DNA from: an uncultured Bacilli bacterium
GTDB lineage: Bacteria > Bacillota_I > Bacilli_A > RF39 > UBA660
Length of the DNA stretch: 64,000 nucleotides
Direction of reading: 5' to 3'
Assembly (NCBI GenBank): GCA_958413985.1
Contig: CATYVZ010000006.1
Location: 2,072 to 66,071, forward strand
Shown: positions 1 to 64,000 of the stretch, piece by piece
How the letters are laid out: every line of letters begins with the position of its first letter
Position numbering within the stretch: the first letter of the stretch is position 1
The notes under the pieces: model-generated
What the model was told of the DNA's origin: nothing
The model's input: only the letters and a program-made list of their open reading frames with translations
Database searches by the model: none
Made by a program: the position numbers and the translations under genes

Positions 1-736
1 TCATCAAATAATCATCGACTAAATGAGCAAAATGGTAAGTTGGTAAGCCATCACCTTTAATGATAATTATATCCAAATCATTTTCTGGTAATTCTAATTT
101 TCCTTTAACCAAATCGGTATAAACGATTTTATTAGTAAATTTACCTGGTGATTTTAATCTTATAACATACTGTTCACCATTTTTAATCTTATTTAATACT
201 TCATCTTTTGATAAATATCTATCTCTAGCCCATTTCCCATAGTAACCGATTCTCTGTTTAAGTTCCTCTTGCTCTTTTCTAATATCGGCTAATTCTTCCT
301 CACTACAAAAACAAGCATACGCTAAATCATTGATAATTAAATATTTAGCAAAAGCCTGATATATATCTTTTCTTGCACTTTGAATATATGGACCATAATC
401 ACCGATCCATTCTTCCTCACTGATCATTCCCTCGTCAATAGCAATACCATAGTTTTTTAAATCTCTAATAATTCCAGATACACCATCAGTAATTTCACGT
501 TTTTTATCAGTGTCTTCAATTCTTAAAAAGAAAACTCCATTAGTCTGTTTTGCCATTTTGCTAGCTATAAAAGCCGAAAATAAAGCTCCCATATGGACAC
601 ATCCAGTTGGACTTGGTGCATATCTAGTGACGATTGCCTCTTTTGGCAAATCTCTTTTCGGATAAATCTTTATATATTCATCGATTGTTTTTTCTACATT
701 TGGCAATAAAATATCAGCAAACTCTTTATTAGTCAT
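1..736 (-). CDS. gltX: glutamyl-tRNA synthetase (GluRS), N-terminal part; the gene continues past the window start
   Basis: The minus-strand frame translates to MTNKEFADILLPNVEK...TRYAPSPTGCVHMGALFSA...DGLPTYHFAHLVDDYLM, i.e. the class-I HIGH-like and GluRS signature regions. A GGAGA RBS sits upstream of the ATG at 736. The ORF is missing from the track because it runs off the window edge. Confidence 0.7.
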   Translation of the reverse strand, partial: MTNKEFADILLPNVEKTIDEYIKIYPKRDLPKEAIVTRYAPSPTGCVHMGALFSAFIASKMAKQTNGVFFLRIEDTDKKREITDGVSGIIRDLKNYGIAIDEGMISEEEWIGDYGPYIQSARKDIYQAFAKYLIINDLAYACFCSEEELADIRKEQEELKQRIGYYGKWARDRYLSKDEVLNKIKNGEQYVIRLKSPGKFTNKIVYTDLVKGKLELPENDLDIIIIKGDGLPTYHFAHLVDDYLM

Positions 737-793
737 ACATTTATTCTCCTTCAAAATAATTATATCATAAAAAAAAGGATAATCTATACCTTT

Positions 794-1003
794 TTACATA
801 TATTTAGTCATCGATTTCATCATTTGATTAACTTGTTTTTGACTTGGTGTTCGTCCCATTTGTGTCATCATCGCTTTAATCATCTGTTCATTAATTGGTG
901 GATTTTTCTTAATTTGTTTTTGAATCAAACTACGAGCTACAAAGAACCCAATCACACCACCTACCACTAAACCAATAAGTAAATATATTATATTCCATAA
1001 CAT
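794..1003 (-). CDS. UPF0154/YneF-family small membrane protein
   Basis: 69 aa with one N-terminal TM followed by KKNPPINEQMIKAMMTQMGRTPSQKQVNQMM, the characteristic UPF0154 motif. Confidence 0.6.
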   Translation of the reverse strand: MLWNIIYLLIGLVVGGVIGFFVARSLIQKQIKKNPPINEQMIKAMMTQMGRTPSQKQVNQMMKSMTKYM

Positions 1004-1059
1004 TTTTTATCAACTCCTTTATTAATTTTACTATGTTTTTTGCTTTTTGTCTACTACTA

Positions 1060-1827
1060 TTACTTTAATCCTGAATATTTTTCTAATATATATTCTTTTA
1101 TTTTTTGCCTAGCTTTCATACTTTTTTTATTAATGTGAGATTTAGAACAAGCAAAATGTTTACTAAGTTGAATTTGCGTTAATGAATCACAATCAATACC
1201 ATAGCTCATTAAGATTAGATTTCTTTCAAATTCTGATAGATTATCGATTGCTTCTCTTATTATTTTAAGAGTTTCATTTCTAATACAAGTTTCTTCGACA
1301 TTATCATTAGCAATAACTAAATCAATCTTTAAATCATCGATATTATCTTCATTTAAATCATTGCTAATTGGAACATTTAAACTAGTGATCTCTCCAATTT
1401 TTCTAACTTTAAGTTTTCGTAAATACATAAGTATTTCATGATCAATACATTTAACAGCATATGTTGAAAATTTAAAATTCTTCTTATAGTCGAAACTATC
1501 GACAGCTTTAATTAAACCTATACAACCGATTTCGAATAGGTCCTCTTTTTCAATATAGCTAAATTCATCAGTTAAACTATAAAATTTTTTTAATTCATTG
1601 CTTACTAATTTTAAGTTTCCTTCAATCAACTTGTTTCGAATTTTTTCACTACCACCTTCATATGTTTTAAATAATTCAATGATTTCACTGCTTGTCAAAG
1701 CTTCTGGTAATTTAATATCCATATTAATCCCCCCTTTATACATTAACCAGCAAATCACTTGTTTTATTAACCCAAAAATAATCATTATTAATAAAATCAC
1801 AGGCGAATATATTTTTATTATATTCAT
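1060..1827 (-). CDS. Sporulation sigma factor, pro-sigmaE/sigmaK-like (sigma-70 family group 3). The start could be 1827 with a hydrophobic pro-sequence, or an internal Met near 1722.
   Basis: Regions 2 and 4 are recognisable (IEGNLKLV..., FSTYAVKCIDHEIL, C-terminal HTH). The N-terminus MNIIKIYSPVILLIMIIFGLIKQVICWLMYKGGINMDIKLPEALTSSE aligns with the pro-sequence and processing region of pro-sigmaE (YYIGGSEALPPPLS) and pro-sigmaK (YVKNNAFPQPLSSSEE). Confidence 0.7.
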   Translation of the reverse strand: MNIIKIYSPVILLIMIIFGLIKQVICWLMYKGGINMDIKLPEALTSSEIIELFKTYEGGSEKIRNKLIEGNLKLVSNELKKFYSLTDEFSYIEKEDLFEIGCIGLIKAVDSFDYKKNFKFSTYAVKCIDHEILMYLRKLKVRKIGEITSLNVPISNDLNEDNIDDLKIDLVIANDNVEETCIRNETLKIIREAIDNLSEFERNLILMSYGIDCDSLTQIQLSKHFACSKSHINKKSMKARQKIKEYILEKYSGLK

Positions 1828-2140
1828 TAAAATTTTTGATTATTTCGAAATTGCCTTTACTTCTTATGATGATTCTAGAATGTCTTAATTCGATAAAAGT
1901 TTTATCAATATAAAAAGTGCGTTCATTATCTAAAAGATATCTCTTATTTAAATAATATTTCCAATGAAATATATTTATTCGTTCACATAATTGATCATAC
2001 AAAGATATGCCATAATTAAAATCGTGTTTTAAATTATATAAATTCTTTAAAACATCAAATAAAAATAATGGATTTTTTTGATAGTAATCAAAGTATTCTT
2101 TTTTAATTATAAAAAGATTATATTCTCGCATTAAAATCAC
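1736..2140 (-). CDS. hypothetical protein (134 aa)
   Basis: A long ORF in an AT-rich genome. Its 3' end overlaps the 5' extension of the sigma-factor ORF by 92 nt in another frame. No recognisable motifs. Confidence 0.35.
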   Translation of the reverse strand: MILMREYNLFIIKKEYFDYYQKNPLFLFDVLKNLYNLKHDFNYGISLYDQLCERINIFHWKYYLNKRYLLDNERTFYIDKTFIELRHSRIIIRSKGNFEIIKNFNEYNKNIFACDFINNDYFWVNKTSDLLVNV

Positions 2141-2179
2141 CTAATTCGATTATATAATCTTTTATTTGAAAAATTTGTC

Positions 2180-4105
2180 TTATTTTAGTAGTTTAACAAT
2201 TTTTTGTAATATCTGGTCGTAATCAAAATTCATCTCTTTTAAAACTTCTTCTTTGGTTCCACTATAACCAAAACGATCTAAGGTTATAAGATACTTATCG
2301 CTGTAAACGAATCCTTCCCAACCATACTTACTACCAGCTTCGATCACAACTGTCCTAACACCTTTTGGTAAAATTTCTTCTTGATATTGTTTGGGCTGCT
2401 TTAAAAATAATTCTCTAGATGGCATGCTAACTACTCTAATGTCTAAACTATATTCTTCATATAGATAGTTAGCGATCTTGATAGCTAAGTTAACTTCACT
2501 TCCCGTAGATATAATAATGGCATAAAGATCTTTTTCTTTTCTAACGATGTAGCCACCTTTTGAAACTAGCTTACGATCAGTTAACTCATTTATCAATACC
2601 TTATTACGTGAAAGGACTAAACAACTAGGTTTTTTATTATTTATGATATATTCCCAACAACCAACTAACTCTAAAGCATCAGCTGGTCTAAAAACTAACA
2701 TGTTAGGAATACTTCGTAAAGATATTAATTGTTCAATCGGTTGATGTGATGGTCCATCTTGACCAATATTGATTGAATCATGAGTAAAGATATAGGTAAC
2801 CGGCAAATTCATCAAGGCAGTCATTCGAATCGCTGGTTTTAAATAATCACTAAAAACTAAAAATGTCGATCCGAAAGCATAGTAACCATTTAAAGCTAAG
2901 CCATTTAAAATAGCTCCCATGGCATGTTCTCTTACCCCAAAATAAATATTATTACCGATAAAATTGTTTAAATCATTAGGTAAAACTGCTTTAGTTGACG
3001 AACCAACATCAGCACTACCACCAATAAAATTGGGAACTCTTTTAGCTATTTCTAACATTATTTTGCCATTAGTAGTTCTTAATTCTTCTTCTAAATCATG
3101 TGGAAAAGATAAATCGCTCAAATCTAAATCTTTACTGTCATTTTGGTAATTTATCTCTTTAGCTATTTTGTTATATAATTCATATTTTTTTAAACTTCTC
3201 TCTTTAATTTGTTTGGCAAAGTTTTCTTTTGCTGCCATATCGACATAAAATTCAGTCGGTTCGATTTTCATTTTTAGTTTTAATTTATTAATATCGTCTT
3301 TATCTAATGGCTTACCATGAACTTTGTTGCTGTTTTCGTAGATTGATCCTTCACCGATAATCGTCTTCACTTCTATAAGTGTTGGACGATCACTTGCCTT
3401 AGCTTCCATTATAGCCTTATCGATACTTGAAATGGTATTATTCTTAACTAAAATAGTGTTCCAATTTAAAGCTTTAAAGCGATCGATAACATTTTCCGTA
3501 AATGTATTTTCTGTATTGCCATCTAAACTAAAATTGTTTGAATCATATAATACGATTAGATTATTTAATTTTAAACTACCAGCTAAAGATGTCGCTTCAT
3601 AGCTAATTCCTTCCATTAGGTCTCCATCACCACATAAAACATAAACATGATAATCAAATAAACTTTGCTCTTTACCTAATTTACTTTTTTTAGGTAACCG
3701 ATATTTTTCGTGGGATATTTTACCAGCTAAAGCCATACCGACAGCTGAAGCTATTCCTTGGCCTAATGGTCCTGTTGACATGTCAACACCAGCAGTGACA
3801 TTATATTCAGGGTGACCAGGTGTTTTAGAATGAATATGTCTAAATTGTTTTAAATCATCGATCGTCAAATCAAAACCTGCCATATATAATGTAGCATATA
3901 ACAAAGCTGAGCCATGACCAGCCGATAAAACAAATCTATCTCGATTTTCCCAAGTAGGATCATCGACATTGATGTTCATGTGTTTTGCATAAAGTGTATA
4001 AATAATATTAGCTGCTCCTAATACGATACCAGGATGGCCATTGTTAGCACAATCGATCATATCTATCCCTAAAGATTTAATATTATTGACAATTTCTCTA
4101 TCCAT
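2180..4105 (-). CDS. tkt: transketolase
   Basis: 641 aa with the TPP-binding N-terminus (GHPG...), GDG and other transketolase motifs. An AGGTGAG RBS and a TG-extended -10 lie just upstream. Confidence 0.9.
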   Translation of the reverse strand: MDREIVNNIKSLGIDMIDCANNGHPGIVLGAANIIYTLYAKHMNINVDDPTWENRDRFVLSAGHGSALLYATLYMAGFDLTIDDLKQFRHIHSKTPGHPEYNVTAGVDMSTGPLGQGIASAVGMALAGKISHEKYRLPKKSKLGKEQSLFDYHVYVLCGDGDLMEGISYEATSLAGSLKLNNLIVLYDSNNFSLDGNTENTFTENVIDRFKALNWNTILVKNNTISSIDKAIMEAKASDRPTLIEVKTIIGEGSIYENSNKVHGKPLDKDDINKLKLKMKIEPTEFYVDMAAKENFAKQIKERSLKKYELYNKIAKEINYQNDSKDLDLSDLSFPHDLEEELRTTNGKIMLEIAKRVPNFIGGSADVGSSTKAVLPNDLNNFIGNNIYFGVREHAMGAILNGLALNGYYAFGSTFLVFSDYLKPAIRMTALMNLPVTYIFTHDSINIGQDGPSHQPIEQLISLRSIPNMLVFRPADALELVGCWEYIINNKKPSCLVLSRNKVLINELTDRKLVSKGGYIVRKEKDLYAIIISTGSEVNLAIKIANYLYEEYSLDIRVVSMPSRELFLKQPKQYQEEILPKGVRTVVIEAGSKYGWEGFVYSDKYLITLDRFGYSGTKEEVLKEMNFDYDQILQKIVKLLK

Positions 4106-4139
4106 ATCAATCTCACCTTCTTCATTATATCATAATTTA

Positions 4140-4300
4140 TTAAAAAAAGTCCAAGAATGCGGGCCCTTAACGATAAAACCTAGTCTCTACCAGGTGGGCA
4201 TCACATCGTCAACTTTAGGATTCTCAAAATTAATTGAGCTTTCAACACCGTCGACGAATTAGATTCCCAATATTCGTTAATTAGTCGGTTTTTCTAAATG
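4140..4300. other. GC-rich, non-coding, possibly structured element upstream of the tkt promoter; identity unresolved
   Basis: A local segment of roughly 45-50 % GC (gcgggcccttaacg...ctaccaggtgggcatcacatcgtc...caccgtcgacg) in a background of about 25 % GC. The overlapping + strand ORFs are low-complexity and look spurious. Confidence 0.25.
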
Positions 4301-4407
4301 AGCTTGTCGCTATTCCTAGACATTTATATTATATCATATTTTTTAAATAAGTATACTGTTTATAATCGAAGTTTCATACTTTCCCAAAATGTTAATTATT
4401 TGTTTTA

Positions 4408-5178
4408 TTATTTTTTATATCCTAAAATAGTATTTAAATTAACATTTTTAGTACTTGTCATAATATTAACATCAGCTTTACTATATATTTTATTTAATTC
4501 TTTAACTAAATTTTTAATAACTATTCTTTGACCACTGTTTTTTTTCGTAACTTTACAAGCACAATCTAGAAATTCTAATTGGTTAGATTTGCTCCACTTG
4601 ATTATATCTTCTTCTTTAACATAATAAAGTGGTCTAATCAAAGTCATTCCTTCAAAATTAGTACTTTTTACTTTAGGAACCATGCTACTAAAAGTGCCAT
4701 TAAATATCATGTTTAGTAAAACTGTTTCAATGACATCGTTAAAATGATGACCTAAAGCTATTTTGTTGCATCCGATACTTTTGGCATAACTATAAAGATA
4801 ACCCCTTCGCATTTTCGCGCACATATAACAAGGATTATCTGTTGTATCGGCTATATCAAAAATCGGCGTTTCAAATATATGCGCTTCAATATTGAGGTGA
4901 TTTAAGTTCTCTTTTATTTTTTTTATATTTTTTTCACTATAACCCGGATTCATCACGATAAATTCTAATTCAAAATAAAATTTACCATGTTTTTTTATTT
5001 CTTGTAGACACTTAGCTAATAAAAATGAATCTTTACCACCACTGATGCAAACGGCAATTTTATCGTTTTCTTCAATTAAATTAAAGTCTTTAATCGCCTT
5101 AACAAATGGGACAAAAATTTTTTTTCGATATTTTTTAATAATACTTCTTTCAATTTCTTTTAATTCCATATATATCAC
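4408..5178 (-). CDS. PP-loop ATPase, TtcA-like tRNA 2-thiocytidine synthetase family
   Basis: SGGKDS PP-loop motif plus CxxC pairs (CYMCAKMRRG and CACK-like) typical of TtcA. Confidence 0.7.
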   Translation of the reverse strand: MIYMELKEIERSIIKKYRKKIFVPFVKAIKDFNLIEENDKIAVCISGGKDSFLLAKCLQEIKKHGKFYFELEFIVMNPGYSEKNIKKIKENLNHLNIEAHIFETPIFDIADTTDNPCYMCAKMRRGYLYSYAKSIGCNKIALGHHFNDVIETVLLNMIFNGTFSSMVPKVKSTNFEGMTLIRPLYYVKEEDIIKWSKSNQLEFLDCACKVTKKNSGQRIVIKNLVKELNKIYSKADVNIMTSTKNVNLNTILGYKK

Positions 5179-5219
5179 GTTAATTATTATACCAAAAAAA
5201 GTTTAAATATTTAAACTTT

Positions 5220-6542
5220 TTAAGCTAATTGATGATCATTTTCTAAAGTTTCTTTGTCGACTTTTACTGTTTCATTAGTCACATGATTGATCTGAATTAC
5301 TTCACCATCGACAATATTTTGACCATAAATACCAACATAATAACCTTTAACACCAGCTAGATAGTTATCATCCCCATAAGTACCATATGGCCAATTTTGA
5401 AGAAATGTCATAACATCTTTAAAGGAACTATACTGAGTTTGATCTAAGGAGTTAACAAATTTGACAGGATCTTCATGAGCAATTTTAACATACTTTAACC
5501 AGCCAGTATCTTCAAAATTTAAGACAACTTGCTCATAAGTGGAACCAATTTCATTAGCGTAAGCTGTAATGATTAAATCCATTAATCCTTGACCATAGTT
5601 ATAAGATTGTAAAGCTAAATTCTCATTACCACAATATTTTTCTAAAACATTTTGATAACGCATGACACCTATTTTAATATTTGTTTTTTTATCTAAAGCA
5701 TTCTCCATAGTTTCATATATTGTTTCCTCTTTACCACTACTATAATTAAAGGCGTTAATTTGTTGACCACTTGGTGTCTCTAATTGGCAAATACCAACAC
5801 CAAAGCCATTATAGTTTTTACCACCAGGGATCGTCGCTTCGTGATCTAAACTAGATTCTTTAATCATCAACGATAGGAAAATATATGGATCTATTCCAAA
5901 ATCATGAGCTACTTCTAAAAAATAGTTGCCATCAGTAGAGTTTAAAAACTGAACAATTTTATTTAGAGTATACTGATTTACTGCATTGCCAGTGGCCTGT
6001 TTAATTCGAACTTCTAAATCGAAATCTTCAGCTTGGGCAAGCTCGGTAAAGATATTGTTATCTTCTTTTTGTTCATCATCGATGGTTACAGATTCTATTA
6101 AGTCAGTAGCGATATCTTCTTTTTTCTTTAAAAGACTATCGCCGATAATCGCTGTGGATACTAAAGTAGCTAAAACAAATGTGACAACTCTTTTTTTATC
6201 TTCTTTTAGTTTTTTAACTATTTCTGCTAATTTGTTTTTATTATAATTAACTTTATTAACAATCGGAGTTGAAGCATCGATTTTATCTAAAATACTGCTA
6301 TATAATTTAGAGTTAAGATGTTGTTTATAATCTTTAAGTATTACGACATTTTGTTTACCATAAATTATTTTTAAATAATTTTCTCTAGTTTCAATAAGAG
6401 TCGGTTTTGTAGGTAAACTTCTTACTAACAACTGTATTTTATCCATATTGTTAGTTCTTTTGATCGTTTTATTTTTATCGTTTTTAGCAACGATCGTTTG
6501 TCTAAAACATCCGTTAATGTGTTCTATAATTATTTCCATCAT
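5220..6542 (-). CDS. membrane-anchored lytic transglycosylase (SLT domain) protein
   Basis: An N-terminal TM and an SLT-like catalytic region (ESSLDHEATIPGGKNYNGFGVGICQL). Confidence 0.5.
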   Translation of the reverse strand: MMEIIIEHINGCFRQTIVAKNDKNKTIKRTNNMDKIQLLVRSLPTKPTLIETRENYLKIIYGKQNVVILKDYKQHLNSKLYSSILDKIDASTPIVNKVNYNKNKLAEIVKKLKEDKKRVVTFVLATLVSTAIIGDSLLKKKEDIATDLIESVTIDDEQKEDNNIFTELAQAEDFDLEVRIKQATGNAVNQYTLNKIVQFLNSTDGNYFLEVAHDFGIDPYIFLSLMIKESSLDHEATIPGGKNYNGFGVGICQLETPSGQQINAFNYSSGKEETIYETMENALDKKTNIKIGVMRYQNVLEKYCGNENLALQSYNYGQGLMDLIITAYANEIGSTYEQVVLNFEDTGWLKYVKIAHEDPVKFVNSLDQTQYSSFKDVMTFLQNWPYGTYGDDNYLAGVKGYYVGIYGQNIVDGEVIQINHVTNETVKVDKETLENDHQLA

Positions 6543-7135
6543 ATCACCTTTTTGCTTATACTAATTCCATCGCCGACATCATAAAAATGTGTTTCATAAT
6601 CAGAATTTTCCTTTAAAAATTGTCGATATTGGCGAATTTTATCAGTAAGACGCCTTAAATTTTTACTTTTTTTCTCACAACTGTCAACTAAACCATGAAA
6701 ATTCAAATTGTCAGTTATAATGTATTTTTGATCGTTTAAATTTTCTGAAAATTTTTTAAAAAACTTAATATTTTGTGCTTTAGCAGCATCTAAAAAAATT
6801 AGGTCAAATTTTTCATTTAATTCAACATCAAAAGCATCGGCGTGAATTAATTTGATTCTATTTTCTAGTTTAAAATTTTTAACATTTTTAACTGCTTCTA
6901 AATATCTTTCCTCATCGCGTTCAACTGATATTATCTTGATGTTTACGTCGACTAAAGCCATTTTTATAGCGGAATAGCCAATAGCTGTTCCTATTTCTAA
7001 AATCGTTTTAATATTATTTTTACTAATGAAGTTAGTTAAAAAATCAATTCCATCTTTCTGCATAATTGGAATATTATATTTAAAAGCATATTCTTCGATT
7101 TGTTTTAACATGAATAACCTAAATACTCTAAACAC
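6539..7135 (-). CDS. class I SAM-dependent O-methyltransferase (YrrM-like)
   Basis: EIGTAIGYS SAM-binding motif. It sits next to mltG, as yrrM does in Bacillus. Confidence 0.7.
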   Translation of the reverse strand: MFRVFRLFMLKQIEEYAFKYNIPIMQKDGIDFLTNFISKNNIKTILEIGTAIGYSAIKMALVDVNIKIISVERDEERYLEAVKNVKNFKLENRIKLIHADAFDVELNEKFDLIFLDAAKAQNIKFFKKFSENLNDQKYIITDNLNFHGLVDSCEKKSKNLRRLTDKIRQYRQFLKENSDYETHFYDVGDGISISKKVI

Positions 7136-8157
7136 TTCTGTTGATGTTCAGCATAACTTAAAGAATAATAAGTTTTAGTAGAATTACTGTCAAAAACATT
7201 TGCTAGAAAAAATAGATAGTTGTTTTCTTCAGGATAAATAACTGCTTTAATGCTTGCTTCTCCTGGTAATCCACCAGGACCGACTGGTAAACCATAGTAT
7301 TTGTAAGTATTATATGGCGAATCAACCGCTAAATCTGCGCTAGTGTAAGTTAATTTCCACTCGTTTATAGCATAACCGATAGTAGCACAGCTTTCTAATT
7401 TTATTCCTCTATTAAGACGATTGTAAAACACTTGGGCAATCATTGGGCGATCTTCATCTAAAATCGCCTCATGTTCGACGATCGAAGCTAAGGTTAGAAT
7501 TTCATGAACAGTATAGTCACTACTTTCGATTTCATTTTTGTACTTAGTTAAAATTTCATTCATTTTATCTAACATTTTATAAGTTATTTCTTCGATTGTG
7601 CTAGTAGGATAAATTTCATAAGTTGCGGGAAAGAAATATCCTTCTAAGTTATATCTTAAATTATCATTTTTAACTTCGTTGGTAATAAACCAATATTTAT
7701 CGATTAATTTATCGATTACTTCCTCATTTTGCCAGTAGTCTAACAACTCGTCAGTAGTATGATCTGTGACTTCGCTTATATAAATAGCTACGTCAGTAAT
7801 ATGTTTACCTTCGGGAATTACGAAGGAAGTAGTTTCTGTTTTTCCACCTTTTTCTAATGTCTCAATTATTTTTTTGACCCCCATATTTTCGTTTAAAACA
7901 TAAGTACCTTTTTCTAAATTTTCTGGATTAAATATTTTAACATAGATTTTGTAAAATAATTCTGATCTAATTAGATTATTTTCTTTTAACAAAGGAGCTA
8001 ATGAAAGATATGTGGTATTTTCTTGGACTTCGAATACTACTTCTTTACTTTCTTTGCTAACTGCTCCTATTCCATAGTTATAAGATAAACAACCGACTAT
8101 TATTATTACAGCTAAAATGACGATAGCAAACTTATAAATATTAACATACTTCTTCAT
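7105..8157 (-). CDS. mltG: endolytic murein transglycosylase MltG (YceG-like)
   Basis: N-terminal TM and a YceG domain, in the conserved ruvX-DUF1292-mltG context. Confidence 0.85.
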   Translation of the reverse strand: MKKYVNIYKFAIVILAVIIIVGCLSYNYGIGAVSKESKEVVFEVQENTTYLSLAPLLKENNLIRSELFYKIYVKIFNPENLEKGTYVLNENMGVKKIIETLEKGGKTETTSFVIPEGKHITDVAIYISEVTDHTTDELLDYWQNEEVIDKLIDKYWFITNEVKNDNLRYNLEGYFFPATYEIYPTSTIEEITYKMLDKMNEILTKYKNEIESSDYTVHEILTLASIVEHEAILDEDRPMIAQVFYNRLNRGIKLESCATIGYAINEWKLTYTSADLAVDSPYNTYKYYGLPVGPGGLPGEASIKAVIYPEENNYLFFLANVFDSNSTKTYYSLSYAEHQQKCLEYLGYSC

Positions 8158-8173
8158 AATGATAAGACGAGCT

Positions 8174-8467
8174 TTATTGCTCGTTATCCTCCATACTAGA
8201 ATTAACTTCTTCTTGTAGTTCTTCTAAAATTGTTTCGATTATTTTCCATTCTTTTTCGGTTTCAATCGCAGTTAAATTTAGGTTTTCTGAATCTGGTGTA
8301 TAAATAGAGGCATAGACTTTGGTATTGCCTTGTTCATCTGTTGTGTTATCGGTATATACTATATAATTTTTATTAGTTTCGTCAGATTCAAAAGTAAATA
8401 AGACTTCACATTCTATTTCATTTCCTTTATCATCTATTACTTTAAATTTCATTTGTTCTTCTTTCAT
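8174..8467 (-). CDS. DUF1292 family protein (YrzB-like)
   Basis: 97 aa acidic protein with the conserved ...EVLFTFESDETNKNYIVYT... core, sitting between ruvX and mltG. Confidence 0.7.
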   Translation of the reverse strand: MKEEQMKFKVIDDKGNEIECEVLFTFESDETNKNYIVYTDNTTDEQGNTKVYASIYTPDSENLNLTAIETEKEWKIIETILEELQEEVNSSMEDNEQ

Positions 8468-8470
8468 ATT

Positions 8471-8875
8471 TTAATTTCCTTTCTTATCTAAAAATGTTTG
8501 CAATATAATAGTGGCGGCTAAAGAATCAACTTTTTCTTTTCTTTTTTTACGCGATAAATCAGCTGCAATCATATAGTTGTGAGCTGAAACTGTCGATAAT
8601 CGCTCATCTTGTAATATTACTTTGTAATTTTCGTTTTCAAGTTTTTCTTTGAAGGCTAATGTTTCTAAAGCTCTTGGACCTAATGTGTTATTCATGTTTT
8701 TTGGCAATCCTAATATGATCGTTTCGATCTTATATTCTTTGATTACCTCAGCTAGTTGTTTTAACAAAACCTGATCATTATCATAGGTTATTGTTTTTAA
8801 AGGTGTAGCAATTTGTCCTTTAGAAACAGCTAAACCTAATGTTTTAGTACCTAAATCTAGTCCTAAATAATTCAT
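8471..8875 (-). CDS. ruvX: Holliday junction resolvase-like protein RuvX/YqgF
   Basis: LGLDLGTKTLGLAVS N-terminus of the RNase H-like YqgF family. Confidence 0.85.
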   Translation of the reverse strand: MNYLGLDLGTKTLGLAVSKGQIATPLKTITYDNDQVLLKQLAEVIKEYKIETIILGLPKNMNNTLGPRALETLAFKEKLENENYKVILQDERLSTVSAHNYMIAADLSRKKRKEKVDSLAATIILQTFLDKKGN

Positions 8876-9123
8876 TTGATAAAATTAGTGACTAAAACTT
8901 CAAGAACTCTAGTTCGATCAAATTTTGTTATCTTGTTTCTTGCTTCTTTATGACTTGAAATATAACCAGGATCTCCGCTCATCAAATAACCGACTAACTG
9001 ATTTTTAGCGTTGTATCCTCTTTCTTCAAGTATTTCGATTACATCTTTGATTGTCTTAGCAATCAATTCGTCTTCTATTTCATTGGCTGTAAAGATTTTC
9101 GTTTCATCCATTATGAACACCAC
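8872..9123 (-). CDS. ireB: UPF0297/DUF965 protein IreB (YrzL-like)
   Basis: 83 aa containing ...GYLMSGDPGYISSHKEARNKI... Confidence 0.75.
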   Translation of the reverse strand: MVFIMDETKIFTANEIEDELIAKTIKDVIEILEERGYNAKNQLVGYLMSGDPGYISSHKEARNKITKFDRTRVLEVLVTNFIK

Positions 9124-9227
9124 CTTATCACAATTTAATTTTATCAGAATTTTAAATATTTTACAACATCTAAAACAATAAACATTATTAAATAGTTGTA
9201 AACAACTTAATTATTAGAAAAAAAGAC

Positions 9228-10541
9228 CTAGAGTTGATTATCTAAATCATTTCTTTGACCATCTTTTATTATATATTCTTCTTTAGTTCTTGAATCATAG
9301 ACATAGGTTACCTTTTGTGGTGTATTAACTTCTTCTTTTTTTATAAATATATTTTCTATCTTTTCTTTTACCTGTTCTTTGTTAAATGGTTTTGATATGT
9401 AATCTACAAATCCTTCTTTGATATATTTTTCTCTTGCTCCTGATACTGCATCAGCTGTTAATGCTATTACTGGTGTTTTAAATTCTTTATTTTCTTTTAA
9501 TTTGGCTAAAGCTCTTTCACCACTCATATTAGGCATCATTATATCCATCAATATTAAATCATATTCTTTTTCTTTTACTTTTTCGATGCACTCTATTCCA
9601 TCATAACATTCTTCTATTTCAAAGTTAAAATCTTGCAATGCTTTAATTGCTACTTTGATGTTTAATTTATTATCATCTACTATCAATATCTTTTTGCCTG
9701 ATAAATCTTTTTTGTTTTCGTTAGATAACTCATTTATATCGATATTTTCTCTTTTTTGATTACTTATTTTCTGAGGTAAATAAACTACAAATATCGATCC
9801 TTTTCCGTATTGACTTTGAACATTTATCTTACCACCCATCATCTCTACTAATGACTTAGTTATAGCTAGTCCTAATCCGGTTCCTTCGGTTGTTGAATTC
9901 ATCTCAACATCTAATCTTTCAAATTTAGTGAATAATTTGTTGATATTTTCTGCTTTTATTCCTTTCCCTGTGTCCTTAACACTTATGATTAATTTACATA
10001 TATCTTTTTCATTGATACATTTTATTCCTAATGTTATCATACCTTTTTCTGTATATTTGATCGCATTAGACAATAAATTGTTGATTACTTGTTTTATATG
10101 AATCCTATCCCCGATTAATTCTTCCGGTAAATCTTCAGCTATATCTAATTTAAATTCGATTGGTTTTTCTTTTATTCTACTAGTCGTCACTTTACATAAT
10201 GACACTATTTCTTTTTTTAAATTATATGGAGTATTGATAATTTCCATTTTTTCTGATTCGATCTTATTTATATCTAAGATATTACCTACTATTTCCAATA
10301 GCGTTTGTGAAGCATTTTGAATATCAGTAGCATCTAAAGCTACTTCGTTTGGTACTTGATCTTTATAGCTTACGATATCTTCACTTAATCCTACTATTGC
10401 ATTTAATGGCGTTCTTATCTCATGAGACATACTACTTAAAAAGTCACTCTTAGCTCGATTAGCTTTCTCAGCTAAATCTTTTGCTAGAGTCATTTGTTGT
10501 AACATCTTAACATCTGGATTTTCGATTGTAAAATACATGAT
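9228..10541. repeat. 1314-bp direct repeat, copy A. It is >99.7 % identical to 22500..23813 and covers the HisKA-HATPase-REC coding part.
   Basis: The two copies align base-for-base at an offset of 13272 bp, with 3 differences: 9231/22503 (g/a), 9258/22530 (a/g) and 10518/23790 (a/g). The latter two are synonymous. Identity stops abruptly after ...aaatacatgat. Confidence 0.9.
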
Positions 10542-11159
10542 TACACAAATTAAAGTCTCTATATATGTCATAATCAAAAGTTGAGGATTACTTATTTGAA
10601 TAGAAATCGCTATACCACCGATAATTAAAAATATAAAAACAGGTATATATTTTTTATTTTTAAGTTTATTAATATTTGTTACCAACATAAATAATATAAC
10701 AATAATTGCTAAAGCCGAAATAAGATAAGTAAAATAAACACTCGCTCCAGTTGTATATCTTATTTTGAAATCATTCTCAATAATTATATTGATAGGTAAA
10801 ATAGATAAAATAATACCTACAATTATATAATATATAATAAATATAACATATCTATTCTTCTTAATTTCTAAATCATTATTTATGATACTATAAATATAAT
10901 AAGCAAATGTAGAAATCCATAGAATTATATAAAACAGATAAATTTTATAAATAATTACACTAATTAAAGGATGGTCAAAATAAATAAAAGAAGCATAAGT
11001 GCATAATAATTCTATTATCAATCCTACAAAATTAGAAATTATCAAAACACTGAATATTTGTGTCTCTTTACTATTTATATGTCCCTTAACATAAAACAAA
11101 ATTATAACTAACAAACTAAAAGGTACTGCACATAAAGGAAAAAATATTCCACTTCCCAT
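9228..11159 (-). CDS. Hybrid sensor histidine kinase, copy 1. It has a multi-TM sensor domain, HisKA, HATPase_c and a C-terminal receiver (REC) domain.
   Basis: H-box SHEIRTPLNAIVG, G-boxes (GTGLGLAI) and a REC domain (ILIVDDN...LILMDIMMP). The likely start is the second Met at 11159, which has a GGAGG RBS; the track start at 11177 has none. The C-terminal ~437 aa are identical to copy 2. Confidence 0.85.
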   Translation of the reverse strand: MGSGIFFPLCAVPFSLLVIILFYVKGHINSKETQIFSVLIISNFVGLIIELLCTYASFIYFDHPLISVIIYKIYLFYIILWISTFAYYIYSIINNDLEIKKNRYVIFIIYYIIVGIILSILPINIIIENDFKIRYTTGASVYFTYLISALAIIVILFMLVTNINKLKNKKYIPVFIFLIIGGIAISIQISNPQLLIMTYIETLICVIMYFTIENPDVKMLQQMTLAKDLAEKANRAKSDFLSSMSHEIRTPLNAIVGLSEDIVSYKDQVPNEVALDATDIQNASQTLLEIVGNILDINKIESEKMEIINTPYNLKKEIVSLCKVTTSRIKEKPIEFKLDIAEDLPEELIGDRIHIKQVINNLLSNAIKYTEKGMITLGIKCINEKDICKLIISVKDTGKGIKAENINKLFTKFERLDVEMNSTTEGTGLGLAITKSLVEMMGGKINVQSQYGKGSIFVVYLPQKISNQKRENIDINELSNENKKDLSGKKILIVDDNKLNIKVAIKALQDFNFEIEECYDGIECIEKVKEKEYDLILMDIMMPNMSGERALAKLKENKEFKTPVIALTADAVSGAREKYIKEGFVDYISKPFNKEQVKEKIENIFIKKEEVNTPQKVTYVYDSRTKEEYIIKDGQRNDLDNQL

Positions 11160-11187
11160 ATCATAACCTCCATACATCTATTTTGAT

Positions 11188-11202
11188 GTAATTATACCAC
11201 AC
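11188..11202 (-). promoter_or_regulatory. TRTG-extended -10 promoter for kinase copy 1 (TGTGgTATAAT), with no obvious -35
   Basis: Minus strand reads ttttttttGTGTGGTATAATtacatc, about 25 nt upstream of the first ATG. Confidence 0.4.
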
Positions 11203-11219
11203 AAAAAAAAGAATAGCAA

Positions 11220-12986
11220 TTATATACTATTCTTCAATTTTAATACTTTTGAGGCATTTATTTTTTCAACTGCATCATTTTCTAAATAGTCATAGTCAAT
11301 TTTTTCTGTACCCTTTTTTCTAGGAATCTCTGAAACAAATTCAATATAAGTAGGTATTTCATAGCGTTTTAATTGTTCTACTTGTCCATTGGCAGTTATT
11401 ATCGGTTTATTAAACTGTTCTTTAATTTCTTCTAAAACTTGATCTGATTGTTCTACTCCATCATTTAAAACAATATACGCCTTATTAACATATAAAGAAT
11501 CTTTAGCTGGAACTTTAACAACAGCACATTCACTCACTTTATCAAAATAAGAAATAATGTTTTGAACACGATCACAATATACTTTATTTAATGTAGAAAT
11601 TATATAAAATCTTGACTGTCTTCCTGTTAAGGTAAAATAACCTTGACGATCAATGAAACCTAAAGTACCAGTTTTAAAGTATATTTTTCCATCTTTTTCA
11701 AATTTAGCTTCTTTAGTTAATTCTGGCTGTTTATAATATTCCTTAAAAACATGTTTACCACAAACACATAATAATCCTTCTTCGTTGTATTTTTTTTCTT
11801 CCATTGTATCAGGATCAACTATAATTGCCTCGGTTCCAACAAGAATCTTGCCAGCTGTTTCCGGTCTTATTTCGATTCCTGTTGGATTAGTTCCACAACT
11901 TACCGTTTCAGCATTTCCTGAACCATTACCTATTTCTACGTTCTTAGCTCCATGATTTTCAAAAAAGTCTTTACCTCTCTTATAATGATTTGGAGTCAAA
12001 AAATCTCCTCCAGAAATAAATGTAGTAATAGATGATAGATCTTGATCTTTAGGTGTATAACGCATAATTAATTCTAATAATGCTGGACTTCCAAAGATAA
12101 TATTAGGCTTTTTCTTCAAATAATAACAAATAGTATCTTTGGAAATATTAGGAGCAAGAATTGCTGTTTTTTTACTCAATAAAGTCATAATTGTTGATGT
12201 GGCAAAACCATAAGGATAAGAAAATGGTACGCATACGAGTGTTCTATCACCATTTAAAGATTTAATGTGACTAGAATTTTTTAAATATACTCCTGCCGCC
12301 AAAACATTTTCATTAGTTAAAACAACCGATTTTGGTTTACCTGTTGTACCACTGGTAAATAATATCAAAGCGTCATCTTTCCCAGAGTTATTTGCCAAAC
12401 CTTTGCTCTGATATTTAGAAATACTTCCTAAACTATTAAAGTCGATCTTACTGTCATCACTAGTAATATGATAATCTTCATTTAATGATAATGTATTTGT
12501 TTTTTGTTTATCTAAAGTAATAATATATTTAACATTTGTTTTATTTTTTATATTAATATTTTCTTCTTTACTTTTATCATAGTTAATGAAAACAGGTGAT
12601 TCGAATAAATTAAGATAATCACAAATTTCATCTACTTGTGCATTAATATCTAAAAATGTCATCACCGCACCAATTCGATTACAAGCTAAAAATGCTGCTA
12701 CCGCCTGATAATAATTGGGCATACACACTGAAATAATATCGTTTTTTTTGACACCTAATTCTTTTAAAGCTTTGGAAATAGTTATAGCATCTTTAAATAG
12801 TTGATCATAACTTACTGTTAGATCAAGACAATCAATAGCATCTTTTCCTTTATAAAATGAATTTATTAATTTAATAGAATTGTAAATACTCATATTAGGT
12901 ATAATTGGATTTTTAGCAAAAATTGAATAACCTTTATTCTGTGGTTTATCAAAACTAGGATAGTCTTTAAAGTTTTCTTCCTTCAT
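11220..12986 (-). CDS. adenylate-forming enzyme, copy 1 (AMP-dependent synthetase/ligase, acyl-CoA-ligase-like)
   Basis: A3/core motif LFTSGTTGKPKSV, a YGxTE-like motif and a C-terminal domain. Strong GGAAGGGGGA RBS. Confidence 0.8.
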   Translation of the reverse strand: MKEENFKDYPSFDKPQNKGYSIFAKNPIIPNMSIYNSIKLINSFYKGKDAIDCLDLTVSYDQLFKDAITISKALKELGVKKNDIISVCMPNYYQAVAAFLACNRIGAVMTFLDINAQVDEICDYLNLFESPVFINYDKSKEENINIKNKTNVKYIITLDKQKTNTLSLNEDYHITSDDSKIDFNSLGSISKYQSKGLANNSGKDDALILFTSGTTGKPKSVVLTNENVLAAGVYLKNSSHIKSLNGDRTLVCVPFSYPYGFATSTIMTLLSKKTAILAPNISKDTICYYLKKKPNIIFGSPALLELIMRYTPKDQDLSSITTFISGGDFLTPNHYKRGKDFFENHGAKNVEIGNGSGNAETVSCGTNPTGIEIRPETAGKILVGTEAIIVDPDTMEEKKYNEEGLLCVCGKHVFKEYYKQPELTKEAKFEKDGKIYFKTGTLGFIDRQGYFTLTGRQSRFYIISTLNKVYCDRVQNIISYFDKVSECAVVKVPAKDSLYVNKAYIVLNDGVEQSDQVLEEIKEQFNKPIITANGQVEQLKRYEIPTYIEFVSEIPRKKGTEKIDYDYLENDAVEKINASKVLKLKNSI

Positions 12987-13015
12987 TTATTAATCCCCCT
13001 TCCAAAATCAAATAT

Positions 13016-13044
13016 ATAATAACGCAAATAACATTTTATGTCAA
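13016..13044 (-). promoter_or_regulatory. sigmaA-type promoter for the ligase-1/kinase-1 operon (TTGACA-17-TATTAT)
   Basis: Minus strand reads TTGACAtaaaatgttatttgcgtTATTAT, about 30 nt upstream of the RBS. Confidence 0.45.
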
Positions 13045-13090
13045 TTTTATTAAAATGACTAAATAAACGTTTTTCCGCTTATATAATTTA

Positions 13091-13459
13091 TTATTTATAA
13101 TTTTTTATTCCTTCTATATATTTTTTATAAATTATTCTTAAATTCCATAACCAATTTACTACATAATCAGAAAATTCACTTTCACTACCTAACTTATCAT
13201 TACAGATATATTTTGTCTGAAGAATATCTGATTTTTCGTAAAGATTTATCAAAATTTCGTTATCAATCATGTCTAGTTTTCTAGTTTTTTCATATTGTGC
13301 TGCCCATTTTGATATTATTTCTAACATATTATTGTATATTTCAAAATCTTCTTTATAAGTATCAAATTGTAAAATCAAATTTAAATAACCCATAAGACTT
13401 ATAAAGCATTTGCTAATATTTTTATAAGTCGGATTTGAATCTATATATTTATTTTTCAT
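13091..13459 (-). CDS. hypothetical protein (122 aa)
   Basis: ORF with no recognisable motifs. Confidence 0.4.
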   Translation of the reverse strand: MKNKYIDSNPTYKNISKCFISLMGYLNLILQFDTYKEDFEIYNNMLEIISKWAAQYEKTRKLDMIDNEILINLYEKSDILQTKYICNDKLGSESEFSDYVVNWLWNLRIIYKKYIEGIKNYK

Positions 13460-13511
13460 AAATTTTCCTTTTTTTAATACATATTATAATTTTTTATTAT
13501 TTAGAAAATTA

Positions 13512-14028
13512 TTACAAATCAAATTCGTAAATATTTTCTATGATTTTCAATCCACCAACATTTCCATCTTCACTATCGATTATTTTTCCACCTAATGCCG
13601 TGTAAAAATTTTCAGATGGACTTCCTTTTAAACATCTAACTATTATATTTTTATATCCCATATTTTTTAACAAATCAAAACATTCTGTAATTAATTTTTT
13701 ACCAATTCCTTTTCTTTGATTTTCTTTTTCTATATATATTGAATAAACTTCACCCATATCTACATAATCATTTCCACGTCCTTTACCATAGCAAGCAAAA
13801 CCCAATATGTCATTATCTTCTTCATAAACAATATAATGATATTCATTATCTTTTTTTATAGCTTCTTTTATATTATTATTTCTTTGTTCAAAATTTTTCT
13901 CTTGATTTATAAATATTTCTTCAGGAAAAAACTCACTATAAGTTGTCTTCCATGAATTTATATGTATTCTAGTTATTTTTTTTATGTGTTTATAGGTAAT
14001 CTTTGAAATACTTTTACATTTTTTCCAT
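13512..14028 (-). CDS. GNAT family N-acetyltransferase whose 5' end is disrupted by a +1 frameshift in an A6 tract. This could be a pseudogene, a slippage site or a sequencing error.
   Basis: The GNAT body frame is open from 14033 down to 13512 (...ITRIHINSWKTTYSEFFPEE...YHYIVYEEDNDILGFACYG...QRKGIGKKL...) with no in-frame start. An ATG at 14028 is followed by ATGGAAAAAATGTAA. Removing one A from the tract (14019..14024) fuses the ATG in frame, giving MEKCKSISKITYKHI... A TRTG-extended -10 (TGTGgCATAAT) lies at 14070..14081. Confidence 0.5.
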
Positions 14029-14170
14029 AAATATCACTTAATTCTTTATCTATATTTGATTCAAGATGTGATTATGCCACACGAAAGAAAATGGATATTA
14101 AAAATAATCTTATGATTTAGGACTAATTCTATGATTTATTTATCAACTTTAATATCAATAATAAAACACA

Positions 14171-14887
14171 TCATATATTTAGAATACTTTTAACTTCTTT
14201 TGCAGCTTGACAAATCAATTTAGTGCCATTTGACAAACATATTTTTCCATGACCAGATAAAACTATATCAGCTTTATATTTTGTTAACTTTATTATACTA
14301 TTAACAATTGCTTCTTTATTAAAAGCTGGATCCCCTTCCCAACCAAATAAAAATTTATTTAAGAAGACGCCATCTGCTTCCAATGTGTCACCGGTAAACA
14401 AAACAAATTCACCATCAACTTTTGCCCTAATAGCCATTCCTCCATTTGTATGCCCTGGTATCATAATAAATTCAAATACAATACCATTGATAATCATTTC
14501 TTGATCTACAAATATTTCTACATCAGGAATAAACGCAGGAAATGATTGTTCTATGTCATCTGATGTTCCTTTTGGACCGCCTTGTTTACAATAATTTGTA
14601 TCACCTGCCCCTACTATTATCTTTGCACCTGTCATTTGTAATTCTTTAGCACCGCCACAGTGATCATGGTGTCCATGAGTAAGAATAACATGCGTTATAG
14701 GCGAATTAATATTAAATTTTTTTAACGTTTTTCTTATTATAGCAGGACCGTTTAAAGCCTCTCCGCAATCTATTAATATTAATCCTTGATCTGTATTTAT
14801 ACCATATACTTCGCCTAATGTCCCTTTATTATTTTCAGCAGCAAAGCAGCTACCACTTAAATAAAATAAATTATTTGAAATTATCAA
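14171..14887 (-). CDS. MBL-fold metallo-hydrolase
   Basis: HxHxDH motif (THGHHDHCGG) with the downstream His and Asp ligands. TTG start with a GGAGG RBS. Confidence 0.75.
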   Translation of the reverse strand: MIISNNLFYLSGSCFAAENNKGTLGEVYGINTDQGLILIDCGEALNGPAIIRKTLKKFNINSPITHVILTHGHHDHCGGAKELQMTGAKIIVGAGDTNYCKQGGPKGTSDDIEQSFPAFIPDVEIFVDQEMIINGIVFEFIMIPGHTNGGMAIRAKVDGEFVLFTGDTLEADGVFLNKFLFGWEGDPAFNKEAIVNSIIKLTKYKADIVLSGHGKICLSNGTKLICQAAKEVKSILNI

Positions 14888-14915
14888 TTAAATCATCCTC
14901 CTTAAGATAAATTAT

Positions 14916-15623
14916 TTAATCAGCAATATCTACTGTTTCATCATCATTTGAAATAAGTTCAATATTTCCTTTACAAATTCTATAACATTTCCCATAAATT
15001 TTATTATTAAATACATATGATTTATCAGGAAGTCCATAAATAATTCTATTATTTGATTCTTTTATTATTGCATCCATTTGAATCTTGTTAGGATTATCAC
15101 AATCAAAATGCGGCTCAACATTAATTGTAGTTAAATCAAGTCCTTCTAATATAGTAGGGTTAGTTAAATCTTTTTCATTTTCAGGACTACTAAATACAAT
15201 TTTTGCACTATTTATTGAACCAGCACTTATGCCAACAATACACGCATCAGTTTTTTTTATATATTTTTTAAGATTTATGTTATTAAAAAACTTGTTTTGT
15301 TGAAATGCATTACCACCACTAAGAAAAATAAGTGAACTATTATTAAGTACATTATCAATATCTTCTTTATTACGATTATCAAGTACAACATTTTCCTTGA
15401 AGTGAAGCCCAGATAACGCTAGGACTTTCATATCTAATTTTAGATACTCATCATTTTGTTCATAATTATCAGGATCGCTCGCAATAATAACAAATTTATT
15501 ATAATTATTTATATTTTCCTTCATATTTTTTAAAAAATTATTATCTTCAAAAAATTTTACTGGTATTTTTTTACCATTTTCTTTTTTTATCCCCCCAATA
15601 TTACTAGCTAAAAATAATTTCAT
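14916..15623 (-). CDS. S51 family peptidase (peptidase E/cyanophycinase-like; Asp-Xaa dipeptidase fold)
   Basis: LSGGN and GISAGS nucleophile-elbow motifs, plus conserved His and Glu. Strong AAGGAGGA RBS. Confidence 0.65.
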   Translation of the reverse strand: MKLFLASNIGGIKKENGKKIPVKFFEDNNFLKNMKENINNYNKFVIIASDPDNYEQNDEYLKLDMKVLALSGLHFKENVVLDNRNKEDIDNVLNNSSLIFLSGGNAFQQNKFFNNINLKKYIKKTDACIVGISAGSINSAKIVFSSPENEKDLTNPTILEGLDLTTINVEPHFDCDNPNKIQMDAIIKESNNRIIYGLPDKSYVFNNKIYGKCYRICKGNIELISNDDETVDIAD

Positions 15624-15633
15624 TTTATCCTCC

Positions 15634-16656
15634 TTATTTATTAATGTTATACAATAAACTATTTTCTATATTTTTTTGTAAAGTTAACACTTTGTAAAAC
15701 TCATCTTTTTTTTGTTCAAAACTAGAATGATATTCCGCACCCAAATAATTTATAATTAAATTAACTACATCTTCATTAGGATATTGTAATTGCTCATTCC
15801 AATAATTTAATACACGTAAATATTGCCTAAATTTCATTCTTAAATGCTTGGATGAATGATTAGTAACATCTTCTTTTAATAAAATTGCTACAGCTACTAA
15901 TGCATCAGCAAATTTTTCTTTCATAATAGAATCTATATCAAGAAAATCTGCTATTCTTGAGCTGGATACTGTTGAACTTGTACCAAATTTACACATTGAT
16001 AAAGCTAAGTTACTGATTCCCATATCGACAGCTAACTTTCTTTCATTATTTTCCATAACAACAAAAGAAGCAAAATTCAAAAACTCGTTTGTACCTTTTT
16101 TTTTAAGTCCTATATTAAAATCCCTTCCAAAAATATTTTTTTCATCCATACCATATCGATGTCTATAATGTTCAATACTTGATTGATCAACTAAACGAGT
16201 TATTTTACTATCAACATTTTCAGTAGCCTTTATTAAATCCTCATCCGTAGAACTTACCCTTATACAAAGATTTTCAGGAGAGATATGCAAATATTTTTCA
16301 TCAGTTAAATAATCAAAAGTATCTTTAACAATTCTTTCTAGTTCTGGTTTTGCTATTATTCCCATTCCTCTATAATAACAGCCAAATTTTTGCGGTACAT
16401 TTGTTTGTAAATATTTAAATGATTTAAATTTCATACACTCTTGCACGATATATCTTCCAACATCACCGTAATTTTCAGTCTCTAAGTATTTTTTTAATGG
16501 TGAAATATTAGAACCAATAAAGTCAACCGTTGGATCAATTTTTGAAGTAACATTAACTGCAAGTTCTTCAATGTATCCTTTCTCATTAAAACAAACTTTA
16601 AATTTTTCTTCTATAAAATCTAAATATTCGCTTTTGCTAATTTTTTTATCACTCAT
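15634..16656 (-). CDS. stand-alone paralog of the alanyl-tRNA synthetase catalytic core (class II aaRS-like, AlaRS N-terminal domain only)
   Basis: 340 aa that align by eye to the first ~250 aa of the alaS in this window. DPTVDFIGSNISPLKKYL matches DPSVLFNTAGMQPLIPYL, QECMKF matches QKCIRT, ISPENLCIRVS matches IPVERLAVTVF, and AVDMGISNLALS matches the motif-3 region NVDTGMGYERV. The tRNA-recognition and editing domains are absent. Confidence 0.55.
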   Translation of the reverse strand: MSDKKISKSEYLDFIEEKFKVCFNEKGYIEELAVNVTSKIDPTVDFIGSNISPLKKYLETENYGDVGRYIVQECMKFKSFKYLQTNVPQKFGCYYRGMGIIAKPELERIVKDTFDYLTDEKYLHISPENLCIRVSSTDEDLIKATENVDSKITRLVDQSSIEHYRHRYGMDEKNIFGRDFNIGLKKKGTNEFLNFASFVVMENNERKLAVDMGISNLALSMCKFGTSSTVSSSRIADFLDIDSIMKEKFADALVAVAILLKEDVTNHSSKHLRMKFRQYLRVLNYWNEQLQYPNEDVVNLIINYLGAEYHSSFEQKKDEFYKVLTLQKNIENSLLYNINK

Positions 16657-16661
16657 TTATA

Positions 16662-18506
16662 TCACTCTACTTCTTTTTTATCGTTAGACATTTTTAATAG
16701 TTCTCCTAAATAATAACTAATATTAGATTCAGTTACACTATTATTAATACTACCTTTATACGAATCAAGTTTTAAAAAACTATCAATTTCTTTTCCCAAT
16801 TGTTTAACAGTTTCTTTATACATTTGTGTATTAAATCTAGGAGTACATATTAATATACTTTTTGTAAGATTTATTTTATGTTTTTTAATTAATTCAACTG
16901 TTTTAGCCACTGATTCATTAGTATCCCCCATCATACCAAGCATAAAGAAACCATTATAATTAATTCCTGCTTTTTTGATTGCATATAGGGCTTTTAATAA
17001 TTGTTCATTAGAATAATTCTTGTTATTAATTTTACGAACATTTTCATCAAAACTTTCAATTCCTAACCAAATTAATTGGCAACCTGCTTTTTTCATAACA
17101 ACAAGAGTATCATAATCTATTGAATTTATACAAATCTGACATTGCCATTTGATTTGAATATTAGCCTTTATCATTTCTTTACATAAATTTTTTGCGTAAT
17201 TTTTATCAAGTATGAAATTCTGATCTAAGAAAAATATTTCTGTTATTCCACGTTTTTGTATTTCTTTTAATTCAGCTACTACTGATTCTATTTTTCTAAA
17301 ACGAACACTTTTGGCAAAAAAGTTGTAACAAAAAGCACAATTAAATGGACACCCTCTACTTGCCTGAACAATACTCCAGTGCAATTTTCTTACTGGCATA
17401 TTGTCATGATACCTATAACCAAAATAACAATCTAAATGAATCAAATCATAATTAGGTATATATTTACACCATTCAGTTGGATGTTGTTCATTCAAATCTT
17501 CTCTTGTTTTAATTAATTTTTTATTCTTTTTATAAATAATATTGGGAAGATTTTCAATTGGAAGATTTTGATCCATATCCCTAATTATATTAGCAAGCTG
17601 GATATCAAATTCGCCTTTTAATATATAATCTGGGTTACAATCTTTAAAGACGATATCTGGTCTCACAGTACCATGTCCTCCGCATACAATAATTGGTATA
17701 TTATTAAACTTATTTTTGATAGTTTTTACATATTTTGTAAAAACTACATAACGATAATCAACAAAATAATTATGTACTTGATCAACTGTTGAAGAACAAA
17801 TGACTATTCCTTTTTTGTAATCACGTATAATATTAAGTAAATCAGTTAATGAATAATTATAAATTCGATTATCAAGAATATCAACATCTATAAAAAAATT
17901 ATTTTTTAAATAAGTTGCACAATTCATTAAAGCTAAAGGCGGTTGAACAAAAGTTGTTCCATTTAAAAATTCTGGTATTAAGAATATGTATTTCCCTTTT
18001 TTCTTGAATTTTTTACTCATATCATTATTTAAACTTGTAATTGCATCAGTTAAATAATCTGGGGCTTCTTTAGTAATTTCTTCTATTTTCTTTTTACTTA
18101 TATCAAGTTGTTTTGGGCTATAAACACGATGCGTATTTTTTATAAAGTATAATATAGCAACAAGTTTTCTGGGTTTCATATCCTCGATAGCAAAAATTGC
18201 ATCAAATATTTCATTCTGTAAAGATTTTGTAGTATACTTATAAATTATTGATGATAATTCAATGATCTGTGCTATAAAATTTGATTGTTTTTTAATGCTA
18301 CTAACAACTTTTCTAACATATTCTCTTTTTTCCACTAAAGTTGCCTGTTTTAAAAAATATGTACGCATAATAAGCAATAAATTAATTTGTTCTGATTCAC
18401 TAAATTTATCAATTTTTTTTATAGTTTCATCATAAATTTCTTTTTGTTTCTTATTATTATATGTATTTATTCTTTTTATTTTTAATAATAATGTTTCTTT
18501 ATCCAC
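16662..18506 (-). CDS. B12-binding-domain radical SAM enzyme (class B radical SAM) with an unassigned ~170-aa N-terminal domain
   Basis: CxxxCxxC (RGCPFNCAFCYN), a preceding Rossmann-like B12-binding region (...IPIIVCGGHGT...), and a GTG start with an AGGAGA RBS. It lies 17 nt downstream of the preceding gene. Confidence 0.75.
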   Translation of the reverse strand: MDKETLLLKIKRINTYNNKKQKEIYDETIKKIDKFSESEQINLLLIMRTYFLKQATLVEKREYVRKVVSSIKKQSNFIAQIIELSSIIYKYTTKSLQNEIFDAIFAIEDMKPRKLVAILYFIKNTHRVYSPKQLDISKKKIEEITKEAPDYLTDAITSLNNDMSKKFKKKGKYIFLIPEFLNGTTFVQPPLALMNCATYLKNNFFIDVDILDNRIYNYSLTDLLNIIRDYKKGIVICSSTVDQVHNYFVDYRYVVFTKYVKTIKNKFNNIPIIVCGGHGTVRPDIVFKDCNPDYILKGEFDIQLANIIRDMDQNLPIENLPNIIYKKNKKLIKTREDLNEQHPTEWCKYIPNYDLIHLDCYFGYRYHDNMPVRKLHWSIVQASRGCPFNCAFCYNFFAKSVRFRKIESVVAELKEIQKRGITEIFFLDQNFILDKNYAKNLCKEMIKANIQIKWQCQICINSIDYDTLVVMKKAGCQLIWLGIESFDENVRKINNKNYSNEQLLKALYAIKKAGINYNGFFMLGMMGDTNESVAKTVELIKKHKINLTKSILICTPRFNTQMYKETVKQLGKEIDSFLKLDSYKGSINNSVTESNISYYLGELLKMSNDKKEVE

Positions 18507-18523
18507 AATTCATGTCTCCTATA

Positions 18524-20707
18524 TTATTTTTTAAAATCAGTTTCACTAATTTTACTTTCAACTATTTTAAACTTTTTATTTTCATATACTATTTTACAAT
18601 AATCAATATCAATATATTGTTCACCATCAATTGCTGACTTCAAATTACTCATTGTTGCTCCATGAGTAATGATTGCAAACTTCTTATAAGAACTATTAAC
18701 TAAATATTTTTCTAAAAAATACATTAATCTTTCCCTAACATGATTAATACTTTCACCATCAGCTACAACTTTATTATAATTAACAATTGCCTCTTTACCT
18801 TCTTGACTATTTAAAAAATCAGAAAGTGGTTTACCTTGAAATTTTCCCACATTCCAAGCTCTTAACTCTTTATGAAAAGATACTGGTATTTTAAAACCAT
18901 TATTAGCTAGTTCAACGGTTCTTCTAGTCCTAATAAGATCTGATGAATAAATATATTCAATTTCATTTTTCTTTAATTCTAAAGCAATTTTATTAATTTG
19001 CTCTAATCCTTTATCAGTAAATTTCAAAGATGCATCTTCAAATGTTCCTCTAATTTTATTTTCAACATTCCAATTAGTTTCACCATGTCTAAAAATATAA
19101 ATTTCTTTTTTGTCATTTTTTTTACTATTCTTCTCTTCTAACTTTTTCATTGGAGATAATCTATCTCTTAATCTGAAATCCATATTTTTATTATCGTTAA
19201 CAAAATCTTCTATTTTATTTATTTTTTTATCTGGAAAAAACATATTATAATATGCAATTGCTGTTTGAACATCTTGTTCTGACATTTCAAAGTGTCCTAG
19301 TTTAACTAACCCTAAGAAATCTTTATACTTATCCCTATCTAGTTGTTCACTTAATTCTTGATTTAATATTGAAGTATTAGAATTTAGATAATATTTTTTT
19401 ATAACATTTTTAGGTGATTTTATTAATTTTTGCATACTAACAGGCATGTTTTCTATTAATTTTTCATTTACAAGCCCTTGCTTTATGTAATCTTGTAATA
19501 TTCTAATATAAGCATAAAGCCTTATTTTTGCATCAGCAAAAAGGATTGCACTTGCATAATCTCTAATACCATTAGCTTTCATTAACGTAACTGTTTTAGG
19601 TGATATTTCTAATACAATTTTTTCTCTATATTTTGAACCATTATCAATATATGCTCTTGTAATTAAATTTGTCAATGTATGATTTAATGATGTTTCGTAA
19701 TTATCTTCATAGATATTTAATTGATCATCTTGAATACTATTTTGCCATGTACTAATGTTGCCATTATATTCTACAAGCCAATCTAATCCAAATCCACCAT
19801 CAGAATTATATACACGTGACGGAAAATAATTTTGTGATTCATCTAAATCTATGTCATACAGTTCTACCATTTTCATAAATGATTCATTATTATGTAGATT
19901 TGGTCTAAATGATGGATAAAATACCCTTGATATTCCAATTATTATTTCAAAACCAGAATCGAGTATTAATTTTGATTTCCAAGGCATTATCTTAATAATT
20001 TTATCATCATCAGATTTATTAGGTTGAAACTTTTCAATTTTATATTTTCTCCCAATTGTTTTTAGATTATTTTCTAATGTTGAATCTTCTTTAAATGTTT
20101 TTATTTGTAAAGTAAAGTTTTTATTATATCTATATTTAGATTCAAATATATTAATTAAGTTTTCTAACGGAAGATGTTTTAATTTAATACTATGATATTG
20201 ACTAACACTTAATCTAATAGAGATACGTGCTTTCTTTTTTCTTTTTTTGATAGCTTGATATATTTCATCTAAATATTTTTCCGCTCTTTCTTTATTATAT
20301 GCCCATAGACCACCAGTAACTAAAACTATCCTATCAGCGTTTATTTTTTCAATACTTTTTAATAGTGCTTCTTTTTCTAAAAAAGGCTCTCCGCCACCAG
20401 ATATTTGTAAATAACCAACATTTGCTTTATTAGCAAAATCAATAAATTTATCAACACCTTCAGGAGTAAATTGATTCTTAATATTCTTTTTACTAGCTGA
20501 CGATAAAGCTTTAAAACAGCAGAAAGGACAGCCAACATCACACACTGATGTAAACATAACCAATACCAATGATTTTCCTGCATATTTTTTCTTATCAATT
20601 TTTAATAAACCTTCTTGTTTATTAATTGAATCTATATACATTTCTGGATAATTAAATATATTTTCTATATTACAATCAATATTTTTTATTTCTTCTTTTT
20701 TCACCAT
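18524..20707 (-). CDS. fusion protein: N-terminal radical SAM domain, a central domain of unknown function, and a C-terminal histidine phosphatase (phosphoglycerate-mutase-like) domain
   Basis: CDVGCPFCC radical-SAM cysteine triad with a QISGGGEP SAM-binding motif. The C-terminus has IYIFRHGETNWN (RHG catalytic motif) and ...IITHGATM... typical of the His_Phos_1 superfamily. Confidence 0.75.
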   Translation of the reverse strand: MVKKEEIKNIDCNIENIFNYPEMYIDSINKQEGLLKIDKKKYAGKSLVLVMFTSVCDVGCPFCCFKALSSASKKNIKNQFTPEGVDKFIDFANKANVGYLQISGGGEPFLEKEALLKSIEKINADRIVLVTGGLWAYNKERAEKYLDEIYQAIKKRKKKARISIRLSVSQYHSIKLKHLPLENLINIFESKYRYNKNFTLQIKTFKEDSTLENNLKTIGRKYKIEKFQPNKSDDDKIIKIMPWKSKLILDSGFEIIIGISRVFYPSFRPNLHNNESFMKMVELYDIDLDESQNYFPSRVYNSDGGFGLDWLVEYNGNISTWQNSIQDDQLNIYEDNYETSLNHTLTNLITRAYIDNGSKYREKIVLEISPKTVTLMKANGIRDYASAILFADAKIRLYAYIRILQDYIKQGLVNEKLIENMPVSMQKLIKSPKNVIKKYYLNSNTSILNQELSEQLDRDKYKDFLGLVKLGHFEMSEQDVQTAIAYYNMFFPDKKINKIEDFVNDNKNMDFRLRDRLSPMKKLEEKNSKKNDKKEIYIFRHGETNWNVENKIRGTFEDASLKFTDKGLEQINKIALELKKNEIEYIYSSDLIRTRRTVELANNGFKIPVSFHKELRAWNVGKFQGKPLSDFLNSQEGKEAIVNYNKVVADGESINHVRERLMYFLEKYLVNSSYKKFAIITHGATMSNLKSAIDGEQYIDIDYCKIVYENKKFKIVESKISETDFKK

Positions 20708-20761
20708 TTTTCAACATCTACTTTCTTTGTTTTTTTTACAAGATTCCTATTATTAAACATA

Positions 20762-22201
20762 CTATCTTTTATTAAATTCTTTTATCTTTCTTTTTGCATA
20801 AGTGGTCTGTGCTTTATTTATCCAATCTTCTCTTGGCCCAAATGATAAATCATCAGTAACTATTCTAACTCTATCTTTATTTTGTAATACATAATCTACT
20901 GGTACATATTCATCATTTACAAACACTCCAACCATTGTGTTTCCTATATCTGTATGAATTTTATAGGCAAAATCTATCGCTGTCGCCCCTTTGGGAAGCT
21001 CTATAATATCTCCTTTAGTTGTATAAACATATACTCTATCAGCAAATAATTCACTTTTTACTTGATTTATAAATTGTTGATTATCTCCAAACATAGAATT
21101 TATTTCTGTTAACGATTTAAAAAATTGAAATTTTTCTTTTAGATTCTCTTGCATCACATCTCTTGCTTTTCCTTTTTGTTCATCCCAATATGCCGTTAAA
21201 CCAAACGATGCTACTTTGTCCATATCGAAAGTTCTAATTTGAGTTTGAACTAATCTATCATCAGGACCAAACACTGTCGTATGTAAACTTCTATACATAT
21301 TTGTTTTTGGATTACATATATAATCTTTAAATTTATCATTTATTGGATGATATTCTTGATGAATCAAACCTAATGTTAAGTAACAATTTTCTATTTCATC
21401 AACCATTATTTTTAAAGCAAGCAAATCATGAATATCTGATAATTTATGACCTTCATTTAATCTTTTGTATATACCATATATATTTTTAGTTCTTACTTTT
21501 ATTTCATTAGGTATATTCCTATTTTTTAATAATGTTTCTATTTTATATAGCATTTCCTTAAGACAGTTTTTACTTGTTTCTTCAATCTTTGTTTTTCTTT
21601 CTTCAATTTTTTTATACATGTCTGGTTTAAGATATTGTAAAGATAAATCTTCTAGTTCTGACTTTATTCTATATGCTCCGATATAATATGCAAGTGGTAC
21701 AAATATTTCCATCGTTTCAAGGGCATTTTCTTTTTGCTTAAATTCTGATTTAAACTCTAATGTTCTCATATTATGAAGTCTATCGGCAAGTTTTATTATA
21801 ATTATTCTTACATCTTCTGTTATTCCTGTTATTATCTTTCGAGTATTTGCTAAATTTTGATCTTGTTTCGAAGAAAAATTCATTTTAGATAGTTTTGTTA
21901 CTCCATCTACTAAATTAGCAATATTTTGGTTAAAATCATGGGCAATATCTTCTTTAGTAATATTAGTATCTTCTAAAGTATCATGTAAAAGACCTGCACA
22001 TACTGTATCTTTATCAGCATGCATGTCAGATAAAATATATGCAACATTCAAAGGATGACTTATATATGGTTCACCACTTTGTCTCATTTGTCCTTTATGC
22101 AAAGCATCTGCATATTCATAAGCCTTTTTTACAATTCCTATCTCATCTGGATTATATTCTTCTAGTTTATTTAATAAATCTTGTAACACAATATTATTCA
22201 T
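20762..22201 (-). CDS. RelA/SpoT homolog (long RSH; HD hydrolase + synthetase + TGS) that lacks the C-terminal helical/ACT(RRM) region. The true start is at 22201.
   Basis: HD motif LLHDTLEDT, synthetase motifs (IHDLLALKIMV; RSLHTTVFGPDDRLVQTQIRTFDMDKVASFGLTAYW) and a TGS domain (VYVYTTKGDIIELPKGATAIDFAYKIHTDIG). The ATG at 22201 has a GGAGGTG RBS. The 24-codon upstream extension in the ORF track lacks one. Confidence 0.8.
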   Translation of the reverse strand: MNNIVLQDLLNKLEEYNPDEIGIVKKAYEYADALHKGQMRQSGEPYISHPLNVAYILSDMHADKDTVCAGLLHDTLEDTNITKEDIAHDFNQNIANLVDGVTKLSKMNFSSKQDQNLANTRKIITGITEDVRIIIIKLADRLHNMRTLEFKSEFKQKENALETMEIFVPLAYYIGAYRIKSELEDLSLQYLKPDMYKKIEERKTKIEETSKNCLKEMLYKIETLLKNRNIPNEIKVRTKNIYGIYKRLNEGHKLSDIHDLLALKIMVDEIENCYLTLGLIHQEYHPINDKFKDYICNPKTNMYRSLHTTVFGPDDRLVQTQIRTFDMDKVASFGLTAYWDEQKGKARDVMQENLKEKFQFFKSLTEINSMFGDNQQFINQVKSELFADRVYVYTTKGDIIELPKGATAIDFAYKIHTDIGNTMVGVFVNDEYVPVDYVLQNKDRVRIVTDDLSFGPREDWINKAQTTYAKRKIKEFNKR

Positions 22202-22250
22202 CAAAACACCTCCGAATAGAAAAATAATCGGTGCTAAAAACACATAATGT

Positions 22251-22388
22251 TTAACTAGCACCGATATTATCATATTTGTTATTTAAAGCAGAATAGAAAC
22301 ATGAACAAATAATGTCAGTAAAATATTGATTTCTAACACTTAATTCTTTTACATAATCAATGATTAATTCATCAATTAGTTTTATCAT
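22251..22388 (-). CDS. small protein (45 aa), first gene of the operon
   Basis: MIKLIDELIIDYVKELSVRNQYFTDIICSCFYSALNNKYDNIGAS. It has a very strong RBS (GAGGGGGAA + 6 nt + ATG) directly downstream of the operon promoter. Confidence 0.45.
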   Translation of the reverse strand: MIKLIDELIIDYVKELSVRNQYFTDIICSCFYSALNNKYDNIGAS

Positions 22389-22420
22389 ACTAAATTCCCC
22401 CTCAAATAAATTTAAGCAAT

Positions 22421-22448
22421 ATTTTACTACTTTACAAAAAAATGTCAA
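22421..22448 (-). promoter_or_regulatory. sigmaA-type promoter (TTGACA-16-TAAAAT) for the operon small ORF -> rel-like -> rSAM/His-phosphatase -> B12-rSAM -> AlaRS-like -> S51 peptidase -> MBL hydrolase
   Basis: Minus strand reads TTGACAtttttttgtaaagtagTAAAAT, followed by intergenic gaps of only 5-54 nt down to 14171. Confidence 0.45.
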
Positions 22449-22499
22449 TAGTTTTATAAAAATAAATCACCGTTAAAACAATTAATATCTAAAATACAT

Positions 22500-23813
22500 C
22501 TAAAGTTGATTATCTAAATCATTTCTTTGGCCATCTTTTATTATATATTCTTCTTTAGTTCTTGAATCATAGACATAGGTTACCTTTTGTGGTGTATTAA
22601 CTTCTTCTTTTTTTATAAATATATTTTCTATCTTTTCTTTTACCTGTTCTTTGTTAAATGGTTTTGATATGTAATCTACAAATCCTTCTTTGATATATTT
22701 TTCTCTTGCTCCTGATACTGCATCAGCTGTTAATGCTATTACTGGTGTTTTAAATTCTTTATTTTCTTTTAATTTGGCTAAAGCTCTTTCACCACTCATA
22801 TTAGGCATCATTATATCCATCAATATTAAATCATATTCTTTTTCTTTTACTTTTTCGATGCACTCTATTCCATCATAACATTCTTCTATTTCAAAGTTAA
22901 AATCTTGCAATGCTTTAATTGCTACTTTGATGTTTAATTTATTATCATCTACTATCAATATCTTTTTGCCTGATAAATCTTTTTTGTTTTCGTTAGATAA
23001 CTCATTTATATCGATATTTTCTCTTTTTTGATTACTTATTTTCTGAGGTAAATAAACTACAAATATCGATCCTTTTCCGTATTGACTTTGAACATTTATC
23101 TTACCACCCATCATCTCTACTAATGACTTAGTTATAGCTAGTCCTAATCCGGTTCCTTCGGTTGTTGAATTCATCTCAACATCTAATCTTTCAAATTTAG
23201 TGAATAATTTGTTGATATTTTCTGCTTTTATTCCTTTCCCTGTGTCCTTAACACTTATGATTAATTTACATATATCTTTTTCATTGATACATTTTATTCC
23301 TAATGTTATCATACCTTTTTCTGTATATTTGATCGCATTAGACAATAAATTGTTGATTACTTGTTTTATATGAATCCTATCCCCGATTAATTCTTCCGGT
23401 AAATCTTCAGCTATATCTAATTTAAATTCGATTGGTTTTTCTTTTATTCTACTAGTCGTCACTTTACATAATGACACTATTTCTTTTTTTAAATTATATG
23501 GAGTATTGATAATTTCCATTTTTTCTGATTCGATCTTATTTATATCTAAGATATTACCTACTATTTCCAATAGCGTTTGTGAAGCATTTTGAATATCAGT
23601 AGCATCTAAAGCTACTTCGTTTGGTACTTGATCTTTATAGCTTACGATATCTTCACTTAATCCTACTATTGCATTTAATGGCGTTCTTATCTCATGAGAC
23701 ATACTACTTAAAAAGTCACTCTTAGCTCGATTAGCTTTCTCAGCTAAATCTTTTGCTAGAGTCATTTGTTGTAACATCTTAACATCTGGGTTTTCGATTG
23801 TAAAATACATGAT
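22500..23813. repeat. 1314-bp direct repeat, copy B (partner of 9228..10541)
   Basis: See copy A. Confidence 0.9.
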
Positions 23814-24413
23814 AATAACAATTAGCGAAAAAACATATCCTATTAAAAATAATTGTGGATAAAAAACACCTAAAACAAAAACTAAACCACCTAAAAAAAT
23901 TAAGGCATATAATGGTGTAAATTTAGATTTTACAATTTTCTTCATATATTTTATGCAAATAATTATATCAAACATTAAAAATAGCAAACACAAACCGTAA
24001 GTTAAATAAATTGATAATCCTTGCGGAATTATGGTATCGTCAACTCTAATAAAGTTGATTGGTAACAACAATATAATTAATACGATAAAAGCAACAATAA
24101 AATTAAATATTCTATTTCTATTTTCTTTATAGTTACATATATTTAACAAATAATTTAAAAACAATGCGCTCCAAACAGCATAATATGAAGATGTTAATTT
24201 AGAAAACAACTTATATATAGTTGTTTCAACAGATATTCCAGATTCATACCAAATACAAGTTAATATTTCTAAAAATAACCCCAATAATGTAACTATTAAT
24301 AACTTACTATAAATAGTTGTTTCACTATTTTTTACTCTTTGTTTTGAAAAAAACATAAATGACAAAATTAACAATATTAGTAATGAACTAATTGAAAAAT
24401 ACACACCCATCAT
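22500..24413 (-). CDS. Hybrid sensor histidine kinase, copy 2. Its multi-TM sensor domain differs from copy 1; the transmitter and receiver are identical to copy 1.
   Basis: The C-terminal ~437 aa are identical to copy 1. The N-terminal ~200 aa (about 6 TM segments) are unrelated in sequence. Start is ambiguous between GTG at 24422 and ATG at 24413 or 24410. Confidence 0.85.
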   Translation of the reverse strand: MMGVYFSISSLLILLILSFMFFSKQRVKNSETTIYSKLLIVTLLGLFLEILTCIWYESGISVETTIYKLFSKLTSSYYAVWSALFLNYLLNICNYKENRNRIFNFIVAFIVLIILLLPINFIRVDDTIIPQGLSIYLTYGLCLLFLMFDIIICIKYMKKIVKSKFTPLYALIFLGGLVFVLGVFYPQLFLIGYVFSLIVIIMYFTIENPDVKMLQQMTLAKDLAEKANRAKSDFLSSMSHEIRTPLNAIVGLSEDIVSYKDQVPNEVALDATDIQNASQTLLEIVGNILDINKIESEKMEIINTPYNLKKEIVSLCKVTTSRIKEKPIEFKLDIAEDLPEELIGDRIHIKQVINNLLSNAIKYTEKGMITLGIKCINEKDICKLIISVKDTGKGIKAENINKLFTKFERLDVEMNSTTEGTGLGLAITKSLVEMMGGKINVQSQYGKGSIFVVYLPQKISNQKRENIDINELSNENKKDLSGKKILIVDDNKLNIKVAIKALQDFNFEIEECYDGIECIEKVKEKEYDLILMDIMMPNMSGERALAKLKENKEFKTPVIALTADAVSGAREKYIKEGFVDYISKPFNKEQVKEKIENIFIKKEEVNTPQKVTYVYDSRTKEEYIIKDGQRNDLDNQL

Positions 24414-24461
24414 AACACCCACTTATTAATAAAATTTAACATCATTTACTTATCTCTAAAA

Positions 24462-26180
24462 TTATTTTTTTAGTGCCAATACTTTAGCTCTTTCTTCTGT
24501 TATAGTTTCACTATCTATTTGAGATAAATCTTTAGACTGATAATAAGATATATCAACCTTTGAGTTACTCATTCTTTTTAACGGCTCATAAGAATATTCA
24601 ATATATCCTGGTAACCAATTTTCACTTAAATTCTTTTTAACAAAAGATTTTAATTTCTTTTCGAATTGTTCTATATTTAAATTCTTATCATATAACGAAA
24701 TGTGATAGCTAGGAATAAATTGTCTAATTTCATCAGGCACACCAGTTACTAGTACTTCTCTAACTTGAGGAAAAGACATAATCAAGTTTTCTAATTCCTC
24801 AGGATAAATATTTTCAATACCAGAGACAAAATTTCTTTTTTGTCTTCCTACATATTTGTATTCACCAGTTTCTGTATTTTGAATATAGTCCCCTAGATTA
24901 CACCATTTTTTTCCATGTTCATCGTAAGAAATCACTTTTTTTGTTTCGTCAGGATTATTAAAGTAACCTAGCATTACAGATGGACCAGATACATAAAGCA
25001 ATCCTTTTTCACCATTATTGACTTCTTTTTTTGTTTCTGGGTCAACTAATTTAATTTCTAAACACGATAAAGCTTGACCAATCGTTCCGGGCGTGTGTTT
25101 TTTACCATTATTAATCATAATAGATGACCAAGTTTCCGTAGCGCCTAATCCATCACCTAATACTGCATCACTTCCACATAACTTTAATGCTTCATTAATA
25201 GCTTTTTCGGTTGTCGCTTTTTTAGCTTCCCCACCTGATGTAGCATAATGCAAATGAGATAATGAATCTTGTTTCAATCTACTGCTTGGAACGAAGTCAT
25301 CTCCTTTTTTTTCGATCAATGAAACCCAATGCGGTGGACCACCTACTGCTGCATTTGCTTTAGTCCTTACTAATTCATCATAAAAATCTTCTGGCTTAGC
25401 TTTCAATGTTAAAGCTAATTCCATGTTATTGCATAATGAATAATGCATAATCATTCTACCATAAACCATATGGCCGATTGGAATATTACCTAAATGGATC
25501 ATGCCCGGCTCAGCATCAAAAATGCCGTTCATACTTGCTACAACATGATTTAAGCCTTTTCCAGATAATTCTACACCTTTGTGAATCCCAGTCGAACCAC
25601 CAGTGAACATTACATCAGTAACCTCATCATCTATATAGATACCTTTTTTAAAGTCAGTACCATCATCCTTTTTAATAATCGAATTTAAATTTGAATTTCT
25701 TGACAATTTAAAATTACCTTTTTTTAATTGTAAAATTTTATATCCTAATTTTAATTTCATATCATTTACAGATTCTAATGGTGAATAAAGTATAGTCGAA
25801 AAATTTAAAGCCTTTTCATATTCCTTAAAATTACTATAACTCATATCGACAGAAATAATCATTTTCGGATGCGTTAATTCGATATCTTTTCCTACTTTTA
25901 TTTTATTATCGATAGGGCTTATACCTACCACTTCTGCACCTAATAAATCTAAAGCATATAACAAAAACACAGATTCAGGAGTATTTAAAGCGCAGACACC
26001 TATCATATCTCCTTGTCTAATTCCTCTTTGATATAATATTTTTGCATATTTATTTATCCTATCATGTAATTCTTCATAAGATATTTTTCTATCAAAAAAA
26101 GTTAATGCTGTATAATTCATATACTTGTCGTTATTGTTCAACAAAAAATTATACTTTCTATCATTTGGATTTGCCACCAT
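24462..26180 (-). CDS. adenylate-forming enzyme, copy 2 (AMP-binding superfamily), diverged from copy 1
   Basis: MFTGGSTGIHKGV P-loop-like adenylation motif. AAAGGGGGAAAA RBS. A TRTG-extended -10 (TGTGtTATAAT) lies at 26231..26247. Confidence 0.75.
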   Translation of the reverse strand: MVANPNDRKYNFLLNNNDKYMNYTALTFFDRKISYEELHDRINKYAKILYQRGIRQGDMIGVCALNTPESVFLLYALDLLGAEVVGISPIDNKIKVGKDIELTHPKMIISVDMSYSNFKEYEKALNFSTILYSPLESVNDMKLKLGYKILQLKKGNFKLSRNSNLNSIIKKDDGTDFKKGIYIDDEVTDVMFTGGSTGIHKGVELSGKGLNHVVASMNGIFDAEPGMIHLGNIPIGHMVYGRMIMHYSLCNNMELALTLKAKPEDFYDELVRTKANAAVGGPPHWVSLIEKKGDDFVPSSRLKQDSLSHLHYATSGGEAKKATTEKAINEALKLCGSDAVLGDGLGATETWSSIMINNGKKHTPGTIGQALSCLEIKLVDPETKKEVNNGEKGLLYVSGPSVMLGYFNNPDETKKVISYDEHGKKWCNLGDYIQNTETGEYKYVGRQKRNFVSGIENIYPEELENLIMSFPQVREVLVTGVPDEIRQFIPSYHISLYDKNLNIEQFEKKLKSFVKKNLSENWLPGYIEYSYEPLKRMSNSKVDISYYQSKDLSQIDSETITEERAKVLALKK

Positions 26181-26372
26181 ACAATTTTCCCCCTTTAATT
26201 AATATCAAAACTTCAATAGCGCTGCACGAAGTGATTATAACACAAAATTTTTTTTATGCTGGTTTTATGTTTGAAATAGGAAACCAAATGTTTTAACAAA
26301 AAAATAATTGTCTAAAACATATATTTTTATGTCTATTTTATTATAATCTTCAAAAGATTATCAAAAAAAAGA

Positions 26373-28133
26373 CTATTCTAAAATAGCCTTAATTCTTCTA
26401 ACTCCTGCACTACTTGCTTCCTCTTTAACGATCTTAAACTTACCTAATTCACTGGTATTTTTCACATGTGGACCGCCACATAACTCTTTAGAAATATCAC
26501 CAATGCTATAAACAGTTACAATATCTGGATACTTCTCGATAAACATGCATTCAGCTCCAGATTTTATCGCTTCTTCCTTGCCCATTTCTACAACAGTGAC
26601 ATCTAATCCTTCATCGATCCAATCATTGACTAATTGTTCTGTTTTTTGCTTTTCTTCATCAGTTAATTTATGGTCACATGAAAAATCGAAACGCATTCTT
26701 TCACTAGTAATATTACTTCCTTTTTGATGAATATTTTTATCGACGACAATTTTTAAAGCTGCATTTAACAAATGAGTAGCTGTGTGATATTTTATTTCTT
26801 TATCTGAATCACCAGCTAAGCCACCTTTAAATTTACCACTTGAAGCAGTACGTGACAATTCCTGATGAGCTTTAAATTTCTCATTAAAACCTTCGATATC
26901 GACAACAATTCCTTTTTCATTAGCTAGTTCAACTGTCAATTCAATAGGAAAACCATAAGTATCGTATAGTTTAAACGCTAAATCTTTATTTAGTGATTTT
27001 TCTTTTAAATTGTCAGTTATTTTTTCAAACTCTTTTAATCCTTTAGCTAAAGTGCGGTTAAACTTATTTTTTTCATTAGTCAAACCTTCTAAAATGACTT
27101 CTTTATTTTTAGTTAATTCAGAATAGTATTGTGCATATTTATCGATAATCATATTAGCAATGATAACTTCCCAATTACTATTTTCATCAATCTCTAATTT
27201 TTTAGCATGTCGAATCGCACGTCTAATCAATCTTCTTAAAATATAACCTTGATCTGTATTAGAAGGTTTAATGCCAGCTTCATCACCTAATATAAAGACA
27301 GCCGTTCTGATATGGTCAGCAATTATTCTTATACTATTAGGATTTTCTTCATATGTATATTTTGCTAATTGTTCGATCTTTTTAACAATATCTATCCATA
27401 CACTTGATAGATAGTTGTCAGTAACACCTTCTAAAACAGCAACAACTCTTTCATATCCCATCCCAGTATCGACATTTTTTTGTGGTAGTTCAGTAATGTG
27501 ACCATCGTTATCTTTATAAAACTCCATAAATACATTATTCCATATTTCGACCCAACGTTCATCGTTTGGATCAAATTTAGCTGGTATTTCATCATTGCTT
27601 CGAAAATAAAATATTTCTGTATCTGGTCCGCAGGGCCCAGAATCGCCAGCAATCCAAAAATTATCTTCTTTTCCTAAATAGGCAATATGTTGATCACTTA
27701 TTCCTAAACTTTTCCAAATGTCAGCAGAGACATCATCTTTAGGAATATTGCCTTCACCTTTAAAAACTGTTACCGCTAATCTTTCGACAGGTATTTTTAA
27801 AATCTTAGTTAAAAATTCAAAACTATATCCAATACTTTCTTTTTTAAAGTAATCTCCTAATGACCAATTACCCAACATCTCAAAAAAAGTATGGTGTGTC
27901 ATATCGCCAACGCTGTCTAAATCGTTAGTTCGAATACATTTTTGATAGTCGACTAATCTTGTTCCATATGGATGTGGTCGTCCCATTAAATAAGGAATCA
28001 ACGGTTGCATTCCCGCTGTATTAAATAAAACGGAAGGATCATTTTCAGGAACCACCGGAGCTGAAGGGATCTGTTTGTGCCCTTTACTTATAAAAAAATC
28101 AATATATAAATCTTTAAGATTCATCTTTACCAC
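26373..28133 (-). CDS. alaS: alanyl-tRNA synthetase, short form (586 aa; catalytic, tRNA-recognition and editing domains, no C-Ala domain)
   Basis: N-terminus ...NDPSVLFNTAGMQP...HHTFFEMLGNWSLGDYFK..., editing-domain end ...HTATHLL...CGGPHV. Confidence 0.85.
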   Translation of the reverse strand: MVKMNLKDLYIDFFISKGHKQIPSAPVVPENDPSVLFNTAGMQPLIPYLMGRPHPYGTRLVDYQKCIRTNDLDSVGDMTHHTFFEMLGNWSLGDYFKKESIGYSFEFLTKILKIPVERLAVTVFKGEGNIPKDDVSADIWKSLGISDQHIAYLGKEDNFWIAGDSGPCGPDTEIFYFRSNDEIPAKFDPNDERWVEIWNNVFMEFYKDNDGHITELPQKNVDTGMGYERVVAVLEGVTDNYLSSVWIDIVKKIEQLAKYTYEENPNSIRIIADHIRTAVFILGDEAGIKPSNTDQGYILRRLIRRAIRHAKKLEIDENSNWEVIIANMIIDKYAQYYSELTKNKEVILEGLTNEKNKFNRTLAKGLKEFEKITDNLKEKSLNKDLAFKLYDTYGFPIELTVELANEKGIVVDIEGFNEKFKAHQELSRTASSGKFKGGLAGDSDKEIKYHTATHLLNAALKIVVDKNIHQKGSNITSERMRFDFSCDHKLTDEEKQKTEQLVNDWIDEGLDVTVVEMGKEEAIKSGAECMFIEKYPDIVTVYSIGDISKELCGGPHVKNTSELGKFKIVKEEASSAGVRRIKAILE

Positions 28134-28773
28134 CCTCTATAACTTTAGAAAATTCTGATACAACTTCTTCGATCGATAAATTAGTAGAATCAATATAAAC
28201 TTGCTCACTAGTTCGTTTTAAAGCTCCAACCTCTTTATGCATATCGTTATAATCTCTAAATTTTATGTTTTCTAACACATCATCATAACTAATATCGATG
28301 CCTTTTTCTTTGTTTTGCAACATTCTTCTCGCAACCCTTTGTTCTAACGATGCATCTAAATAAAACTTATATTGTGCGTCTGGAAAGACGACCGTAGTAA
28401 TATCTCTGCCTTCCATGACAACATCGTAATTACTGGCCATTTTTCTTTGCAAATCAACCATATTTTTTCTTACTTCAACGATACTTGAAATCGGTGAGAC
28501 AATTTCTGTCACTGCCTTACTTCTAATTTCATCAGTTACATCTTCACCATTTAAATAAACTTTATTATCCAAATCGATTCTAATATCGATCTTTCTAGAT
28601 AATTTTATAATTGCTTCTTTATCATTTAAAGTTAAATTGTTTTTCAAACAAGCTAAAGCTACACAACGATAAGTTGCCCCTGTATCGATGTTTACTAAAT
28701 TATACTTTTTCGATAATAGACTAGCTATGGTTCCTTTCCCACTGCCACAAGGACCATCGATTGCTACTTTCAT
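28114..28773 (-). CDS. cmk: cytidylate kinase
   Basis: MKVAIDGPCGSGKGT P-loop and the overall Cmk layout. Confidence 0.85.
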   Translation of the reverse strand: MKVAIDGPCGSGKGTIASLLSKKYNLVNIDTGATYRCVALACLKNNLTLNDKEAIIKLSRKIDIRIDLDNKVYLNGEDVTDEIRSKAVTEIVSPISSIVEVRKNMVDLQRKMASNYDVVMEGRDITTVVFPDAQYKFYLDASLEQRVARRMLQNKEKGIDISYDDVLENIKFRDYNDMHKEVGALKRTSEQVYIDSTNLSIEEVVSEFSKVIEGGKDES

Positions 28774-29310
28774 TTAAGAAACCTCCTTTAAAATATTTAT
28801 AATCTGTTTTTTTGTTTCGTTAATATCATTATTGTAAACGACATAATCAAAACCTTGATAATCATCTAAATTAGTTTCAGTTATATGATTTTTCTGTTCT
28901 AACGTTAAATTATTATCATCCTTATTAATTCTAATAGTTATACAATCAAATAAACTTTTAGGTATTTCTATTTCTTCGATCAATCGTGCATCAGTGATAA
29001 TAATAATATCAAAGAAACAACTATAAACTTTAATGTCTTCAACTAACCTTCTAATCAATAACTTATCGTCAATTTTTTTAACTAAATCTATTCCTAATGA
29101 TTGTAATAAATCACGTGGTTTATCTTGCTCACTACCATCCCAAGTAGTTATTTTTTTGATATATTGTTTTAAGTAATAAGCATAAGATAACTGAATGCAT
29201 TTTTTATCATGATAGTATTCTTCGATAAAGTCAGCTATTAAATTTTTACCACTTTTAGCTTTGCCAGATAAAATAAATATTTTAGGATTTCTATTATTAT
29301 ATTGCATCAT
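28774..29310 (-). CDS. P-loop NTPase, putative nucleoside/nucleotide kinase
   Basis: Walker A FILSGKAKSGKN and Walker-B-like IIITDAR. Family not resolved. Confidence 0.4.
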   Translation of the reverse strand: MMQYNNRNPKIFILSGKAKSGKNLIADFIEEYYHDKKCIQLSYAYYLKQYIKKITTWDGSEQDKPRDLLQSLGIDLVKKIDDKLLIRRLVEDIKVYSCFFDIIIITDARLIEEIEIPKSLFDCITIRINKDDNNLTLEQKNHITETNLDDYQGFDYVVYNNDINETKKQIINILKEVS

Positions 29311-29362
29311 CGATCACCAAATATAGTATATCAAAAAATAAAACAAAATTAAAGAAAAAAGA

Positions 29363-30520
29363 CTAGCTTTCGCTATCTTTTTGAAAATTTAAGAAATCAT
29401 ATTTTTCATCAAAATAATTTACCAATTCCTTAATTGCACCAATGATCGGTGTCGATAGAACCATACCGACGATCCCAAAGAAATAACCGAATACTAACAA
29501 TCCCAAGATAATCGTCACTGGATTTAATTTAGTTGTTTTACTCATTATATATGGCTGTAACAAATTACCCTCGACAGCTTGAACGACAATTATGAAAATT
29601 AAAATAGCAATTCCAATCGTTGGTGATTGAGTAAGTCCTACTAATACAGCAGGAGCACCTCCAATATAAGGTCCTGCATAAGGAATAACATTAGTTATAG
29701 CACAAAATACAGCAAACAACAATGGTGCTTTTAAACCAATGATAGAAAAACCAATCGCTGTAACGACAAAAATCACAGTACAATCGATTAAAGCTCCGTT
29801 GACAAATCTTTTTAATGGTTTATTGATAGCATTTAAACATTTCTTAGTTTCCTCGCGATGTCTTTTAGGAATTAACGTATACAAAGTATCAACATGTTTA
29901 TCAAAATCAAGCAATAGATAAAAACCAATAATCAAACCGATAGCAAATGTACCGATTCCAGAAAAAAGAGATTTTCCTAAATTAACGATAATTTCTGGTA
30001 ATGAACTAGTTAAATTAGTGGCAATTAATTCTATTTTTTTAAATATTTCACTTTTAACAGCCATCGCATCAAAACTAGCTGTACCATCAAGTTTACTAAA
30101 AACATCATCGATCCATCCTGTAACAGATTCAAGTAATTTAGGAATTGTCGATGTAACAAAATCATTTATTTGTTCTGACAAAACAGGAATTAAAGCTATA
30201 ATAACTAAAGAGATTATCCCTAAGAACAAAATATATGATAATGCTGCTGCTAGTCCACGTTTTAATCCTTTTTTATTTAAAAATTTTACAAATGGATCAA
30301 ACAACCAAGCAATTACAATACCGATAAACAAAGGAGCCAATATTTTTAAAATTGTAAAAATAAACGGTAAAATTTGTACTTCTTTGATCAATTTTATAAT
30401 ATAGTAAGCTCCAATTACAATCAAAAGGATAACCAATATTTTTAAAATAATATGACCCAATGAAACAAGATCATTTAATTTATTATAGTTTAAACCTTTA
30501 TCGTCTTTTTTTTTCAACAT
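29363..30520 (-). CDS. AI-2E family transporter (PerM/YtvI-like permease)
   Basis: 385 aa, 8 TM segments, characteristic layout. Confidence 0.65.
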   Translation of the reverse strand: MLKKKDDKGLNYNKLNDLVSLGHIILKILVILLIVIGAYYIIKLIKEVQILPFIFTILKILAPLFIGIVIAWLFDPFVKFLNKKGLKRGLAAALSYILFLGIISLVIIALIPVLSEQINDFVTSTIPKLLESVTGWIDDVFSKLDGTASFDAMAVKSEIFKKIELIATNLTSSLPEIIVNLGKSLFSGIGTFAIGLIIGFYLLLDFDKHVDTLYTLIPKRHREETKKCLNAINKPLKRFVNGALIDCTVIFVVTAIGFSIIGLKAPLLFAVFCAITNVIPYAGPYIGGAPAVLVGLTQSPTIGIAILIFIIVVQAVEGNLLQPYIMSKTTKLNPVTIILGLLVFGYFFGIVGMVLSTPIIGAIKELVNYFDEKYDFLNFQKDSES

Positions 30521-30531
30521 ATAAATTCCCC

Positions 30532-31074
30532 CTATATGCTTAATAATTCTTTTTCTTTTAAAGCTAATTTTTCATCGATTATTTTATTATATTTGTTAAT
30601 TAGTTCTTGAATTTCATCACAAGCATACTTTATGTCGTCTTCAGGGATCTCTAGCTTTTTGACATCGTTATTAGCTTCTTGGCGAATATTCCTTAAAGCT
30701 ATTTTAGCGTCTTCAGCAATCGTTTTTGCCTGTTTAACATAATCCTTTCTTGTTTCTTCTGTCAAGGCCGGAATGTTTAAGATAATAATCTCACCATTAT
30801 TATTTGGCGTAAGGCCAATATTAGCTTCATAGATCCCTTTTTCAATAGCATTTAAAGCACTTTTATCAAAAGGTTTAATCGCTAATTGTCTAGCTTCAGG
30901 AATCGAAATGTTCGCTAATTGTTTTAAAGGTGTATCGACACCATAATAATTAACGACGACGCTATCTAAAATAGCTGGATTAGCACGACCTGCTCTAATA
31001 TTTAGCAATCTTTTATCTAAGCTATCGATAGTCCCTTCCATTCTACTTTCAGTTTCTAATAAAATATCATCCAT
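30532..31074 (-). CDS. frr: ribosome recycling factor
   Basis: ...NIRAGRANPAILDSVVVNYYG...PALTEETRKDYVK... matches RRF throughout. Confidence 0.9.
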   Translation of the reverse strand: MDDILLETESRMEGTIDSLDKRLLNIRAGRANPAILDSVVVNYYGVDTPLKQLANISIPEARQLAIKPFDKSALNAIEKGIYEANIGLTPNNNGEIIILNIPALTEETRKDYVKQAKTIAEDAKIALRNIRQEANNDVKKLEIPEDDIKYACDEIQELINKYNKIIDEKLALKEKELLSI

Positions 31075-31693
31075 AAATTTTCTCCTTTATATTTTTAATC
31101 CTTTCTTCGTAGTCACCATTAGTAATATAACTACCTACTACAATTATATCAGCATTTTTTACTAAATCAATAGTATCAATATTAATACCACCATCAACTT
31201 CGATTAAGAAATGGTCACCTATCTCCTTTAACTTGTTAATCTTATCTACTGCACTTAAAAGAAATGATTGTCCACCAGTTCCCGGTTCGACACTCATAAC
31301 CAGTACTAAATCGATATAAGGTAAAAATGGCTTAATTTGTTCAACAGTCGTCTTTGGTTTGATCGATAATCCAACTTTAATACCATATTGTTTAATATAT
31401 TCGATCACCTTCATTATATCATAATTTGTTTCATAATGAAATGTAATATAATCTGGTTTTAAAGTTTGAAATTGATCGATATATTTATAAACATCATCCA
31501 CCATTAAATGAACATCTAAAGGTTTATTATGATTGATCAAGTTCTTAATTTGTTCAATATCCCAAGTTTTATTTACGACAAAACGACCATCCATTATATC
31601 TAAATGAAGATAATCGATATCTGTTTTAGTTAACTTAGCAATGTTTTCTTTTAAATTATCCTTGATCGATAAAAATGAAGCCGAAATTTTCAT
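31067..31693 (-). CDS. rpe: ribulose-phosphate 3-epimerase
   Basis: ...DIMDGRFV... and ...VDGGIN... motifs; conserved position after rsgA. Confidence 0.85.
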   Translation of the reverse strand: MKISASFLSIKDNLKENIAKLTKTDIDYLHLDIMDGRFVVNKTWDIEQIKNLINHNKPLDVHLMVDDVYKYIDQFQTLKPDYITFHYETNYDIMKVIEYIKQYGIKVGLSIKPKTTVEQIKPFLPYIDLVLVMSVEPGTGGQSFLLSAVDKINKLKEIGDHFLIEVDGGINIDTIDLVKNADIIVVGSYITNGDYEERIKNIKEKIYG

Positions 31694-32517
31694 ATTGTTT
31701 CCTTCCTTAAAAATTTAATGTAATTTTCATAACGTGAAGGCAAAATATCTTTACCTAATCTTCTTTTAATTTCACAATCTTCCTCTTTGTCATGAAAGCA
31801 ATCTTTATATGCACAATATTGACGGTAATTATTAAACTCCACAAAATTATCTTTAATATCTTCTTTAGTTAATTCTTTTAGTGAAAGAGAAGAAAAACCG
31901 GGAGTATCGGCACATAGGCCACCTAAAACAGATAATAATTCGACATGTCTAGTCGTATGCTTTCCCCTACCTAAAGCTTGTGAAATAACATTGGTTTTTA
32001 AATTTAAAGTGTTATCTAAAATGTTTAATAAAGTCGATTTGCCTGCTCCTGATTGACCAGCAAAGACTGTTATTTTATCTTTAAATATTTCTTTTATTTT
32101 GGGATCTTGATTATCGAAAACTTGATAACCAATTTTTTGATAATAATCTTTTATTTTAGAAATTTGTTTACAATCATCTAGTAAATCTAATTTGGTAAAA
32201 CAAATAAGCGGCCTGATGTTGTTTGCTTCGATTAAACAAAGTAACTTATCTAATAAATACAAATCTAAATCTGGTTCTTTTACACTAACCACGATTAAAG
32301 ACTGATCGATATTAGCAATCGGTGGTCTAATTAAACTATTGCGTCTTGGTTTAACTTCTAAAATAATTTTTTTGTTCTCATCAAAAACCACATTGTCGCC
32401 AACTAGCAAGGTCGTTTTCATATTTCTAAACTTTCCCCTTGCCTGACACGTATATTCTTTGTCTGATAAAACGGTAAAAGAATTGCTGATAATTTTGATT
32501 ATCTTGCCTTCCATCAA
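31690..32517 (-). CDS. rsgA: ribosome small-subunit biogenesis GTPase RsgA
   Basis: GQSGAGKSTLLN G1 motif and a C-terminal zinc-finger cysteine cluster. Confidence 0.85.
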   Translation of the reverse strand: MMEGKIIKIISNSFTVLSDKEYTCQARGKFRNMKTTLLVGDNVVFDENKKIILEVKPRRNSLIRPPIANIDQSLIVVSVKEPDLDLYLLDKLLCLIEANNIRPLICFTKLDLLDDCKQISKIKDYYQKIGYQVFDNQDPKIKEIFKDKITVFAGQSGAGKSTLLNILDNTLNLKTNVISQALGRGKHTTRHVELLSVLGGLCADTPGFSSLSLKELTKEDIKDNFVEFNNYRQYCAYKDCFHDKEEDCEIKRRLGKDILPSRYENYIKFLRKETI

Positions 32518-34238
32518 TCAATATCCTCAAGTGAATCTGATGTACCAATCGGTGTTTTCTCAGTAACTGTAATTGTCAAAGTAGAACCACTGATAACTTC
32601 TCCGGTTCGGTTTTGACTAATAATAGTGCCTGCTTCATATTCATCTCTTACTACATACTCAATATTTAAAGTAATATCGTTCTTTGCACAGAAATCACTT
32701 ACTTCATCGACACTATAACCTTCTTGAACAAAATCAGGATACTCGATTGTGAAAACAGCATAATATAGTACGATTGTATCACCTGGTTCTAGAACAGTTC
32801 CTTTCTTTGCACTTTGATCGATGACATCGAACTCTTTATATTTAAAGTTTTCTTGTTCTTCTTTTTCAACTTTTCTCTGTTCGACAATAACATTTAAGCC
32901 CGCATTTTTTAAATTAGCTTCGGCCGTTTTATAATTGATTCCAGAATAATCATCCATGGTTATATTATCGCTTTTTTTAGCAATGATGATCGTCACTTCA
33001 GTCCCTTCTTTAACTGTCCTTCCTACTTGTGGACTAGTTCCGATAACTTTACCAGCTTCGATATCGTCGGTTTCTCTTTCTTGAATTTCACTAGCTACTG
33101 ATAGTCCATACTCTTTTAACTTAGCTTCGGCTTCAACTACTGTCAAATTATTAACATCCGGTATTGTGACATCGGGTACGGCAACTAAACGTGGATAAAT
33201 AATGACAAATAAACAAATCAAAGCAACTAATCCAGCACAGATTCCTCCTGTTATCCATAAAGCTTTATCCTTGGTTCGTTTCTTTTCTTTTACTTTTGGC
33301 ACTTCTAATTCCTCCTTCGCACTTTTATCTACCCGGTTTAAATTAGGCATCACTTTAGTTTCATCTAGATCGTTTTCAGCATATTTATAGACGAGTCTTT
33401 GTTGTTGTAAACCATCAGGAGTCAAAGCATTTTGAATATCGTCGTACATTTCTTTAGCTGAGTCATATCTATTTTTAGGATTCTTAGCACAAGCTTTCAA
33501 AACAATATTTTCAATCGATTGGGGAATATCAGGATTTTGTTTGCAGATTGAAGGAATTGGTTCTTTCATCTGTTTGATCGCAATTTCAACAGCATTATCG
33601 CCTTTAAAAGGCACCTTCCCAATTAATAACTCATACATTAAAATTCCTAAAGAATAAATATCTGATTTGATCGTCGAACCACTGCCATTAGCCTGTTCTG
33701 GCGGTAAGTAGTGAACTGAACCCATTACAGAGTTGGTTTGGGTTAGTTCATTACTATTTAAAGCCATCGCAATTCCAAAGTCCATGATCTTAACTTTACC
33801 ATCTTCTAAAATCATGACATTCTGAGGTTTGATATCGCGATGAATAATATAACTATCGTGAGCACACATAACCGCACTTAACAACTGAGTCATTATATCC
33901 ATGACTTCCGGAAGGGTTAAAGCTCCTCTTTTTTTAACTAAACTTTTAAGCGTTTTACCACTTACATATTCCATGACAATGTAATATTGCCCATTGTCTT
34001 CACCAACATCATACATCTCGACGATATTAGGGTGATTTAATTTACTAGCAGACAAAGCCTCTCTTTGAAAACGTCTAACAAACTTTTCATCGTCAGCCAA
34101 ATCACCTCTTAAAATTTTTACGGCAACTTGTCTATTTAAGATCGTATCTAAAGCTAAGTAAACATTAGCCATACCACCTTCACCGATCGTCTTAATAATT
34201 TGATATCTATCGTTTATCTTATCTCCTTTTGTAATCAT
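32514..34238 (-). CDS. prkC: Ser/Thr protein kinase with PASTA repeats (PrkC/Stk1-like)
   Basis: Hanks kinase motifs (HRDIKPQN, DFGIA), a TM segment and C-terminal PASTA repeats. Confidence 0.85.
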   Translation of the reverse strand: MITKGDKINDRYQIIKTIGEGGMANVYLALDTILNRQVAVKILRGDLADDEKFVRRFQREALSASKLNHPNIVEMYDVGEDNGQYYIVMEYVSGKTLKSLVKKRGALTLPEVMDIMTQLLSAVMCAHDSYIIHRDIKPQNVMILEDGKVKIMDFGIAMALNSNELTQTNSVMGSVHYLPPEQANGSGSTIKSDIYSLGILMYELLIGKVPFKGDNAVEIAIKQMKEPIPSICKQNPDIPQSIENIVLKACAKNPKNRYDSAKEMYDDIQNALTPDGLQQQRLVYKYAENDLDETKVMPNLNRVDKSAKEELEVPKVKEKKRTKDKALWITGGICAGLVALICLFVIIYPRLVAVPDVTIPDVNNLTVVEAEAKLKEYGLSVASEIQERETDDIEAGKVIGTSPQVGRTVKEGTEVTIIIAKKSDNITMDDYSGINYKTAEANLKNAGLNVIVEQRKVEKEEQENFKYKEFDVIDQSAKKGTVLEPGDTIVLYYAVFTIEYPDFVQEGYSVDEVSDFCAKNDITLNIEYVVRDEYEAGTIISQNRTGEVISGSTLTITVTEKTPIGTSDSLEDID

Positions 34239-34975
34239 TTGTTCACACCATCCTTTAAATACGCTATCGATATATTGTCAGTTCCCCCGCGATTATTACA
34301 TTTGACAACTAATTTTTTTAACCTTTCATCTAACGAAACATCTTCGTCTAATAAAACTTTTGCAATCTGTTCATCATCTAACATGTTAGTTAAACCATCG
34401 CTACATAATAAGATTCCATCGACATCTCTTTCGACATCAAAAATATCCATCTCGACAGTATTGGTAGCTCCTAAAGCTCTCATTAAAACATTCTTTCGTG
34501 GGTGTTCTTTCGCTTCGTCCAAAGTCAATTCACCAGATTTAACTAAAAGACTTACCAAAGTATGATCTGTTGTGATTTTGTGTAATTTATTTTTTCTTAA
34601 AACATAACCAGAAGAATCACCAATGTTGCCAAATAAAAGAAAATCTTTAGTTAAAATTGCCAAGACGATCGTTGTCCCCATACCTGAACTTTCTTTATGT
34701 TCACTAGTATATTTATATAATAAGACATTAGCCTCGCTAACTATTTCTTTAATAAAACTAATAGCATCCTCTTTGGTTCCAACTGAACTAATAGAACCGA
34801 AACGTTTACCGATATGCGAAATTGCAATCGAAGAAGCAATTTCACCACCACAATGGCCACCCATACCATCGGCAACCGCTAGTAAAATTTCACCCATTTG
34901 GTTTTCTTTGATAATAACACTATCTTCGTTATGATCTCTAACTTTACCAGGATCAGTCAAATATGCATATTCCAT
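34235..34975 (-). CDS. prpC: PP2C-family Ser/Thr phosphatase (PrpC/Stp)
   Basis: DGMGGH and ...CSDGL... PP2C motifs; operon partner of prkC. Confidence 0.85.
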   Translation of the reverse strand: MEYAYLTDPGKVRDHNEDSVIIKENQMGEILLAVADGMGGHCGGEIASSIAISHIGKRFGSISSVGTKEDAISFIKEIVSEANVLLYKYTSEHKESSGMGTTIVLAILTKDFLLFGNIGDSSGYVLRKNKLHKITTDHTLVSLLVKSGELTLDEAKEHPRKNVLMRALGATNTVEMDIFDVERDVDGILLCSDGLTNMLDDEQIAKVLLDEDVSLDERLKKLVVKCNNRGGTDNISIAYLKDGVNK

Positions 34976-34977
34976 CG

Positions 34978-36003
34978 TTATTCCTCCCTATGATTAGCGC
35001 GCAGTTGTCCACATGCAGCGCTGACATTTTTACCAAATTCTTTTCTTATCGTCACATTGATTTTATTTTGCTTTAAAACATCAAAAAATTTTAAAATCGT
35101 TTTTTGAACACTTTTTTTTAAATTAATATAACTTGTTTCATTATACGGAATCAAATTAACATAACAATTCATTCCCTTTAAAAGATCAACTAATTCTAAA
35201 GCATTTTCTAATTTATCATTAACACCATCTAATAAAATATATTCAAACGTAACTCGTCTATTAGTCACTTTAATATATTCCTTTAAAACTTTAATTAATT
35301 GGTCTAATTTATATACTTTGTTAATTGGCATTATCTCGCTTCTTAATTTATCGTTAGAAGCATGAAGACTAATCGCTAAATTAACTTGTTTGCCATCTTT
35401 AATAAACTGTCTTATCTTAGGAACTAATCCACAAGTAGAAACAGTAATATGGCGACTTCCTAAAGCAATTCCTTTAGGATGATTGATAATATTGATAAAT
35501 TTAATAACATTATCATAATTATCAAAAGGTTCACCGATACCCATTAAAACTAGATGTGTAATCCGACAGTTTAAATCTTTTTCGATTGCTAAAAGTTGCA
35601 AAACCATTTCGCTAGTTTCTAGATTACGAACTTTTTTTAGTCTTCCACTTTCACAAAATTTACAACCCATATTACAACCAACTTGAGTTGAAATACATAA
35701 ACTAAGACCATAGTCATGTCTCATCAAAACGGCCTCTATTTTGTTGCCATCTTCTAGTTTAAATAAATACTTACAAACATCTACATCGTTTTGTTTGACG
35801 ACAATTTTTAAATCACTAATAACAAAATCATTTTTTAAAGATGCAATTATATCTTTTCTAAGGTTAGTCATTTCTTCAAAAGATGTAACTCTTTTACGAT
35901 ATAACCATTCAAATACTTGAGTTGCCTTAAATTTTTTTTCGCCTTTTTCTAAAAAATATTGTTCTAATTGTTCTATTGAATAATCATATATATTCATAAT
36001 CAC
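34978..36003 (-). CDS. rlmN: 23S rRNA (adenine2503-C2)/tRNA methyltransferase RlmN (radical SAM)
   Basis: CNMGCKFCESG radical SAM motif and the conserved rlmN-prpC-prkC-rsgA-rpe order. Confidence 0.85.
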   Translation of the reverse strand: MIMNIYDYSIEQLEQYFLEKGEKKFKATQVFEWLYRKRVTSFEEMTNLRKDIIASLKNDFVISDLKIVVKQNDVDVCKYLFKLEDGNKIEAVLMRHDYGLSLCISTQVGCNMGCKFCESGRLKKVRNLETSEMVLQLLAIEKDLNCRITHLVLMGIGEPFDNYDNVIKFINIINHPKGIALGSRHITVSTCGLVPKIRQFIKDGKQVNLAISLHASNDKLRSEIMPINKVYKLDQLIKVLKEYIKVTNRRVTFEYILLDGVNDKLENALELVDLLKGMNCYVNLIPYNETSYINLKKSVQKTILKFFDVLKQNKINVTIRKEFGKNVSAACGQLRANHREE

Positions 36004-36098
36004 ACCCTAATAATATTATATCATAAATTGCTTTTTTTTTAAATTAATATACGATAAGAAAAAACTACTGTCAAGTAGTTGTAATAAGTATTTATCTT

Positions 36099-36317
36099 TT
36101 ATTTTAAATTTTTAATTTCATCTAAAAAAATTTTATCTGGTTTGGTTTTAAATATTTTAGCAATTTTGAAAGCCATACTGTATTTTAAAGTTCTTTGTCC
36201 ATTTTCTATTTGCCAATAATAACATTTACTAATATTTAACTTATCAGCCATCTTTTGATAAGTAAGCCCTTCTTTTTTTCGCAATTCCTGCAATTTTTTA
36301 AAACATGTTTCAGTCAT
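36099..36317 (-). CDS. XRE-family HTH transcriptional regulator (72 aa)
   Basis: HTH_3 motif LTYQKMADKLNISKCYYWQIENGQR. Confidence 0.6.
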   Translation of the reverse strand: MTETCFKKLQELRKKEGLTYQKMADKLNISKCYYWQIENGQRTLKYSMAFKIAKIFKTKPDKIFLDEIKNLK

Positions 36318-36432
36318 AAATTAATCCCTTTCTTTTTTTATTTTAACATATTTTTAACACAAAGTACATATATTAAATGTAGTTGTTTTCTATTTGTTTA
36401 TGAGAAGATTTATTTGAATGACAGGTGATTTT

Positions 36433-36672
36433 ATGAAAATCGATAAAGATGATAACAAATACATATATGTAATTGTCGGTAAGAACATTAAAAGAATTAG
36501 AAAATCAAAAGGTTTAACGCAAGTACAACTAGCTGATTTAGTTAAATATAACGAAGGAACGATCGCTAATATTGAAAACGACAGTTATCAGACTTTTAGT
36601 CTTGAATTTGTCTATGTTGTATCTAAAGAACTTAAAGTTCCTATCGAAGAATTCTTTAAAGATATTGATTAA
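36433..36672 (+). CDS. XRE-family HTH transcriptional regulator (79 aa), divergent from 36099..36317
   Basis: LTQVQLADLVKYNEGTIANIEN HTH. The start at 36433 has an AGGTGA RBS. Confidence 0.55.
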   Translation: MKIDKDDNKYIYVIVGKNIKRIRKSKGLTQVQLADLVKYNEGTIANIENDSYQTFSLEFVYVVSKELKVPIEEFFKDID

Positions 36673-36733
36673 CAATCTTTCTTAATTCTTACAGAACAAA
36701 AATATGCTTTCAAATTAGCATATTTTTTAATTG

Positions 36734-38476
36734 TTATAAAATATTGGTCTTATTTTTTATTTCTTCTTTTAGTTTATCGATAAACTCAAGTCTACTAATA
36801 GTGATAGTTTCCTCACTACCTATATGACGATAACTTATTAAATTATCATCAACTTCTTTTTGTCCTAACACCAAAGTATATGGATACTTGTTAATAACAC
36901 TTTCTCTCATTCGATAACCGACCTTTTCTTCGCGATTATCTAGTTCTACTCTGACACCATTGCTAAACAATTCATCGTAAATTTCCCTAGCATATTTTAA
37001 ATGATGTTCATTATTAACTGGAATAATGTTAACTTGAACTGGCGCTAACCAAGTTGGAAATGCTCCCGCATAATGTTCAGTAATGATACCAATGAATCTT
37101 TCGATCGAACCAAAGATAACGCGATGGAGCATGATCGGTCTTTTTTTACTTCCATCACTAGCAACATAGGTTAAATCAAATCGTTCAGGTAGATTCATAT
37201 CTAATTGAATCGTACCACATTGCCAAACTCTTCCTAATGAATCTTTGACATGAAAATCTAATTTAGGGCCATAGAAAGCGCCATCTCCCTGATTGATTTT
37301 GCATTCTTTACCTGTTTTCTTGCAAGCTTCTAACAAAGTTTTTTCAGATTTGTCCCAAACCTCAATACTGCCGATATATTTACTAGGACGAGTCGATAAT
37401 TCGATCGTATAAGATAAATTAAATATCGAATAGATGCGATCGATAAAATTGATTAATTTAATTATTTCTGATTCGATCTGTTCTTCCGTCATAAAAATAT
37501 GGGCATCATCTTGCGTAAAAGTTCTTACGCGAAATAGTCCATTTAAAGCCCCGCTTGCTTCGTGGCGATGAACAAGTCCTAATTCACCCATTCTTAAAGG
37601 GAGCTCTTTATAGGAATGTAAACCATTTTTATAAACTAACATACCACCTGGACAATTCATCGGTTTAATCGCAAATTCTTTTTCATCGATTAAAGAAGTA
37701 TACATATTTTCTTTGTAATTAGCCCAATGACCAGATACTTCCCATAGATCACGGTTCAACATAATTGGTGTTTTGATAAATAAATATCCTTCTTTAGTAT
37801 GTTCTTGATACCAAAAGTCTTCTAACTCTTTTCTTAGAACCATTCCTTTAGGCAACCAAAAAGGAAATCCCGGACCATATTCACTAAACATAAATAATCC
37901 TAAATCTTTACCTAATTTTTTGTGATCACGTTTTTTAGCTTCTTCTAAATAGTTTAGATGTTCTTGTAAAGCTTCTTCTGTGTCAAAACAAACGCCATAG
38001 ATTCTTTGAAGCATTTTATTTTTTGAGTCGCCTTTAAAATAAGCACCACTTACTTTAAGGAGTTTAAAGTTTTTAAGTAACTTAGTACTTTCGACATGTG
38101 GTCCTTTGCAAAGATCGGTAAAATCTCCTTGTGTATAACAAGAAATGACTGTATCATCACTCATATTGTTAATTAAGTCGATTTTATATGGATCATTTTT
38201 AAACAATTCCAAAGCTTCTTCTTTTTTTAATTCTTCACGATAAATTCGCTTGCCATCCTTAGCAAGTTTTTTCATCTCTTTTTCGATTTTTTCTAGGTCT
38301 TCTTCTTTAATTACTTCATCACCTAAATCGATATCATAGTAAAAACCTTCTTCGATAACCGGACCAACCCAGAATAGAGCTTTAGGATATAAATGTTTAA
38401 CGGCTTGCGCTAAAAGATGTGCACAACTATGATTTAAAATATTTAATTTTTCATCTTCTTTGATATTTTTTAACAT
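36734..38476 (-). CDS. thrS: threonyl-tRNA synthetase lacking the N-terminal TGS (N1) domain
   Basis: It begins at the editing-domain HSCAHLLAQA motif. Class II motifs and the anticodon-binding domain are present (580 aa). Confidence 0.85.
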   Translation of the reverse strand: MLKNIKEDEKLNILNHSCAHLLAQAVKHLYPKALFWVGPVIEEGFYYDIDLGDEVIKEEDLEKIEKEMKKLAKDGKRIYREELKKEEALELFKNDPYKIDLINNMSDDTVISCYTQGDFTDLCKGPHVESTKLLKNFKLLKVSGAYFKGDSKNKMLQRIYGVCFDTEEALQEHLNYLEEAKKRDHKKLGKDLGLFMFSEYGPGFPFWLPKGMVLRKELEDFWYQEHTKEGYLFIKTPIMLNRDLWEVSGHWANYKENMYTSLIDEKEFAIKPMNCPGGMLVYKNGLHSYKELPLRMGELGLVHRHEASGALNGLFRVRTFTQDDAHIFMTEEQIESEIIKLINFIDRIYSIFNLSYTIELSTRPSKYIGSIEVWDKSEKTLLEACKKTGKECKINQGDGAFYGPKLDFHVKDSLGRVWQCGTIQLDMNLPERFDLTYVASDGSKKRPIMLHRVIFGSIERFIGIITEHYAGAFPTWLAPVQVNIIPVNNEHHLKYAREIYDELFSNGVRVELDNREEKVGYRMRESVINKYPYTLVLGQKEVDDNLISYRHIGSEETITISRLEFIDKLKEEIKNKTNIL

Positions 38477-38948
38477 AATCTTTCCCTCCTAATTCATCTA
38501 TTTTCGATGATTTGTTAATTTCATCTAAAAGATCGATTGTTAATTCAATTTGTCTTTTTTCATACAGTAAAACCTGCATTTTACTCCACAAACTGATCAA
38601 CTTTGACAACTGATCTAAACGAACTTTTTTAAGTATTTTTATCTGTTCATCGATCGCTTCTAATTTTTCTAGTTTTCGTAATTCATCGGGATTAACGTAA
38701 GGAGCAATATTGTTGTAGCGATCGGTAACTAAAATGATTTTATTTGTCAATATTAGTTCCCGATTAGTCGAAGCAAACTCATAAGAAACAGTTACGACAT
38801 AAGGATTGTTAAAACTTTTTAAATCACGATGCGTCAATTTTTGACAATTTATGGTAATACCGTCATTTAAATAAAAAGTCACAAAATCACTGATACTAAT
38901 CGTATCTTTTTTTCTATCGAAAATATTTAAAGTTTTTTTGTTTTTCAT
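38451..38948 (-). CDS. hypothetical protein (165 aa) between the T-box leader and thrS, overlapping thrS by 26 nt
   Basis: ORF with an AGGGAG RBS immediately after the T-box terminator. No recognisable domain. Confidence 0.4.
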   Translation of the reverse strand: MKNKKTLNIFDRKKDTISISDFVTFYLNDGITINCQKLTHRDLKSFNNPYVVTVSYEFASTNRELILTNKIILVTDRYNNIAPYVNPDELRKLEKLEAIDEQIKILKKVRLDQLSKLISLWSKMQVLLYEKRQIELTIDLLDEINKSSKIDELGGKDYVKKYQRR

Positions 38949-38954
38949 ATACTA

Positions 38955-39185
38955 CTCCCTAAAAACAAAACACTCCTTTAAAACCAAGGAGTGTTTAAAC
39001 ACGGTACCATCCTAATTACGACTTAATTAAAATAACGGCTTTACCCGGAAATCTCTTTCGAGCTCTACTCATAGGTAGTAATTTTTAAACATCGTTTATT
39101 GGTCTTGCACTATCACCAACTCGCTAATAACTAATTTTAAAAACCATGTCCTAATCAACGTATTTAATTATATTCTAACACAAAG
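38955..39185 (-). promoter_or_regulatory. T-box riboswitch leader; candidate specifier ACC (Thr)
   Basis: Minus strand carries AATTAGGATGGTACCGTG (T-box consensus AATTAGGGTGGTACCGCG), then the terminator AACACTCCTTGGTTTTAAAGGAGTGTTTTGTTTTT. An upstream stem-I-like region has ...GCAAGACCAATAAA... A TTGACA-17-TAGAAT promoter lies at ~39171..39199. Confidence 0.6.
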
Positions 39186-39195
39186 ATGTGATTTG

Positions 39196-40452
39196 TCAAT
39201 AAGTATTTACTTTTAAATTATAATTATTTACCACTTTATCAGCTTGGTCTTGTGGAACTGTTATAGTGTCTTTATCACCATCTGATATATAACGGTTACC
39301 TTCTAATATTTTAAAATTCATCTCGATATCAAATTCTACACCATTGTTATCATATGCTCTGATCCTTTTAAGGAAAGTTGGATCGAATTTTGAACTAAAT
39401 GGCGAATAATCGGCTTCCCAACCAACTCTTAAAGTAGAGATGGTTTGATAGGTCTTATCATTATAGCTTCCATTTAAAATAGCACTGAAATTACTGTGAT
39501 CTTTATCGTATGGTGAGCCAAAAGGAAGAGCGACAATATTGACATATTTATTAGGAATGTATTTATCTAAAAGGTTATAAACGCTACCGATTTCATAAAC
39601 GGCTTTTTCTTTTGAAATGGTCGTAAAATCAGCATGAGAATAGCTATGATTACCAATATCATAACCATTGTCGACTAACCAATTTAATATTTTTTCATTA
39701 TATTGACTCTGTTGGAACAAGCCACCGTTTACAAAAAACGTTGCCGTCACATTGAAATCTGGATATTTCTTCTTAAATTGTTCTAAAACGCCAACCGCAG
39801 AATTAGGATCGATAATAATATTACCTTCTTCGTCTAATCCTGTTACTTTAATGTTGTTTTCTAAGCCATCGTCAAAAGTTAAAATAATTGGACTATATCC
39901 TGCTTCGACATCGATAATGCCATTGACATAGTCTTCTAGCCTGATCATTCGATAGCCACTGTTATAATAAAACTCTAAATCTTTAGCAAATGCGTCTTTG
40001 GTTCTTTGATAACCATCTTTATCGACGTTACCTCCAGTATATTCATTGTTGTCAATATTGTGAATGCCATGGTACATCATGATTGGAACATTACCTAATT
40101 CGTTTACCTTTAATTCTTCATAATTGATACCTAAAGAAACATACACTGTTAAAGTATCATTTTCTTTTATTTCTGTGTTAACAGCAATACTCTGTTTAAA
40201 AATCTTATCCTTTTCGACAATATTGTTTTGTTCTTCTAAAACTAAATTTAATTTGTGTTTATCAGCAAATTCTTTAGCCTCTAAAGCGGTTTTACCGGTT
40301 AGATCGATCATAAGAGTAGCTTCGTGATGCGGAACCAAAAAATAAATTAAGGCAAATACTATTATTATTAGAATAATTACTGCTAATAAAACACGGTTAA
40401 CATTTATTTTTCTTTTCATACTACCACCAATAGTTATTATACACCCAATCAA
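39196..40452 (-). CDS. membrane-anchored polysaccharide deacetylase (NodB homology; PdaA-like)
   Basis: TFDDG, ...HSYSHADF... motifs and an N-terminal TM. Confidence 0.65.
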   Translation of the reverse strand: MIGCIITIGGSMKRKINVNRVLLAVIILIIIVFALIYFLVPHHEATLMIDLTGKTALEAKEFADKHKLNLVLEEQNNIVEKDKIFKQSIAVNTEIKENDTLTVYVSLGINYEELKVNELGNVPIMMYHGIHNIDNNEYTGGNVDKDGYQRTKDAFAKDLEFYYNSGYRMIRLEDYVNGIIDVEAGYSPIILTFDDGLENNIKVTGLDEEGNIIIDPNSAVGVLEQFKKKYPDFNVTATFFVNGGLFQQSQYNEKILNWLVDNGYDIGNHSYSHADFTTISKEKAVYEIGSVYNLLDKYIPNKYVNIVALPFGSPYDKDHSNFSAILNGSYNDKTYQTISTLRVGWEADYSPFSSKFDPTFLKRIRAYDNNGVEFDIEMNFKILEGNRYISDGDKDTITVPQDQADKVVNNYNLKVNTY

Positions 40453-40490
40453 TAATTTTATATATACATAAAATAAAATAGGTGATTAAT

Positions 40491-40661
40491 ATGTTCAGAA
40501 GATGGAACCGTGGTACATGGTCGATCTGTTTATGTATCCTCGTTATTATTTTTTGTTGGCAAGTATTTATAACCTTCTTTATAATCACAAGATTTAATTT
40601 GTTTTTATTGTTTCTTTTATGGTTATTTATACTATATATCTTGTTTCGCATAATATGGTGA
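40491..40661 (+). CDS. candidate small hydrophobic membrane peptide (56 aa)
   Basis: AGGTGA RBS + 7 nt + ATG. Translates to MFRRWNRGTWSICLCILVIIFCWQVFITFFIITRFNLFLLFLLWLFILYILFRIIW. Not in the ORF track, probably too short. Confidence 0.3.
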   Translation: MFRRWNRGTWSICLCILVIIFCWQVFITFFIITRFNLFLLFLLWLFILYILFRIIW

Positions 40662-41522
40662 AATTAAGCTTTCTGTTTTGAATAAAATATCCATTTCCCG
40701 ACTAATTTCTCTTGTCATTTCATAGACACTTTTATTAAAATCAAGTTTGTCTGGTAAAGTAATTAAAATAAACAAAAGCTTTCTTTCATCTTTTTGTAAT
40801 GGGTAACTTTGTTCATAATGTTTTAAGATTTCTGAAAAATCATAATCTAAAGCATGATGTTTATATAAAACATAAAGATCGAAGATCGGAATTCCAATTT
40901 TTGATTTATCCCAACTGATCAAATAACTACTATCATTTTTTAAAAAATGACTTAAATCTAAATTATTATGTAATACTACTACGCGCTGTTTGGTTTTTTC
41001 TTTAACTAATTCATACCAATTTTCGACTTCGTAAGAGCAAAAGTTCAAAGCATTGAAAACACGCGATATATTGCGAGCCAGAAGATATTCGCTTGGGCTC
41101 ATATAGACATGGGTATCGATAAAGGTTATCATATCACTATAATAACTGTTTAAATATTCAATATTATTTTTAATATCTTCATATATTTGCTTATAATCAG
41201 CAAAATCAACTTCTTTATAATGTGTAGTCTTATTATGTAACAAACTAACTAAAGATATTAGATCTAACATTTTTTGTTCATTTGGATAGTCTAATTCTTC
41301 AATATATTCAATAATGTCATAATCTTCATTTTCCTCGTTGACAGTTTTAGGATAATAATCAAAACTCCGTGATTTTAAATAGTCGAAAATCTTTTTATCT
41401 TTGATATTTTTTTTTACTACAAAACGCCCCATCTGTGTATCAACGATAGTTGCTTTGCCAGTAGTCGTATAGCGATGGGGTTTTATTTGATATTTTTTTA
41501 AAATGTCATTAATTTGCTTCAT
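40632..41522 (-). CDS. CotS/aminoglycoside-phosphotransferase-like kinase family protein
   Basis: 296 aa with a kinase-like fold pattern (...HNNLDLSHFL..., ...DLYVLYKHH...). Weak assignment. Confidence 0.4.
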   Translation of the reverse strand: MKQINDILKKYQIKPHRYTTTGKATIVDTQMGRFVVKKNIKDKKIFDYLKSRSFDYYPKTVNEENEDYDIIEYIEELDYPNEQKMLDLISLVSLLHNKTTHYKEVDFADYKQIYEDIKNNIEYLNSYYSDMITFIDTHVYMSPSEYLLARNISRVFNALNFCSYEVENWYELVKEKTKQRVVVLHNNLDLSHFLKNDSSYLISWDKSKIGIPIFDLYVLYKHHALDYDFSEILKHYEQSYPLQKDERKLLFILITLPDKLDFNKSVYEMTREISREMDILFKTESLISPYYAKQDI

Positions 41523-42150
41523 AAACTGATGGAATAATTAGTTTATCGCCTATTTTAATATCACTGATATCATTATATTGTTCCAACATTTCTTTAGTTA
41601 TATTGTATTTTAAAACAATACTTTCGATCGTATCGCTTTCTTTGACGATACACACTTTATAAGTTGCATAAGTTTCATTTGAATCGTCGAAACTCTCGAA
41701 TAACGACTTGACATCTTCTGTATCTAATCTTGACATATCGGTCTGTTTAGCAACTTCTTGTGTCTGTTCGACTGGTTCAACTACTTTCTCAATTTTTTCT
41801 TCTTCATATTTAAAAGGTGGTAAGGCTTCTTCTTCTAAATTATCTAAACCAATTTCAATATTAACACTCAACAGATTATTATTTACTATCTCATAATAAA
41901 AATCATCAATATTGATCGTCATATCATCTAATTTGTAACGTCCACCAATTTCGATATTAACAGGAATAGTATAATTAAATTCTTCAGTATTGACACTAGT
42001 ATCGTTTATTTTATAGCTACCACTTACCGTCAAATCACCTTTGATTGTTCTATCTTCTAAGTTTAATTCATGATCTAAAGCAATGCTGGTGATTTCGGCT
42101 ACGTTAGTCTTAAAAGCTAGATCCTTCTTTAAAGGTACAATTTTTTTCAT
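41509..42150 (-). CDS. SpoVID/SipL-like protein: N-terminal SPOCS (DUF3794)-like beta domain with a C-terminal LysM
   Basis: C-terminal LysM (YKVCIVKESDTIESIVLKYNIT...IKIGDKLIIP) and a beta-rich N-terminus. Confidence 0.5.
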   Translation of the reverse strand: MKKIVPLKKDLAFKTNVAEITSIALDHELNLEDRTIKGDLTVSGSYKINDTSVNTEEFNYTIPVNIEIGGRYKLDDMTINIDDFYYEIVNNNLLSVNIEIGLDNLEEEALPPFKYEEEKIEKVVEPVEQTQEVAKQTDMSRLDTEDVKSLFESFDDSNETYATYKVCIVKESDTIESIVLKYNITKEMLEQYNDISDIKIGDKLIIPSVYEAN

Positions 42151-42200
42151 AACATCTCCTCCACTAAATTATATGAAAAAAAAGAATTTTTATTCTTTTC

Positions 42201-42923
42201 TTATTTTTTTAAAAGTTTATGGAAATTGTTAGTATTTCTTTGAATGAATTTCTTTTCAATTGATGTATGATTGGATTTTTTTATTTCATGTTTTTTATTT
42301 AAATCAATGATTTTTTTCACTCTTGTTCTGAATGTTTCATTTTCTAATATTTCAGGATATTCAGATAGTATAGCGTTTAAGCTATTAAAATAATACATAT
42401 CTATTTTAAATAAATCGATTTCTTCTTCGAAGTCTTTTTCTTTTATAAGATCAGAATGATAAGTTAATATTATATAATCATTACCCATTGATTCTTCAAC
42501 GATACCTTTATAATTTTCGTATTCATCTTCATCGATACTGATATCTTTTGTAATATTAAATCTTTTAACAATTTCGCAAAGATAATATTCCTCATCTTCG
42601 ATTTCTTTAGCGACATTTAAGATGATGATAGCATCATTAAATATCTCGTTAATTCTACTTTTTTCTTCTAAAGTAAAATTATTGTTTTCCTTAATATATT
42701 CTATTATTCGATAAGCTTTATCTTTAACTTTTGGAGTTAAAAACTTAGCTTCAGCTACAAAAGTTTTTAAATAGCTGACAAATTCTATGGCAAAATTAAT
42801 ATTCAAGATACTATTATCATATACATGCTCTTTAATTATTTTTTCAAAAATATAATCATTATGAAGAACAAATTGAATAAATTTAACTTGAATATAGTCA
42901 TCTAGATTATTATCGTTTGTCAT
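42201..42923 (-). CDS. hypothetical acidic protein (240 aa)
   Basis: ORF only. Confidence 0.4.
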   Translation of the reverse strand: MTNDNNLDDYIQVKFIQFVLHNDYIFEKIIKEHVYDNSILNINFAIEFVSYLKTFVAEAKFLTPKVKDKAYRIIEYIKENNNFTLEEKSRINEIFNDAIIILNVAKEIEDEEYYLCEIVKRFNITKDISIDEDEYENYKGIVEESMGNDYIILTYHSDLIKEKDFEEEIDLFKIDMYYFNSLNAILSEYPEILENETFRTRVKKIIDLNKKHEIKKSNHTSIEKKFIQRNTNNFHKLLKK

Positions 42924-45222
42924 TTATAAACACCTCATATACTTCCTTAAAATTTTTTACTTTAATAAATTTTATTTTATCTTTAACTTCGCTAGGTAAT
43001 TCGATTACATCTTTTTCGTTATCGCTAGGAATAATCACTGTTTTAATGCCACTTCTTAACGCACCGATTGTTTTTTCTTTTAAACCACCGATCGCTAAAA
43101 CCTTTCCTCTTAAAGTTATTTCACCGGTTAAAGCTAAATCGCTAGCAATTTTTTGATTTGTCAATGCACTTAAAATAGCTAAAGTTAAAGCGATACCTGC
43201 ACTAGGACCATCCTTTTTAATCGCACCTTCAGGAACATGAATATGGATATCGTTATCGATCAACTTATCATAATTTATGTGATATTTTTTGTAATTAGAT
43301 TTTAGATAACTAAGAGCGATCGAAGCACTTTCTTTCATCACTTCTCCTAAACTACCAGTTAAAATTAAATTACCTTTCCCCTTAAAGTAATTGACTTCGA
43401 TTGGTAGAATATCACCGCCATAGACAGTATAAGCAAGACCGTTAACTACTCCAACTTGACTTTTATTTTTTAAATTGTATTTATATTTTTCTTTTCCCAA
43501 ATACTTTTCTAAAACTTTCTCATCAATATTAACCTTATTGATTTTAATGTTATTAATTAATATTTGAGTCACTACTTTACGAATGATTTTATCTAATTGT
43601 CTTTCTAATTCTCTTACGCCTGCTTCTTTCGTATAATTTCTAATTATTTTTAAAACAACATCATCTTTAATCGTAATGAAATCAGCTTTCAAACCATTTT
43701 TAGCAATTATTTTAGGAATGAGATGATTAGTTGCTATATCTAATTTTTCAAATTCAGTATATCCTGAAATATCGATTATTTCTAAACGATCTTTTAAAGC
43801 TTCAGGAATATTTTCAATATAATTAGCGGTTAGAATAAATAAGACATTAGATAAATCAAATTCTTCTTCGATATAATTATCACTAAAGTATTTATTTTGT
43901 TCAGGATCTAAAACACTTAACAAACTGCTAGTTGGATCACCTTTATAGTCACTACTCATTTTGTCAATTTCATCGATCAAAAGTAACGGATTGGAACTTT
44001 TAGCCTTTTTCATTGAACTGATAATGCGTCCTGGACTAGCTCCGATATAAGTTTTACGATGACCAATTATCTCAGCTTCATCTCTAATTCCGCCGACTGT
44101 TATTTTGACAAAATTACGATTGATCGCACGAGCAATACTAAAAGCTAAGCTTGTCTTCCCAACACCAGGAGGACCAACTAAACAAATGATTGGGCTATTA
44201 GCGTCTTTACTCATTTGCTTAACAGCTAAGTATTCGATTATCCGTTGTTTAACTTCCTCTAAGCCATAATGGGACTCGTCCAAACTTTGTCTAACTTGTC
44301 TTAAGTTATTGTTATCAGTGGTGAAATTATTCCAAGGTAAAGCTAACAACCATTCAATATAATCTCTTATTATACTAGTTTCAGGTGATGTACTAATCGA
44401 AGTCTCATAACGTTTTAATTCAGCTGATAGTCGTTCTTTTACTTTTAAAGGACAATTTAAATCAGCTATTTTTTTTCTTAAGTCGTCGATTTCATTTTCC
44501 TTACTTAAGGTGTCACCTAATTCCTCTTTAATCATCTTCATCTTTTCGCGCAATAAAAATTCTTTTTGAGTTTCATCCATTTCTTTTTTTACACGCATAT
44601 CAAGATTTCTTTCGATATTGAATATTTCCTTTTCGCGATAAATATCTTGCAATAACATCTCACTTCTTTTTAGCGGATCACTAGTATTTAAGTATTTTAA
44701 AATTCTATCTTTTGACGCAATCAAAGTAGGAACGACGATATCAGTAAAACTATCAAGTTTCTTTTCGTTTTCAATCAAAGAAATAATACTGTTACTAATA
44801 TACGGAATATTTTTAATATAAGTTTTAATTTCTTTCATCAATTTATTGATTATTATTTCTTCGTTTTCAACAGGCTTTAATTCGATCTCACTAACAATAG
44901 ATTCAAGCGGTTCTTTTGTTTTAGTCAAATTTAAAAATTCTAAAGTTTTGACTCGCCTTAAACCTTTTATATCGACACGCATATTACCGTTAGGTAACTT
45001 TATGCTGTTTTCAATTTTCGATAAAACACCAATTTCATTAGTATTAGCTGGATTATATTCACTAACTACTAATATATATCCATTATGAAGTAATAACGCC
45101 ATATCGATAACATTATTATCGATATTTTTATTATCAAATTCTAATTTTAAAGTATTTTGTGGTAACAAAACTATCCCTTTTAAAAGAATAACTGGTAAGT
45201 TATATTTCTGCATTTCGGTCAC
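42910..45222 (-). CDS. lon: ATP-dependent Lon protease
   Basis: LON N-domain, AAA+ (GPPGVGKTS) and S16 protease domain (...DGPSAGIA...). Confidence 0.9.
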   Translation of the reverse strand: MTEMQKYNLPVILLKGIVLLPQNTLKLEFDNKNIDNNVIDMALLLHNGYILVVSEYNPANTNEIGVLSKIENSIKLPNGNMRVDIKGLRRVKTLEFLNLTKTKEPLESIVSEIELKPVENEEIIINKLMKEIKTYIKNIPYISNSIISLIENEKKLDSFTDIVVPTLIASKDRILKYLNTSDPLKRSEMLLQDIYREKEIFNIERNLDMRVKKEMDETQKEFLLREKMKMIKEELGDTLSKENEIDDLRKKIADLNCPLKVKERLSAELKRYETSISTSPETSIIRDYIEWLLALPWNNFTTDNNNLRQVRQSLDESHYGLEEVKQRIIEYLAVKQMSKDANSPIICLVGPPGVGKTSLAFSIARAINRNFVKITVGGIRDEAEIIGHRKTYIGASPGRIISSMKKAKSSNPLLLIDEIDKMSSDYKGDPTSSLLSVLDPEQNKYFSDNYIEEEFDLSNVLFILTANYIENIPEALKDRLEIIDISGYTEFEKLDIATNHLIPKIIAKNGLKADFITIKDDVVLKIIRNYTKEAGVRELERQLDKIIRKVVTQILINNIKINKVNIDEKVLEKYLGKEKYKYNLKNKSQVGVVNGLAYTVYGGDILPIEVNYFKGKGNLILTGSLGEVMKESASIALSYLKSNYKKYHINYDKLIDNDIHIHVPEGAIKKDGPSAGIALTLAILSALTNQKIASDLALTGEITLRGKVLAIGGLKEKTIGALRSGIKTVIIPSDNEKDVIELPSEVKDKIKFIKVKNFKEVYEVFINDKR

Positions 45223-45297
45223 TTCCTTTAAAATATGTTATTTATTATAGCATATTTTAAATTTTTGTCCACAAATTTTGATATATTACTGCTTTAT

Positions 45298-46143
45298 TTA
45301 TTCATCTAATAACTCAGCTAATGTGACAATATCTAAATCCTTAGAATGAATGTATTCGATAATAAGTGAAAGTTCATTGTTTAATTGATCGTTTATTTTT
45401 AACGATATGATACTGCCACTAGTCATATTTTTTTTAATTGTAATAAGTGGATACTTATCGACAATAAGGCTAGGTTTGATAGTATAGCTACGATTATTAT
45501 TACAGATATTTAAAATATCAGCGTTATTTTCTTCGACATAACAGTAAGTTGCATTTTGATGGCCGACTTTGGTAACGATCGTATTCATCCAACTGATACC
45601 AGATGTATCGTATCGATAGTTATAACCTAAATTACCGATGACATGACCATCCTCGATCATACTAATTATTTTTTCGTTATTTTGTTCAAACCAATTACCA
45701 TCGACATAAAAGGTAGCCTTTATATCATACTTTTTTAAAACAGCTATTATTTTATCAATATTAGTTCGATTCTCAACTAAAAATAGTAGACCAACTTCTT
45801 TTTTACTTTTATTGCCACTTATTATATATTTATCATATACACCACTGACACTCACATTTGGCTTTACATCTTCGTAAACTAATAAGTTACTATTAAAAGT
45901 GTTTACTTTCTTCATCTTTTTATAACTGCTGTTAACATCGATCTTACTACCTGAAACACCGGGAATGATAGTATCACCATCGATAACTGCATCGATGGCC
46001 TCTACTTTATATTGTTGTTTTATTTCTTCTATTTGTTTTAAAAGATCGTCGTTTCCTCTAATAACTGTACTAATTTTTTCAGTATAAAAAAAACTGAAAC
46101 AAACTAAACTTATTAAACCGATCACTTCAAATATTTTTTTCAA
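45298..46143 (-). CDS. polysaccharide deacetylase family protein (PdaB/YlxY-like)
   Basis: N-terminal TM and a degenerate NodB-like region (...ATFYVDGNWFEQN...GHVIGNLGYN...). Confidence 0.5.
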   Translation of the reverse strand: MKKIFEVIGLISLVCFSFFYTEKISTVIRGNDDLLKQIEEIKQQYKVEAIDAVIDGDTIIPGVSGSKIDVNSSYKKMKKVNTFNSNLLVYEDVKPNVSVSGVYDKYIISGNKSKKEVGLLFLVENRTNIDKIIAVLKKYDIKATFYVDGNWFEQNNEKIISMIEDGHVIGNLGYNYRYDTSGISWMNTIVTKVGHQNATYCYVEENNADILNICNNNRSYTIKPSLIVDKYPLITIKKNMTSGSIISLKINDQLNNELSLIIEYIHSKDLDIVTLAELLDE

Positions 46144-46231
46144 AATATCACCTAATAAATTATATGACTTTCATACTATATTTTCACCTTTTTAGTCATT
46201 TTTCATAGTATAAAATGAAAGGAGTAATACT

Positions 46232-46462
46232 ATGTATCAAAATGTACCTATAAATTATCAAAATATGCCAGCAAACTATCAAGTTAATCCAAAATACCCA
46301 AATGATGATAGATTAGTTGGGGGATTTGTCTTTCCATTTCTTTTAGGTGGCGTAACTGGAGCAGCTTTGGCTCCAAATTTCTGGCGACCTCCATACAATC
46401 GACCAGTATATCCATACCCACCTTATCCTTACTACCCGCCTTATGGCCCATATTACCGTTAA
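46232..46462 (+). CDS. Tyr/Pro-rich small protein (spore-coat-like low-complexity peptide)
   Basis: GGAG RBS. C-terminus PPYNRPVYPYPPYPYYPPYGPYYR, followed by a bidirectional terminator. Confidence 0.5.
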   Translation: MYQNVPINYQNMPANYQVNPKYPNDDRLVGGFVFPFLLGGVTGAALAPNFWRPPYNRPVYPYPPYPYYPPYGPYYR

Positions 46463-46497
46463 AACTAGAGCAATCTAGTTTTTATTTTAAAAAAAAA

Positions 46498-46514
46498 TAG
46501 ACCTTTGTGGTCTA
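46498..46514. terminator. bidirectional rho-independent terminator hairpin shared by 46232..46462 (+) and rny (-)
   Basis: tagacc-tttgt-ggtcta stem-loop flanked by A-run/T-run. Confidence 0.55.
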
Positions 46515-48065
46515 TTTTGCTTCTTCTTGAGCTCTCGTTTCTCTAATTACAATAACCTTAATGGTTCCTGGATACTGCAATGTTTCTTCAATTTTATTTT
46601 TAATATCACGCGCTACTTTATAGCTAGCTGCATCGTCGATTTTTTCAGGCTTAACAATAACTCGTAATTCACGACCAGCTTGCATTGCATAAGATTTTTC
46701 AACACCTGGAATTTCATTGCCAATTTTTTCTAATTCTTGTAATCTTTGAACATAGTTTTCTAATGAATCATTTCTAGCTCCTGGACGAGAAGCCGATAAG
46801 GCATCAGCGATTGCGACTAGAACTGATATGACATTGTTGGCGTCTTTATCACCATGATGGGACTCGATCGCATTGATAACGACATCGTTTTCTTTATATT
46901 TTTTAGCTAAAGAAGCACCCAATTCAACGTGAGAACCTTCAACTTCATGATCGATTGCTTTACCGATATCATGAAATAATCCAGCTCTTTTAGCAAGTCC
47001 AACATTCTCACCTAGTTCGCCAGCCATAATGCCAGCTAAATGAGCAACTTCGATGGAATGACGCAATGCGTTTTGGCCAAAACTTGTTCTAAAATGTAAT
47101 TTACCTAATAATTCTTGTAATTCTGGATCGACTTTAGTAATACCTAATTCGAATAAAGCTTCTTCACCATATTCTAGTAGTTTAGCTTTCATTTCTTTAG
47201 CTGTTTTATCATAAATTTCCTCGATCCGTCCTGGATGAATTCGGCCATCTTTAATTAAAGCCTCGATTGCTACACGGGCAATTTCACGACGATATGGATC
47301 AAAGCTAGATAAAACTATTGCTTCTGGTGTATCATCGATAATTAAATCGACACCAGTCACTGCTTCGATCGATCTAATGTTTCGACCTTCACGACCAATT
47401 AACCGACCTTTCATATCATCACTTGGTAAGCTAACTACTGTTACAGTTTGGTCACTAGCAACATCGCCGGAATATTTCTGCATTGAAGATACTAATAAGC
47501 TTTTAGCTTTACGATCAACTTCTAGCTTAGCTTCTATTTCCCTATCCTTAATATAAGCAGCAATTTCTAAGTTCATCATTTCTTCAACTTTTTTCAACAC
47601 TAATTCTCTAGCTTCATTCTTTGAATAACCAGCAATTTTTTCTAATAGATCGACTTGTTGCTTTTTTATTTCCTCCACTTTATCTTGTTCTTTTTGAATT
47701 TCTCTTTGTTTATTTACTAAATTATTTTCTTTTTCTTCTAAAATTTGTTCGCGATTTTGTAAAGTTTGATCTCTTTTATCAATATTATTTTCACGTAAAA
47801 GAAGGCGCTCCTCTGATTCTTTTATCTCCTGTTTTTTATCTTTGATTTCTTTTTCTACTTCTATTTTTAGTTTATGAGCTTCTTCCTTAGCATCTAATAA
47901 ATAATTTCTTTTTATCTTATCTGCTTCTTTATTTGCTTTATCGATAATTGATTCTGCTTTTTTACCAGACATATTTATTTTTATATAATTTAGTATGATC
48001 ATTCCGATGATCCCGACAAAAAGTCCCAATATTACAAATAAAATGGAGAGCATAATATTATCCAT
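46512..48065 (-). CDS. rny: ribonuclease Y
   Basis: N-terminal TM, coiled coil, KH domain (GREGRNIR) and HD domain (...HDIGK...). Confidence 0.9.
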
Positions 48066-48287
48066 ATATTACCTCCACTTTCTATATATTAGAGTATTAA
48101 CTCTACTATTATTTTAATATTTATAGAATAATAAGTCAAGAAAAAAATAAATTGTTAATTATACCGATTGGTTTGAAAACCCAAAATATGATTCCAATTA
48201 TATTTATAATGAAAGTGAATTATTTAAAATTTATAATATTAATAACAAATATTCATTATAGATTTGGACCATAATGGTATATCTATT

Positions 48288-49190
48288 TTAATTATTATCT
48301 AAATCTAATATTTCAATAATGTTTTTAAGTTGCTTTAAAATTTTATTTTTTTCTTCTTCTAAATATATATTTTTATAAATATTTGGTTCAAATAAGTCTT
48401 TCTTATTTTCTAATAAAATGCCTATTCTATTATCAACAAAACAAATAAATAACTTTAGTTTTAATTTTTTTTTGATTTTCTTAACCTTTTCAATAATATT
48501 AGGCGTTAAAATTTTTGAGACATCAATGTTGCTTTCCACAAAAACATTAAATTGATTGTCAAATTCCAAATCATCTGTTTTTATTTCTTTATATTTTTTT
48601 CCACGTAACAATCCCATTTTTTTATTACCCTTGAATGTCTTACAAAATATTTGAATACTATTTTCAAGTTTCTTATTTCTTTCCAATACTAACCATTGAC
48701 CTTTAAATGAAGTATGAGCCCAACTATTGCTTGGTCTTCCTAATTGTTCTACCATTTCAATATCCGCAAATTCAAACCTTAAATTTTTATAATTAGCTGA
48801 TATGTAATCATTAAAGATATTCCCTCCTGATATTTTTATATCTTCCACTATTTCAATAAATTTTTTAGGTAATAAACCATCGGGGAAGTCATCTTCTGAC
48901 AACTTATATTCAACATTCATAAAATTTTCTTTTAAACAGTTTAATAAAATATTTTTTTTGTATATTTCTTTATAAAGTTGTTTATCTTTTTTAATAACAA
49001 ACATTTTTATAATTGTATTTGTAAATAATAATCCTAAAGGTAACATAAAAATTAAAATTTGAAATACATCTGATAAATTATTACTATCGGATATAAGTAA
49101 AGTTAAAAATAAAATGAATATTAAAAGTATAAGTATAGTTTTTATATAAATTCGTCTTCTTATTTTTTTTAATTCATCTAAAAATTTCAT
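48288..49190 (-). CDS. membrane protein, DUF3137-like (two N-terminal TM segments and a cytoplasmic domain)
   Basis: Hydropathy pattern and size only. Family guess is weak. Confidence 0.4.
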   Translation of the reverse strand: MKFLDELKKIRRRIYIKTILILLIFILFLTLLISDSNNLSDVFQILIFMLPLGLLFTNTIIKMFVIKKDKQLYKEIYKKNILLNCLKENFMNVEYKLSEDDFPDGLLPKKFIEIVEDIKISGGNIFNDYISANYKNLRFEFADIEMVEQLGRPSNSWAHTSFKGQWLVLERNKKLENSIQIFCKTFKGNKKMGLLRGKKYKEIKTDDLEFDNQFNVFVESNIDVSKILTPNIIEKVKKIKKKLKLKLFICFVDNRIGILLENKKDLFEPNIYKNIYLEEEKNKILKQLKNIIEILDLDNN

Positions 49191-49204
49191 TAAGAATCAC
49201 ATTT

Positions 49205-50272
49205 TTATTTTTTAAATGTTCTTTCAAATGTTTCATTGTAATTTATATTCTTTACTTTGAAAATGATAGTATTATTTTTAAACTCTATTGTTCCATTTGA
49301 TTCTAATGTTTTAAATGTAGCTGTATTATTGCTTATATTTGCACTTATATTTTTTTCCCCACATAATCCAGATAATGTATAATCAAATATAATTATATTG
49401 TTTTCTATTGTTTTAATATTCAATATATCATTTCCTATCGATACATCTACATTATTCTCATCAGTATACCAAGTACCTTTATAATTTTCTAAATTTCCAT
49501 TAGAATAATTTAATGGATTTAAAATAATATTTACTATAACAAACACTACCAATATTACTATTGCCATCCAAATATTTGTGCCACCTTTATTCTTACAAAT
49601 ATTAACTAATTCATTTTCATTAGCAACGGGATTATTTGTTTTAATTTTACCTATTTGTTTTTTTGCGTAAGCAATGTACCATTTATTAAAATTAATTCCT
49701 AATACTATAACAAATATTAAAGCTATTATTGAAAAGATCAAATTAGGTAGAAAACCTAAAATTGCAAATGCTATCATTCCTATTATTGAAGGGACATAAA
49801 CTTTCCTATAAAGTGTATAAATCCAACTTAAAAATAAAGCAGAGAAAGAGAATTTTTGTTGCATTATTTGTTGATAGTTATTTCCTATATATGCGATAAG
49901 TAATTTTTCATCTAAAGATTTCGCATTATTAATCATATTATCTATTTGATAGTCATTTTGTATTTCTTCATATGGTCTTTTTCTTTTATATTTTGCTGTC
50001 ACAATTATTAAAGATGGTATCACCATAAGCCAACATATAAATGCTAACCACCTAAAAGACATTATAATTGGATTTTTTAATAAAGTTGACTCCAATACTA
50101 AATCTTCTTGTGATTCAACTATTATAGAAACAACTATATTAATTATAAACATTAACAAACCACAAAAAAATAATACTACTGGTATCCACCATTTTAATTT
50201 TTCTTTTTTTTCAAAATTATTATCTTGATTAAATTGATTATTGTTATTTAAATTCATTTCTAATTCCTCCAT
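49205..50272 (-). CDS. membrane protein with a DUF2628-like motif
   Basis: FSFSALFLSWIYTLYRKVYVPSIIGMIAF resembles the DUF2628 signature (xFSWNWxAFLFGxxWxLYRKMY). It has an Asn-rich C-terminal extracellular region. Confidence 0.45.
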   Translation of the reverse strand: MEELEMNLNNNNQFNQDNNFEKKEKLKWWIPVVLFFCGLLMFIINIVVSIIVESQEDLVLESTLLKNPIIMSFRWLAFICWLMVIPSLIIVTAKYKRKRPYEEIQNDYQIDNMINNAKSLDEKLLIAYIGNNYQQIMQQKFSFSALFLSWIYTLYRKVYVPSIIGMIAFAILGFLPNLIFSIIALIFVIVLGINFNKWYIAYAKKQIGKIKTNNPVANENELVNICKNKGGTNIWMAIVILVVFVIVNIILNPLNYSNGNLENYKGTWYTDENNVDVSIGNDILNIKTIENNIIIFDYTLSGLCGEKNISANISNNTATFKTLESNGTIEFKNNTIIFKVKNINYNETFERTFKK

Positions 50273-50383
50273 TTCACATATCTTTTTTATATCATTTTAA
50301 TATTCTAATAATATGTGATATTTTTGATGTGAGGAATTGGTTTTATTTTAGGCAGATAGCTATTTATTTTGTAAAGGGTTATG

Positions 50384-50392
50384 CCCCCCCCC
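50384..50392. repeat. poly(C)9 homopolymer in the divergent promoter region
   Basis: tatgCCCCCCCCCatgtg, in a genome of about 25 % GC. Confidence 0.8.
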
Positions 50393-50712
50393 ATGTGTGC
50401 TATTTGCTAATTTAATCATCTTTCTTAACATCTAACTACACCTACTTTCTATATTCTAATTATAGCATATATTTACATTTTTGTAGCTAGTTATTTATAA
50501 TAACGTTACTTTTTCAATCTTTACAATTTTCAAATAAAGCAGCACTAACATTAGTAATTATATTAAAAGAACTACTATCCTTACCTGTTTGTAATATTAC
50601 TACATAAAAACCAATGCGCTCAAAATGATTGTTAATAAAACACACAATATTTTATAGATTTTTCTTAAAAAATATTATATAATTATTTATAGAATAAATG
50701 AGGGGTGATTTT

Positions 50713-52464
50713 ATGTTAGGTAAAATCGTTTATATGAGCAACAATATCGCTCATGTTCAAATTCCACCTAATATTTCTATTTCAACCAATTTAATGAATA
50801 TGCATGTAATATTTGAAGATGACAAGAAAAAGGTAATAGGTGAAATTGACGATATTGGTAAAGATCTAATTAAAATTAGATTTTTAGGCGAAATTGTCGA
50901 TAATAAATTTGTCGGTGGCGTAATTAGAAAACCTAATATTTCATCTAATGTCCGCATCATAAATGGTGAGGAATTAAAGATTATCGTTGGCGAAAATGAT
51001 CAAAATAGTTTTATGTTAGGTACTAGTGCTTTATATGATAACTATCCAATTATGGTTAATATCAACGAATTATTTTCTAACCACATGGCCATCTTTGGTA
51101 ACAGTGGTTCTGGTAAATCTTGTGGCGTGGCTCGTCTTTTACAAAACTTATTTAGTAATCCTAATTTTAAACCATATCGAGCTAACATCTTTATTTTTGA
51201 TGCTTATGGTGAATATCACAACGCCTTCTCTAACTTTAACCAAATAAACCCTAATTATCAATTTAAGTATTATACAACTAATAAAAACGATCTTAATGGT
51301 GAACCTTTAAGAATTCCTCTATGGCTACTTGATAATGATGATTTGGCTATCTTATTAAGCGCTACTGAACATGCGCAATTACCAATAATCGAAAGAACTA
51401 CTAAATTAGTTAAGATATTTGCCTCAAATAGTGAAATGGCAATCAAATATAAAAACCATTTGATCGCTAAAGCAATTATGAGTATTTTATACAATAATCA
51501 AAATGCTAGTAGTAAAAGAAATGATGTTTTTGCTATATTTAATTCATGTACTACCGAACAGTTTAATCCTGAGGCAGTAGTTCAGGGAGTCGGTTACACA
51601 AGAAAGTTTAGAGAATGTTTTTTAATTAACAACGATGATAATTTTTCAGAAAGTGTCTTATTATCTGAGTATGTCTCTAGTTTTATCGATGAAAGTCTTG
51701 AGCAATATGAAGAAAATGAAATCAATTATTATACTTTAGAAGATTTAGAAAAAGCTTTAAATTTTACTTTAATTTCTGAAGGACTACTTAAAAATGAAAA
51801 AGCTTATAGTAGTGCGATCGCTTTAAAGGTTAGATTGCATTCGATTATCATTAGTCAATACTCTGAATATTTTAAAATGCCTAATTTTATGACTAAAGAT
51901 CAGTATATTGCTTCACTTGTCAGTAAAAATAATAAAAAAGCTCAAATAATCAATTTTAATTTGGAAGATGTCGAAGATTGGTTTGCTAAGTTTGTAACTA
52001 AATCATATGTAAAACTATTGTTTAATTATGTTAAAAACATGAACAATAGAGCGACAATTCCTTTTCATATCTTTTTGGAAGAAGCACACCGTTATGTGCA
52101 GAAGGATAGTGATTCTTATCTTCTTGGTTATAACATCTTCGATCGTGTTGCTAAAGAAGGACGTAAATATGGATTGATATTAGATCTAATATCTCAAAGA
52201 CCAGTTGAATTATCTGATACTGTTATATCACAGATGGCTAATTTTTTGATATTTAAAATAACCCATCCTTTAGATGTTGAGTATATACAAAAGATGTTGC
52301 CAAACATCAGCATCGATATTATTGAAAAACAAAAAAGTTTACAACCAGGTACATGTATGGCCTTTGGTAGAGCTTTTAAAATACCGATGATCGTTAGAAT
52401 GCAAATGCCTAATCCAATGCCAGAAAGCAGTAATTGCAATATCATAGGGACTTGGAAATCATAA
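50713..52464 (+). CDS. HerA/FtsK-superfamily ATPase (DUF87-like; HAS-barrel plus RecA-like ATPase)
   Basis: Walker A IFGNSGSGKS, a Walker B/arginine-finger region (FLEEAHRY... and ...SQRP...) and an N-terminal beta-barrel. A GAGGGGTGA RBS precedes the ATG at 50713. A terminator lies at ~52470..52500 (cctattcttatgaatagg + T-run). Confidence 0.65.
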   Translation: MLGKIVYMSNNIAHVQIPPNISISTNLMNMHVIFEDDKKKVIGEIDDIGKDLIKIRFLGEIVDNKFVGGVIRKPNISSNVRIINGEELKIIVGENDQNSFMLGTSALYDNYPIMVNINELFSNHMAIFGNSGSGKSCGVARLLQNLFSNPNFKPYRANIFIFDAYGEYHNAFSNFNQINPNYQFKYYTTNKNDLNGEPLRIPLWLLDNDDLAILLSATEHAQLPIIERTTKLVKIFASNSEMAIKYKNHLIAKAIMSILYNNQNASSKRNDVFAIFNSCTTEQFNPEAVVQGVGYTRKFRECFLINNDDNFSESVLLSEYVSSFIDESLEQYEENEINYYTLEDLEKALNFTLISEGLLKNEKAYSSAIALKVRLHSIIISQYSEYFKMPNFMTKDQYIASLVSKNNKKAQIINFNLEDVEDWFAKFVTKSYVKLLFNYVKNMNNRATIPFHIFLEEAHRYVQKDSDSYLLGYNIFDRVAKEGRKYGLILDLISQRPVELSDTVISQMANFLIFKITHPLDVEYIQKMLPNISIDIIEKQKSLQPGTCMAFGRAFKIPMIVRMQMPNPMPESSNCNIIGTWKS

Positions 52465-52579
52465 CAACTTTATTACCTATTCTTATGAATAGGTTTTTTT
52501 CATCGATTTTACTAAACTATTTTCGCTTGATATAACAAAAAGAATAGAACTTTTAAATCTTCTATTCTTCAATTAATAT

Positions 52580-53596
52580 TTATTTTTCTTCTTTTTTTAT
52601 TTCTTTTGGTTTTAATCCATAATGTTCTCTTACTTTATTTTCTATTTCATCAGCTAACTTAGGATTTTTCTTTAACATCTCTTTAACAGTTTCTTTACCT
52701 TGACCAATTTTTTCGCCTTTATAAGAATACCATGCTCCACTTTTTTCGATGATATTAGCTTCACTAGCCAAATCAACTAACTCACCTTCATGAGAAACTC
52801 CTTCACCATACATGATATCTACTGTACAGCTTTTAAAAGGTGGCGCCATCTTATTTTTGACAACTTTAATTGTCGTTTTATTACCAATTATATCGTTACC
52901 TTGTTTTAATTGTTCAGCCCTTCTTATATCTAATCTGATCGACGCATAAAATTTTAATGCTCTACCACCAGGTGTTACTTCCGGATTGCCGAACATAACG
53001 CCAACTTTTTCTCTTAATTGGTTGATAAATATAGCGATAGTATTAGTTTTATTGATAACACCAGCTAATTTTCGTAGAGCTTGGCTCATAAGTCTAGCTT
53101 GTAATCCGACATGTGAATCGCCCATTTCACCCTCGATTTCCGCTTGTGGAACTAAAGCAGCAACGGAATCGATAACGATAACGCTAATTGCTCCACTTCT
53201 AACTAAAGCTTCACAGATTTCTAGTGCTTGTTCACCGTTATCTGGTTGTGATAATAATAACTCATCGATATTGACACCTAGTTTTTTAGCATATTGTGGA
53301 TCTAATGAATTTTCAGCATCGATAAAAGCTACCCTGCCACCTAGTTTTTGCGCTTCAGCGATTGCATGCAAAGCAAATGTCGTTTTACCACTTGATTCAG
53401 GACCATATATTTCGATTATTCTTCCTTTAGGATAACCACCTATTCCTAAAATCATATCTAAAGCGATCGATCCACTTGGAATAACATCTATTTGTCTAAC
53501 TTCGTTATTACCTAATTTCATGACTGAACCTTTTCCAAATTGTTTTTCGATATCTTGTAAAACCTGATCTAATGTTTTGTCGTTACTTTTTGTCAT
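52580..53596 (-). CDS. recA: recombinase RecA
   Basis: GPESSGKTT Walker A and RecA loops L1/L2; 338 aa. Confidence 0.9.
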
Positions 53597-53627
53597 ATTT
53601 CCTCCTATTTTTAACTCCTACGATATA

Positions 53628-53678
53628 ATTATAAAACAAAAAAAAACGAAAGTCAATACAAAAACGAACTAAAGTTTG
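53628..53678 (-). promoter_or_regulatory. recA promoter (TTGACT-17-TATAAT) with a LexA/Cheo-like box (CGAACTAAAGTTTG, one mismatch to GAAC-N4-GTTC) just upstream
   Basis: Read on the minus strand: ...CAAACTTTAGTTCGtttttgtaTTGACTttcgtttttttttgtttTATAATtatatcg. Confidence 0.4.
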
Positions 53679-53714
53679 TGTTTTTGGGTAAAAAAATAAG
53701 ACTGTTACGTCTTA

Positions 53715-54317
53715 TTAACTTAGTAAAACTTTCTTGTTGATCTGATAATATTGAATAGCTGAGTAAACAGCTAATACTGTCGCAATAATAAGTAATACGT
53801 CAGATACTTTTATATTGATAAGTTCAAACGGCAAATTATTAAATAAAGTTAAAACTATACCAATCATTAGAAAAGCTGTCTTATATTTTCCTGATTTAAT
53901 TGCCGCAACTACTTCTTTTTTACTGCCGACTATCATCTTGATTATATCGACAACAGTGTCACGAGTAACGATAATAACTGGAATAATCGGATGTATCAAC
54001 CCTTGACTAGCTAAGATAATCAAAACAGAATTAACTAAAAACTTATCAGCGATAGCATCTAACATTTTACCCAAGTCAGTTATCAAATTATGCTTTCGTG
54101 CTAAATAGCCATCTAAAAAATCAGTTAACGATGCTATGATAAACAAAAATCCTGCGATAAAATATTTAATATCGACGACGATCGCTTCGTTGATAAATAA
54201 CTTAGTTGAACTAAGTCCTACTGCATCAAAAGGAAAAATTAAAATAATGACAATTAAAATTGTTAAAAATATTCGTGCTAAAGTTATTTTATTCGGTAAA
54301 TTCATAAGTACCTCCAT
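53715..54317 (-). CDS. pgsA: CDP-diacylglycerol--glycerol-3-phosphate 3-phosphatidyltransferase
   Basis: CDP-alcohol phosphatidyltransferase motif DGYLARK...G...DAIADK. Confidence 0.8.
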   Translation of the reverse strand: MEVLMNLPNKITLARIFLTILIVIILIFPFDAVGLSSTKLFINEAIVVDIKYFIAGFLFIIASLTDFLDGYLARKHNLITDLGKMLDAIADKFLVNSVLIILASQGLIHPIIPVIIVTRDTVVDIIKMIVGSKKEVVAAIKSGKYKTAFLMIGIVLTLFNNLPFELINIKVSDVLLIIATVLAVYSAIQYYQINKKVLLS

Positions 54318-54765
54318 ATACTAAATTCTCAGTTTCTTCATCTTTATCAGCAACGATATTATAAAGAAGAACGATAATTGTGATCAACAAAACGACAATG
54401 GCCACATAGATAATATTTTGATATATCTTTTCACTTTTTCTTTCAACCGTATATGGCGATCTTATTTTGTTTTCATCTTTCTTATTTTTAGCCTCATTTT
54501 TTATATCGTCAAGTGATAATTTAGAAGTATAATCAAATAAATACTCATTAAAATCATCGACGACTTCTTCTTTATCTAGTCCTAAATATTTAGCATAATC
54601 TCTTATAAAAAACTTTAAACTAAAAACATCTTGAAAGGTCTCGATATTTCCTTCTTCTATATCTACGATCTGGGAGGGAGCAATTTTTAAATCTTCTGCT
54701 GCTTCTTCGATTGAAATACCGATATTTTCTCTTGTGGATTTTAGTTTCTCACCAATTTCTTTCAT
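54289..54765 (-). CDS. RodZ/YmfM-like membrane protein with an N-terminal XRE HTH
   Basis: HTH (...IGISIEEAAEDLKI...) and a single TM; conserved position upstream of pgsA. Confidence 0.55.
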   Translation of the reverse strand: MKEIGEKLKSTRENIGISIEEAAEDLKIAPSQIVDIEEGNIETFQDVFSLKFFIRDYAKYLGLDKEEVVDDFNEYLFDYTSKLSLDDIKNEAKNKKDENKIRSPYTVERKSEKIYQNIIYVAIVVLLITIIVLLYNIVADKDEETENLVYGGTYEFTE

Positions 54766-54788
54766 TTATTCACCTCAAAAGCTAAAAA

Positions 54789-55131
54789 AAATAATACTTA
54801 TAAGCCATGTTCTGTCCTTGATACCAAGGGGCAAACATCTATCTACCATCACTGGTTCTAAAGCAAGTTTTATTCCCTACTTTAAACTCCCCTACCATAA
54901 ATTTGGGTTTCTTGCTTGTGGGGTTTACCGCGTTTCACTCTCCTATCACTAGGAGATTCGTCACTGTGGCACTTTAAGTCTACTTTAATCTAAAGATAGA
55001 TTAGTTCGACGCCGTTAGTTTAAAACTACCATAGGTTATTTTTTCCCTATGCACAATCACTACTACCATTTCAGGATAGTGCAAGCATGGACTTTCCTCT
55101 ATATTAAATACAGCGTTTGCCAAGTATTATT
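54789..55131 (-). ncRNA. rnpB: RNase P RNA, type B (Firmicute type)
   Basis: Minus strand has GAGGAAAGTCCATGCTTGCAC (P4 5' strand), ...AAAGTGCCACAGTGACGAA..., ...GAGAGTGAAACGCGGTAAACCCCACAAGCAAGAAACCCAAATTTATGGTAGGGGAG... and ...GATGGTAGATAGATGTTTGCC...ACAGAACATGGCTTATAAG. These match the B. subtilis rnpB pattern nearly motif-for-motif. The P1 stem is AATAATACTT/AAGTATTATT. Confidence 0.9.
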
Positions 55132-55438
55132 CTTTACCATATATAATTTTTTCAAGATTAGACAATCTTCTTAAAACATCGACACTATTGGTACCAGATT
55201 CACTATCCGCGCTCTCTTTAAGAATGTCTAATTTGGTTTTTAAGTTTCTGATTTCTTGTTTTAGTTTTATATTGTCATTAGTCAATTCTCTAATCTCATT
55301 AGTTAGTTCTTTATTAATGGCAATAAATTCCTCATAATCACGCATGACAACATCTAAAAACTTATCAACCTCTTGAGGACGATAACCTCTTGTATCCAAT
55401 TTAAAATCTTTGTCATAAATATCTTTGACAGTAAGCAT
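55127..55438 (-). CDS. gpsB: cell-cycle protein GpsB (DivIVA-domain)
   Basis: MLTVKDIYDKDFKLDTRGYRPQEVDKFLDVVMRDYE... The likely start is the internal Met. It is adjacent to rnpB, as in Bacillus. Confidence 0.75.
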   Translation of the reverse strand: MLTVKDIYDKDFKLDTRGYRPQEVDKFLDVVMRDYEEFIAINKELTNEIRELTNDNIKLKQEIRNLKTKLDILKESADSESGTNSVDVLRRLSNLEKIIYGKE

Positions 55439-55732
55439 TATTCGATCTTGATACATACTATACCACCCAGATAAATTATATAACAAAATCGAACCTCTTG
55501 TCAACCAAAATCACTTCCTTATATTTTTAAAATAAGTTGCCATTTTGATAAACTTTACATCTTCCAACATCGTATCAAAAATTTGTTCAACATGATCGTT
55601 CATGCTATCACCCAATAGTATTAAAACACACAACTAAAAAAGTTTCAGCAAATTCGACAAAAGTTGTCAAAATAATTTTTAATTATCTTCAAAAATAACA
55701 AAATGTATAGTATAATATTAATGGTGAAATTG

Positions 55733-56287
55733 ATGAATTATCCAAATGGTTTAAAAAAAACATTTAAAATGACGACAAGTAACCGCGGTATGAGTTTAGA
55801 AAACGATATTAATGATTCTAATCTTTATTATCGTAACCACGATATAGCTGTTATATATAAAAAACCAGTCCCAATTACTATAAATAAAGTCGATTATAAA
55901 TCAAGAAAAAATGCCGTTATTAAAGAAGCACACTTTATTGTTCCATCAACTACCGATTATAATGGAATTTATAAAGGATTATATATCGATTTTGAAGCTA
56001 AAGAAACAAGGCAAAATTATTTTCCTTTGGCAAATATCCACAAGCATCAAATCGAGCATTTAAAACAGATTAGAAAATGTGGAGGAATCGGTTTTATTAT
56101 CGTGAGATTTGTCAAGGACAATAAAACTTATCTATTAGAAATTGACAAATTGGTTAATTTTTTAGATAATAATAAGAGAAAATCTATTCCGCAAAAATAT
56201 TTTGCTTTGAATGGTTTTTTAATTAAACAAGGATATAACCCCTATTTAGATTATTTAAAAATAGTTGATGTTATTAAGGAGAGATAA
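55733..56287 (+). CDS. recU: Holliday junction resolvase RecU
   Basis: NYPNGLKKTF...NRGMSLENDIN... matches the RecU N-terminus and catalytic core. GGTGA RBS before 55733. Confidence 0.8.
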   Translation: MNYPNGLKKTFKMTTSNRGMSLENDINDSNLYYRNHDIAVIYKKPVPITINKVDYKSRKNAVIKEAHFIVPSTTDYNGIYKGLYIDFEAKETRQNYFPLANIHKHQIEHLKQIRKCGGIGFIIVRFVKDNKTYLLEIDKLVNFLDNNKRKSIPQKYFALNGFLIKQGYNPYLDYLKIVDVIKER

Positions 56288-56288
56288 A

Positions 56289-59162
56289 ATGAAAAAAATA
56301 CGTCCTAAAGAAAATAAAAAAGAAAATAAATTGATAAAAAAAATAAAAGAGAAATCGAAAATAATAATTTTTGCTTTAATCTGTTTGATAGCTTTAATTA
56401 TTGGTTCATTTACAATCGGCTTTGTATCAACTTTAATCCTTTTGATTATAGCTAGTTTAATTTATTATTTTGTAACTAAACCTAAAAAGAAAACTAAAAA
56501 AAGTGGCAAAGAAATATTAAAAACGGTTCTTATATTTTGTTTTTCTTTCGCAATTTTCTTTTTGATTGTCGCTGTTGGCTTTGCTAGTTATATTATCTTA
56601 ACTGCACCAGAATTTAATGTCGAAAACTTATACAATAAAGATGCTTCTATTTTATATGGTGCGGATGGTACGGAAATAGCTAAAATCGGTTCAGAAATCA
56701 GACAAAAAGTTACTTATGACGAATTATCACAAGATTTGATCGATGCGATTATTGCAACTGAAGATTCACGCTTTTTCCAGCATAGTGGAGTTGATTTACC
56801 AAGGTTTTTAAAAGCTTCATTTAGTCAACTTCTAGGTAAAGGTGGCGGGGGTGCTTCAACTTTAACTATGCAAGTATCAAAAAATGCCTTCACTTCGACT
56901 GAAGATGAAGGATTACAAGGTATCATCCGTAAATTTACTGATGTTTACTTATCAGTCTTTAAAATTGAAACCCATTATACTAAAGAACAGATTATCGAAT
57001 TTTATGTTAATTCAAATAATCTAGGTAGTTCTAACCGTGGTGTCGAACAGGCTAGTCAAGACTATTTTGGAAAAAGTGCTAGTGAACTAAATTTAGCTGA
57101 ATCAGCAATGATAGCCGGACTTTTTCAGGCTCCCGGTGCTTATAACCCATATTTATATCCTGAGGCTTGTGAGCAAAGAAGATTAACTGTTTTAAGCCTA
57201 ATGTTAAGACATGGTTATATTACTGAAGAAGAATACAATATTGCAAAAGAGTTGACTGTCGAAGAACTCTTAACTCACGATAACGATGAAGTTTCTTCTG
57301 ATGTTTATCAAGATTTTATCGATACTGTGGTCGAAGAAGTTATCGATCGAACTGGAAATGATCCTTACATTGTACCAATGCGAATATATACGACAATGGA
57401 TAAGACAATGCAAGAAACCATGGCTGGAGTTATGAATGGAACACTATATGAATGGAAAGATGATGTCGTTCAAGGGGCAGCTATCGTTATCGACGTTGAA
57501 AACGGTGAAATTAAAGCTGTCGGTGGTGGTCGAGATCGTGTCGTAAGAGGAGAAAACTTTGCCACTAACTTAAATCGTCAAATTGGATCGACAGCTAAAC
57601 CTCTTTACGATTATGGACCAGGAATTCAATATAATAATTGGTCGACTTATACTCCATTTACTGATGAACCTTATTCATATTCTGACGGTATTTCAATTAA
57701 AAACTGGGATAGTTCTTATTACTATTTCCAAACTTTACACGATGCTTTAAAACATTCACGTAATATTCCGGCAGTCAAAGCTTTTCAACAAATTAAAAAT
57801 AGCAATATAAAAGAATTTGTAACCAATTTAGGTTTATCGCCAGAAATCAAAAATGGTTTACTTTATGAATCTCACGCTTTAGGTGGATATAATGGTGAAT
57901 CCCCACTTACTATGGCTGCTGCTTATGCTGCTTTCTCAAATGGTGGCTATTATATCGAACCTCACAGCTTTACTAAGATTGAATATATCGACTCTGATGA
58001 TACTTATGAAGTTAAACCGATTACAAGAAAAGCAATGAGTGAAGATACAGCCTACATGATCACTAAAGTTTTAGAAGATACATCTAGTTATGCAGTTGGA
58101 TTAAGTGTCAATGGTGTTAACTATGCTGCTAAAACTGGTACTACTAATCTAGATTCTGATACAATTAGAGATTATGATTTACCTAGAAATGCAATTAGTG
58201 ATAAATGGATAGCAAGCTTTAATGATTCATATTCTATTGCCGTTTGGTATGGATATCAATATCTCGATAAAGATTATTGCCTAACTACTTCAGATTATTC
58301 GATCAAAAGGGTTTTCCAAACTATCGCTAAATCGGTCTACACTAAAAATTCTACTTGGAAACAACCAGCAGGAGTTGTCAAAGCTATTGTTGAAGATGAA
58401 TTACCTACTGCTATGTTAGCTAGTGAATTTACACCAAAAGATCAACAGATTACAGCTTACTTTAAAAAAGGTTTTGAACCAACTAGCACATCGACTAGAT
58501 ATAGTCAATTAGAAAATGTTACTAGTTTAAATTACGACAACAATACTAATACTTTATCATGGCAACCAATTGCTACTCCTGATTTTATTAATAATGAATA
58601 TTTATCTAAACTGTTTGATCAATTATATACAGATGATAAAACTAAAGAAAGCCAATTAAACAAACGAATTGCTTATAATAACGAAAATATTGGTTCTATT
58701 GTATACGATATCTACATCAAAGATAGTGCTGGTAATTTAAGTTTACTTACAACTACTACTAATAACAATATCGTATATCCTGTTACCGAAACAACTACTT
58801 TTGTCGTTAAATCAGCTTACTCGATCTTTAAAGATAATGCTAGTAGCGGCGCTGAATTTACGATCGAAAAAGATAGTTCAACGATTATCACATCGGAACT
58901 TAACAGTGCTTATACTGTAACTGTGCCAGTTGGACAAAAATATATAGAACCAGATAAACCAGTCATTGTGTTACAAAATGGTATAACTGATGTTACTAGT
59001 TTAGCAACTATTACTTATACAGTTAGAAGAAATTCTGACAATCAAGTTTTTAACAGTGTTTCTTATATTAATACAAGTGTTGCTGATTCATATACAATTA
59101 CATATTATATCAATTATGGTAGTTACCAAAATACTTTGACAAAAATAGTACAAATTCAATAA
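56289..59162 (+). CDS. ponA: class A penicillin-binding protein PBP1A (glycosyltransferase + transpeptidase)
   Basis: GT51 motifs (EDSRFFQHSGVD), transpeptidase STAKP (SxxK), TM anchor, AAGGAGAG RBS. Conserved recU-ponA operon. Confidence 0.85.
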   Translation: MKKIRPKENKKENKLIKKIKEKSKIIIFALICLIALIIGSFTIGFVSTLILLIIASLIYYFVTKPKKKTKKSGKEILKTVLIFCFSFAIFFLIVAVGFASYIILTAPEFNVENLYNKDASILYGADGTEIAKIGSEIRQKVTYDELSQDLIDAIIATEDSRFFQHSGVDLPRFLKASFSQLLGKGGGGASTLTMQVSKNAFTSTEDEGLQGIIRKFTDVYLSVFKIETHYTKEQIIEFYVNSNNLGSSNRGVEQASQDYFGKSASELNLAESAMIAGLFQAPGAYNPYLYPEACEQRRLTVLSLMLRHGYITEEEYNIAKELTVEELLTHDNDEVSSDVYQDFIDTVVEEVIDRTGNDPYIVPMRIYTTMDKTMQETMAGVMNGTLYEWKDDVVQGAAIVIDVENGEIKAVGGGRDRVVRGENFATNLNRQIGSTAKPLYDYGPGIQYNNWSTYTPFTDEPYSYSDGISIKNWDSSYYYFQTLHDALKHSRNIPAVKAFQQIKNSNIKEFVTNLGLSPEIKNGLLYESHALGGYNGESPLTMAAAYAAFSNGGYYIEPHSFTKIEYIDSDDTYEVKPITRKAMSEDTAYMITKVLEDTSSYAVGLSVNGVNYAAKTGTTNLDSDTIRDYDLPRNAISDKWIASFNDSYSIAVWYGYQYLDKDYCLTTSDYSIKRVFQTIAKSVYTKNSTWKQPAGVVKAIVEDELPTAMLASEFTPKDQQITAYFKKGFEPTSTSTRYSQLENVTSLNYDNNTNTLSWQPIATPDFINNEYLSKLFDQLYTDDKTKESQLNKRIAYNNENIGSIVYDIYIKDSAGNLSLLTTTTNNNIVYPVTETTTFVVKSAYSIFKDNASSGAEFTIEKDSSTIITSELNSAYTVTVPVGQKYIEPDKPVIVLQNGITDVTSLATITYTVRRNSDNQVFNSVSYINTSVADSYTITYYINYGSYQNTLTKIVQIQ

Positions 59163-59175
59163 AAAGTGCAAGAAA

Positions 59176-59790
59176 TTATCTTGCACTTTTATATTTACAA
59201 ATCGATTTTAATTTACAATCTTCACAAAGCGGTTTAGTTGCCTTGCAATAATATCTACCAAATAAAACTAATTGATGATGAACTCGACATAAGTTATAAT
59301 TTTTAAACTTTTTAGTTAATTTAATTTCTGTTTTGTAAACATCGTCGTTCTTATTTGCTAACCCTAGTCTAATACTGACACGATGAACATGGGTATCGAC
59401 AGCAATACACTCTATATTATATATATTGCTTAAAACCACATTAGCTGTCTTTCTTCCAACTCCCGGTAAACTTTCTAAAAATTCACGATCATTTGGGACA
59501 ATATCACCAACTTGTTGTAATCTTTTTGCTATTTCGATAATATTATTTGCTTTCTTATTAAAAGTTCCAATCGGTTTAATTATATCTATTAAATCATCTA
59601 TTTTAGCATTGCGTAATTTTTCTAAACTATCATATTTTTTAAATAAGATACTAGTAACCATATTAACCCTTTTATCAGTGGTTTGAGCACTTAACATCGT
59701 CGCTAATAGCAGTTCATAGTCTTTATTATAATTTAACTCACATTTGGGATTAGGGATCAATTCATCTAAATAATCAATTATCTCGTTCAT
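59176..59790 (-). CDS. nth: endonuclease III
   Basis: HhH-GPD domain and a C-terminal 4Fe-4S cysteine cluster (CEDCKLKSIC). Confidence 0.85.
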   Translation of the reverse strand: MNEIIDYLDELIPNPKCELNYNKDYELLLATMLSAQTTDKRVNMVTSILFKKYDSLEKLRNAKIDDLIDIIKPIGTFNKKANNIIEIAKRLQQVGDIVPNDREFLESLPGVGRKTANVVLSNIYNIECIAVDTHVHRVSIRLGLANKNDDVYKTEIKLTKKFKNYNLCRVHHQLVLFGRYYCKATKPLCEDCKLKSICKYKSAR

Positions 59791-60415
59791 TTAACCAATC
59801 ATAATCGAATAATTCCTTATTCGCTTTCTTGTTTTGAAACTTTTGTCGATCGTTAATAATGTCTTGCTCTGTTTTAATCCCTTTTTTGTGCCAATCGTGA
59901 ATTATTTTATCTATGTATCTTAAGTTATTAACTCCATTAAAGACCGCTTCTTTTAAAGCTAGTAAAATTAATTCATCACTAAAATCTTTTTGCCATTCAC
60001 TTATGATTTGATAATCCATTGGCGATAAAGTACGCCCAAATTCTTTTTCAAAAGCATCAAAAATATTAGTTGTTTGATTTTTAGTTTCATTGTTGATAAT
60101 AATAAAAGCTAACTTTTTATATAATTCGTCTAAATTAATTATTTCTTCTCTTATTTTCTTGTTGACAACATCGATTTTTAAAACGTTCTTTTCTACTAAA
60201 GAATTAATAATATTCATTACTTCATCTAGTTTGAAATTTAAATCTTTAACTATTTGTTTGGGGTTAAAACAACTATCCGAATTTAATAGGTAAATTAAGA
60301 CTATCAATTCTGAATCTGTTATATCTAATTTGCGATAGTTTTTAAGTAAGATATTAGGAACATAAAATGGTTCTTTTTTTAATATTTCAACAAATTTTTC
60401 TAACATATTTATCAC
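59774..60415 (-). CDS. dnaD: DnaD-domain replication initiation protein
   Basis: Winged-helix N-domain and a C-terminal DnaD/DnaB-like domain (...ISEWQKDFSDELILLALKEAV...). Conserved dnaD-nth pair. Confidence 0.7.
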   Translation of the reverse strand: MINMLEKFVEILKKEPFYVPNILLKNYRKLDITDSELIVLIYLLNSDSCFNPKQIVKDLNFKLDEVMNIINSLVEKNVLKIDVVNKKIREEIINLDELYKKLAFIIINNETKNQTTNIFDAFEKEFGRTLSPMDYQIISEWQKDFSDELILLALKEAVFNGVNNLRYIDKIIHDWHKKGIKTEQDIINDRQKFQNKKANKELFDYDWLNERDN

Positions 60416-60429
60416 CCACCTTGAATTTA

Positions 60430-61377
60430 TTAGTTAGCTTTAAAATCAGCACACACGTCGTCTAATTCTTTTAACATTTGATCAACTTCTATAAAAGAGT
60501 TAGGTCTAGCTCCACTAGCGTAAATGTGTCCGCCACCTTCATAATGATTTGCTACTGTGTTTATAACTGGTCCCCTTGATCTAATTGAACATTTAATATA
60601 GTTATTACCTTTATCTTCGCTACAAAAAGCGATGACCTTAACTTGTTCAATATTGTTAAAGTTTTCGATCAAATTACCAGCGGTAGAAGGATCTACTTCA
60701 TATTTTTTTAATGTTTCATCAGTTATTTTAATGTATGCTAAACCATTTTCAGTAATATTTAGATTTGATGCTATAAAACCAAAAAATACTATTTCTTTCA
60801 ATGGTCTAAGATATAGATTGCTATATAGCTCAGTGAATTTAAGATTAGTTGTTTTTATCATCCAAGCTACTAATTCAAAGGTTTTATATGAAGTATACTC
60901 ATATAAAAAACGGTTTGTATCAGCTACTAAACCGATATATAGTTTAGCGGCAGCTTGTTCGTTTATTTTTAATTTTGTTTCTTTGGCTAATTGGATCACA
61001 AGTTGACTTGCGCTACTAGCTTTATCGTCGATCAACTCGATATTGGCATACTTTTCAACAAATGGATGGTGATCTATTTTGATGACATAATTAAAGTCTT
61101 TAGGATTAACGCCATCGATTCTTTTTAAATCAGGAGTATCAGTTACAATTAATAATGATTTAGTAAAATCCATTTCCGGTAAACGATCTACTGTACCAAT
61201 ATAACGAAAGCGAGCGGCTGGAGCACCAACTACGTAAACTTTTTTATTAGGGAAATTGGCTATAATTAGTTCTTTTAATCCAAGCGTACTACCTAAAGCA
61301 TCAGGATCAGCGCCAACATGTCTTGCAATTACAATCGTATCATATTTTTTAATTTTATTGTATATTTTTTTAAACAT
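60430..61377 (-). CDS. nrnA: DHH/DHHA1 phosphoesterase NrnA (nanoRNase/pAp phosphatase)
   Basis: DHH motif region and DHHA1 GGGH (YEGGGHIYASG). Confidence 0.75.
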   Translation of the reverse strand: MFKKIYNKIKKYDTIVIARHVGADPDALGSTLGLKELIIANFPNKKVYVVGAPAARFRYIGTVDRLPEMDFTKSLLIVTDTPDLKRIDGVNPKDFNYVIKIDHHPFVEKYANIELIDDKASSASQLVIQLAKETKLKINEQAAAKLYIGLVADTNRFLYEYTSYKTFELVAWMIKTTNLKFTELYSNLYLRPLKEIVFFGFIASNLNITENGLAYIKITDETLKKYEVDPSTAGNLIENFNNIEQVKVIAFCSEDKGNNYIKCSIRSRGPVINTVANHYEGGGHIYASGARPNSFIEVDQMLKELDDVCADFKAN

Positions 61378-61468
61378 AAACTCACACTTTCTACTTATTT
61401 AGTATACTATATTTATTTTTAATAGTCTATATTTTTTTATTTAAAAAGAAAATGTGTCTATCTTTAGA

Positions 61469-62650
61469 TCACATTTCAATTAAGTTATAAGTATCTCTTG
61501 CAATCATTACTTCTTCATCAGTTGGAATGATATAAACTGGAATGCTAGAATCAGATGTTGTAATTAATTGTTCTTTACCACGAACATTGTTTTTTTCTTC
61601 GTCTAGTTTTATTCCTAAAACTTTAAGTTTATCGACAACGCCTTTTCTAACGTTAACTGAATTTTCGCCAATTCCAGCTGTAAAAGCTATTGCATCAACG
61701 CCTTCTAACAATACATAGTATTTAGCTATATAGTCGACAATTTTTTGAATAAACATCTGTTGCGCTAAAATGCATCTTTCATTTCCTTCTTGAATTCCAG
61801 CTTCGATATCACGAGAATCACTACTAACTCCACTGATACCTAATAAGCCACTTTGTTTATTGATAACATTATCAATATCTTGATAGTTGATTCCTGTTTG
61901 TTTAATCATATAAGGAATAATACTAACATCGATATCACCACATCTAGTTCCCATAATGATTCCAGCATTAGGCGTAAATCCCATCGATGTATCGACACAT
62001 TTGCCATTTTTTACAGCTGTAATACTACCGCCATTGCCAATATGACATACGATAACTTTACAATCTTTTTTGTTTAAGATTTCACTTAATCTATTAGCCA
62101 CATATTTATGACTAGTTCCATGAGCCCCATATTTTCTAACTTTATATTTTGTATACCATTCATATGGTAAAGCATACAAGTAAGTTTTTAATTCCATTGT
62201 CTGATGAAAAGATGTATCAAACACAGCGACTGCTTGAGCATGTGAGACAATTTCTTTAAATGCTTTAATACCAGTTACAGCAGCAGGATTATGAAGTGGA
62301 GCTAAAGGGCTTAAATCTTGAATTGTTTGAATTACTTGATCATCAATTATAACAGATTGGTTAAATTGATCAGCACCTTGAACTATTCTATGACCAATTC
62401 CTTTGATTTCATCTAAAGAATTAATTATTTTATTTTCAAATAATTCATCTACTAATATTTTTACTGCTTGTTTATGATCAGTTAAGACTGCCTCTTTTAC
62501 TATTTTCTCTCCATTTATTTTTATTGTATAAAAACTATTTTCAATACCAATTCTTTCAAATACTCCTGAAATCAAAACTTTTTCTTCTGGCATTTCATAC
62601 ATTTGAAATTTTAATGATGAACTACCTGCATTAACTGCTAATATTTTCAT
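61469..62650 (-). CDS. ackA: acetate kinase
   Basis: MKILAVNAGSSSLKFQ N-terminus and ...HLGNG... motifs. Confidence 0.9.
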   Translation of the reverse strand: MKILAVNAGSSSLKFQMYEMPEEKVLISGVFERIGIENSFYTIKINGEKIVKEAVLTDHKQAVKILVDELFENKIINSLDEIKGIGHRIVQGADQFNQSVIIDDQVIQTIQDLSPLAPLHNPAAVTGIKAFKEIVSHAQAVAVFDTSFHQTMELKTYLYALPYEWYTKYKVRKYGAHGTSHKYVANRLSEILNKKDCKVIVCHIGNGGSITAVKNGKCVDTSMGFTPNAGIIMGTRCGDIDVSIIPYMIKQTGINYQDIDNVINKQSGLLGISGVSSDSRDIEAGIQEGNERCILAQQMFIQKIVDYIAKYYVLLEGVDAIAFTAGIGENSVNVRKGVVDKLKVLGIKLDEEKNNVRGKEQLITTSDSSIPVYIIPTDEEVMIARDTYNLIEM

Positions 62651-62661
62651 TTTTCCTCCTC

Positions 62662-63195
62662 TTAAATTTCATATTCAAAAACTTCACAGTTTTTGATCGT
62701 GATTTCACTTAATATACCATCTTTAGGTATTCCTTTAAAATAATAGTATAGTACTCGCATAATTCCACTATGCGTTACTACTATGATATTTTTGTCTTGA
62801 TATGTTTCTTTTAATTCTTCAATTAATTTAGCAACTCTATCGTAAAGTTGTCGGACACTTTCAGCTTTTTTATATTGAATATTTTTATTGTAATTCCAAT
62901 ATTCATCAAAATCAATGGATTCTTTAGGTTTTCCTGTAAATTCACCGTGATCACGGCCTAATAAACTATCAGAATAAATAATTGGAATTCTATTATCACT
63001 GATTATTTCTGCTGTTTTTTTGCATCTGTCTAACGGTGAACTAACGATTAGATCAATATTTTTATTTTTAAAATATTCACTAACTTGTTTAGCTTGGTTA
63101 ATTCCTTTTTCTGTTAATGAGGTATTTATTCTACCTACTAAACAGTCATTGGCATTTTCGATTGTTTCGCCATGTCTTACTACATATAGTTTCAT
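62662..63195 (-). CDS. histidine phosphatase family protein (phosphoglycerate-mutase-like)
   Basis: LYVVRHGET RHG motif; 177 aa. Confidence 0.6.
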   Translation of the reverse strand: MKLYVVRHGETIENANDCLVGRINTSLTEKGINQAKQVSEYFKNKNIDLIVSSPLDRCKKTAEIISDNRIPIIYSDSLLGRDHGEFTGKPKESIDFDEYWNYNKNIQYKKAESVRQLYDRVAKLIEELKETYQDKNIIVVTHSGIMRVLYYYFKGIPKDGILSEITIKNCEVFEYEI

Positions 63196-64000
63196 TATTC
63201 ACTCCAATCTACAATATCACAGAATGGATTATCAGAGTCATAACCACTTTGATTACCTAAAAAGGTATCCATCAAAAATGCTAGTATCACTGGTACTAGA
63301 AATAACAACACTGCTGCTATTAGTCTCGTTCCGAATCTTTTAAATGCACTTTTCATTTCTTTATCTGCATCGCCACTGGCTACTACTTTAACAAAGTCTA
63401 ATGTTCCTAAACCAACTGCTAAAATTGGTCCTGCAATTTTAATAATATCTAATACCCATACTAATTTGTCACGTATATCTTTTGATAATATTCCACAACT
63501 ATTAGAATAATCTTCAATAACATTATTTTTTACTATATCTTTATAGAACTCCGTAAAAGAAATGCATTCATCTATACGTTTATTACTGATAGTGCTCGAC
63601 TCACTATAATTTTTATACATTCCTTGACAATAATAAGCAACATCTGAAAGTTTTTGCTTAACTTCATATGGTAAGTTATTTGCACATTGATCACCATTGC
63701 AACTATAAGTATAACTATATCCCCAAGTACCACATGGTATTTCTTCAATAGTGTAATTAACTGATAAATTACTATTCAAATCATAAAATTCTAATTCTGA
63801 ATTTAAGTCTTGATTAGTTAGCTCTAATATGTATGGTTTTAAAGCACAAACTTTATCTTTAAAATCAAAACCAAGATATTTTTTACTATCAGTGCTACTG
63901 ATAGCATTATCCCACAAGGAATCACTCTTTGTCTTCGATATATAATATTTTCCTGCTGTATATTCATTGTAATAAATCGGGCTAGGATCAATTAAAGTAC
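63195..64000 (-). CDS. Cys-rich secreted/membrane-anchored hypothetical protein, 5'-partial; the frame stays open to the window end
   Basis: The frame is open upstream of the track's TTG at 63917, through to 64000. It has a C-terminal TM (LIAAVLLFLVPVILAFL) and multiple Cys residues. Confidence 0.45.
   Translation of the reverse strand, partial: TLIDPSPIYYNEYTAGKYYISKTKSDSLWDNAISSTDSKKYLGFDFKDKVCALKPYILELTNQDLNSELEFYDLNSNLSVNYTIEEIPCGTWGYSYTYSCNGDQCANNLPYEVKQKLSDVAYYCQGMYKNYSESSTISNKRIDECISFTEFYKDIVKNNVIEDYSNSCGILSKDIRDKLVWVLDIIKIAGPILAVGLGTLDFVKVVASGDADKEMKSAFKRFGTRLIAAVLLFLVPVILAFLMDTFLGNQSGYDSDNPFCDIVDWSE

Follow-up and report, generated by a model that had tools for sequence, protein, structure and literature searches.

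A composite rel locus in an uncultured gut Bacilli bacterium with a rare mobile module that may make and hydrolyse an aminoacylated, radical-SAM-remodelled nucleoside

The apparent seven-gene operon on the minus strand of the window (the whole 64,000-nucleotide stretch of contig CATYVZ010000006.1 that was analysed) is, as judged from sequence, a composite of a resident leader-rel unit and a cassette of five genes (14171–20707) that would have entered between rel and the GNAT gene that normally follows it. The core of the cassette appears from comparison of loci to be a rare, mobile three-gene module, and our leading reading, to which we give not quite an even chance, is that this module makes and hydrolyses an aminoacylated, radical-SAM-remodelled nucleoside. 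A first-pass annotation had described the seven ORFs as one pathway unit. All of them are present where it placed them, the intergenic gaps, given as 5–54 nt, are 49, 54, 17, 5, 10 and 28 nt, and each of the domain assignments is borne out by Pfam and NCBIfam profile searches or, for the AlaRS-like protein, by the predicted fold. The genes do not, however, constitute one conserved unit, since the small ORF and rel are resident and are seen in a close relative without the cassette, most copies of the module lack Rel, and the 479-aa Rel has more than 120 near-identical clusters.

The leader-rel unit is preceded by a σ70-type promoter, TTGACA-16-TAAAAT (22421–22448, minus strand), which had already been annotated; it is intergenic and, with 11 of 12 positions matching, no other site in the region fits as well. 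Equivalent promoters are located upstream of rel in loci L027, L012, L013 and L007, and since promoter-like matches overall are no commoner than in shuffled sequences (77 found against 83.7 expected) the argument for this promoter rests on its position and conservation. A 45-aa leader ORF (MIKLIDEL...NIGAS; 22251–22388, minus strand), with its ATG at 22388 behind a GAGGGGG ribosome-binding site, has no match in Pfam or NCBIfam; a 65-aa ORF with a TTG start was rejected as the small gene because it begins on the -35 hexamer. The cassette-free L027 has a short ORF at the equivalent position with the motif RN(Q/K)Y(F/Y)T(D/N)II(C/Y)SC in common, and the leader is assigned by sequence to rel and not to the cassette. 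Between the leader ORF and rel is a strong hairpin that had been overlooked, terminator-like and with a U-run (22215–22265, minus strand; arms 22256–22265 and 22227–22236; -19.2 kcal/mol, z -4.6), and the leader stop codon (22251–22253) falls inside its stem. Four further rel leaders have hairpins of differing sequence (-16 to -27 kcal/mol, z -2.9 to -8.5), and the hairpin is a candidate attenuator. Within the clade the leader-rel unit is frequent, and it is also found without the cassette genes.

Rel (479 aa; 20762–22201, minus strand) consists of HD, RelA_SpoT and TGS domains. The ORF at 20762–22273 matches HD_4 (E 8e-42), RelA_SpoT (4e-29) and TGS (1e-20) in Pfam and scores 529.5 with TIGR00691, above its cutoff of 499.2, and the start is the ATG at 22201 behind a GGAGGTG ribosome-binding site, as in more than 100 close homologues. 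The search gave 7669 matches below 1e-100, and more than 120 clusters have at least 88% identity, all of 479–481 aa. Like long RSH proteins (Rel/SpoT) it has the HD, synthetase and TGS domains, and scores 440 bits against Bacillus subtilis Rel (6yxa), but it lacks the entire C-terminal regulatory half after TGS, has the leader ORF and terminator ahead of it, and has a Gln in place of the catalytic Glu of the synthetase (LVQTQIRT against LEVQIRT in B. subtilis). This Gln is present in all these Rel proteins, and the E323Q substitution in RelSeq abolishes synthesis (PMC13299517), which weakens the proposed 3'-pyrophosphotransfer step by Rel in the pathway.

The composite structure is indicated by the Rel clusters outnumbering those of the AlaRS-like protein, which are 59, and by L027–L029 (Rel 89% identical), where GNAT comes directly after leader-rel and the cassette is missing. 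In the window the GNAT gene (13512–14030, minus strand) has lost its start codon to a 1-nt frameshift in an A-run; it is the resident downstream neighbour of rel and not a self-resistance or modification partner of the pathway. The flanking hybrid sensor kinases, also cited as supporting partners, are not conserved with the module, and they share a 1.27-kb direct repeat that is 100% identical between the upstream copy (22500–23770, minus strand, inside one hybrid histidine kinase) and the downstream copy (about 9230–10500, minus strand, inside the second). A neighbouring 586-aa AlaRS looks bona fide, as its score with the short-form AlaRS model is above the equivalog cutoff. Co-transcription of the cassette with rel is plausible given the tight spacing, no terminator-like sites being called within the cassette and no hairpin being found in the gap between rel and the radical-SAM gene, and the cassette would then be transcribed by read-through from the rel promoter.

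The core gene at 15634–16656 (minus strand) encodes an AlaRS-core-like protein of 340 aa, with an aminoacylation and a helical domain according to its predicted fold. It has no Pfam match and a weak NCBIfam match to short AlaRS (1.4e-6), but the AF2 model (pLDDT 90) clearly has the fold of an AlaRS catalytic fragment, such fragments being the best Foldseek matches (TM about 0.7, about 14% identity) and aligning also with the helical domain past the catalytic core. An invariant D211 corresponds to E. coli D235, the Asp to which the alpha-amino group binds, and the motif-2 basic residue is retained as K or R, leaving room for ATP-dependent activation. The wider family search gave 472 representatives, and the distant genes are found alongside S66 peptidases, GNATs, 340-aa class IIb aaRS cores, HD, methyltransferase or DCD genes. 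The motif-3 Arg, which contacts ATP, is lost in the AlaRS-like protein, and for this reason the enzyme probably takes the aminoacyl group from aminoacyl-tRNA in the manner of AcmF (see below), a self-made adenylate being less likely.

The second core gene (18524–20707, minus strand) encodes a fusion of a radical-SAM part (residues 1 to about 525) and a histidine phosphatase (about 535–727), with a Fer4_12 match (6e-8) and CX3CX2C at C56/C60/C63 in the N-terminus and a His_Phos_1 match (6e-29) in the C-terminus. The radical-SAM domain has a helical extension of about 200 aa and belongs to no named family, and its distant homologues adjoin nucleoside or nucleotide kinases, NUDIX, RpiB-NUDIX, EEP phosphatases and an RmlD-like reductase. 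In L042 and L048 the radical-SAM/phosphatase genes have no aaRS-like or peptidase neighbour. Structurally the core is nearest EpeE, with BlsE, MoaA, viperin and AbmM also among the matches; EpeE is a peptide epimerase and not a nucleotide enzyme, which counts against a nucleotide substrate.

The third core gene (14916–15623, minus strand) encodes an S51 peptidase (Peptidase_S51, 2e-15) with a GISAG nucleophile elbow and an EPHFD histidine, and wherever an AlaRS-like locus has over 3 kb of flanking sequence, an S51 or S66 peptidase is found within 6 kb. The two other cassette genes are lineage-specific accessories rather than the fixed pathway members they had been taken for. One encodes a B12-type (class B-like) radical-SAM enzyme (16662–18506, minus strand; Radical_SAM 4e-26), probably a tailoring methylase, in which the match to the B12-binding domain is sub-threshold (22.4 against 32.1 bits) and the NCBIfam B12-radical-SAM matches are strong (PhpK-family with 124 bits, HpnJ, BchE) but all under the family cutoffs. 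The other encodes a metallo-beta-lactamase-fold hydrolase (14171–14887, minus strand; HGHHDH motif; Lactamase_B 1.4e-23) with a weak precomputed match to Apyc1. Besides the window, the hydrolase gene is found only in L012, L013, L030, L031 and L059, and the B12-type gene only in these and in L033 and L049.

Some 30 loci of gut Bacilli, Clostridia, Christensenellaceae and Patescibacteria contain the core triad, and its genes are adjacent in Mycoplasma sp. CAG:611, uncultured Bacilli, Erysipelotrichaceae, Clostridium sp. CAG:417, Christensenellaceae, Clostridia and Patescibacteria. Of the seven families whose co-occurrence in other genomes had been proposed as a check, it is this triad that recurs across phyla. 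The S66 (MccF-family) peptidase substitutes for S51 in some loci, P0119 is a triple fusion of radical SAM, phosphatase and S51, and in L025 the radical SAM and phosphatase are split and accompanied by an S66 peptidase and an AlaRS-like gene. L033 and L049 contain S51, the B12 radical-SAM gene, the radical-SAM/phosphatase fusion, an RlmN-like gene and a true LysRS that stands in for the AlaRS-like gene; some loci have an RlmN/Cfr-like or B12 radical-SAM methylase as an add-on. These fusions, splits and replacements indicate that the parts belong to one pathway.

By analogy with published systems, the most likely product of the cassette is a toxin, a modified nucleoside bearing an amino acid, from which the cassette would also protect its own cell. 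We infer all steps from comparative genomics, predicted structure and published precedents. The radical-SAM domain would remodel a phosphorylated nucleotide at the sugar or base, the fused phosphatase would strip the phosphate to give a modified nucleoside, and the AlaRS-like enzyme would attach an amino acid to it, giving a product that would resemble either an aminoacyl-adenylate or an aminoacyl-tRNA at its 3' end. The S51 peptidase, or S66 elsewhere, would cut the aminoacyl-nucleoside bond for self-protection or turnover, and the product may be tailored in the window by the B12-type enzyme and the metallo-beta-lactamase-fold hydrolase, and in other loci by an RlmN/Cfr-like adenine C-methylase. 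The first-pass annotation had proposed in broad terms a nucleoside or nucleotide that is aminoacylated, modified by radical SAM and dephosphorylated, and this proposal is backed by the co-travel of the triad across phyla, by the fusions and by the precedents of AcmF, MccG/MccF and PolH/PolJ.

AcmF of ascamycin synthesis is a truncated AlaRS-like, aminoacyl-tRNA-dependent transferase partnered by the AlaRS AcmD, with the hydrolase AcmE hypothesised to remove the alanyl group (PMC12945691). It too has only the aminoacylation and tRNA-recognition domains, has lost ATP-binding residues and aminoacylates a nucleoside analogue (PMC12945691), a likeness by description only, and AcmF has D232E where the Asp is retained here. 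As with AcmD and AcmE, a full aaRS is encoded nearby (AlaRS in the window, LysRS in L033, TyrRS in L007), and there is a hydrolase partner, but this is S51 or S66 and not an alpha/beta hydrolase. The module has no sulfamate or nucleocidin-type genes, its nucleoside part would come from the radical-SAM/phosphatase fusion, and its hosts are gut Bacilli and candidate-phyla-radiation bacteria and not Streptomyces. In microcin C self-immunity, S51 MccG and S66 MccF cleave toxic aminoacyl-nucleotides (PMC9239234), and here the same two families, alike at family level, are interchangeable beside an enzyme whose expected product resembles an aminoacyl-nucleotide; GNATs (MccE class) recur in the wider module family. 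Unlike in microcin C, no MccA peptide, MccB-type adenylyltransferase or MccC exporter is seen among the called genes and conserved neighbour clusters of related loci, and the seven window proteins gave no Pfam or NCBIfam match to a ThiF-type family. The radical SAM PolH/NikJ and the phosphatase PolJ/NikL build octosyl acid for polyoxin and nikkomycin (PMC5365060), and the module would likewise use radical-SAM chemistry on a nucleotide followed by a dedicated phosphatase, but with both activities fused, a phosphatase of the histidine-phosphatase superfamily, and the helical extension of its radical-SAM domain. The thmABC cluster, which makes 4'-thiothymidine, is also a minimal, patchy three-gene cluster with a radical SAM, a nucleotide-handling enzyme and a self-resistance hydrolase (PMC12691670); its partners are a kinase and an NTPase with no aminoacylation, and ThmA is likened by description only.

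In L016, L018, L020, L036, L038 and L046 a D-Ala-D-Ala carboxypeptidase (dac) gene is interrupted by the module together with a large serine recombinase, and the serine-recombinase elements of about 6 kb in dac genes carry the core module, with its own promoter and terminator, as sole cargo besides the recombinase. A tyrosine integrase adjoins the module in L009, decayed copies are found in L019 and L081, and the distribution is patchy. All this would also suit a conflict or anti-phage module, in which a toxic modified nucleotide or aminoacyl-nucleotide is made in the cell on infection or stress with S51 as antidote, and so would the AbiE and HipA neighbours in L025, the DCD genes adjoining the AlaRS-like/S66 pair in L091, and the lack of an exporter in the minimal recombinase elements. 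We regard this as unlikely: PADLOC gave no match for the three core proteins, a search of 2.9 million viral contigs did not find the module, a clear defence-island context is wanting at most loci, no sensor or trigger component is evident, and a phosphatase fused to the radical-SAM domain speaks against a triphosphate chain terminator.

An aaRS paralogue and a radical-SAM enzyme might instead aminoacylate or modify tRNA or a translation factor. In the beta-lysylation of EF-P, EpmA (PoxA), a class II aaRS catalytic-core paralogue of about 325 aa, acts with the radical-SAM enzyme EpmB (YjeK), and GluQRS is an aaRS paralogue that modifies tRNA; the helical domain of the AlaRS-like model, the RlmN/Cfr-like RNA methylase homologues among the accessories and the TGS domain of Rel point the same way. 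EpmA is, however, LysRS-like, EpmB is a PLP-dependent aminomutase, and their system is neither mobile nor equipped with a peptidase or phosphatase. A mobile, decaying and patchy module is ill-suited to a core translation role, the RlmN-like proteins of module loci lack the N-terminal domain, no conserved target gene is nearby, and the obligatory S51/S66 peptidase and the phosphatase would be left without a role, making this reading quite unlikely.

It is improbable that the genes are a resistance island against exogenous aminoacyl-nucleotide antibiotics, with S51 as an MccG-like effector and the other genes recycling fragments. Stand-alone S51 MccG homologues confer microcin C resistance (PMC9239234), and the S66 peptidases and GNATs recurring in the wider family are known immunity classes, but the hydrolase alone suffices for resistance, and its strict linkage, including fusions, to an aaRS-like ligase and the radical-SAM/phosphatase argues for synthesis.

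Scarcely as probable is the earlier alternative of an alarmone-derived signal, where Rel would supply (p)ppGpp or a related nucleotide for conversion by the cassette. Two module types, those of the window and of L007, are located directly behind rel, in L012, L030 and L059 rel and cassette lie together within a recombinase element splitting the dac gene, P0392 is a receiver-domain/AlaRS-like fusion, and aminoacyl-tRNA synthetases can make Ap4A. Against this, most modules lack Rel, Rel is very widespread without the module, its synthetase has the Gln discussed above, and a signal that is purely a nucleotide would not call for a peptidase.

A RiPP pathway, with the small ORF as precursor peptide, radical-SAM maturation and S51 trimming, is very improbable, as the small ORF accompanies rel even without the cassette and ends within the terminator hairpin, the rel-leader model detects no relative of these leaders in the module loci that lack rel, the radical-SAM domain has neither auxiliary-cluster cysteines nor a conserved donor Cys, and the aaRS-like protein and phosphatase would have no role. 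Chance co-location of unrelated housekeeping genes deserves next to no credence. Rel, GNAT and the adjacent AlaRS do have the look of resident genes, but the core triad is kept in different phyla, occurs in fused form in some proteins and is mobile as a unit, a clustering far beyond chance.

Our literature search found no publication on the three-gene module. If the preferred reading of an aminoacylated, radical-SAM-remodelled nucleoside is true, the cassette would represent a so far uncharacterised pathway in a gut bacterium, located behind the ordinary stress gene rel.

The seven minus-strand open reading frames that the first-pass annotation had described as one operon (14171-22448) are all present, and the domains assigned to them were borne out by Pfam and NCBIfam profile searches, with intergenic gaps of 49, 54, 17, 5, 10 and 28 nt along the set. 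The promoter proposed for them, TTGACA and TAAAAT spaced by 16 nucleotides at 22448-22421 (-), is the top-scoring match of the region; promoter-like matches as a whole occur at chance frequency, so the weight of this one comes from its lying between genes and turning up again in other loci. The small ORF exists but not as first called, since the TTG start of the 65-aa version sits on the -35 hexamer and the real ORF runs from the ATG at 22388 to 22251 (45 aa), and rel starts with the ATG at 22201, giving 479 aa as in its homologues. The seven genes do not form one unit: the conserved set consists of three genes, encoding the AlaRS-like protein, the radical-SAM/phosphatase fusion and the S51 peptidase, and the small ORF together with Rel makes up a resident pair, which three other loci (L027-L029) have without the cassette. 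The G+C content of the window is about 27% and the minus strand carries nearly every gene. A class B RNase P RNA (54796-55128 (-), 267 bits) and a 6S RNA (4144-4325 (-), 72.5 bits) are consistent with a Bacillota or Mollicutes-like host, and the nearest public loci are from uncultured gut Bacilli, e.g. "Mycoplasma sp. CAG:611".

Related loci were gathered by context look-ups and by genome and metagenome scans, and annotated by our own profile searches. The AlaRS-like, radical-SAM/phosphatase and S51 genes are adjacent in Mycoplasma sp. CAG:611, uncultured Bacilli, Erysipelotrichaceae, Clostridium sp. CAG:417, Christensenellaceae, Clostridia and Patescibacteria, and wherever an AlaRS-like gene has over 3 kb of flanking sequence, an S51 or S66 peptidase lies within 6 kb. 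Radical SAM and phosphatase are separate genes in L025 and L026, and are joined with S51 in a single protein of 951 aa in P0119. An S66 peptidase (MccF/LdcA family) takes the place of S51 in L025, and in L033 and L049 a true LysRS, passing the equivalog cutoffs, occupies the usual AlaRS-like position and overlaps the radical-SAM/phosphatase gene. More distant AlaRS-like genes, whose context comes from three look-ups (P0392 lies on a 1.6-kb contig without neighbours), have no radical-SAM partner and an adjacent S66 peptidase, with GNATs, 340-aa class IIb aaRS cores, and HD, methyltransferase or DCD genes also nearby. As these distant genes keep S66 and not the radical-SAM partner, the combination of aaRS-like protein and S51 or S66 peptidase is the deepest layer, and one branch is marked by the radical-SAM/phosphatase partner.

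The AlaRS-like protein has 340 aa and lacks an editing domain. It had no match in Pfam, failed the short-form AlaRS model NF002436 with 27 bits against a cutoff of 529, and its profile gave nothing meaningful in a sequence search of the PDB, where matches came from the fold search alone. An AF2 model built from an alignment of 23 family members (pLDDT 90) has AlaRS catalytic fragments (3hxu, 1riq and 9jc7) as its best solved Foldseek matches, with E-values of 5e-16 to 1e-14, TM about 0.7 and about 14% identity, and hhalign to the window's own AlaRS gives a probability of 66% over 118 columns. Motif 3 of the window AlaRS, DTGMGYER, pairs with DMGISNLA; the motif-3 Arg is thus lost, because the ER of GMGYER aligns to non-basic residues, and the basic residue of motif 2 is kept as K or R because QKCIR pairs with QECMK. 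The Asp of DTGMG is retained as the invariant D211 of the family, equivalent to D235 in E. coli AlaRS, the residue binding the alpha-amino group. With about 40 positions invariant in the 23-member alignment, the protein has the look of an enzyme that is still active and whose handling of nucleotides is altered. The family is rare yet diverse, with 59 clusters in a word-indexed search and 472 representatives at E <=1e-3 in a full HMM scan of 1.84 billion, the best 150 of these 472 being mostly 300–400 aa long.

Fusions of AlaRS-core-like proteins to a response-regulator receiver, HD, GNAT or SAM methyltransferase domain were also seen (P0392 = L088; P0274/P0421 = L089; P0358 = L090; P0371). Class IIb aaRS cores of 340 aa are encoded in L089 and L090 as well, and L089 also has a fusion of methyltransferase and S66. 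Another aaRS-phosphatase fusion, P0150 (1167 aa), has His_Phos_1 in one chain with the domains of a class I aaRS (tRNA-synt_1g, tRNA-synt_1 and anticodon-binding). The table-11 translation of the AlaRS-like gene at 7001-8170 in L091 differs from the database protein and the ORF finder breaks the gene; this genome may use an alternative genetic code.

The fusion protein of the cassette (727 aa) has a radical-SAM region with the CX3CX2C motif at C56/C60/C63 and a partial TIM-barrel fold, as in the radical-SAM superfamily, followed by a helical extension of about 200 residues (model residues 337-517). Its phosphatase domain (His_Phos_1, 6e-29) contains RHGET and belongs by this to branch 1 of the histidine phosphatase superfamily, the closest solved relatives being the broad-specificity PhoE and CobC. 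Structural matches of the radical-SAM core are, with their scores, EpeE/YydG (18.6), SuiB (15.0), ChlB (13.8), BlsE (13.7), anSME (13.3), SkfB (13.3), MoaA (13.0), viperin (12.6) and AbmM (10.3). The only invariant Cys residues in the family are those of the SAM cluster, which gives no support to a mechanism of the EpeE type, based on an auxiliary cluster or donor Cys. Distant radical-SAM homologues are neighboured by dNK-like, thymidylate-kinase-like and adenylate kinases, NUDIX and RpiB-NUDIX proteins, EEP phosphatases, an RmlD-like reductase, glycosyltransferases and ABC transporters, which concern nucleotide and sugar-phosphate chemistry. Four loci (L050, L051, L055 and L056) show another conserved, uncharacterised cluster around distant radical-SAM homologues, with two paralogues of a family of about 370 aa (motifs FFLWLETQ, HSSFN.GK and ESGHY), a nucleotidyltransferase-like protein, a 290-aa protein of no named family, an EEP phosphatase and ABC-transporter genes. 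The 370-aa family was considered as a divergent AlaRS-like protein and rejected, the hhalign probability being below 1%.

The S51 peptidase is recognized by Pfam (Peptidase_S51, 2e-15) and falls short of both equivalog models, PepE (33.6 against 156 bits) and cyanophycinase (17.3 against 126.6). S66 peptidases, assigned at family level, are encoded in L025, L089, L090 and L091. The B12-type radical-SAM enzyme (16662-18506 (-), 614 aa) matches Radical_SAM (4e-26) and has strong matches to B12-radical-SAM families; PF02310 stays below threshold (22.4, cutoff 32.1) and the best NCBIfam match is the PhpK family with 124 bits against a cutoff of 600. Its gene is found only in the window's lineage and in L033 and L049, and that of the MBL-fold hydrolase, the domain of which was confirmed, is limited to the window's lineage. 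Five loci (L009, L023 and L032-L034) have an RlmN/Cfr-like radical-SAM enzyme which lacks the N-terminal domain and keeps both mechanistic cysteines.

The module is mobile and dispensable. In six loci (L016, L018, L020, L036, L038 and L046) a D-Ala-D-Ala carboxypeptidase gene (dac, S11) is split by the three genes together with a large serine recombinase (Resolvase, Recombinase and Zn-ribbon domains), the N-terminal piece ending ...SITKIMTI and the C-terminal piece resuming ...KIMTA/C..., and the module is equipped there with a promoter of its own and, behind S51, a terminator. Another serine recombinase element splits dac in L012, L030 and L059 and carries an HTH protein, a sigma-like protein, the leader-rel unit and the five-gene cassette. 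The two elements are mutually unrelated and interrupt dac at different positions. As with intervening elements in sporulation genes, excision would make dac whole again. In the dac-splitting elements, a conserved ORF of 36 aa lies ahead of the recombinase. A tyrosine integrase adjoins the module in L009, and L019 and L081 contain decayed copies. Neither the AlaRS-like nor the radical-SAM profile was found in the 2.9 million viral contigs of IMG/VR, and a phage origin of the module is not supported.

L027-L029 (Rel 89% identical) lack the cassette, and the next gene after the same series of promoter, short ORF, hairpin and rel encodes a GNAT. The GNAT gene at 13512-14030 (-), taken by the first-pass annotation to fit its readings of the operon, is the counterpart of this usual rel neighbour, and the cassette (14171-20707) has therefore been inserted between rel and the GNAT gene, the small ORF and Rel being a resident unit separate from it. 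The GNAT start codon has been lost by a 1-nt frameshift in an A-run (ATGGAAAAAATG...), and the same 97-aa gene call is found in independent metagenome contigs. Rel (20762-22201 (-)) contains HD_4 (8e-42), RelA_SpoT (4e-29) and TGS (1e-20) domains in Pfam and passes TIGR00691 (529.5, cutoff 499.2), aligning to positions 1-450 of the 687-position model; it stops at residue 479 and lacks the post-TGS helical, zinc-finger and ACT/RRM regulatory domains. Of 120 close homologues checked, 117 have the hydrolase motif LLHDTLED. All 120, like the window Rel (LVQTQIRT, residues around 318-326), have Gln at the catalytic Glu of the synthetase (L[VI]QTQIRT), the counterparts being LEVQIRT in B. subtilis and E323 in RelSeq, where E323Q abolishes synthetase activity (PMC13299517). 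With its HD motif intact, the 479-aa Rel of this clade may be a hydrolase-only RSH protein, judging from these residues. Rel proteins of 479–481 aa make up more than 120 clusters at >=88% identity, with 7669 matches below 1e-100, and are far more numerous than the module. Rel may nonetheless have a bearing on the module, as two differing module types, those of the window and of L007, lie directly behind rel and the L012 element carries rel along with the cassette; the module might draw on the attenuated promoter or on Rel as a protein.

Upstream of rel, the leader region at 22215-22448 (-) contains the promoter, the short ORF, and a hairpin with a U-run, and the same layout is found in L027 (6745-7004), L012 (4200-4465), L013 (147-361) and L007 (8209-8460). 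All five leaders have a short Cys/Phe/Ser-rich ORF, hairpin, U-run and rel ribosome-binding site, and the stop codon of the ORF is located inside the hairpin or, in L007, about 6 nt before the stem. Stem sequences vary from locus to locus and all are stable, -16 to -27 kcal/mol with z -2.9 to -8.5. No known RNA element was detected in Rfam by a gathering search of the window or an E-value search of 22150-22520, and the region looks like a new candidate leader-peptide attenuator of a stringent-response gene. Homology of the similarly arranged leader upstream of the module in L014 and L015 is not supported; it is missed by a model trained on the five rel leaders and its hairpin is no better than shuffles.

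The two hybrid histidine kinases and the AMP-binding enzymes are not supported as conserved partners, since similarity to kinase and AMP-binding genes near other modules is no more than generic. The kinases share 1.27 kb of 100% identical DNA encoding the cytoplasmic part (about 9230-10500 and 22500-23770, both (-)), and their membrane sensor parts differ, a pattern pointing to gene conversion or duplication in the recent past. Separated by 13,272 bp, the two copies flank a stretch with rel, the cassette, the GNAT gene, orf122 and an AMP-binding enzyme, and are a substrate for deletion. Metagenome contigs break at this repeat. In the region 26373-29310 (-), a short-form AlaRS gene (586 aa) shares 20 nt with the cytidylate kinase gene and has a dNMP-kinase-like gene ahead of it, an arrangement that looks resident but unusual. 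The idea of this AlaRS as a resistant duplicate found no support, as it passes the NF002436 equivalog cutoff (806.8 against 529).

Gene linkage, fusions, mobility and folds are observed, and the component proteins belong to known superfamilies; the catalytic steps that might join them are all inferred. In the proposed pathway, the radical-SAM domain would remodel a nucleotide, the fused phosphatase would dephosphorylate it, the AlaRS-like enzyme would put an amino acid on the product, and S51 would cleave the aminoacyl-nucleoside bond for protection or turnover, with methylases and the MBL hydrolase possibly tailoring the product. This is our best reading, with a probability just short of even. 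The logic has precedents. The octosyl acid nucleoside is made by a radical-SAM enzyme, PolH, together with a phosphatase, PolJ (PMC5365060), and in the thmABC cluster a radical-SAM nucleoside antibiotic takes no more than three genes, of which one encodes a resistance hydrolase (PMC12691670). AcmF, a truncated AlaRS-like protein without ATP-binding residues, transfers alanine from Ala-tRNA, with the AlaRS AcmD as partner, to a nucleoside sulfamate to give ascamycin, and the hydrolase AcmE is hypothesised to take off the alanyl group (PMC12945691). The architecture of the cassette protein fits a truncation to the aminoacylation and tRNA-recognition domains with the motif-3 Arg lost, but it retains the motif-2 basic residue and the amino-group Asp. 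MccG (S51) and MccF (S66) provide self-immunity by cleaving toxic aminoacyl-nucleotides (PMC9239234) and share their families, at family level only, with the module peptidases; in contrast to microcin C, no MccA precursor, MccB (ThiF-like) or exporter was seen among the window genes or the called genes and conserved neighbour clusters of the related loci. Literature searches gave no description of the AlaRS-like, radical-SAM/phosphatase and S51 gene set. A broader reading, less likely than not but with a real chance of being right, is that the AlaRS-core-like family is an unrecognised class of ribosome-independent aminoacyl-nucleoside or -nucleotide toxin synthases paired with S51 or S66 immunity hydrolases, and that here the fusion builds a new nucleoside scaffold, mini-elements spread the module among uncultured human-gut Bacilli and candidate-phyla-radiation bacteria, and it is wired to a leader-attenuated, synthetase-dead Rel.

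Several rival explanations were weighed against the pathway. A conflict or anti-phage module might also be carried on mobile elements; a known defence system is not supported, since PADLOC 2.0 matched none of the three core proteins and gave weak matches for the B12-type enzyme, Rel and the MBL hydrolase only. Modification of a macromolecule might be read from an aaRS-like fold beside RlmN/Cfr-like enzymes. A pure resistance island would account for the peptidases, and would have to accommodate the radical-SAM/phosphatase branch as well. Alarmone signalling would give Rel a central part and would fit the two module types behind rel, but has to be reconciled with rel loci without a cassette. 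Against a RiPP pathway, the auxiliary-cluster and donor Cys of EpeE/YydG peptide epimerase have no invariant counterpart in the radical-SAM core, and no adjacent precursor peptide was identified. The small ORF was rejected as precursor because it accompanies rel where the cassette is absent and ends inside the terminator hairpin; the rel-leader model matches no leader in module loci lacking rel, and the short ORFs of the minimal elements are at the dac junction or beside the recombinase. Chance is the weakest, since in the search for co-occurrence called for by the first-pass annotation the AlaRS-like, radical-SAM/phosphatase and S51 genes recur together in other genomes, but the B12-type enzyme and the MBL hydrolase are lineage-specific.

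If the aminoacyl-nucleoside pathway is true, it would be a compact three-gene pathway that could be expressed in another host, and its product a new aminoacyl-nucleoside antimetabolite, probably inhibiting an aminoacyl-tRNA synthetase or translation. The producers would be uncultured, reduced-genome gut bacteria and candidate-phyla-radiation bacteria, from which, to our knowledge, few natural products have been reported. The AlaRS-like protein would then be the second example of an AlaRS-derived aminoacyl transferase after AcmF, and a far more widespread one, an unnamed radical-SAM family with a fused phosphatase would be given a function, and the immunity principle of MccG and MccF would reach outside microcin C clusters. 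The candidate rel leader attenuator and the natural E-to-Q exchange in the Rel synthetase bear on the stringent response in an abundant gut clade.

Follow-up and report, generated by a model that had tools for sequence, protein, structure and literature searches.

What does a stand-alone protein resembling alanyl-tRNA synthetase (AlaRS) do in a stretch of DNA that also carries a genuine alaS? The question is raised by the 64,000-nt stretch of DNA analysed here (the window), in which a minus-strand ORF (15634..16656, ATG start) encodes a 340-aa AlaRS-like protein 9.7 kb from alaS (26373..28133). The latter looks like a housekeeping gene: its product matches NF002436 with 806.8 bits (cut-off 529) and PF01411 with 464 bits, and contains a tRNA_SAD domain. 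The AlaRS-like gene lies within a tight row of same-strand genes; its ATG is separated by 5 nt from the stop codon of an upstream B12-binding radical-SAM gene, and 10 nt downstream of it starts a Peptidase_S51 gene preceded by an AAGGAGG ribosome-binding site. A compositional anomaly marking recent transfer was considered and rejected, as the GC content of the bins at 14001–18000 (0.26–0.27) falls inside the range of the whole window (0.22–0.34).

In direct comparison the protein resembles AlaRS weakly. A BLASTP alignment with the product of the window alaS gave E = 0.01 over residues 8–76 only, and a Pfam search of the AlaRS-like protein returned no match at E <= 1. PF01411, the profile by which the earlier note had proposed to verify the relationship, is therefore unmatched by the protein itself, although distant members of its superfamily attain the threshold (P0153, 40.1 bits). 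Despite this, homology to AlaRS was confirmed to be well above chance. NCBIfam profile NF002436 matched with an E value of 1.4e-6 (27.2 bits, cut-off 529), aligning residues 15–183 with profile positions 6–169. The earlier note's visually matched blocks, DPT.., Q(E/K)C, I(S/P)(P/V)E(N/R)L and VD(T/M)G, were paired identically in a profile alignment. TIGR00344 was unmatched in the NCBIfam search, and the thresholds of PF01411, TIGR00344 and NF002436 were all missed. A family HMM from 137 representatives scored the window AlaRS at 66 bits and E. coli AlaRS at 62 bits, in two segments that take in the VD(T/M)G block as well as the helices immediately following the catalytic domain.

Sequence searches of the PDB, with the single protein or the family profile, found nothing relevant. 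The AlphaFold2 model (pLDDT 91.7, pTM 0.89) was more informative: the best 24 Foldseek matches were all AlaRS (E values 7e-17 to 1e-8, query TM-score 0.57–0.75), with query TM-scores of 0.69–0.75 for 19 bacterial and human AlaRS catalytic fragments. Residues 1–243 form a class-II AlaRS-type catalytic fold, and residues 244–339 form four helices that correspond to the first part of the tRNA-recognition domain in AlaRS. The editing domain is absent, as had been claimed, and so is the C-Ala domain; the tRNA-recognition domain, claimed to be missing as well, is in part retained in the four helices. An AlaX-type editing paralog was rejected since no tRNA_SAD domain is present. Profile match, model, Foldseek result and tight gene row together bear out the description of a stand-alone protein of AlaRS catalytic fold in an operon-like gene row.

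Active-site residues were compared in E. coli Met1-based numbering unless literature numbering is indicated. Several residues otherwise invariant in AlaRS are indeed substituted: the motif-2 arginine R70 is K76, W171 is H166, N213 is S197, and the motif-3 arginine R243 is A218, while D236 and G238 are retained as D211 and G213. Inspection of motifs 2 and 3, from which the earlier note had hoped to learn about ATP and alanine binding, thus showed both arginines replaced. The alanine pocket (W170, N212, V214, D235 and G237, literature numbering) appears changed yet still present, with D211, G213 and V199 retained, Trp replaced by H166 and Asn by S197; D211, the counterpart of literature D235, is the retained pocket residue that in AlaRS holds the alpha-amino group. 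The signature residues are K76, H166, R178, N181, S197, E202, D211 and G213, with no motif-3 arginine (A218). In class-II synthetases the motif-3 arginine binds ATP, and none of the 137 representatives has arginine in this column, where the five commonest residues were T, V, N, A and S. As for the residues that read the G3:U70 pair, the position of N303 is Ser and the D400 equivalent lies past the C-terminus; with the recognition domain shortened and its readers not conserved or beyond the C-terminus, tRNA binding by the protein is putative. Judged from these residues, the 340-aa protein is most likely a catalytically re-purposed AlaRS fold and not a synthetase.

Truncated class-II paralogs such as AsnA and EpmA/PoxA activate amino acids as aminoacyl-adenylates for non-tRNA acceptors, and the earlier note had expected ligase activity on a non-tRNA acceptor, which implies that an aminoacyl-adenylate would be formed with ATP and its amino acid transferred directly. 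The intact class-II fold, the truncation of the tRNA-recognition domain and the lack of any other amino-acid-activating enzyme in the three-gene core described below agree with this, and since the alpha-amino-binding Asp is retained along with a basic residue (K76) at the motif-2 position, some adenylate chemistry may remain. However, the loss of the motif-3 arginine extends through the family, and the subfamily has Lys for the motif-2 arginine and Ser, Thr or Ala at the N212 equivalent. Moreover, a separate tRNA-synt_2 core, i.e. a second synthetase core, adjoins the AlaRS-like gene in 50 of 80 sister cassettes, which suggests that activation is carried out by another protein. AcmF, the only truncated AlaRS-like enzyme to have been characterised, likewise lacks most of the ATP-binding and activation residues; it does not activate alanine and uses Ala-tRNA (PMC12945691). 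ATP-dependent ligase chemistry is thus disfavoured, and we consider it unlikely.

The AlaRS-like protein is a member of a large, unnamed and uncharacterised superfamily of stand-alone proteins, one of which (P0100) carries the NCBI name 'alanine--tRNA ligase-related protein'. Its profile match to these proteins of ~320–400 aa is full-length, and a profile search collected no fewer than 471 clusters, formed at 50% identity, with E <= 1e-3 (344 with E <= 1e-10). Conserved columns of the superfamily correspond to D41, K55, Q72, Y164, G169, R178, D251 and Y279. Members were found in Patescibacteria, uncultured gut Bacilli and Clostridia, actinomycetes and marine bacteria; they span several phyla, and recombinase genes often adjoin. 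The earlier note had called the protein a paralog of the AlaRS catalytic core, but it is not one derived from the host alaS: the similar scores of the family profile for host and E. coli AlaRS, the old multi-phylum superfamily and the frequent recombinase neighbours argue against derivation from the host gene. Origin by a recent duplication of the host gene was likewise rejected on the BLASTP E value of 0.01 and on the family profile scoring E. coli AlaRS equally well.

Two further genes make up a cassette with the AlaRS-like gene. One (18524..20707, minus strand, 727 aa) encodes a fusion whose N-terminal ~530 aa comprise a radical-SAM core, with C56, C60 and C63 invariant and no further invariant cysteine, and a helical domain, and whose C-terminal ~190 aa are a PhoE/CobC-type histidine phosphatase with an RHGET motif. 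The other (14916..15623, minus strand, 235 aa) encodes a Peptidase_S51 serine hydrolase of the PepE/cyanophycinase family (PF03575, 57.4 bits), which looks active, as the equivalents of PepE Ser120 and His157 are conserved in an alignment with E. coli PepE. Among 19 loci, from gut Bacilli, Erysipelotrichaceae, Clostridia, a bin labelled 'Alphaproteobacteria' and Patescibacteria, the AlaRS-like gene adjoins the radical-SAM-phosphatase gene in 18, making the latter its obligate partner. The S51 gene, present in 18/19, is the third core gene, and in P0277 radical-SAM, phosphatase and S51 domains are joined in a triple fusion.

The remaining neighbours are less constant. The B12-binding radical-SAM enzyme (16662..18506, minus strand, 614 aa; Pfam Radical_SAM and B12-binding) is of the class-B methyltransferase-like type, its NCBIfam matches of PhpK, HpnJ and BchE type all being below cut-off, and its gene is limited to the window, L006, L007, L010 and L011. 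It co-occurs with the gene of a metallo-beta-lactamase-fold hydrolase (14171..14887, minus strand, 238 aa; Pfam Lactamase_B, 84.3 bits), whose homologue in L006 and L007 shows a weak Apyc1-type match. Both are regarded as accessory. Directly upstream of the cassette on the same strand is a RelA/SpoT-family (p)ppGpp synthetase/hydrolase gene (20762..22273, minus strand, 503 aa; TIGR00691, 529.5 bits), with a promoter-like site at 22448–22421. It adjoins the cassette in the window, L001–L003, L006, L010 and L011 but does not do so in the other loci. As a neighbour solely in the gut-Bacilli lineage it was rejected as a core component, and it is probably a housekeeping gene on a shared transcript. 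Flanking AMP-binding enzymes were considered as the amino-acid activator and rejected because that neighbourhood is not conserved. The core cassette contains no dedicated aminoacyl-tRNA synthetase (aaRS), exporter or regulator; classical antibiotic clusters usually include these, a point that counts against the biosynthetic reading preferred below.

In L004 and L008, the AlaRS-like and radical-SAM-phosphatase genes overlap by 13 nt, and such translational coupling or overlap suggests that the two products form a complex. Non-catalytic aaRS-like partners are known, namely HisZ for HisG and Pol gamma B, and with its canonical catalytic arginines gone the AlaRS-like protein might similarly be a ligand- or tRNA-binding subunit that regulates the radical-SAM/phosphatase enzyme or presents its substrate. 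We regard such a role as rather improbable. The pocket-lining positions Q72, H166, R178, N181, E202 and D211 are invariant or nearly so in the subfamily, and a radical-SAM homologue occurs without any AlaRS-like gene in L114, flanked there by a dNK-like kinase gene and a NUDIX gene. Furthermore, the subfamily with radical-SAM-phosphatase and S51 partners has the signature K/(S,T,A)/D (K76/S197/D211 in the window), whereas 78 of 80 other (sister) loci have R/N/E at these positions, i.e. the active-site signature co-varies with partner type. That pocket positions shift together with the partner enzymes fits substrate-specific catalysis better than scaffolding, although specific ligand binding fits too.

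The cassette is mobile: in 5 loci the gene immediately downstream encodes a serine recombinase, and in L004 a tyrosine integrase gene is found upstream. A mobile accessory cassette adjoining recombinases, with radical-SAM and phosphatase components, might be thought to act in anti-phage defence by making a modified nucleotide, as viperins do. However, PADLOC matched none of the AlaRS-like, S51 and radical-SAM-phosphatase proteins, a viperin-like radical-SAM fold or sequence combined with a defence-database match was not found for the partner radical-SAM enzyme, and no defence-island neighbours were seen. A profile scan of 2.9 million viral contigs found no relatives of the AlaRS-like family and hence no sign of phage carriage. 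A defensive role is accordingly highly improbable.

Neighbours of sister AlaRS-like genes were counted in 80 metagenome loci. An S66 (MccF-like) peptidase gene is present in 58, the tRNA-synt_2 core mentioned above in 50, a methyltransferase gene in 49, an HD gene in 22, a full aaRS gene in 16 (a GlyRS gene also occurs in L113) and a pair of DCD (dCTP-deaminase-like) genes in 10; NUDIX genes are also included in sister cassettes, and GNAT (Acetyltransf_3) genes in L027. A 366-aa radical-SAM protein in 13/80 was considered to be the equivalent of the radical-SAM domain in the window and rejected, as the similarity (E = 0.2) is confined to the cluster-binding motif. In the marine locus L115, a radical-SAM homologue and a separate phosphatase are encoded beside an S66 peptidase and an AlaRS-like protein, so that S66 replaces S51 alongside the corresponding radical-SAM and phosphatase genes and the peptidase is interchangeable. 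An Actinoallomurus locus contains NRPS, two DCD, AlaRS-like, sulfotransferase, MATE and PKS genes, and a Streptomyces locus contains S66, AlaRS-like, an extra fused GlyRS and MFS transporter genes. The context of the superfamily is thus rich in nucleotide and peptidase genes.

Such hydrolase partners (S51 in the window; S66 and RimL/MccE-like GNATs in sister cassettes), the lack of an exporter in the core cassette and the nature of the hosts, gut Bacilli and Patescibacteria, would also suit detoxification or salvage. An imported aminoacyl-nucleoside or aminoacyl-nucleotide, be it a microcin-C-like toxin or a nutrient for auxotrophic, reduced-genome hosts, would be dismantled or modified, with the AlaRS-like protein binding or re-acylating it. 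This seems quite improbable, given that radical-SAM enzymes, joined in some cassettes by a B12-radical-SAM enzyme, are costly catalysts of biosynthetic type, and that actinomycete members are found inside NRPS/PKS clusters with efflux pumps.

Our tentative preference is for an AcmF-like aminoacyl transferase, probably dependent on aminoacyl-tRNA, whose acceptor would be a nucleoside-type compound made by the radical-SAM/phosphatase enzyme, with S51 reversing the step. The constant company of radical-SAM/phosphatase and peptidase genes (18/19 loci) makes a modified nucleoside, not tRNA, the most likely recipient of the amino acid. In the proposed pathway, the radical-SAM/phosphatase fusion (18524..20707) would act on a primary metabolite that bears phosphate, in all likelihood a nucleotide, and yield a modified and dephosphorylated product. 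The AlaRS-like protein would then transfer an aminoacyl group to that putative acceptor, giving a compound of aminoacyl-nucleoside type; as with AcmF, the donor would most likely be an aminoacyl-tRNA, its 3' end occupying the former AlaRS active site. The S51 peptidase (14916..15623) may cleave this aminoacyl bond again, to protect the producer, activate the compound or recycle it, and the B12-radical-SAM and metallo-beta-lactamase genes would provide optional tailoring.

If this is true, AcmF, a single characterised enzyme, would stand for a large family of aminoacyl transferases descended from AlaRS, with 471 or more clusters at 50% identity, and the compact mobile cassette of radical-SAM-phosphatase, AlaRS-like and S51 genes would be a new candidate source of natural products, its own product being likely an aminoacylated nucleoside-type compound. 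Known compounds of this kind, namely ascamycin, microcin C, albomycin and agrocin 84, inhibit aminoacyl-tRNA synthetases by a Trojan-horse mechanism. The cassettes would then hint at as yet unexplored chemical warfare or exchange of metabolites in communities of reduced-genome bacteria of the human and animal gut and of episymbiotic Patescibacteria, and new biocatalysts for aminoacyl-nucleoside synthesis could be drawn from the family.

Compared with the AlaRS catalytic fragment (E. coli AlaRS 1–441, PDB 3hxu; 9jc7), the AlaRS-like protein shares the DPT, Q-x-C and VD-x-G blocks and keeps the alpha-amino-binding Asp with its adjacent Gly. It differs in its low identity (~14%), in a shorter N213–D236 hairpin, in having FGRDFN for the GPCGPC loop and in a tRNA-recognition domain that ends before the D400 equivalent.

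For the partner radical-SAM enzyme, the nearest solved structure is the radical-SAM peptide epimerase EpeE/YydG (PDB 8ai1). The partner differs in lacking conserved auxiliary-cluster cysteines and in possessing an added helical domain of ~190 residues and the fused histidine phosphatase, and a gene for a precursor peptide is not apparent. One speculative scheme built on this likeness, to which we give only a slim chance, is that the AlaRS-like protein, instead of acylating a free nucleoside, may clamp the 3' end of an aminoacylated tRNA, or an aminoacyl-adenylate, for editing by the YydG/EpeE-like radical-SAM domain. C-alpha epimerisation or C-H functionalisation could follow, with possible release by the fused phosphatase and S51. 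This would amount to tRNA-templated small-molecule biosynthesis with a logic like that of PEARL/pearlin, built from an aaRS fossil, and mobile elements would have spread the system through gut Bacilli and Patescibacteria.

In microcin C systems, MccF (Peptidase_S66) and the C-terminal GNAT domain of MccE are immunity enzymes against aminoacyl-nucleotides. Sister cassettes are similar in containing S66 peptidases (58/80), SAM-dependent transferases and RimL-type GNATs, whereas the window carries S51 and not S66. Neither an MccB (ThiF-like) adenylyltransferase gene nor a precursor-peptide gene was seen; the pathway is not a ribosomal peptide-nucleotide one.

The closest characterised analogue of the AlaRS-like protein appears, from its description, to be AcmF, and the link to aminoacyl-nucleoside pathways drawn in the earlier note was apt; a literature search on the cassette or its domain combination found nothing else relevant, the AcmF review being the sole pertinent item (PMC12945691). 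AcmF is a truncated AlaRS-like protein consisting of aminoacylation and tRNA-recognition domains only and lacking most of the residues for ATP binding and alanine activation; in the ascamycin pathway of Streptomyces sp. 80H647 it uses Ala-tRNA(Ala), instead of ATP and alanine, as donor to a nucleoside sulfamate (PMC12945691, reviewing ACS Catal 2024;14:3533). Further products of the acm cluster are AcmE, a hydrolase by which this step is undone, and AcmD, a dedicated AlaRS (PMC12945691). When actinomycete members of the superfamily were used to seed a profile search, the hits were Actinoallomurus and Streptomyces hypothetical proteins, none of which is named AcmF.

Both proteins are stand-alone truncated AlaRS folds without editing and C-Ala domains, residues for ATP binding and alanine activation are missing from both, and both are encoded beside genes for a nucleoside-type acceptor (putative here) and a deacylating hydrolase (AcmE there, S51 here). 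They differ in that AcmF has Gln/Glu at the N212/D235 positions (N219Q, D232E), whereas the window protein has S197/D211 and the wider superfamily N/E, and in that Lys replaces the motif-2 arginine in the window protein. The tRNA-recognition domain described for AcmF reads G3:U70, whereas only ~95 helical residues are retained here. The partners of AcmF are sulfamate and halogenation enzymes, an alpha/beta-hydrolase and AcmD, in contrast to the radical-SAM/histidine-phosphatase fusion and S51, and its host is an actinomycete, as opposed to uncultured gut Bacilli and Patescibacteria. In the reported spacing of active-site residues, AcmF (R93–E216, 123; Q219–E232, 13) is close to the window protein (118 and 14) and distant from E. 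coli AlaRS (140 and 23), and therefore fits the short-loop superfamily better than it fits E. coli AlaRS.

The ORF at 15634..16656 (minus strand) reported in the earlier note is real, with an ATG start and a 340-aa product resembling alanyl-tRNA synthetase (AlaRS), referred to below as the target. It belongs to a row of genes on the same strand that runs from RelA/SpoT (Rel, 20762..22273) through a radical-SAM/His_Phos_1 fusion (18524..20707), a B12-binding radical-SAM protein (16662..18506) and the target to a Peptidase_S51 protein (14916..15623) and a metallo-beta-lactamase-fold protein (MBL, 14171..14887). The fusion, the target and S51 make up the core of the cassette. The intergenic gaps between the Rel stop and the MBL start measure 5–54 nt, with 5 nt between the upstream stop and the target ATG, and a ribosome-binding site (AAGGAGG) precedes the S51 gene. 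In a promoter scan the sole good promoter-like site in any intergenic gap was upstream of Rel; no terminator-like sites were found in 12900..22700, and the GC content of the cassette region showed no anomaly.

Two minus-strand ORFs lie immediately downstream of the cassette: 13512-13805 (97 aa), a probable truncated gene whose match to a GNAT acetyltransferase is confined to the C-terminal half of the latter, and 13091-13459 (122 aa), which had no match in Pfam, NCBIfam or PADLOC. The whole cassette is contained in a segment of about 12 kb flanked by a 1323-bp direct repeat (9219-10541 and 22491-23813, 99.5% identity). Each copy encodes the HisKA, HATPase and receiver domains that make up the C-terminal ~440 aa of a hybrid histidine kinase; the two kinases (9228..11177 and 22500..24422) have diverged membrane N-termini. 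The repeat could stem from gene conversion or from a problem in the assembly, or could be a substrate for deleting or duplicating the segment. Just upstream of each duplicated kinase is one of two AMP-binding (acyl/aryl-adenylate-forming) enzymes (11220-12986 and 24462-26180, mutually 25% identical), which are not conserved as cassette neighbours in other genomes.

The alaS at 26373..28133 is genuine, as proposed earlier: its product scores 806.8 bits with NF002436 (cut-off 529) and 464 bits with PF01411, and tRNA_SAD is present. It is a short-form AlaRS (586 aa, NF002436 equivalog) that stops directly after the tRNA_SAD motif of the editing domain and is without a C-Ala domain. No tRNA genes were found in the whole 64-kb window. 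The target resembles this AlaRS marginally (BLASTP E = 0.01, residues 8-76), and searches with it gave no match in Pfam and nothing relevant among PDB sequences. Its residues 15-183 match NCBIfam NF002436 (E = 1.4e-6). The target family comprises 59 clusters at 90% identity, and an exhaustive profile search (E <= 1e-3) returned 471 clusters at 50% identity. Remote members of this superfamily of stand-alone AlaRS-like proteins pass the PF01411 threshold (P0153, 40.1 bits; P0104, 32.9; P0180, 33.1), and one is named 'alanine--tRNA ligase-related protein' by NCBI. An HMM of 137 representatives scored the window AlaRS at 66 bits and E. coli AlaRS at 62 bits, and the AlaRS blocks picked out by eye in the earlier note fall at the same places in the profile alignment. 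These profile comparisons establish homology of the target to AlaRS despite the marginal direct similarity, and the target almost certainly has the AlaRS fold without being a synthetase. Since the family profile scores the host and E. coli enzymes alike, the target did not arise by duplication of the host alaS, an origin that had been considered.

In E. coli AlaRS numbering with Met1 as 1 (R69, N212, D235 and G237 of the literature being R70, N213, D236 and G238), R70 of motif 2 is K76 in the target (Arg in 129 of the 137 representatives), W171 is H166, and N213 is S197 (Asn in 125/137). D236, which binds the alpha-amino group, is D211 (Glu in 125/137), V215 and G238 are V199 and G213, and the GPCGPCTE loop reads FGRDFN, with R178 and N181 invariant in the target's own subfamily. 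R243, the motif-3 arginine ('GLER'), is A218; T, V, N, A and S are the five commonest residues here among the 137 representatives, and Arg never occurs. All 36 members of the target's subfamily have the signature K/(S,T,A)/D, against R/N/E at 78 of the 80 wide-family loci; the signature goes with the partner set. The missing motif-3 Arg argues against an ATP-dependent ligase, as does the separate aaRS core encoded in sister cassettes, those around superfamily members outside the subfamily; such a ligase is unlikely. Residues 244-339 form four helices in the predicted structure and align to the beginning of the tRNA-recognition domain of AlaRS (ADH..PSN..RGYVLRR region), with Ser at the N303 position. 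Because the target ends before the D400 equivalent, the editing domain is absent, as the earlier note held, together with C-Ala, while the tRNA-recognition domain, thought to be missing, is only truncated.

Partner genes were compared at 19 non-redundant loci, the window included. The radical-SAM/His_Phos_1 fusion and the S51 peptidase were each present at 18 of them, the exception in each case being a contig end (L019 has a divergent S51). At L004 and L008 there is a 13-nt overlap between the AlaRS-like gene and the radical-SAM-phosphatase gene, and a single protein of 951 aa (P0277) joins radical-SAM, His_Phos_1 and Peptidase_S51. The S51 protein aligns with PepE so as to keep the equivalents of Ser120 and His157. 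As the MBL gene and the B12-radical-SAM gene are found together at just four loci, and Rel is adjacent in one lineage alone, these three are accessory or incidental. P0308 (1167 aa), a MetRS-like class-I synthetase joined to a His_Phos_1 domain, is a second aaRS-phosphatase pairing. In a 55%-identity lineage the gene immediately downstream of S51 encodes TyrRS (L001, 14317-15546), and at L029 a sister AlaRS-like gene has a ProRS gene immediately upstream. Either could be a functionally linked synthetase or a housekeeping gene that is there by coincidence.

Among named genome records, 'Mycoplasma sp. CAG:611' is nearest (84% identity). Other loci came from uncultured Bacilli, Erysipelotrichaceae, 'Tenericutes' UMGS1613, Clostridium sp. 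CAG:417 and Clostridia, as well as from a bin labelled Alphaproteobacteria, Patescibacteria, Shapirobacteria and one Christensenellaceae MAG. The cassette is mobile: recombinase genes often adjoin it, with a large serine recombinase directly downstream at 5 loci (L014, L016, L017, L018 and L022) and a tyrosine integrase and an HTH_17 gene beside it at L004. The family was absent from the viral contig collection. At L017 (uncultured Tenericutes UMGS1613) the radical-SAM-phosphatase gene is a C-terminal remnant of ~95 residues (8982-9266) and the AlaRS-like and S51 genes are seemingly intact; the cassette may be in decay here.

Scanning metagenomes with a profile built from wide-family members yielded 80 loci (L032-L111), at which neighbours within 4 kb were clustered and annotated with Pfam. 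Recurrent neighbours, nearly all on the strand of the AlaRS-like gene, were Peptidase_S66 of the MccF/LdcA family (58 loci), a stand-alone tRNA-synt_2 (Asp/Lys/Asn-type) catalytic core (50), a SAM methyltransferase (49), an HD phosphohydrolase (22), a full tRNA-synt_2b aaRS (16), a radical-SAM protein (13) and a pair of dCTP-deaminase-like (DCD) proteins (10). NUDIX, RimL/MccE-type GNATs and Amidohydro_2 occurred at individual loci, and the AlaRS-like protein itself is fused to HD in some. Patescibacteria-type contigs (e.g. L027, 5985-10442) carry a recurrent, apparently undescribed cassette of tRNA-synt_2 core, AlaRS-like protein (sometimes HD-fused), SAM methyltransferase (sometimes S66-fused), Peptidase_S66 and HD, often with a full class-II aaRS or GNATs nearby.

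Two cultured actinomycetes have superfamily members inside obvious secondary-metabolite clusters. In Actinoallomurus sp. CA-142502 (L112, 8957-11940), a module of two DCD genes, the AlaRS-like gene and a sulfotransferase gene sits between two NRPS genes and a PKS gene, with a MATE pump, hydrolase, GNAT and thioesterase. In Streptomyces sp. NPDC096152 (L113, 8952-14285), an S66 gene overlaps the AlaRS-like gene, and after this pair comes an additional GlyRS of fused alpha-beta type (993 aa), a candidate for self-resistance or for supplying the donor; upstream on the opposite strand are a tRNA-synt_2 core, an aminotransferase, an ATP-grasp enzyme and an MFS transporter. Links between the cassette types come from two more loci. 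On the TARA marine contig L115 (7001-12025) the homologue of the window's radical-SAM domain is a stand-alone protein, accompanied by a separate His_Phos_1, an S66 peptidase, an AlaRS-like protein (family HMM, 248 bits) and a Vut_1 (YhhQ-type) transporter, which makes S66 and S51 look interchangeable. In L114 (Rhabdochlamydia MAG, 6136-10197), a stand-alone homologue of that domain has a dNK-like nucleoside kinase gene on one side and a NUDIX gene on the other, and an AlaRS-like gene is absent.

The recurring theme is 1) an AlaRS-fold protein without the motif-3 arginine, 2) nucleotide-acting enzymes (kinase, phosphatases, NUDIX, HD, DCD, methyltransferase, radical SAM) and 3) a peptidase of a family known for cleaving aminoacyl- or aspartyl-linked small molecules. 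MccF cleaves aminoacyl-nucleotides and PepE cleaves Asp-X dipeptides; speculatively, both peptidase families point loosely to aspartate. That such a set serves detoxification or salvage is quite improbable, and a viperin-like defence role is scarcely plausible, since the three core proteins had no PADLOC match and viperin is a weaker structural match. A non-catalytic role for the target, as a subunit of the radical-SAM enzyme, is distinctly unlikely.

AcmF, from ascamycin biosynthesis, is the only characterised truncated AlaRS-like enzyme; it is without the ATP- and alanine-activation residues and moves Ala from Ala-tRNA(Ala), supplied by AcmD, the extra AlaRS of its cluster, to the nucleoside sulfamate dealanylascamycin, and AcmE, a hydrolase of that cluster, reverses the acylation (PMC12945691). 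Because of this analogy and its own residue losses, the target is proposed to be an aminoacyl transferase, probably aminoacyl-tRNA-dependent; its acceptor would be the product that the radical-SAM/phosphatase enzyme has dephosphorylated, with S51 as the corresponding hydrolase. The analysis demonstrates the fold, the residue pattern, the gene linkage, the mobility and the context; we infer donor, acceptor, amino acid and catalysis itself by analogy, and hold the whole mechanism tentatively, as somewhat short of probable. Its main weakness is the radical-SAM domain, whose nearest solved relative is a peptide epimerase, together with the short tRNA-recognition domain; these leave room for an aminoacyl group edited while held on tRNA, a reading with a slim chance of being right.

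In the source records these proteins are called 'hypothetical', 'histidine phosphatase family protein' or 'alanine--tRNA ligase-related protein', and no description of the cassette or its domain combination was found in the papers searched. AcmF-like AlaRS-derived transferases, the kind to which the target would belong, are known; here the active-site signature is distinct, and the partner enzymes and the hosts are new.

Follow-up and report, generated by a model that had tools for sequence, protein, structure and literature searches.

What chemistry does a B12-type radical SAM enzyme perform when it carries an additional N-terminal domain and is encoded next to a second radical SAM protein and a tRNA synthetase-like gene? 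Cobalamin-type radical SAM enzymes catalyze some of the hardest reactions in natural-product biosynthesis, and a structure or reaction is known for only a handful of them. The window, that is, the whole 64,000-nucleotide stretch of DNA analyzed here, encodes such an enzyme (the target), and the gene is real: its product is a class-B-type radical SAM enzyme with a very rare helical-repeat domain. An exact look-up showed that the window protein itself is not on record. The features of the locus are collected in Table 1. An earlier note on this DNA had described a GTG start, preceded by an AGGAGA ribosome-binding site, 17 nucleotides after the upstream stop, and all of these can be read in the window, with the GTG at 18506-18504 and the TAA stop of the upstream radical SAM::histidine-phosphatase gene at 18526-18524; the strand, which the note left unstated, is minus. 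The start is supported because homologs of the same length, with 80 to 92% identity, begin at the same residue. The 17-nucleotide gap suggests translational coupling to the upstream gene. The flanking genes are also those that the note had named, namely, the radical SAM::His_Phos_1 fusion upstream and a weakly AlaRS-like gene of 340 residues downstream.

Table 1 Features of the target locus (window positions; residue numbers refer to the respective proteins)
Feature	Position	Strand	Details
Promoter-like site TTGACA-16-TAAAAT	22421..22448	minus	11/12; ahead of Rel-like gene; candidate operon promoter; consensus match only
Rel-like HD_4 + RelA_SpoT + TGS gene	20762..22201	minus	Operon gene 1; HD residues intact; synthetase motif is VQTQIRT
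Radical SAM::His_Phos_1, 727 aa	18524..20707	minus	CX3CX2C at 56-63; phosphatase 536-706; adjoins target in L001, L009, L010
AGGAGA ribosome-binding site of the 614-aa ORF	18515..18520	minus	8-nt spacer to GTG; from sequence
B12-type radical SAM ORF (target)	16662..18506	minus	614 aa; helical-repeat + B12-type Rossmann + radical SAM barrel + C-terminal helices
HEAT/ARM-like alpha-solenoid, residues 1-168	18003..18506	minus	Nine helices; predicted
Five-stranded Rossmann (B12-binding-type) domain and trailing beta-hairpin, residues 172-345	17472..17993	minus	
Radical SAM barrel, residues 360-560	16827..17429	minus	C386-x3-C390-x-F-C393; PF04055 E = 3.9e-26; invariant cysteines
C-terminal helical region, residues 561-614	16665..16826	minus	AF2 secondary structure; possible substrate cap
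Weakly AlaRS-like protein, 340 aa	15634..16656	minus	Catalytic-domain motifs only
Peptidase S51 (PepE/cyanophycinase family)	14916..15623	minus	
Metallo-beta-lactamase-fold hydrolase	14171..14887	minus	Last conserved operon gene

The AF2 model of the target (pLDDT 89.7, pTM 0.90) predicts that residues ~172-560 form a class-B-type radical SAM core, in which a Rossmann domain and a hairpin are followed by a CX3CX2C barrel. The predicted Rossmann strands span residues 173-177, 208-212, 233-237, 272-275, and 294-296, and the hairpin spans residues 323-327/330-333. A five-stranded Rossmann domain N-terminal to the barrel with a beta-hairpin after it is the arrangement described for class 1 cobalamin radical SAM enzymes (PMC13331322), and the predicted model of the target has it. 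The motif C386-x3-C390-x-F392-C393 is invariant in 23 sequences and, together with the modeled barrel, places the protein in the radical SAM superfamily. In the scan for PF02310 and PF04055 that the earlier note had suggested, Pfam Radical_SAM matched residues 382-540 above the cut-off (E = 3.9e-26). The B12-binding Rossmann signature is present, though weak in Pfam, as the B12-binding match at residues 187-304 (E = 1.2e-4) scored 22.4 bits versus a gathering score of 32.1. The NCBIfam models BchE, HpnJ, BzaD, and HpnR align from residue ~188-209 across the Rossmann domain and through the barrel. Sequence, profile, and predicted fold thus all support the assignment to the class-B (B12-binding-type) radical SAM enzymes.

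Comparison with solved structures and defined families shows how far this assignment can be extended. The best Foldseek matches were AprD4, TsrM, the MCR glutamine methylase 9ccb, OxsB, CysS, and TokK, with 425 to 516 aligned columns. AprD4 (6fd2) is the best PDB match both by sequence (E = 8.9e-18 with the single sequence and 2.7e-25 with a profile), where the match is restricted to the barrel (residues 371-566), and by fold (E = 1.5e-19, TMt = 0.72). The best NCBIfam match, the family of PhpK P-methyltransferases (TIGR04479), reached 124 bits versus a 600-bit cut-off and covered residues 287-544 only. Similarly, the AprD4 family NF033070 reached 81.4 bits versus a 500-bit cut-off in the barrel only, and the window operon encodes no reductase. 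By sequence, the target shows no homology to OxsB or to the N-terminal domain of OxsB, which sets it outside the OxsB/AlsB group. Because all NCBIfam matches lie far under the family cut-offs, no reaction type can be transferred to the target, which belongs to a small uncharacterized clade of class-B-type radical SAM enzymes. By analogy with TsrM, TokK, and OxsB (PMC9204698), the C-terminal helices of the target may possibly act as a substrate cap.

Judged from its sequence motifs, cobalamin use by the target enzyme is likely. A Gly(-Gly) on beta4 forms the DMB/ribose pocket, and a Gly-Glu at the start of alpha5 binds the cobalamin tail (PMC9204698). In the target, the beta4 motif is V274-C-G276-G277-H-G-T280, where G276 is invariant and position 277 is Gly, Ala, or Ser, and the motif before alpha5 is K297-G298-E299, where G298 is invariant and E299 is conserved in at least 90% of the sequences. 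The small-residue pair and the Gly-Glu are thus present across the clade, and the target motifs are in register with VVGGP and QGEGE in 9ccb, an MCR glutamine methylase that depends on cobalamin. Like TsrM, TokK, CysS, and the MCR glutamine C-methyltransferase, the target combines a Rossmann domain and hairpin with a Gly pair on beta4, a Gly-Glu before alpha5, and a CX3CXphiC motif, whereas the HEAT-like domain is absent from all four, and the NCBIfam scores are far under the cut-offs. Cobalamin use stays unproven because the best solved match and nearest solved relative is AprD4, which we take to be a B12-independent enzyme. No genes for cobalamin transport or cobalamin synthesis and no B12 riboswitch were found in the 64-kb window, which is uninformative on the whole genome.

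The earlier note had also pointed to an extra N-terminal domain of ~170 residues with no known motif, and this description stands. Residues 1-170 are extra because generic B12 radical SAM relatives, including HpnJ, BchE, and others on plasmids, align only from residue ~174-190 onward, and the domain has no sequence match in Pfam or the PDB. In the AF2 model, residues 1-168 are confidently predicted to form a nine-helix HEAT/ARM-like solenoid, in which K90, R113, and F121 are invariant together with the motif FIKNTH(K/R)xYS. An OxsB-type N-terminal domain was rejected, as sequence and fold comparisons gave it no support. The domain is carried by only 23 of 1.84 billion (1.84e9) representative proteins, about half of which are fusions to the target radical SAM clade, while the rest are 160 to 260 residues long and possibly stand-alone. 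At the related loci L015/L016, a gene for a 184-residue protein overlaps that of a 446-residue B12 radical SAM protein by 4 nucleotides. The larger product is 35% identical to the window protein in an alignment that starts at residue 175 of the latter (E = 2e-91), and the smaller one is recognized by the profile of the N-domain (hhalign 95.7%, E = 1e-8). Because it is found fused or, in the one context read, as a separate overlapping gene, the solenoid behaves as a dedicated partner module of the clade. The PF02310 match is unmarked in these split-form relatives and is listed for P0030-32, being weak in P0031. Literature searches for a HEAT domain combined with a cobalamin radical SAM enzyme gave nothing directly relevant, and this accessory module is absent from the profile libraries, solved structures, and papers searched. 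A partner or adaptor role is directly testable because the solenoid exists as part of a fusion as well as in the form of a neighboring gene. L014 presents a weaker case of the split arrangement of N-domain and radical SAM protein.

The target gene lies in a tight six-gene operon encoding a Rel-like HD/TGS protein, the radical SAM::His-phosphatase, the target enzyme, the AlaRS-like protein, an S51 peptidase, and an MBL hydrolase. Promoter-like sites in the operon region are not more numerous than in shuffled sequence. The AlaRS-like assignment of the 340-residue neighbor is weak: it rests on an N-terminal motif and a match to NCBIfam PRK01584 with E = 1.4e-6 and 27 bits, BLASTP against the AlaRS of the window gave E = 0.01, and no PDB match was obtained by sequence or profile search. 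Literature searches for this gene combination returned nothing directly relevant.

L001, L009, and L010 contain all six of these genes, and a second radical SAM gene is present in every clade locus read. The second radical SAM protein of the window was considered as an ortholog of the partner radical SAM proteins at other loci, and no relation was detectable. Genes for tRNA synthetases or synthetase-like proteins are present in six of about nine cluster types, HD_4/TGS proteins in the window type, L012, and L015, and His_Phos_1 in the window type, L002, L008, and L011. Nucleoside or nucleotide enzymes (PNP_UDP_1, cytidine deaminase, and NUDIX) are encoded near clade loci, L007 and L014 contain export, ligase, and carrier genes, and L005 contains an RlmN/Cfr-like radical SAM gene. 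In relatives, the operon rides on elements with a serine recombinase. In L009, a split PBP5 gene encloses the cluster and a serine recombinase gene, whereas T4SS and recombinase genes are present in L001, a relaxase gene in L008, and IS elements in L007. A phage origin was rejected, since neither phage records nor IMG/VR contigs gave a match, as was plasmid carriage, for which only distant B12 radical SAM proteins lacking the N-domain were matched. Genetic-code expansion of the pyrrolysine type, which combines a radical SAM enzyme, a ligase, and a dedicated synthetase with its tRNA, was likewise set aside, as no tRNA gene is present in the window or the clusters; the sole tRNA gene found was that for tRNA-Trp at the edge of L001.

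The product of these six genes, a mobile operon in gut bacteria, is probably a modified nucleoside tagged with an amino acid. The reading that we prefer, tentatively and with a probability of roughly 45%, is that the target modifies a nucleotide as one step of an aminoacyl-nucleoside-type pathway, in analogy to OxsB/OxsA, with the solenoid as a docking platform. The operon would encode the synthesis of a small molecule from a phosphorylated nucleoside or nucleotide, whose sugar or base would be remodeled by the two radical SAM enzymes, and the target would combine SAM-derived radical chemistry with cobalamin in a C-methylation or C-C rearrangement. The HD and histidine-phosphatase modules would take off phosphates, and the AlaRS-like enzyme would attach an amino acid, yielding an aminoacyl-nucleoside-type antimetabolite. 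The S51 peptidase and the MBL hydrolase may serve in processing or self-protection. The most likely role that we infer for the solenoid, by analogy, is docking: it would keep either a bulky substrate or a partner enzyme in place at the active site, comparable to the need of OxsB for a nearby OxsA.

Two known systems resemble the proposed pathway. OxsB and AlsB, which contract rings in the biosynthesis of oxetanocin A and albucidin, are cobalamin-dependent radical SAM enzymes; OxsB works with the HD phosphohydrolase OxsA and AlsB with AlsA, a second radical SAM enzyme, and the substrates are dAMP/dATP (PMC13331322). The operon of the target also includes genes for an HD-domain phosphohydrolase and another radical SAM enzyme, phosphatase chemistry would belong to the pathway, and OxsB matches the target by fold (Foldseek rank 8, E = 6.6e-16). 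However, the HD_4 hydrolase and the second radical SAM protein of the window are, as far as tested, not homologs of OxsA and AlsA. The sinefungin pathway combines the B12 radical SAM enzyme SinC, a kinase/phosphatase pair, PEARLs that ligate alanine, and an MFS exporter, and it includes cryptic phosphorylation and dephosphorylation (bioRxiv 10.64898/2026.05.21.726688). By pathway logic, the window operon would be similar, with a B12-type radical SAM enzyme acting on a nucleoside scaffold, phosphate handling, alanine addition, and likely a late peptidase. Whereas sinefungin receives its alanine from tRNA-dependent PEARL ligases, the window operon would presumably use a truncated AlaRS-like enzyme, and the organisms and remaining genes differ as well.

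Other readings of the locus differ in the cofactor, the substrate, or the purpose of the product. The target could be a B12-independent dehydratase or lyase similar to AprD4 (PDB 6fd2), the radical SAM enzyme that acts as a 1,2-diol dehydratase in apramycin biosynthesis; the Rossmann domain would then be a cobalamin-free relic, and a sugar or cyclitol diol would lose a hydroxyl before a reductase completes the deoxygenation. AprD4 leads the PDB matches by sequence and fold and shares the Rossmann-like domain and barrel with the target, and L002, L008, and L011 encode, two genes downstream and with a small radical SAM gene between, an aldo-keto reductase that has Fe-S domains, which mirrors the dehydratase-reductase pair AprD4/AprD3. 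However, identity to AprD4 is only 15 to 16% and the sequence match is confined to the barrel, the NF033070 score is far below its cut-off, AprD4 has no N-terminal solenoid, the window operon has no reductase, and the cobalamin-tail motifs conserved in the target clade align with those of a proven cobalamin enzyme. We therefore regard this reading as unlikely; were it correct, the target would be a second AprD4-like case and would help to define the sequence features that predict cobalamin dependence. It is highly unlikely, in our estimate, that the N-domain is instead a cobalamin cap, comparable to the helical bundle before the Rossmann domain of methionine synthase, that shields the cofactor and docks no partner. 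Its position directly N-terminal to the Rossmann domain reproduces the order in MetH, where a helical cap precedes the B12 domain, and the pTM of 0.90 suggests fixed packing on the core. The role of the MetH cap has been described (PMC9204698).

A macromolecular substrate is quite unlikely. In this case, the target would modify a protein or peptide, in the manner of RiPP enzymes or the MCR methylase, or a tRNA or rRNA, and the solenoid would be the recognition module. Alpha-solenoids mostly bind proteins or RNA, the Foldseek matches of the N-domain include Pumilio RNA-binding repeats (only E ~0.03), the core gave fold matches to the MCR glutamine methylase, MiaB, and RimO, and the neighbors with TGS domains and the tRNA synthetases are tRNA handlers. 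Against this, the compact operon of the window shows neither a precursor-peptide gene nor an RRE domain, the clusters lack tRNA genes, and sporadic spread on mobile elements is unlike housekeeping RNA modification. The MFS exporters, ATP-grasp ligases, and carrier protein of related loci fit a secreted small molecule, and as biosynthesis for export they also argue against an anti-phage or abortive-infection system making a viperin-like intracellular modified nucleotide rather than a secreted antibiotic. The combination of radical SAM and nucleotide-handling enzymes resembles prokaryotic viperins; the operon is mobile-element cargo, and its L008 copy adjoins AbiEii and a Piwi/Argonaute gene. 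However, the weak PADLOC matches, PDC-M51A in the barrel and PDC-S33 in the Rel synthetase region, are to generic domains only and point to no known defense system, four of the seven operon-region proteins scanned had no match, and phage records and viral contigs gave none. A defensive role is accordingly quite improbable.

A second radical SAM enzyme, phosphohydrolases, and tRNA-synthetase paralogs steadily accompany the clade on mobile elements of human-gut bacteria and point to an unexplored family of nucleoside-type metabolites, which could matter in microbiome competition and as antibiotic leads. A bolder extension, unlikely as a whole, is that the HEAT-like module and the B12-type core form a dedicated two-part catalytic unit, fused or split, that would define a new family of mobile clusters in gut anaerobes making aminoacyl-nucleoside "Trojan-horse" antimetabolites. 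The amino acid would vary with the synthetase paralogs (Ala, Pro, Asp/Lys-type, and Ser/Thr-type), the products would act on the ribosome or on the matching tRNA synthetases, and cobalamin would be needed for the radical step, a new rearrangement of sugar or base carried out in complex with the Rel-derived HD/TGS hydrolase. Against the nucleoside pathway, the Bacteroidales/Eubacteriales loci have no synthetase-like genes and contain glycosyltransferases, an AKR/Fe-S reductase, and UDP-galactopyranose mutase, a gene content that points to sugar rather than nucleoside chemistry.

The core of the 614-residue protein carries the two domains of a B12-type radical SAM (rSAM) enzyme. Residues 382-540 match the Pfam family Radical_SAM with E 3.9e-26, residues 187-304 match B12-binding with E 1.2e-4, under the gathering score, and the NCBIfam models of the B12-type rSAM families BchE, HpnJ, BzaD, HpnR, and TIGR04295 align from residue ~188-209 through the barrel. 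The AlphaFold2 model, built from 23 family members, is confident (pLDDT 89.7, pTM 0.90); in it, nine helices (residues 3-164) precede five Rossmann strands and their hairpin, and the barrel and a last set of helices make up the C-terminal part. A Rossmann-plus-hairpin layout has been described (PMC13331322). Foldseek matched this model in the PDB to AprD4, TsrM, the MCR glutamine methylase 9ccb, OxsB, CysS, and TokK, followed by MiaB and RimO. In solved enzymes, the cobalamin tail is held by one or more glycines on β4 and by a Gly-Glu pair at the start of α5 (PMC9204698). The target has G276-G277 on β4 and G298-E299 just ahead of α5, and these glycines align with VVGGP and QGEGE of 9ccb. Across the family there is no variation at G276, at G298, or at the cluster cysteines C386, C390, and C393, and very little at E299. 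On the tests available, namely domain hits (weak for B12-binding), predicted fold, and conserved motifs, the target is therefore a class-B-type rSAM, and we put this architecture at about 90%. The same Pfam domains, fold, and tail and cluster motifs show that the earlier note was essentially right in calling it a B12-binding rSAM with an extra N-terminal domain. All NCBIfam scores are far under the family cut-offs, the best being 124 bits against 600 for the PhpK family, and the reaction type therefore cannot be transferred to the target; we cannot choose between methylation and rearrangement.

The N-terminal domain (residues ~1-170) is predicted to fold as a HEAT-like helical solenoid. Generic plasmid-borne B12-rSAM relatives align to the target only from residue ~174-190, and the short relatives P0030-32 (~440 aa) are without the first 170 residues. 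Across the full-length family the domain is kept, with invariant K90, R113, and F121 and the motif FIKNTH(K/R)xYS. Sequence searches of Pfam and of the PDB gave no match to it. Modelled alone, it was predicted very confidently (pLDDT 93); Foldseek returned nothing under E 0.02, the top matches being designed repeats and Pumilio. A profile of the domain found only 23 matches at E <=1e-3 among 1.84 billion representative proteins. Roughly half are fusions to the target's rSAM clade, 587-622 aa long apart from one probable 420-aa fragment. The remainder span 130-256 aa, with most at 160-190 aa; some of these may be fragments, and a single one, P0135, was read in context. In the metagenome loci L015 and L016, a 184-aa solenoid gene lies directly upstream of a 446-aa B12-rSAM gene with a 4-nt overlap. 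This rSAM aligns to the target from residue 175 (35% identity, E 2e-91), and the N-domain profile recognises the 184-aa protein (hhalign 95.7%, E 1e-8); locus L014 holds a weaker case of a separate solenoid protein (E 1.5e-6). The solenoid is thus a dedicated partner module of the target's rSAM clade, either fused to the core or, where its context was read, encoded immediately beside it. Overall, the target lies outside every characterised B12-rSAM family and belongs to a rare uncharacterised clade, set apart by its HEAT-like module and by a characteristic, mobile set of neighbouring genes.

The target is the third of six close-packed genes with gaps of 54, 17, 5, 10, and 28 nt, and its previously noted position between the rSAM-phosphatase and the AlaRS-like gene holds. 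All six genes occur in identical order in the related loci L009 (Mycoplasma sp. CAG:611, HF999802.1) and L010, while in L001 MBL stands ahead of S51, which is on the opposite strand. On the reverse strand, the 5' region reads TAA (18526-18524), tat, AGGAGA (18520-18515), catgaatt, and GTG (18506-18504), which places the start 17 nt past the upstream stop with a consensus Shine-Dalgarno 8 nt ahead and confirms the start codon, AGGAGA site, and distance proposed earlier. Homologs at 80-92% identity have the same length and first residue, and that of L009 also starts with GTG. The Rel-like ORF extends to 22273; judged by homologs, translation probably begins at the ATG at 22201 (479 aa). The protein has none of the C-terminal regulatory domains that long Rel enzymes carry. 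It keeps the HD residues, and its synthetase motif is VQTQIRT versus EVQIRT in Rel enzymes, a change that presumably replaces the catalytic Glu by Gln. The equivalents in L012 and L015 keep HD and TGS, with the synthetase region degenerate or lost. Just downstream of the operon, a GNAT acetyltransferase ORF retains only the C-terminal two-thirds of the fold and is likely a gene fragment or pseudogene.

Features of the window and of related loci
Feature	Position	Strand	Detail
Gene 1, Rel-like HD_4 + RelA_SpoT + TGS (probable start)	20762-22201	-	479 aa
Gene 2, rSAM::His_Phos_1	18524-20707	-	
Gene 3, target	16662-18506	-	614 aa
Gene 4, weakly AlaRS-like protein	15634-16656	-	
Gene 5, S51 peptidase	14916-15623	-	
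Gene 6, MBL hydrolase	14171-14887	-	
GNAT ORF	13512-13805	-	97 aa
Direct repeat copies	9219-10540; 22491-23812		~1.32 kb
Hybrid histidine kinases	9228-11177; 22500-24422		
AlaRS	26373-28133	-	586 aa
ThrRS	36734-38476	-	580 aa
RNase P RNA class B	54796-55128	-	267 bits
6S RNA	4144-4325	-	72.5 bits
Split carboxypeptidase gene, S11 N-terminal and PBP5_C parts	L009:1828-2502; L009:15165-15524		
Bacteroidales-type locus	L008:5518-8554		
Split-form cluster	L015:694-10548		
RlmN/Cfr-like rSAM gene	L005:14921-15877		

The operon travels as cargo of mobile elements. In L009, a D-Ala-D-Ala carboxypeptidase gene is interrupted, its two parts standing ~12.6 kb apart, and the block between them holds the six genes along with a large serine recombinase, an HTH protein, and a sigma-like protein; the block is therefore an integrated element that carries the operon. 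In L001, a T4SS coupling protein, a serine recombinase, and tRNA-Trp lie upstream; L007 has IS transposases; and in L008 the cluster stands directly downstream of AbiEii toxin and Piwi-domain (prokaryotic Argonaute) genes, on an element that also bears a relaxase and MobC. It follows that the Rel-like gene is part of the cargo and not the housekeeping Rel. The remaining genes of the window (RRF, RsgA, PrkC/PP2C, RlmN, ThrRS, Lon, RNase Y, RecA, and PBP1) are those of an ordinary wall-bearing Firmicute chromosome. The window as a whole has 24-34% G+C, and its nearest genomes are 'Mycoplasma sp. CAG:611', at 89% identity, and a human-gut MAG of an uncultured Bacilli member, at 85%. A near-perfect direct repeat, with copies 13,272 bp apart, flanks both sides of the six-gene operon, the GNAT fragment, a 122-aa ORF, and an AMP-ligase. 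Through it, two hybrid histidine kinases share the same 440 C-terminal residues, whereas their N-terminal membrane sensors diverge. The repeat may stem from recombination or gene conversion linked to the arrival of the island, or from an artefact of metagenome assembly.

Among the more distant loci (32-47% identity), a second rSAM is present in every one. One related family of it spans L002, L005, L007, L008, L011, L012, L013, and L014; no relationship was detected between this family and the fused rSAM of the window. Most cluster types also carry a synthetase gene or paralog: the AlaRS-like protein in window-type clusters, tRNA-synt_2 in L005 and L012 (the latter with an additional class I LysRS), and tRNA-synt_2b in L014, with a homolog in L007. 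Other partners are His_Phos_1 (L002, L008, L011), S51 (L007), ATP-grasp ligases and MFS (L007, L014), a carrier protein and NUDIX (L014), and GNAT (L005). The Bacteroidales/Eubacteriales loci contain glycosyltransferases, AKR/Fe-S reductase, more rSAMs, and UDP-galactopyranose mutase, and no aaRS-like gene. The split-form cluster of L015 and L016 (ENA metagenome contigs) comprises a 360-aa rSAM, two tandem full-length ProRS, a PNP_UDP_1 nucleosidase/phosphorylase, the solenoid and B12-rSAM genes, cytidine deaminase, and HD_4+TGS; having ProRS twice in complete form points either to a resistance copy or to chemistry that depends on tRNA.

The recurrence of phosphohydrolases, nucleoside enzymes, amino-acid activation, peptidase/acetyltransferase, and exporters fits a route to an amino-acid-bearing nucleoside-type metabolite, and we tentatively propose that the operon serves a nucleoside-type pathway. 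In this scheme a phosphorylated nucleoside would first be reshaped by both rSAM enzymes, and would then lose its phosphates and gain an amino acid; the solenoid may dock a partner enzyme or bulky substrate, by analogy with the dependence of OxsB on OxsA. OxsB depends on having the HD phosphohydrolase OxsA close by and AlsB on a second rSAM, with dAMP/dATP as substrate in each case (PMC13331322), and the sinefungin pathway combines a B12-rSAM, cryptic phosphorylation/dephosphorylation, alanine addition, and export (bioRxiv 10.64898/2026.05.21.726688). Both follow the same logic as that proposed here for the target operon.

Other readings of the enzyme and operon were weighed against these data. 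AprD4, the best solved match, is not known to depend on cobalamin, and this PDB ranking, together with an AKR neighbour in some loci, would favour an AprD4-like cobalamin-free dehydratase. However, the sequence match to AprD4 is confined to the barrel and the cobalamin-tail motifs are conserved; we consider it probable that the target really uses cobalamin. The solenoid could act as a MetH-like cobalamin cap, but it has no B12-binding_2 match and differs in size and fold. It could also serve recognition in a macromolecule modifier, against which stands the absence of an evident precursor-peptide gene from the window operon and of a tRNA gene from the clusters, ARAGORN having found none of the latter in the 64-kb window. 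As for a defence system, the operon gave only generic PADLOC matches and no phage matches.

In L005, an RlmN/Cfr-like rSAM gene closes the cluster that holds the 47%-identical homolog. Should it encode a Cfr-type rRNA methyltransferase, the cluster might make a product aimed at the ribosome and protect its own host from it. The window also encodes an AlaRS that stops right past the editing-domain tRNA_SAD motif, without the C-Ala domain. It lies ~4 kb from the operon with its AlaRS-like paralog, an AMP-ligase and a kinase gene standing between, and may simply do the housekeeping in a compact genome or may double as an immunity copy. Across the 64 kb, no riboswitch, whether for cobalamin or for another ligand, passed the Rfam gathering score, and the RNA genes detected there include RNase P RNA class B and 6S RNA.
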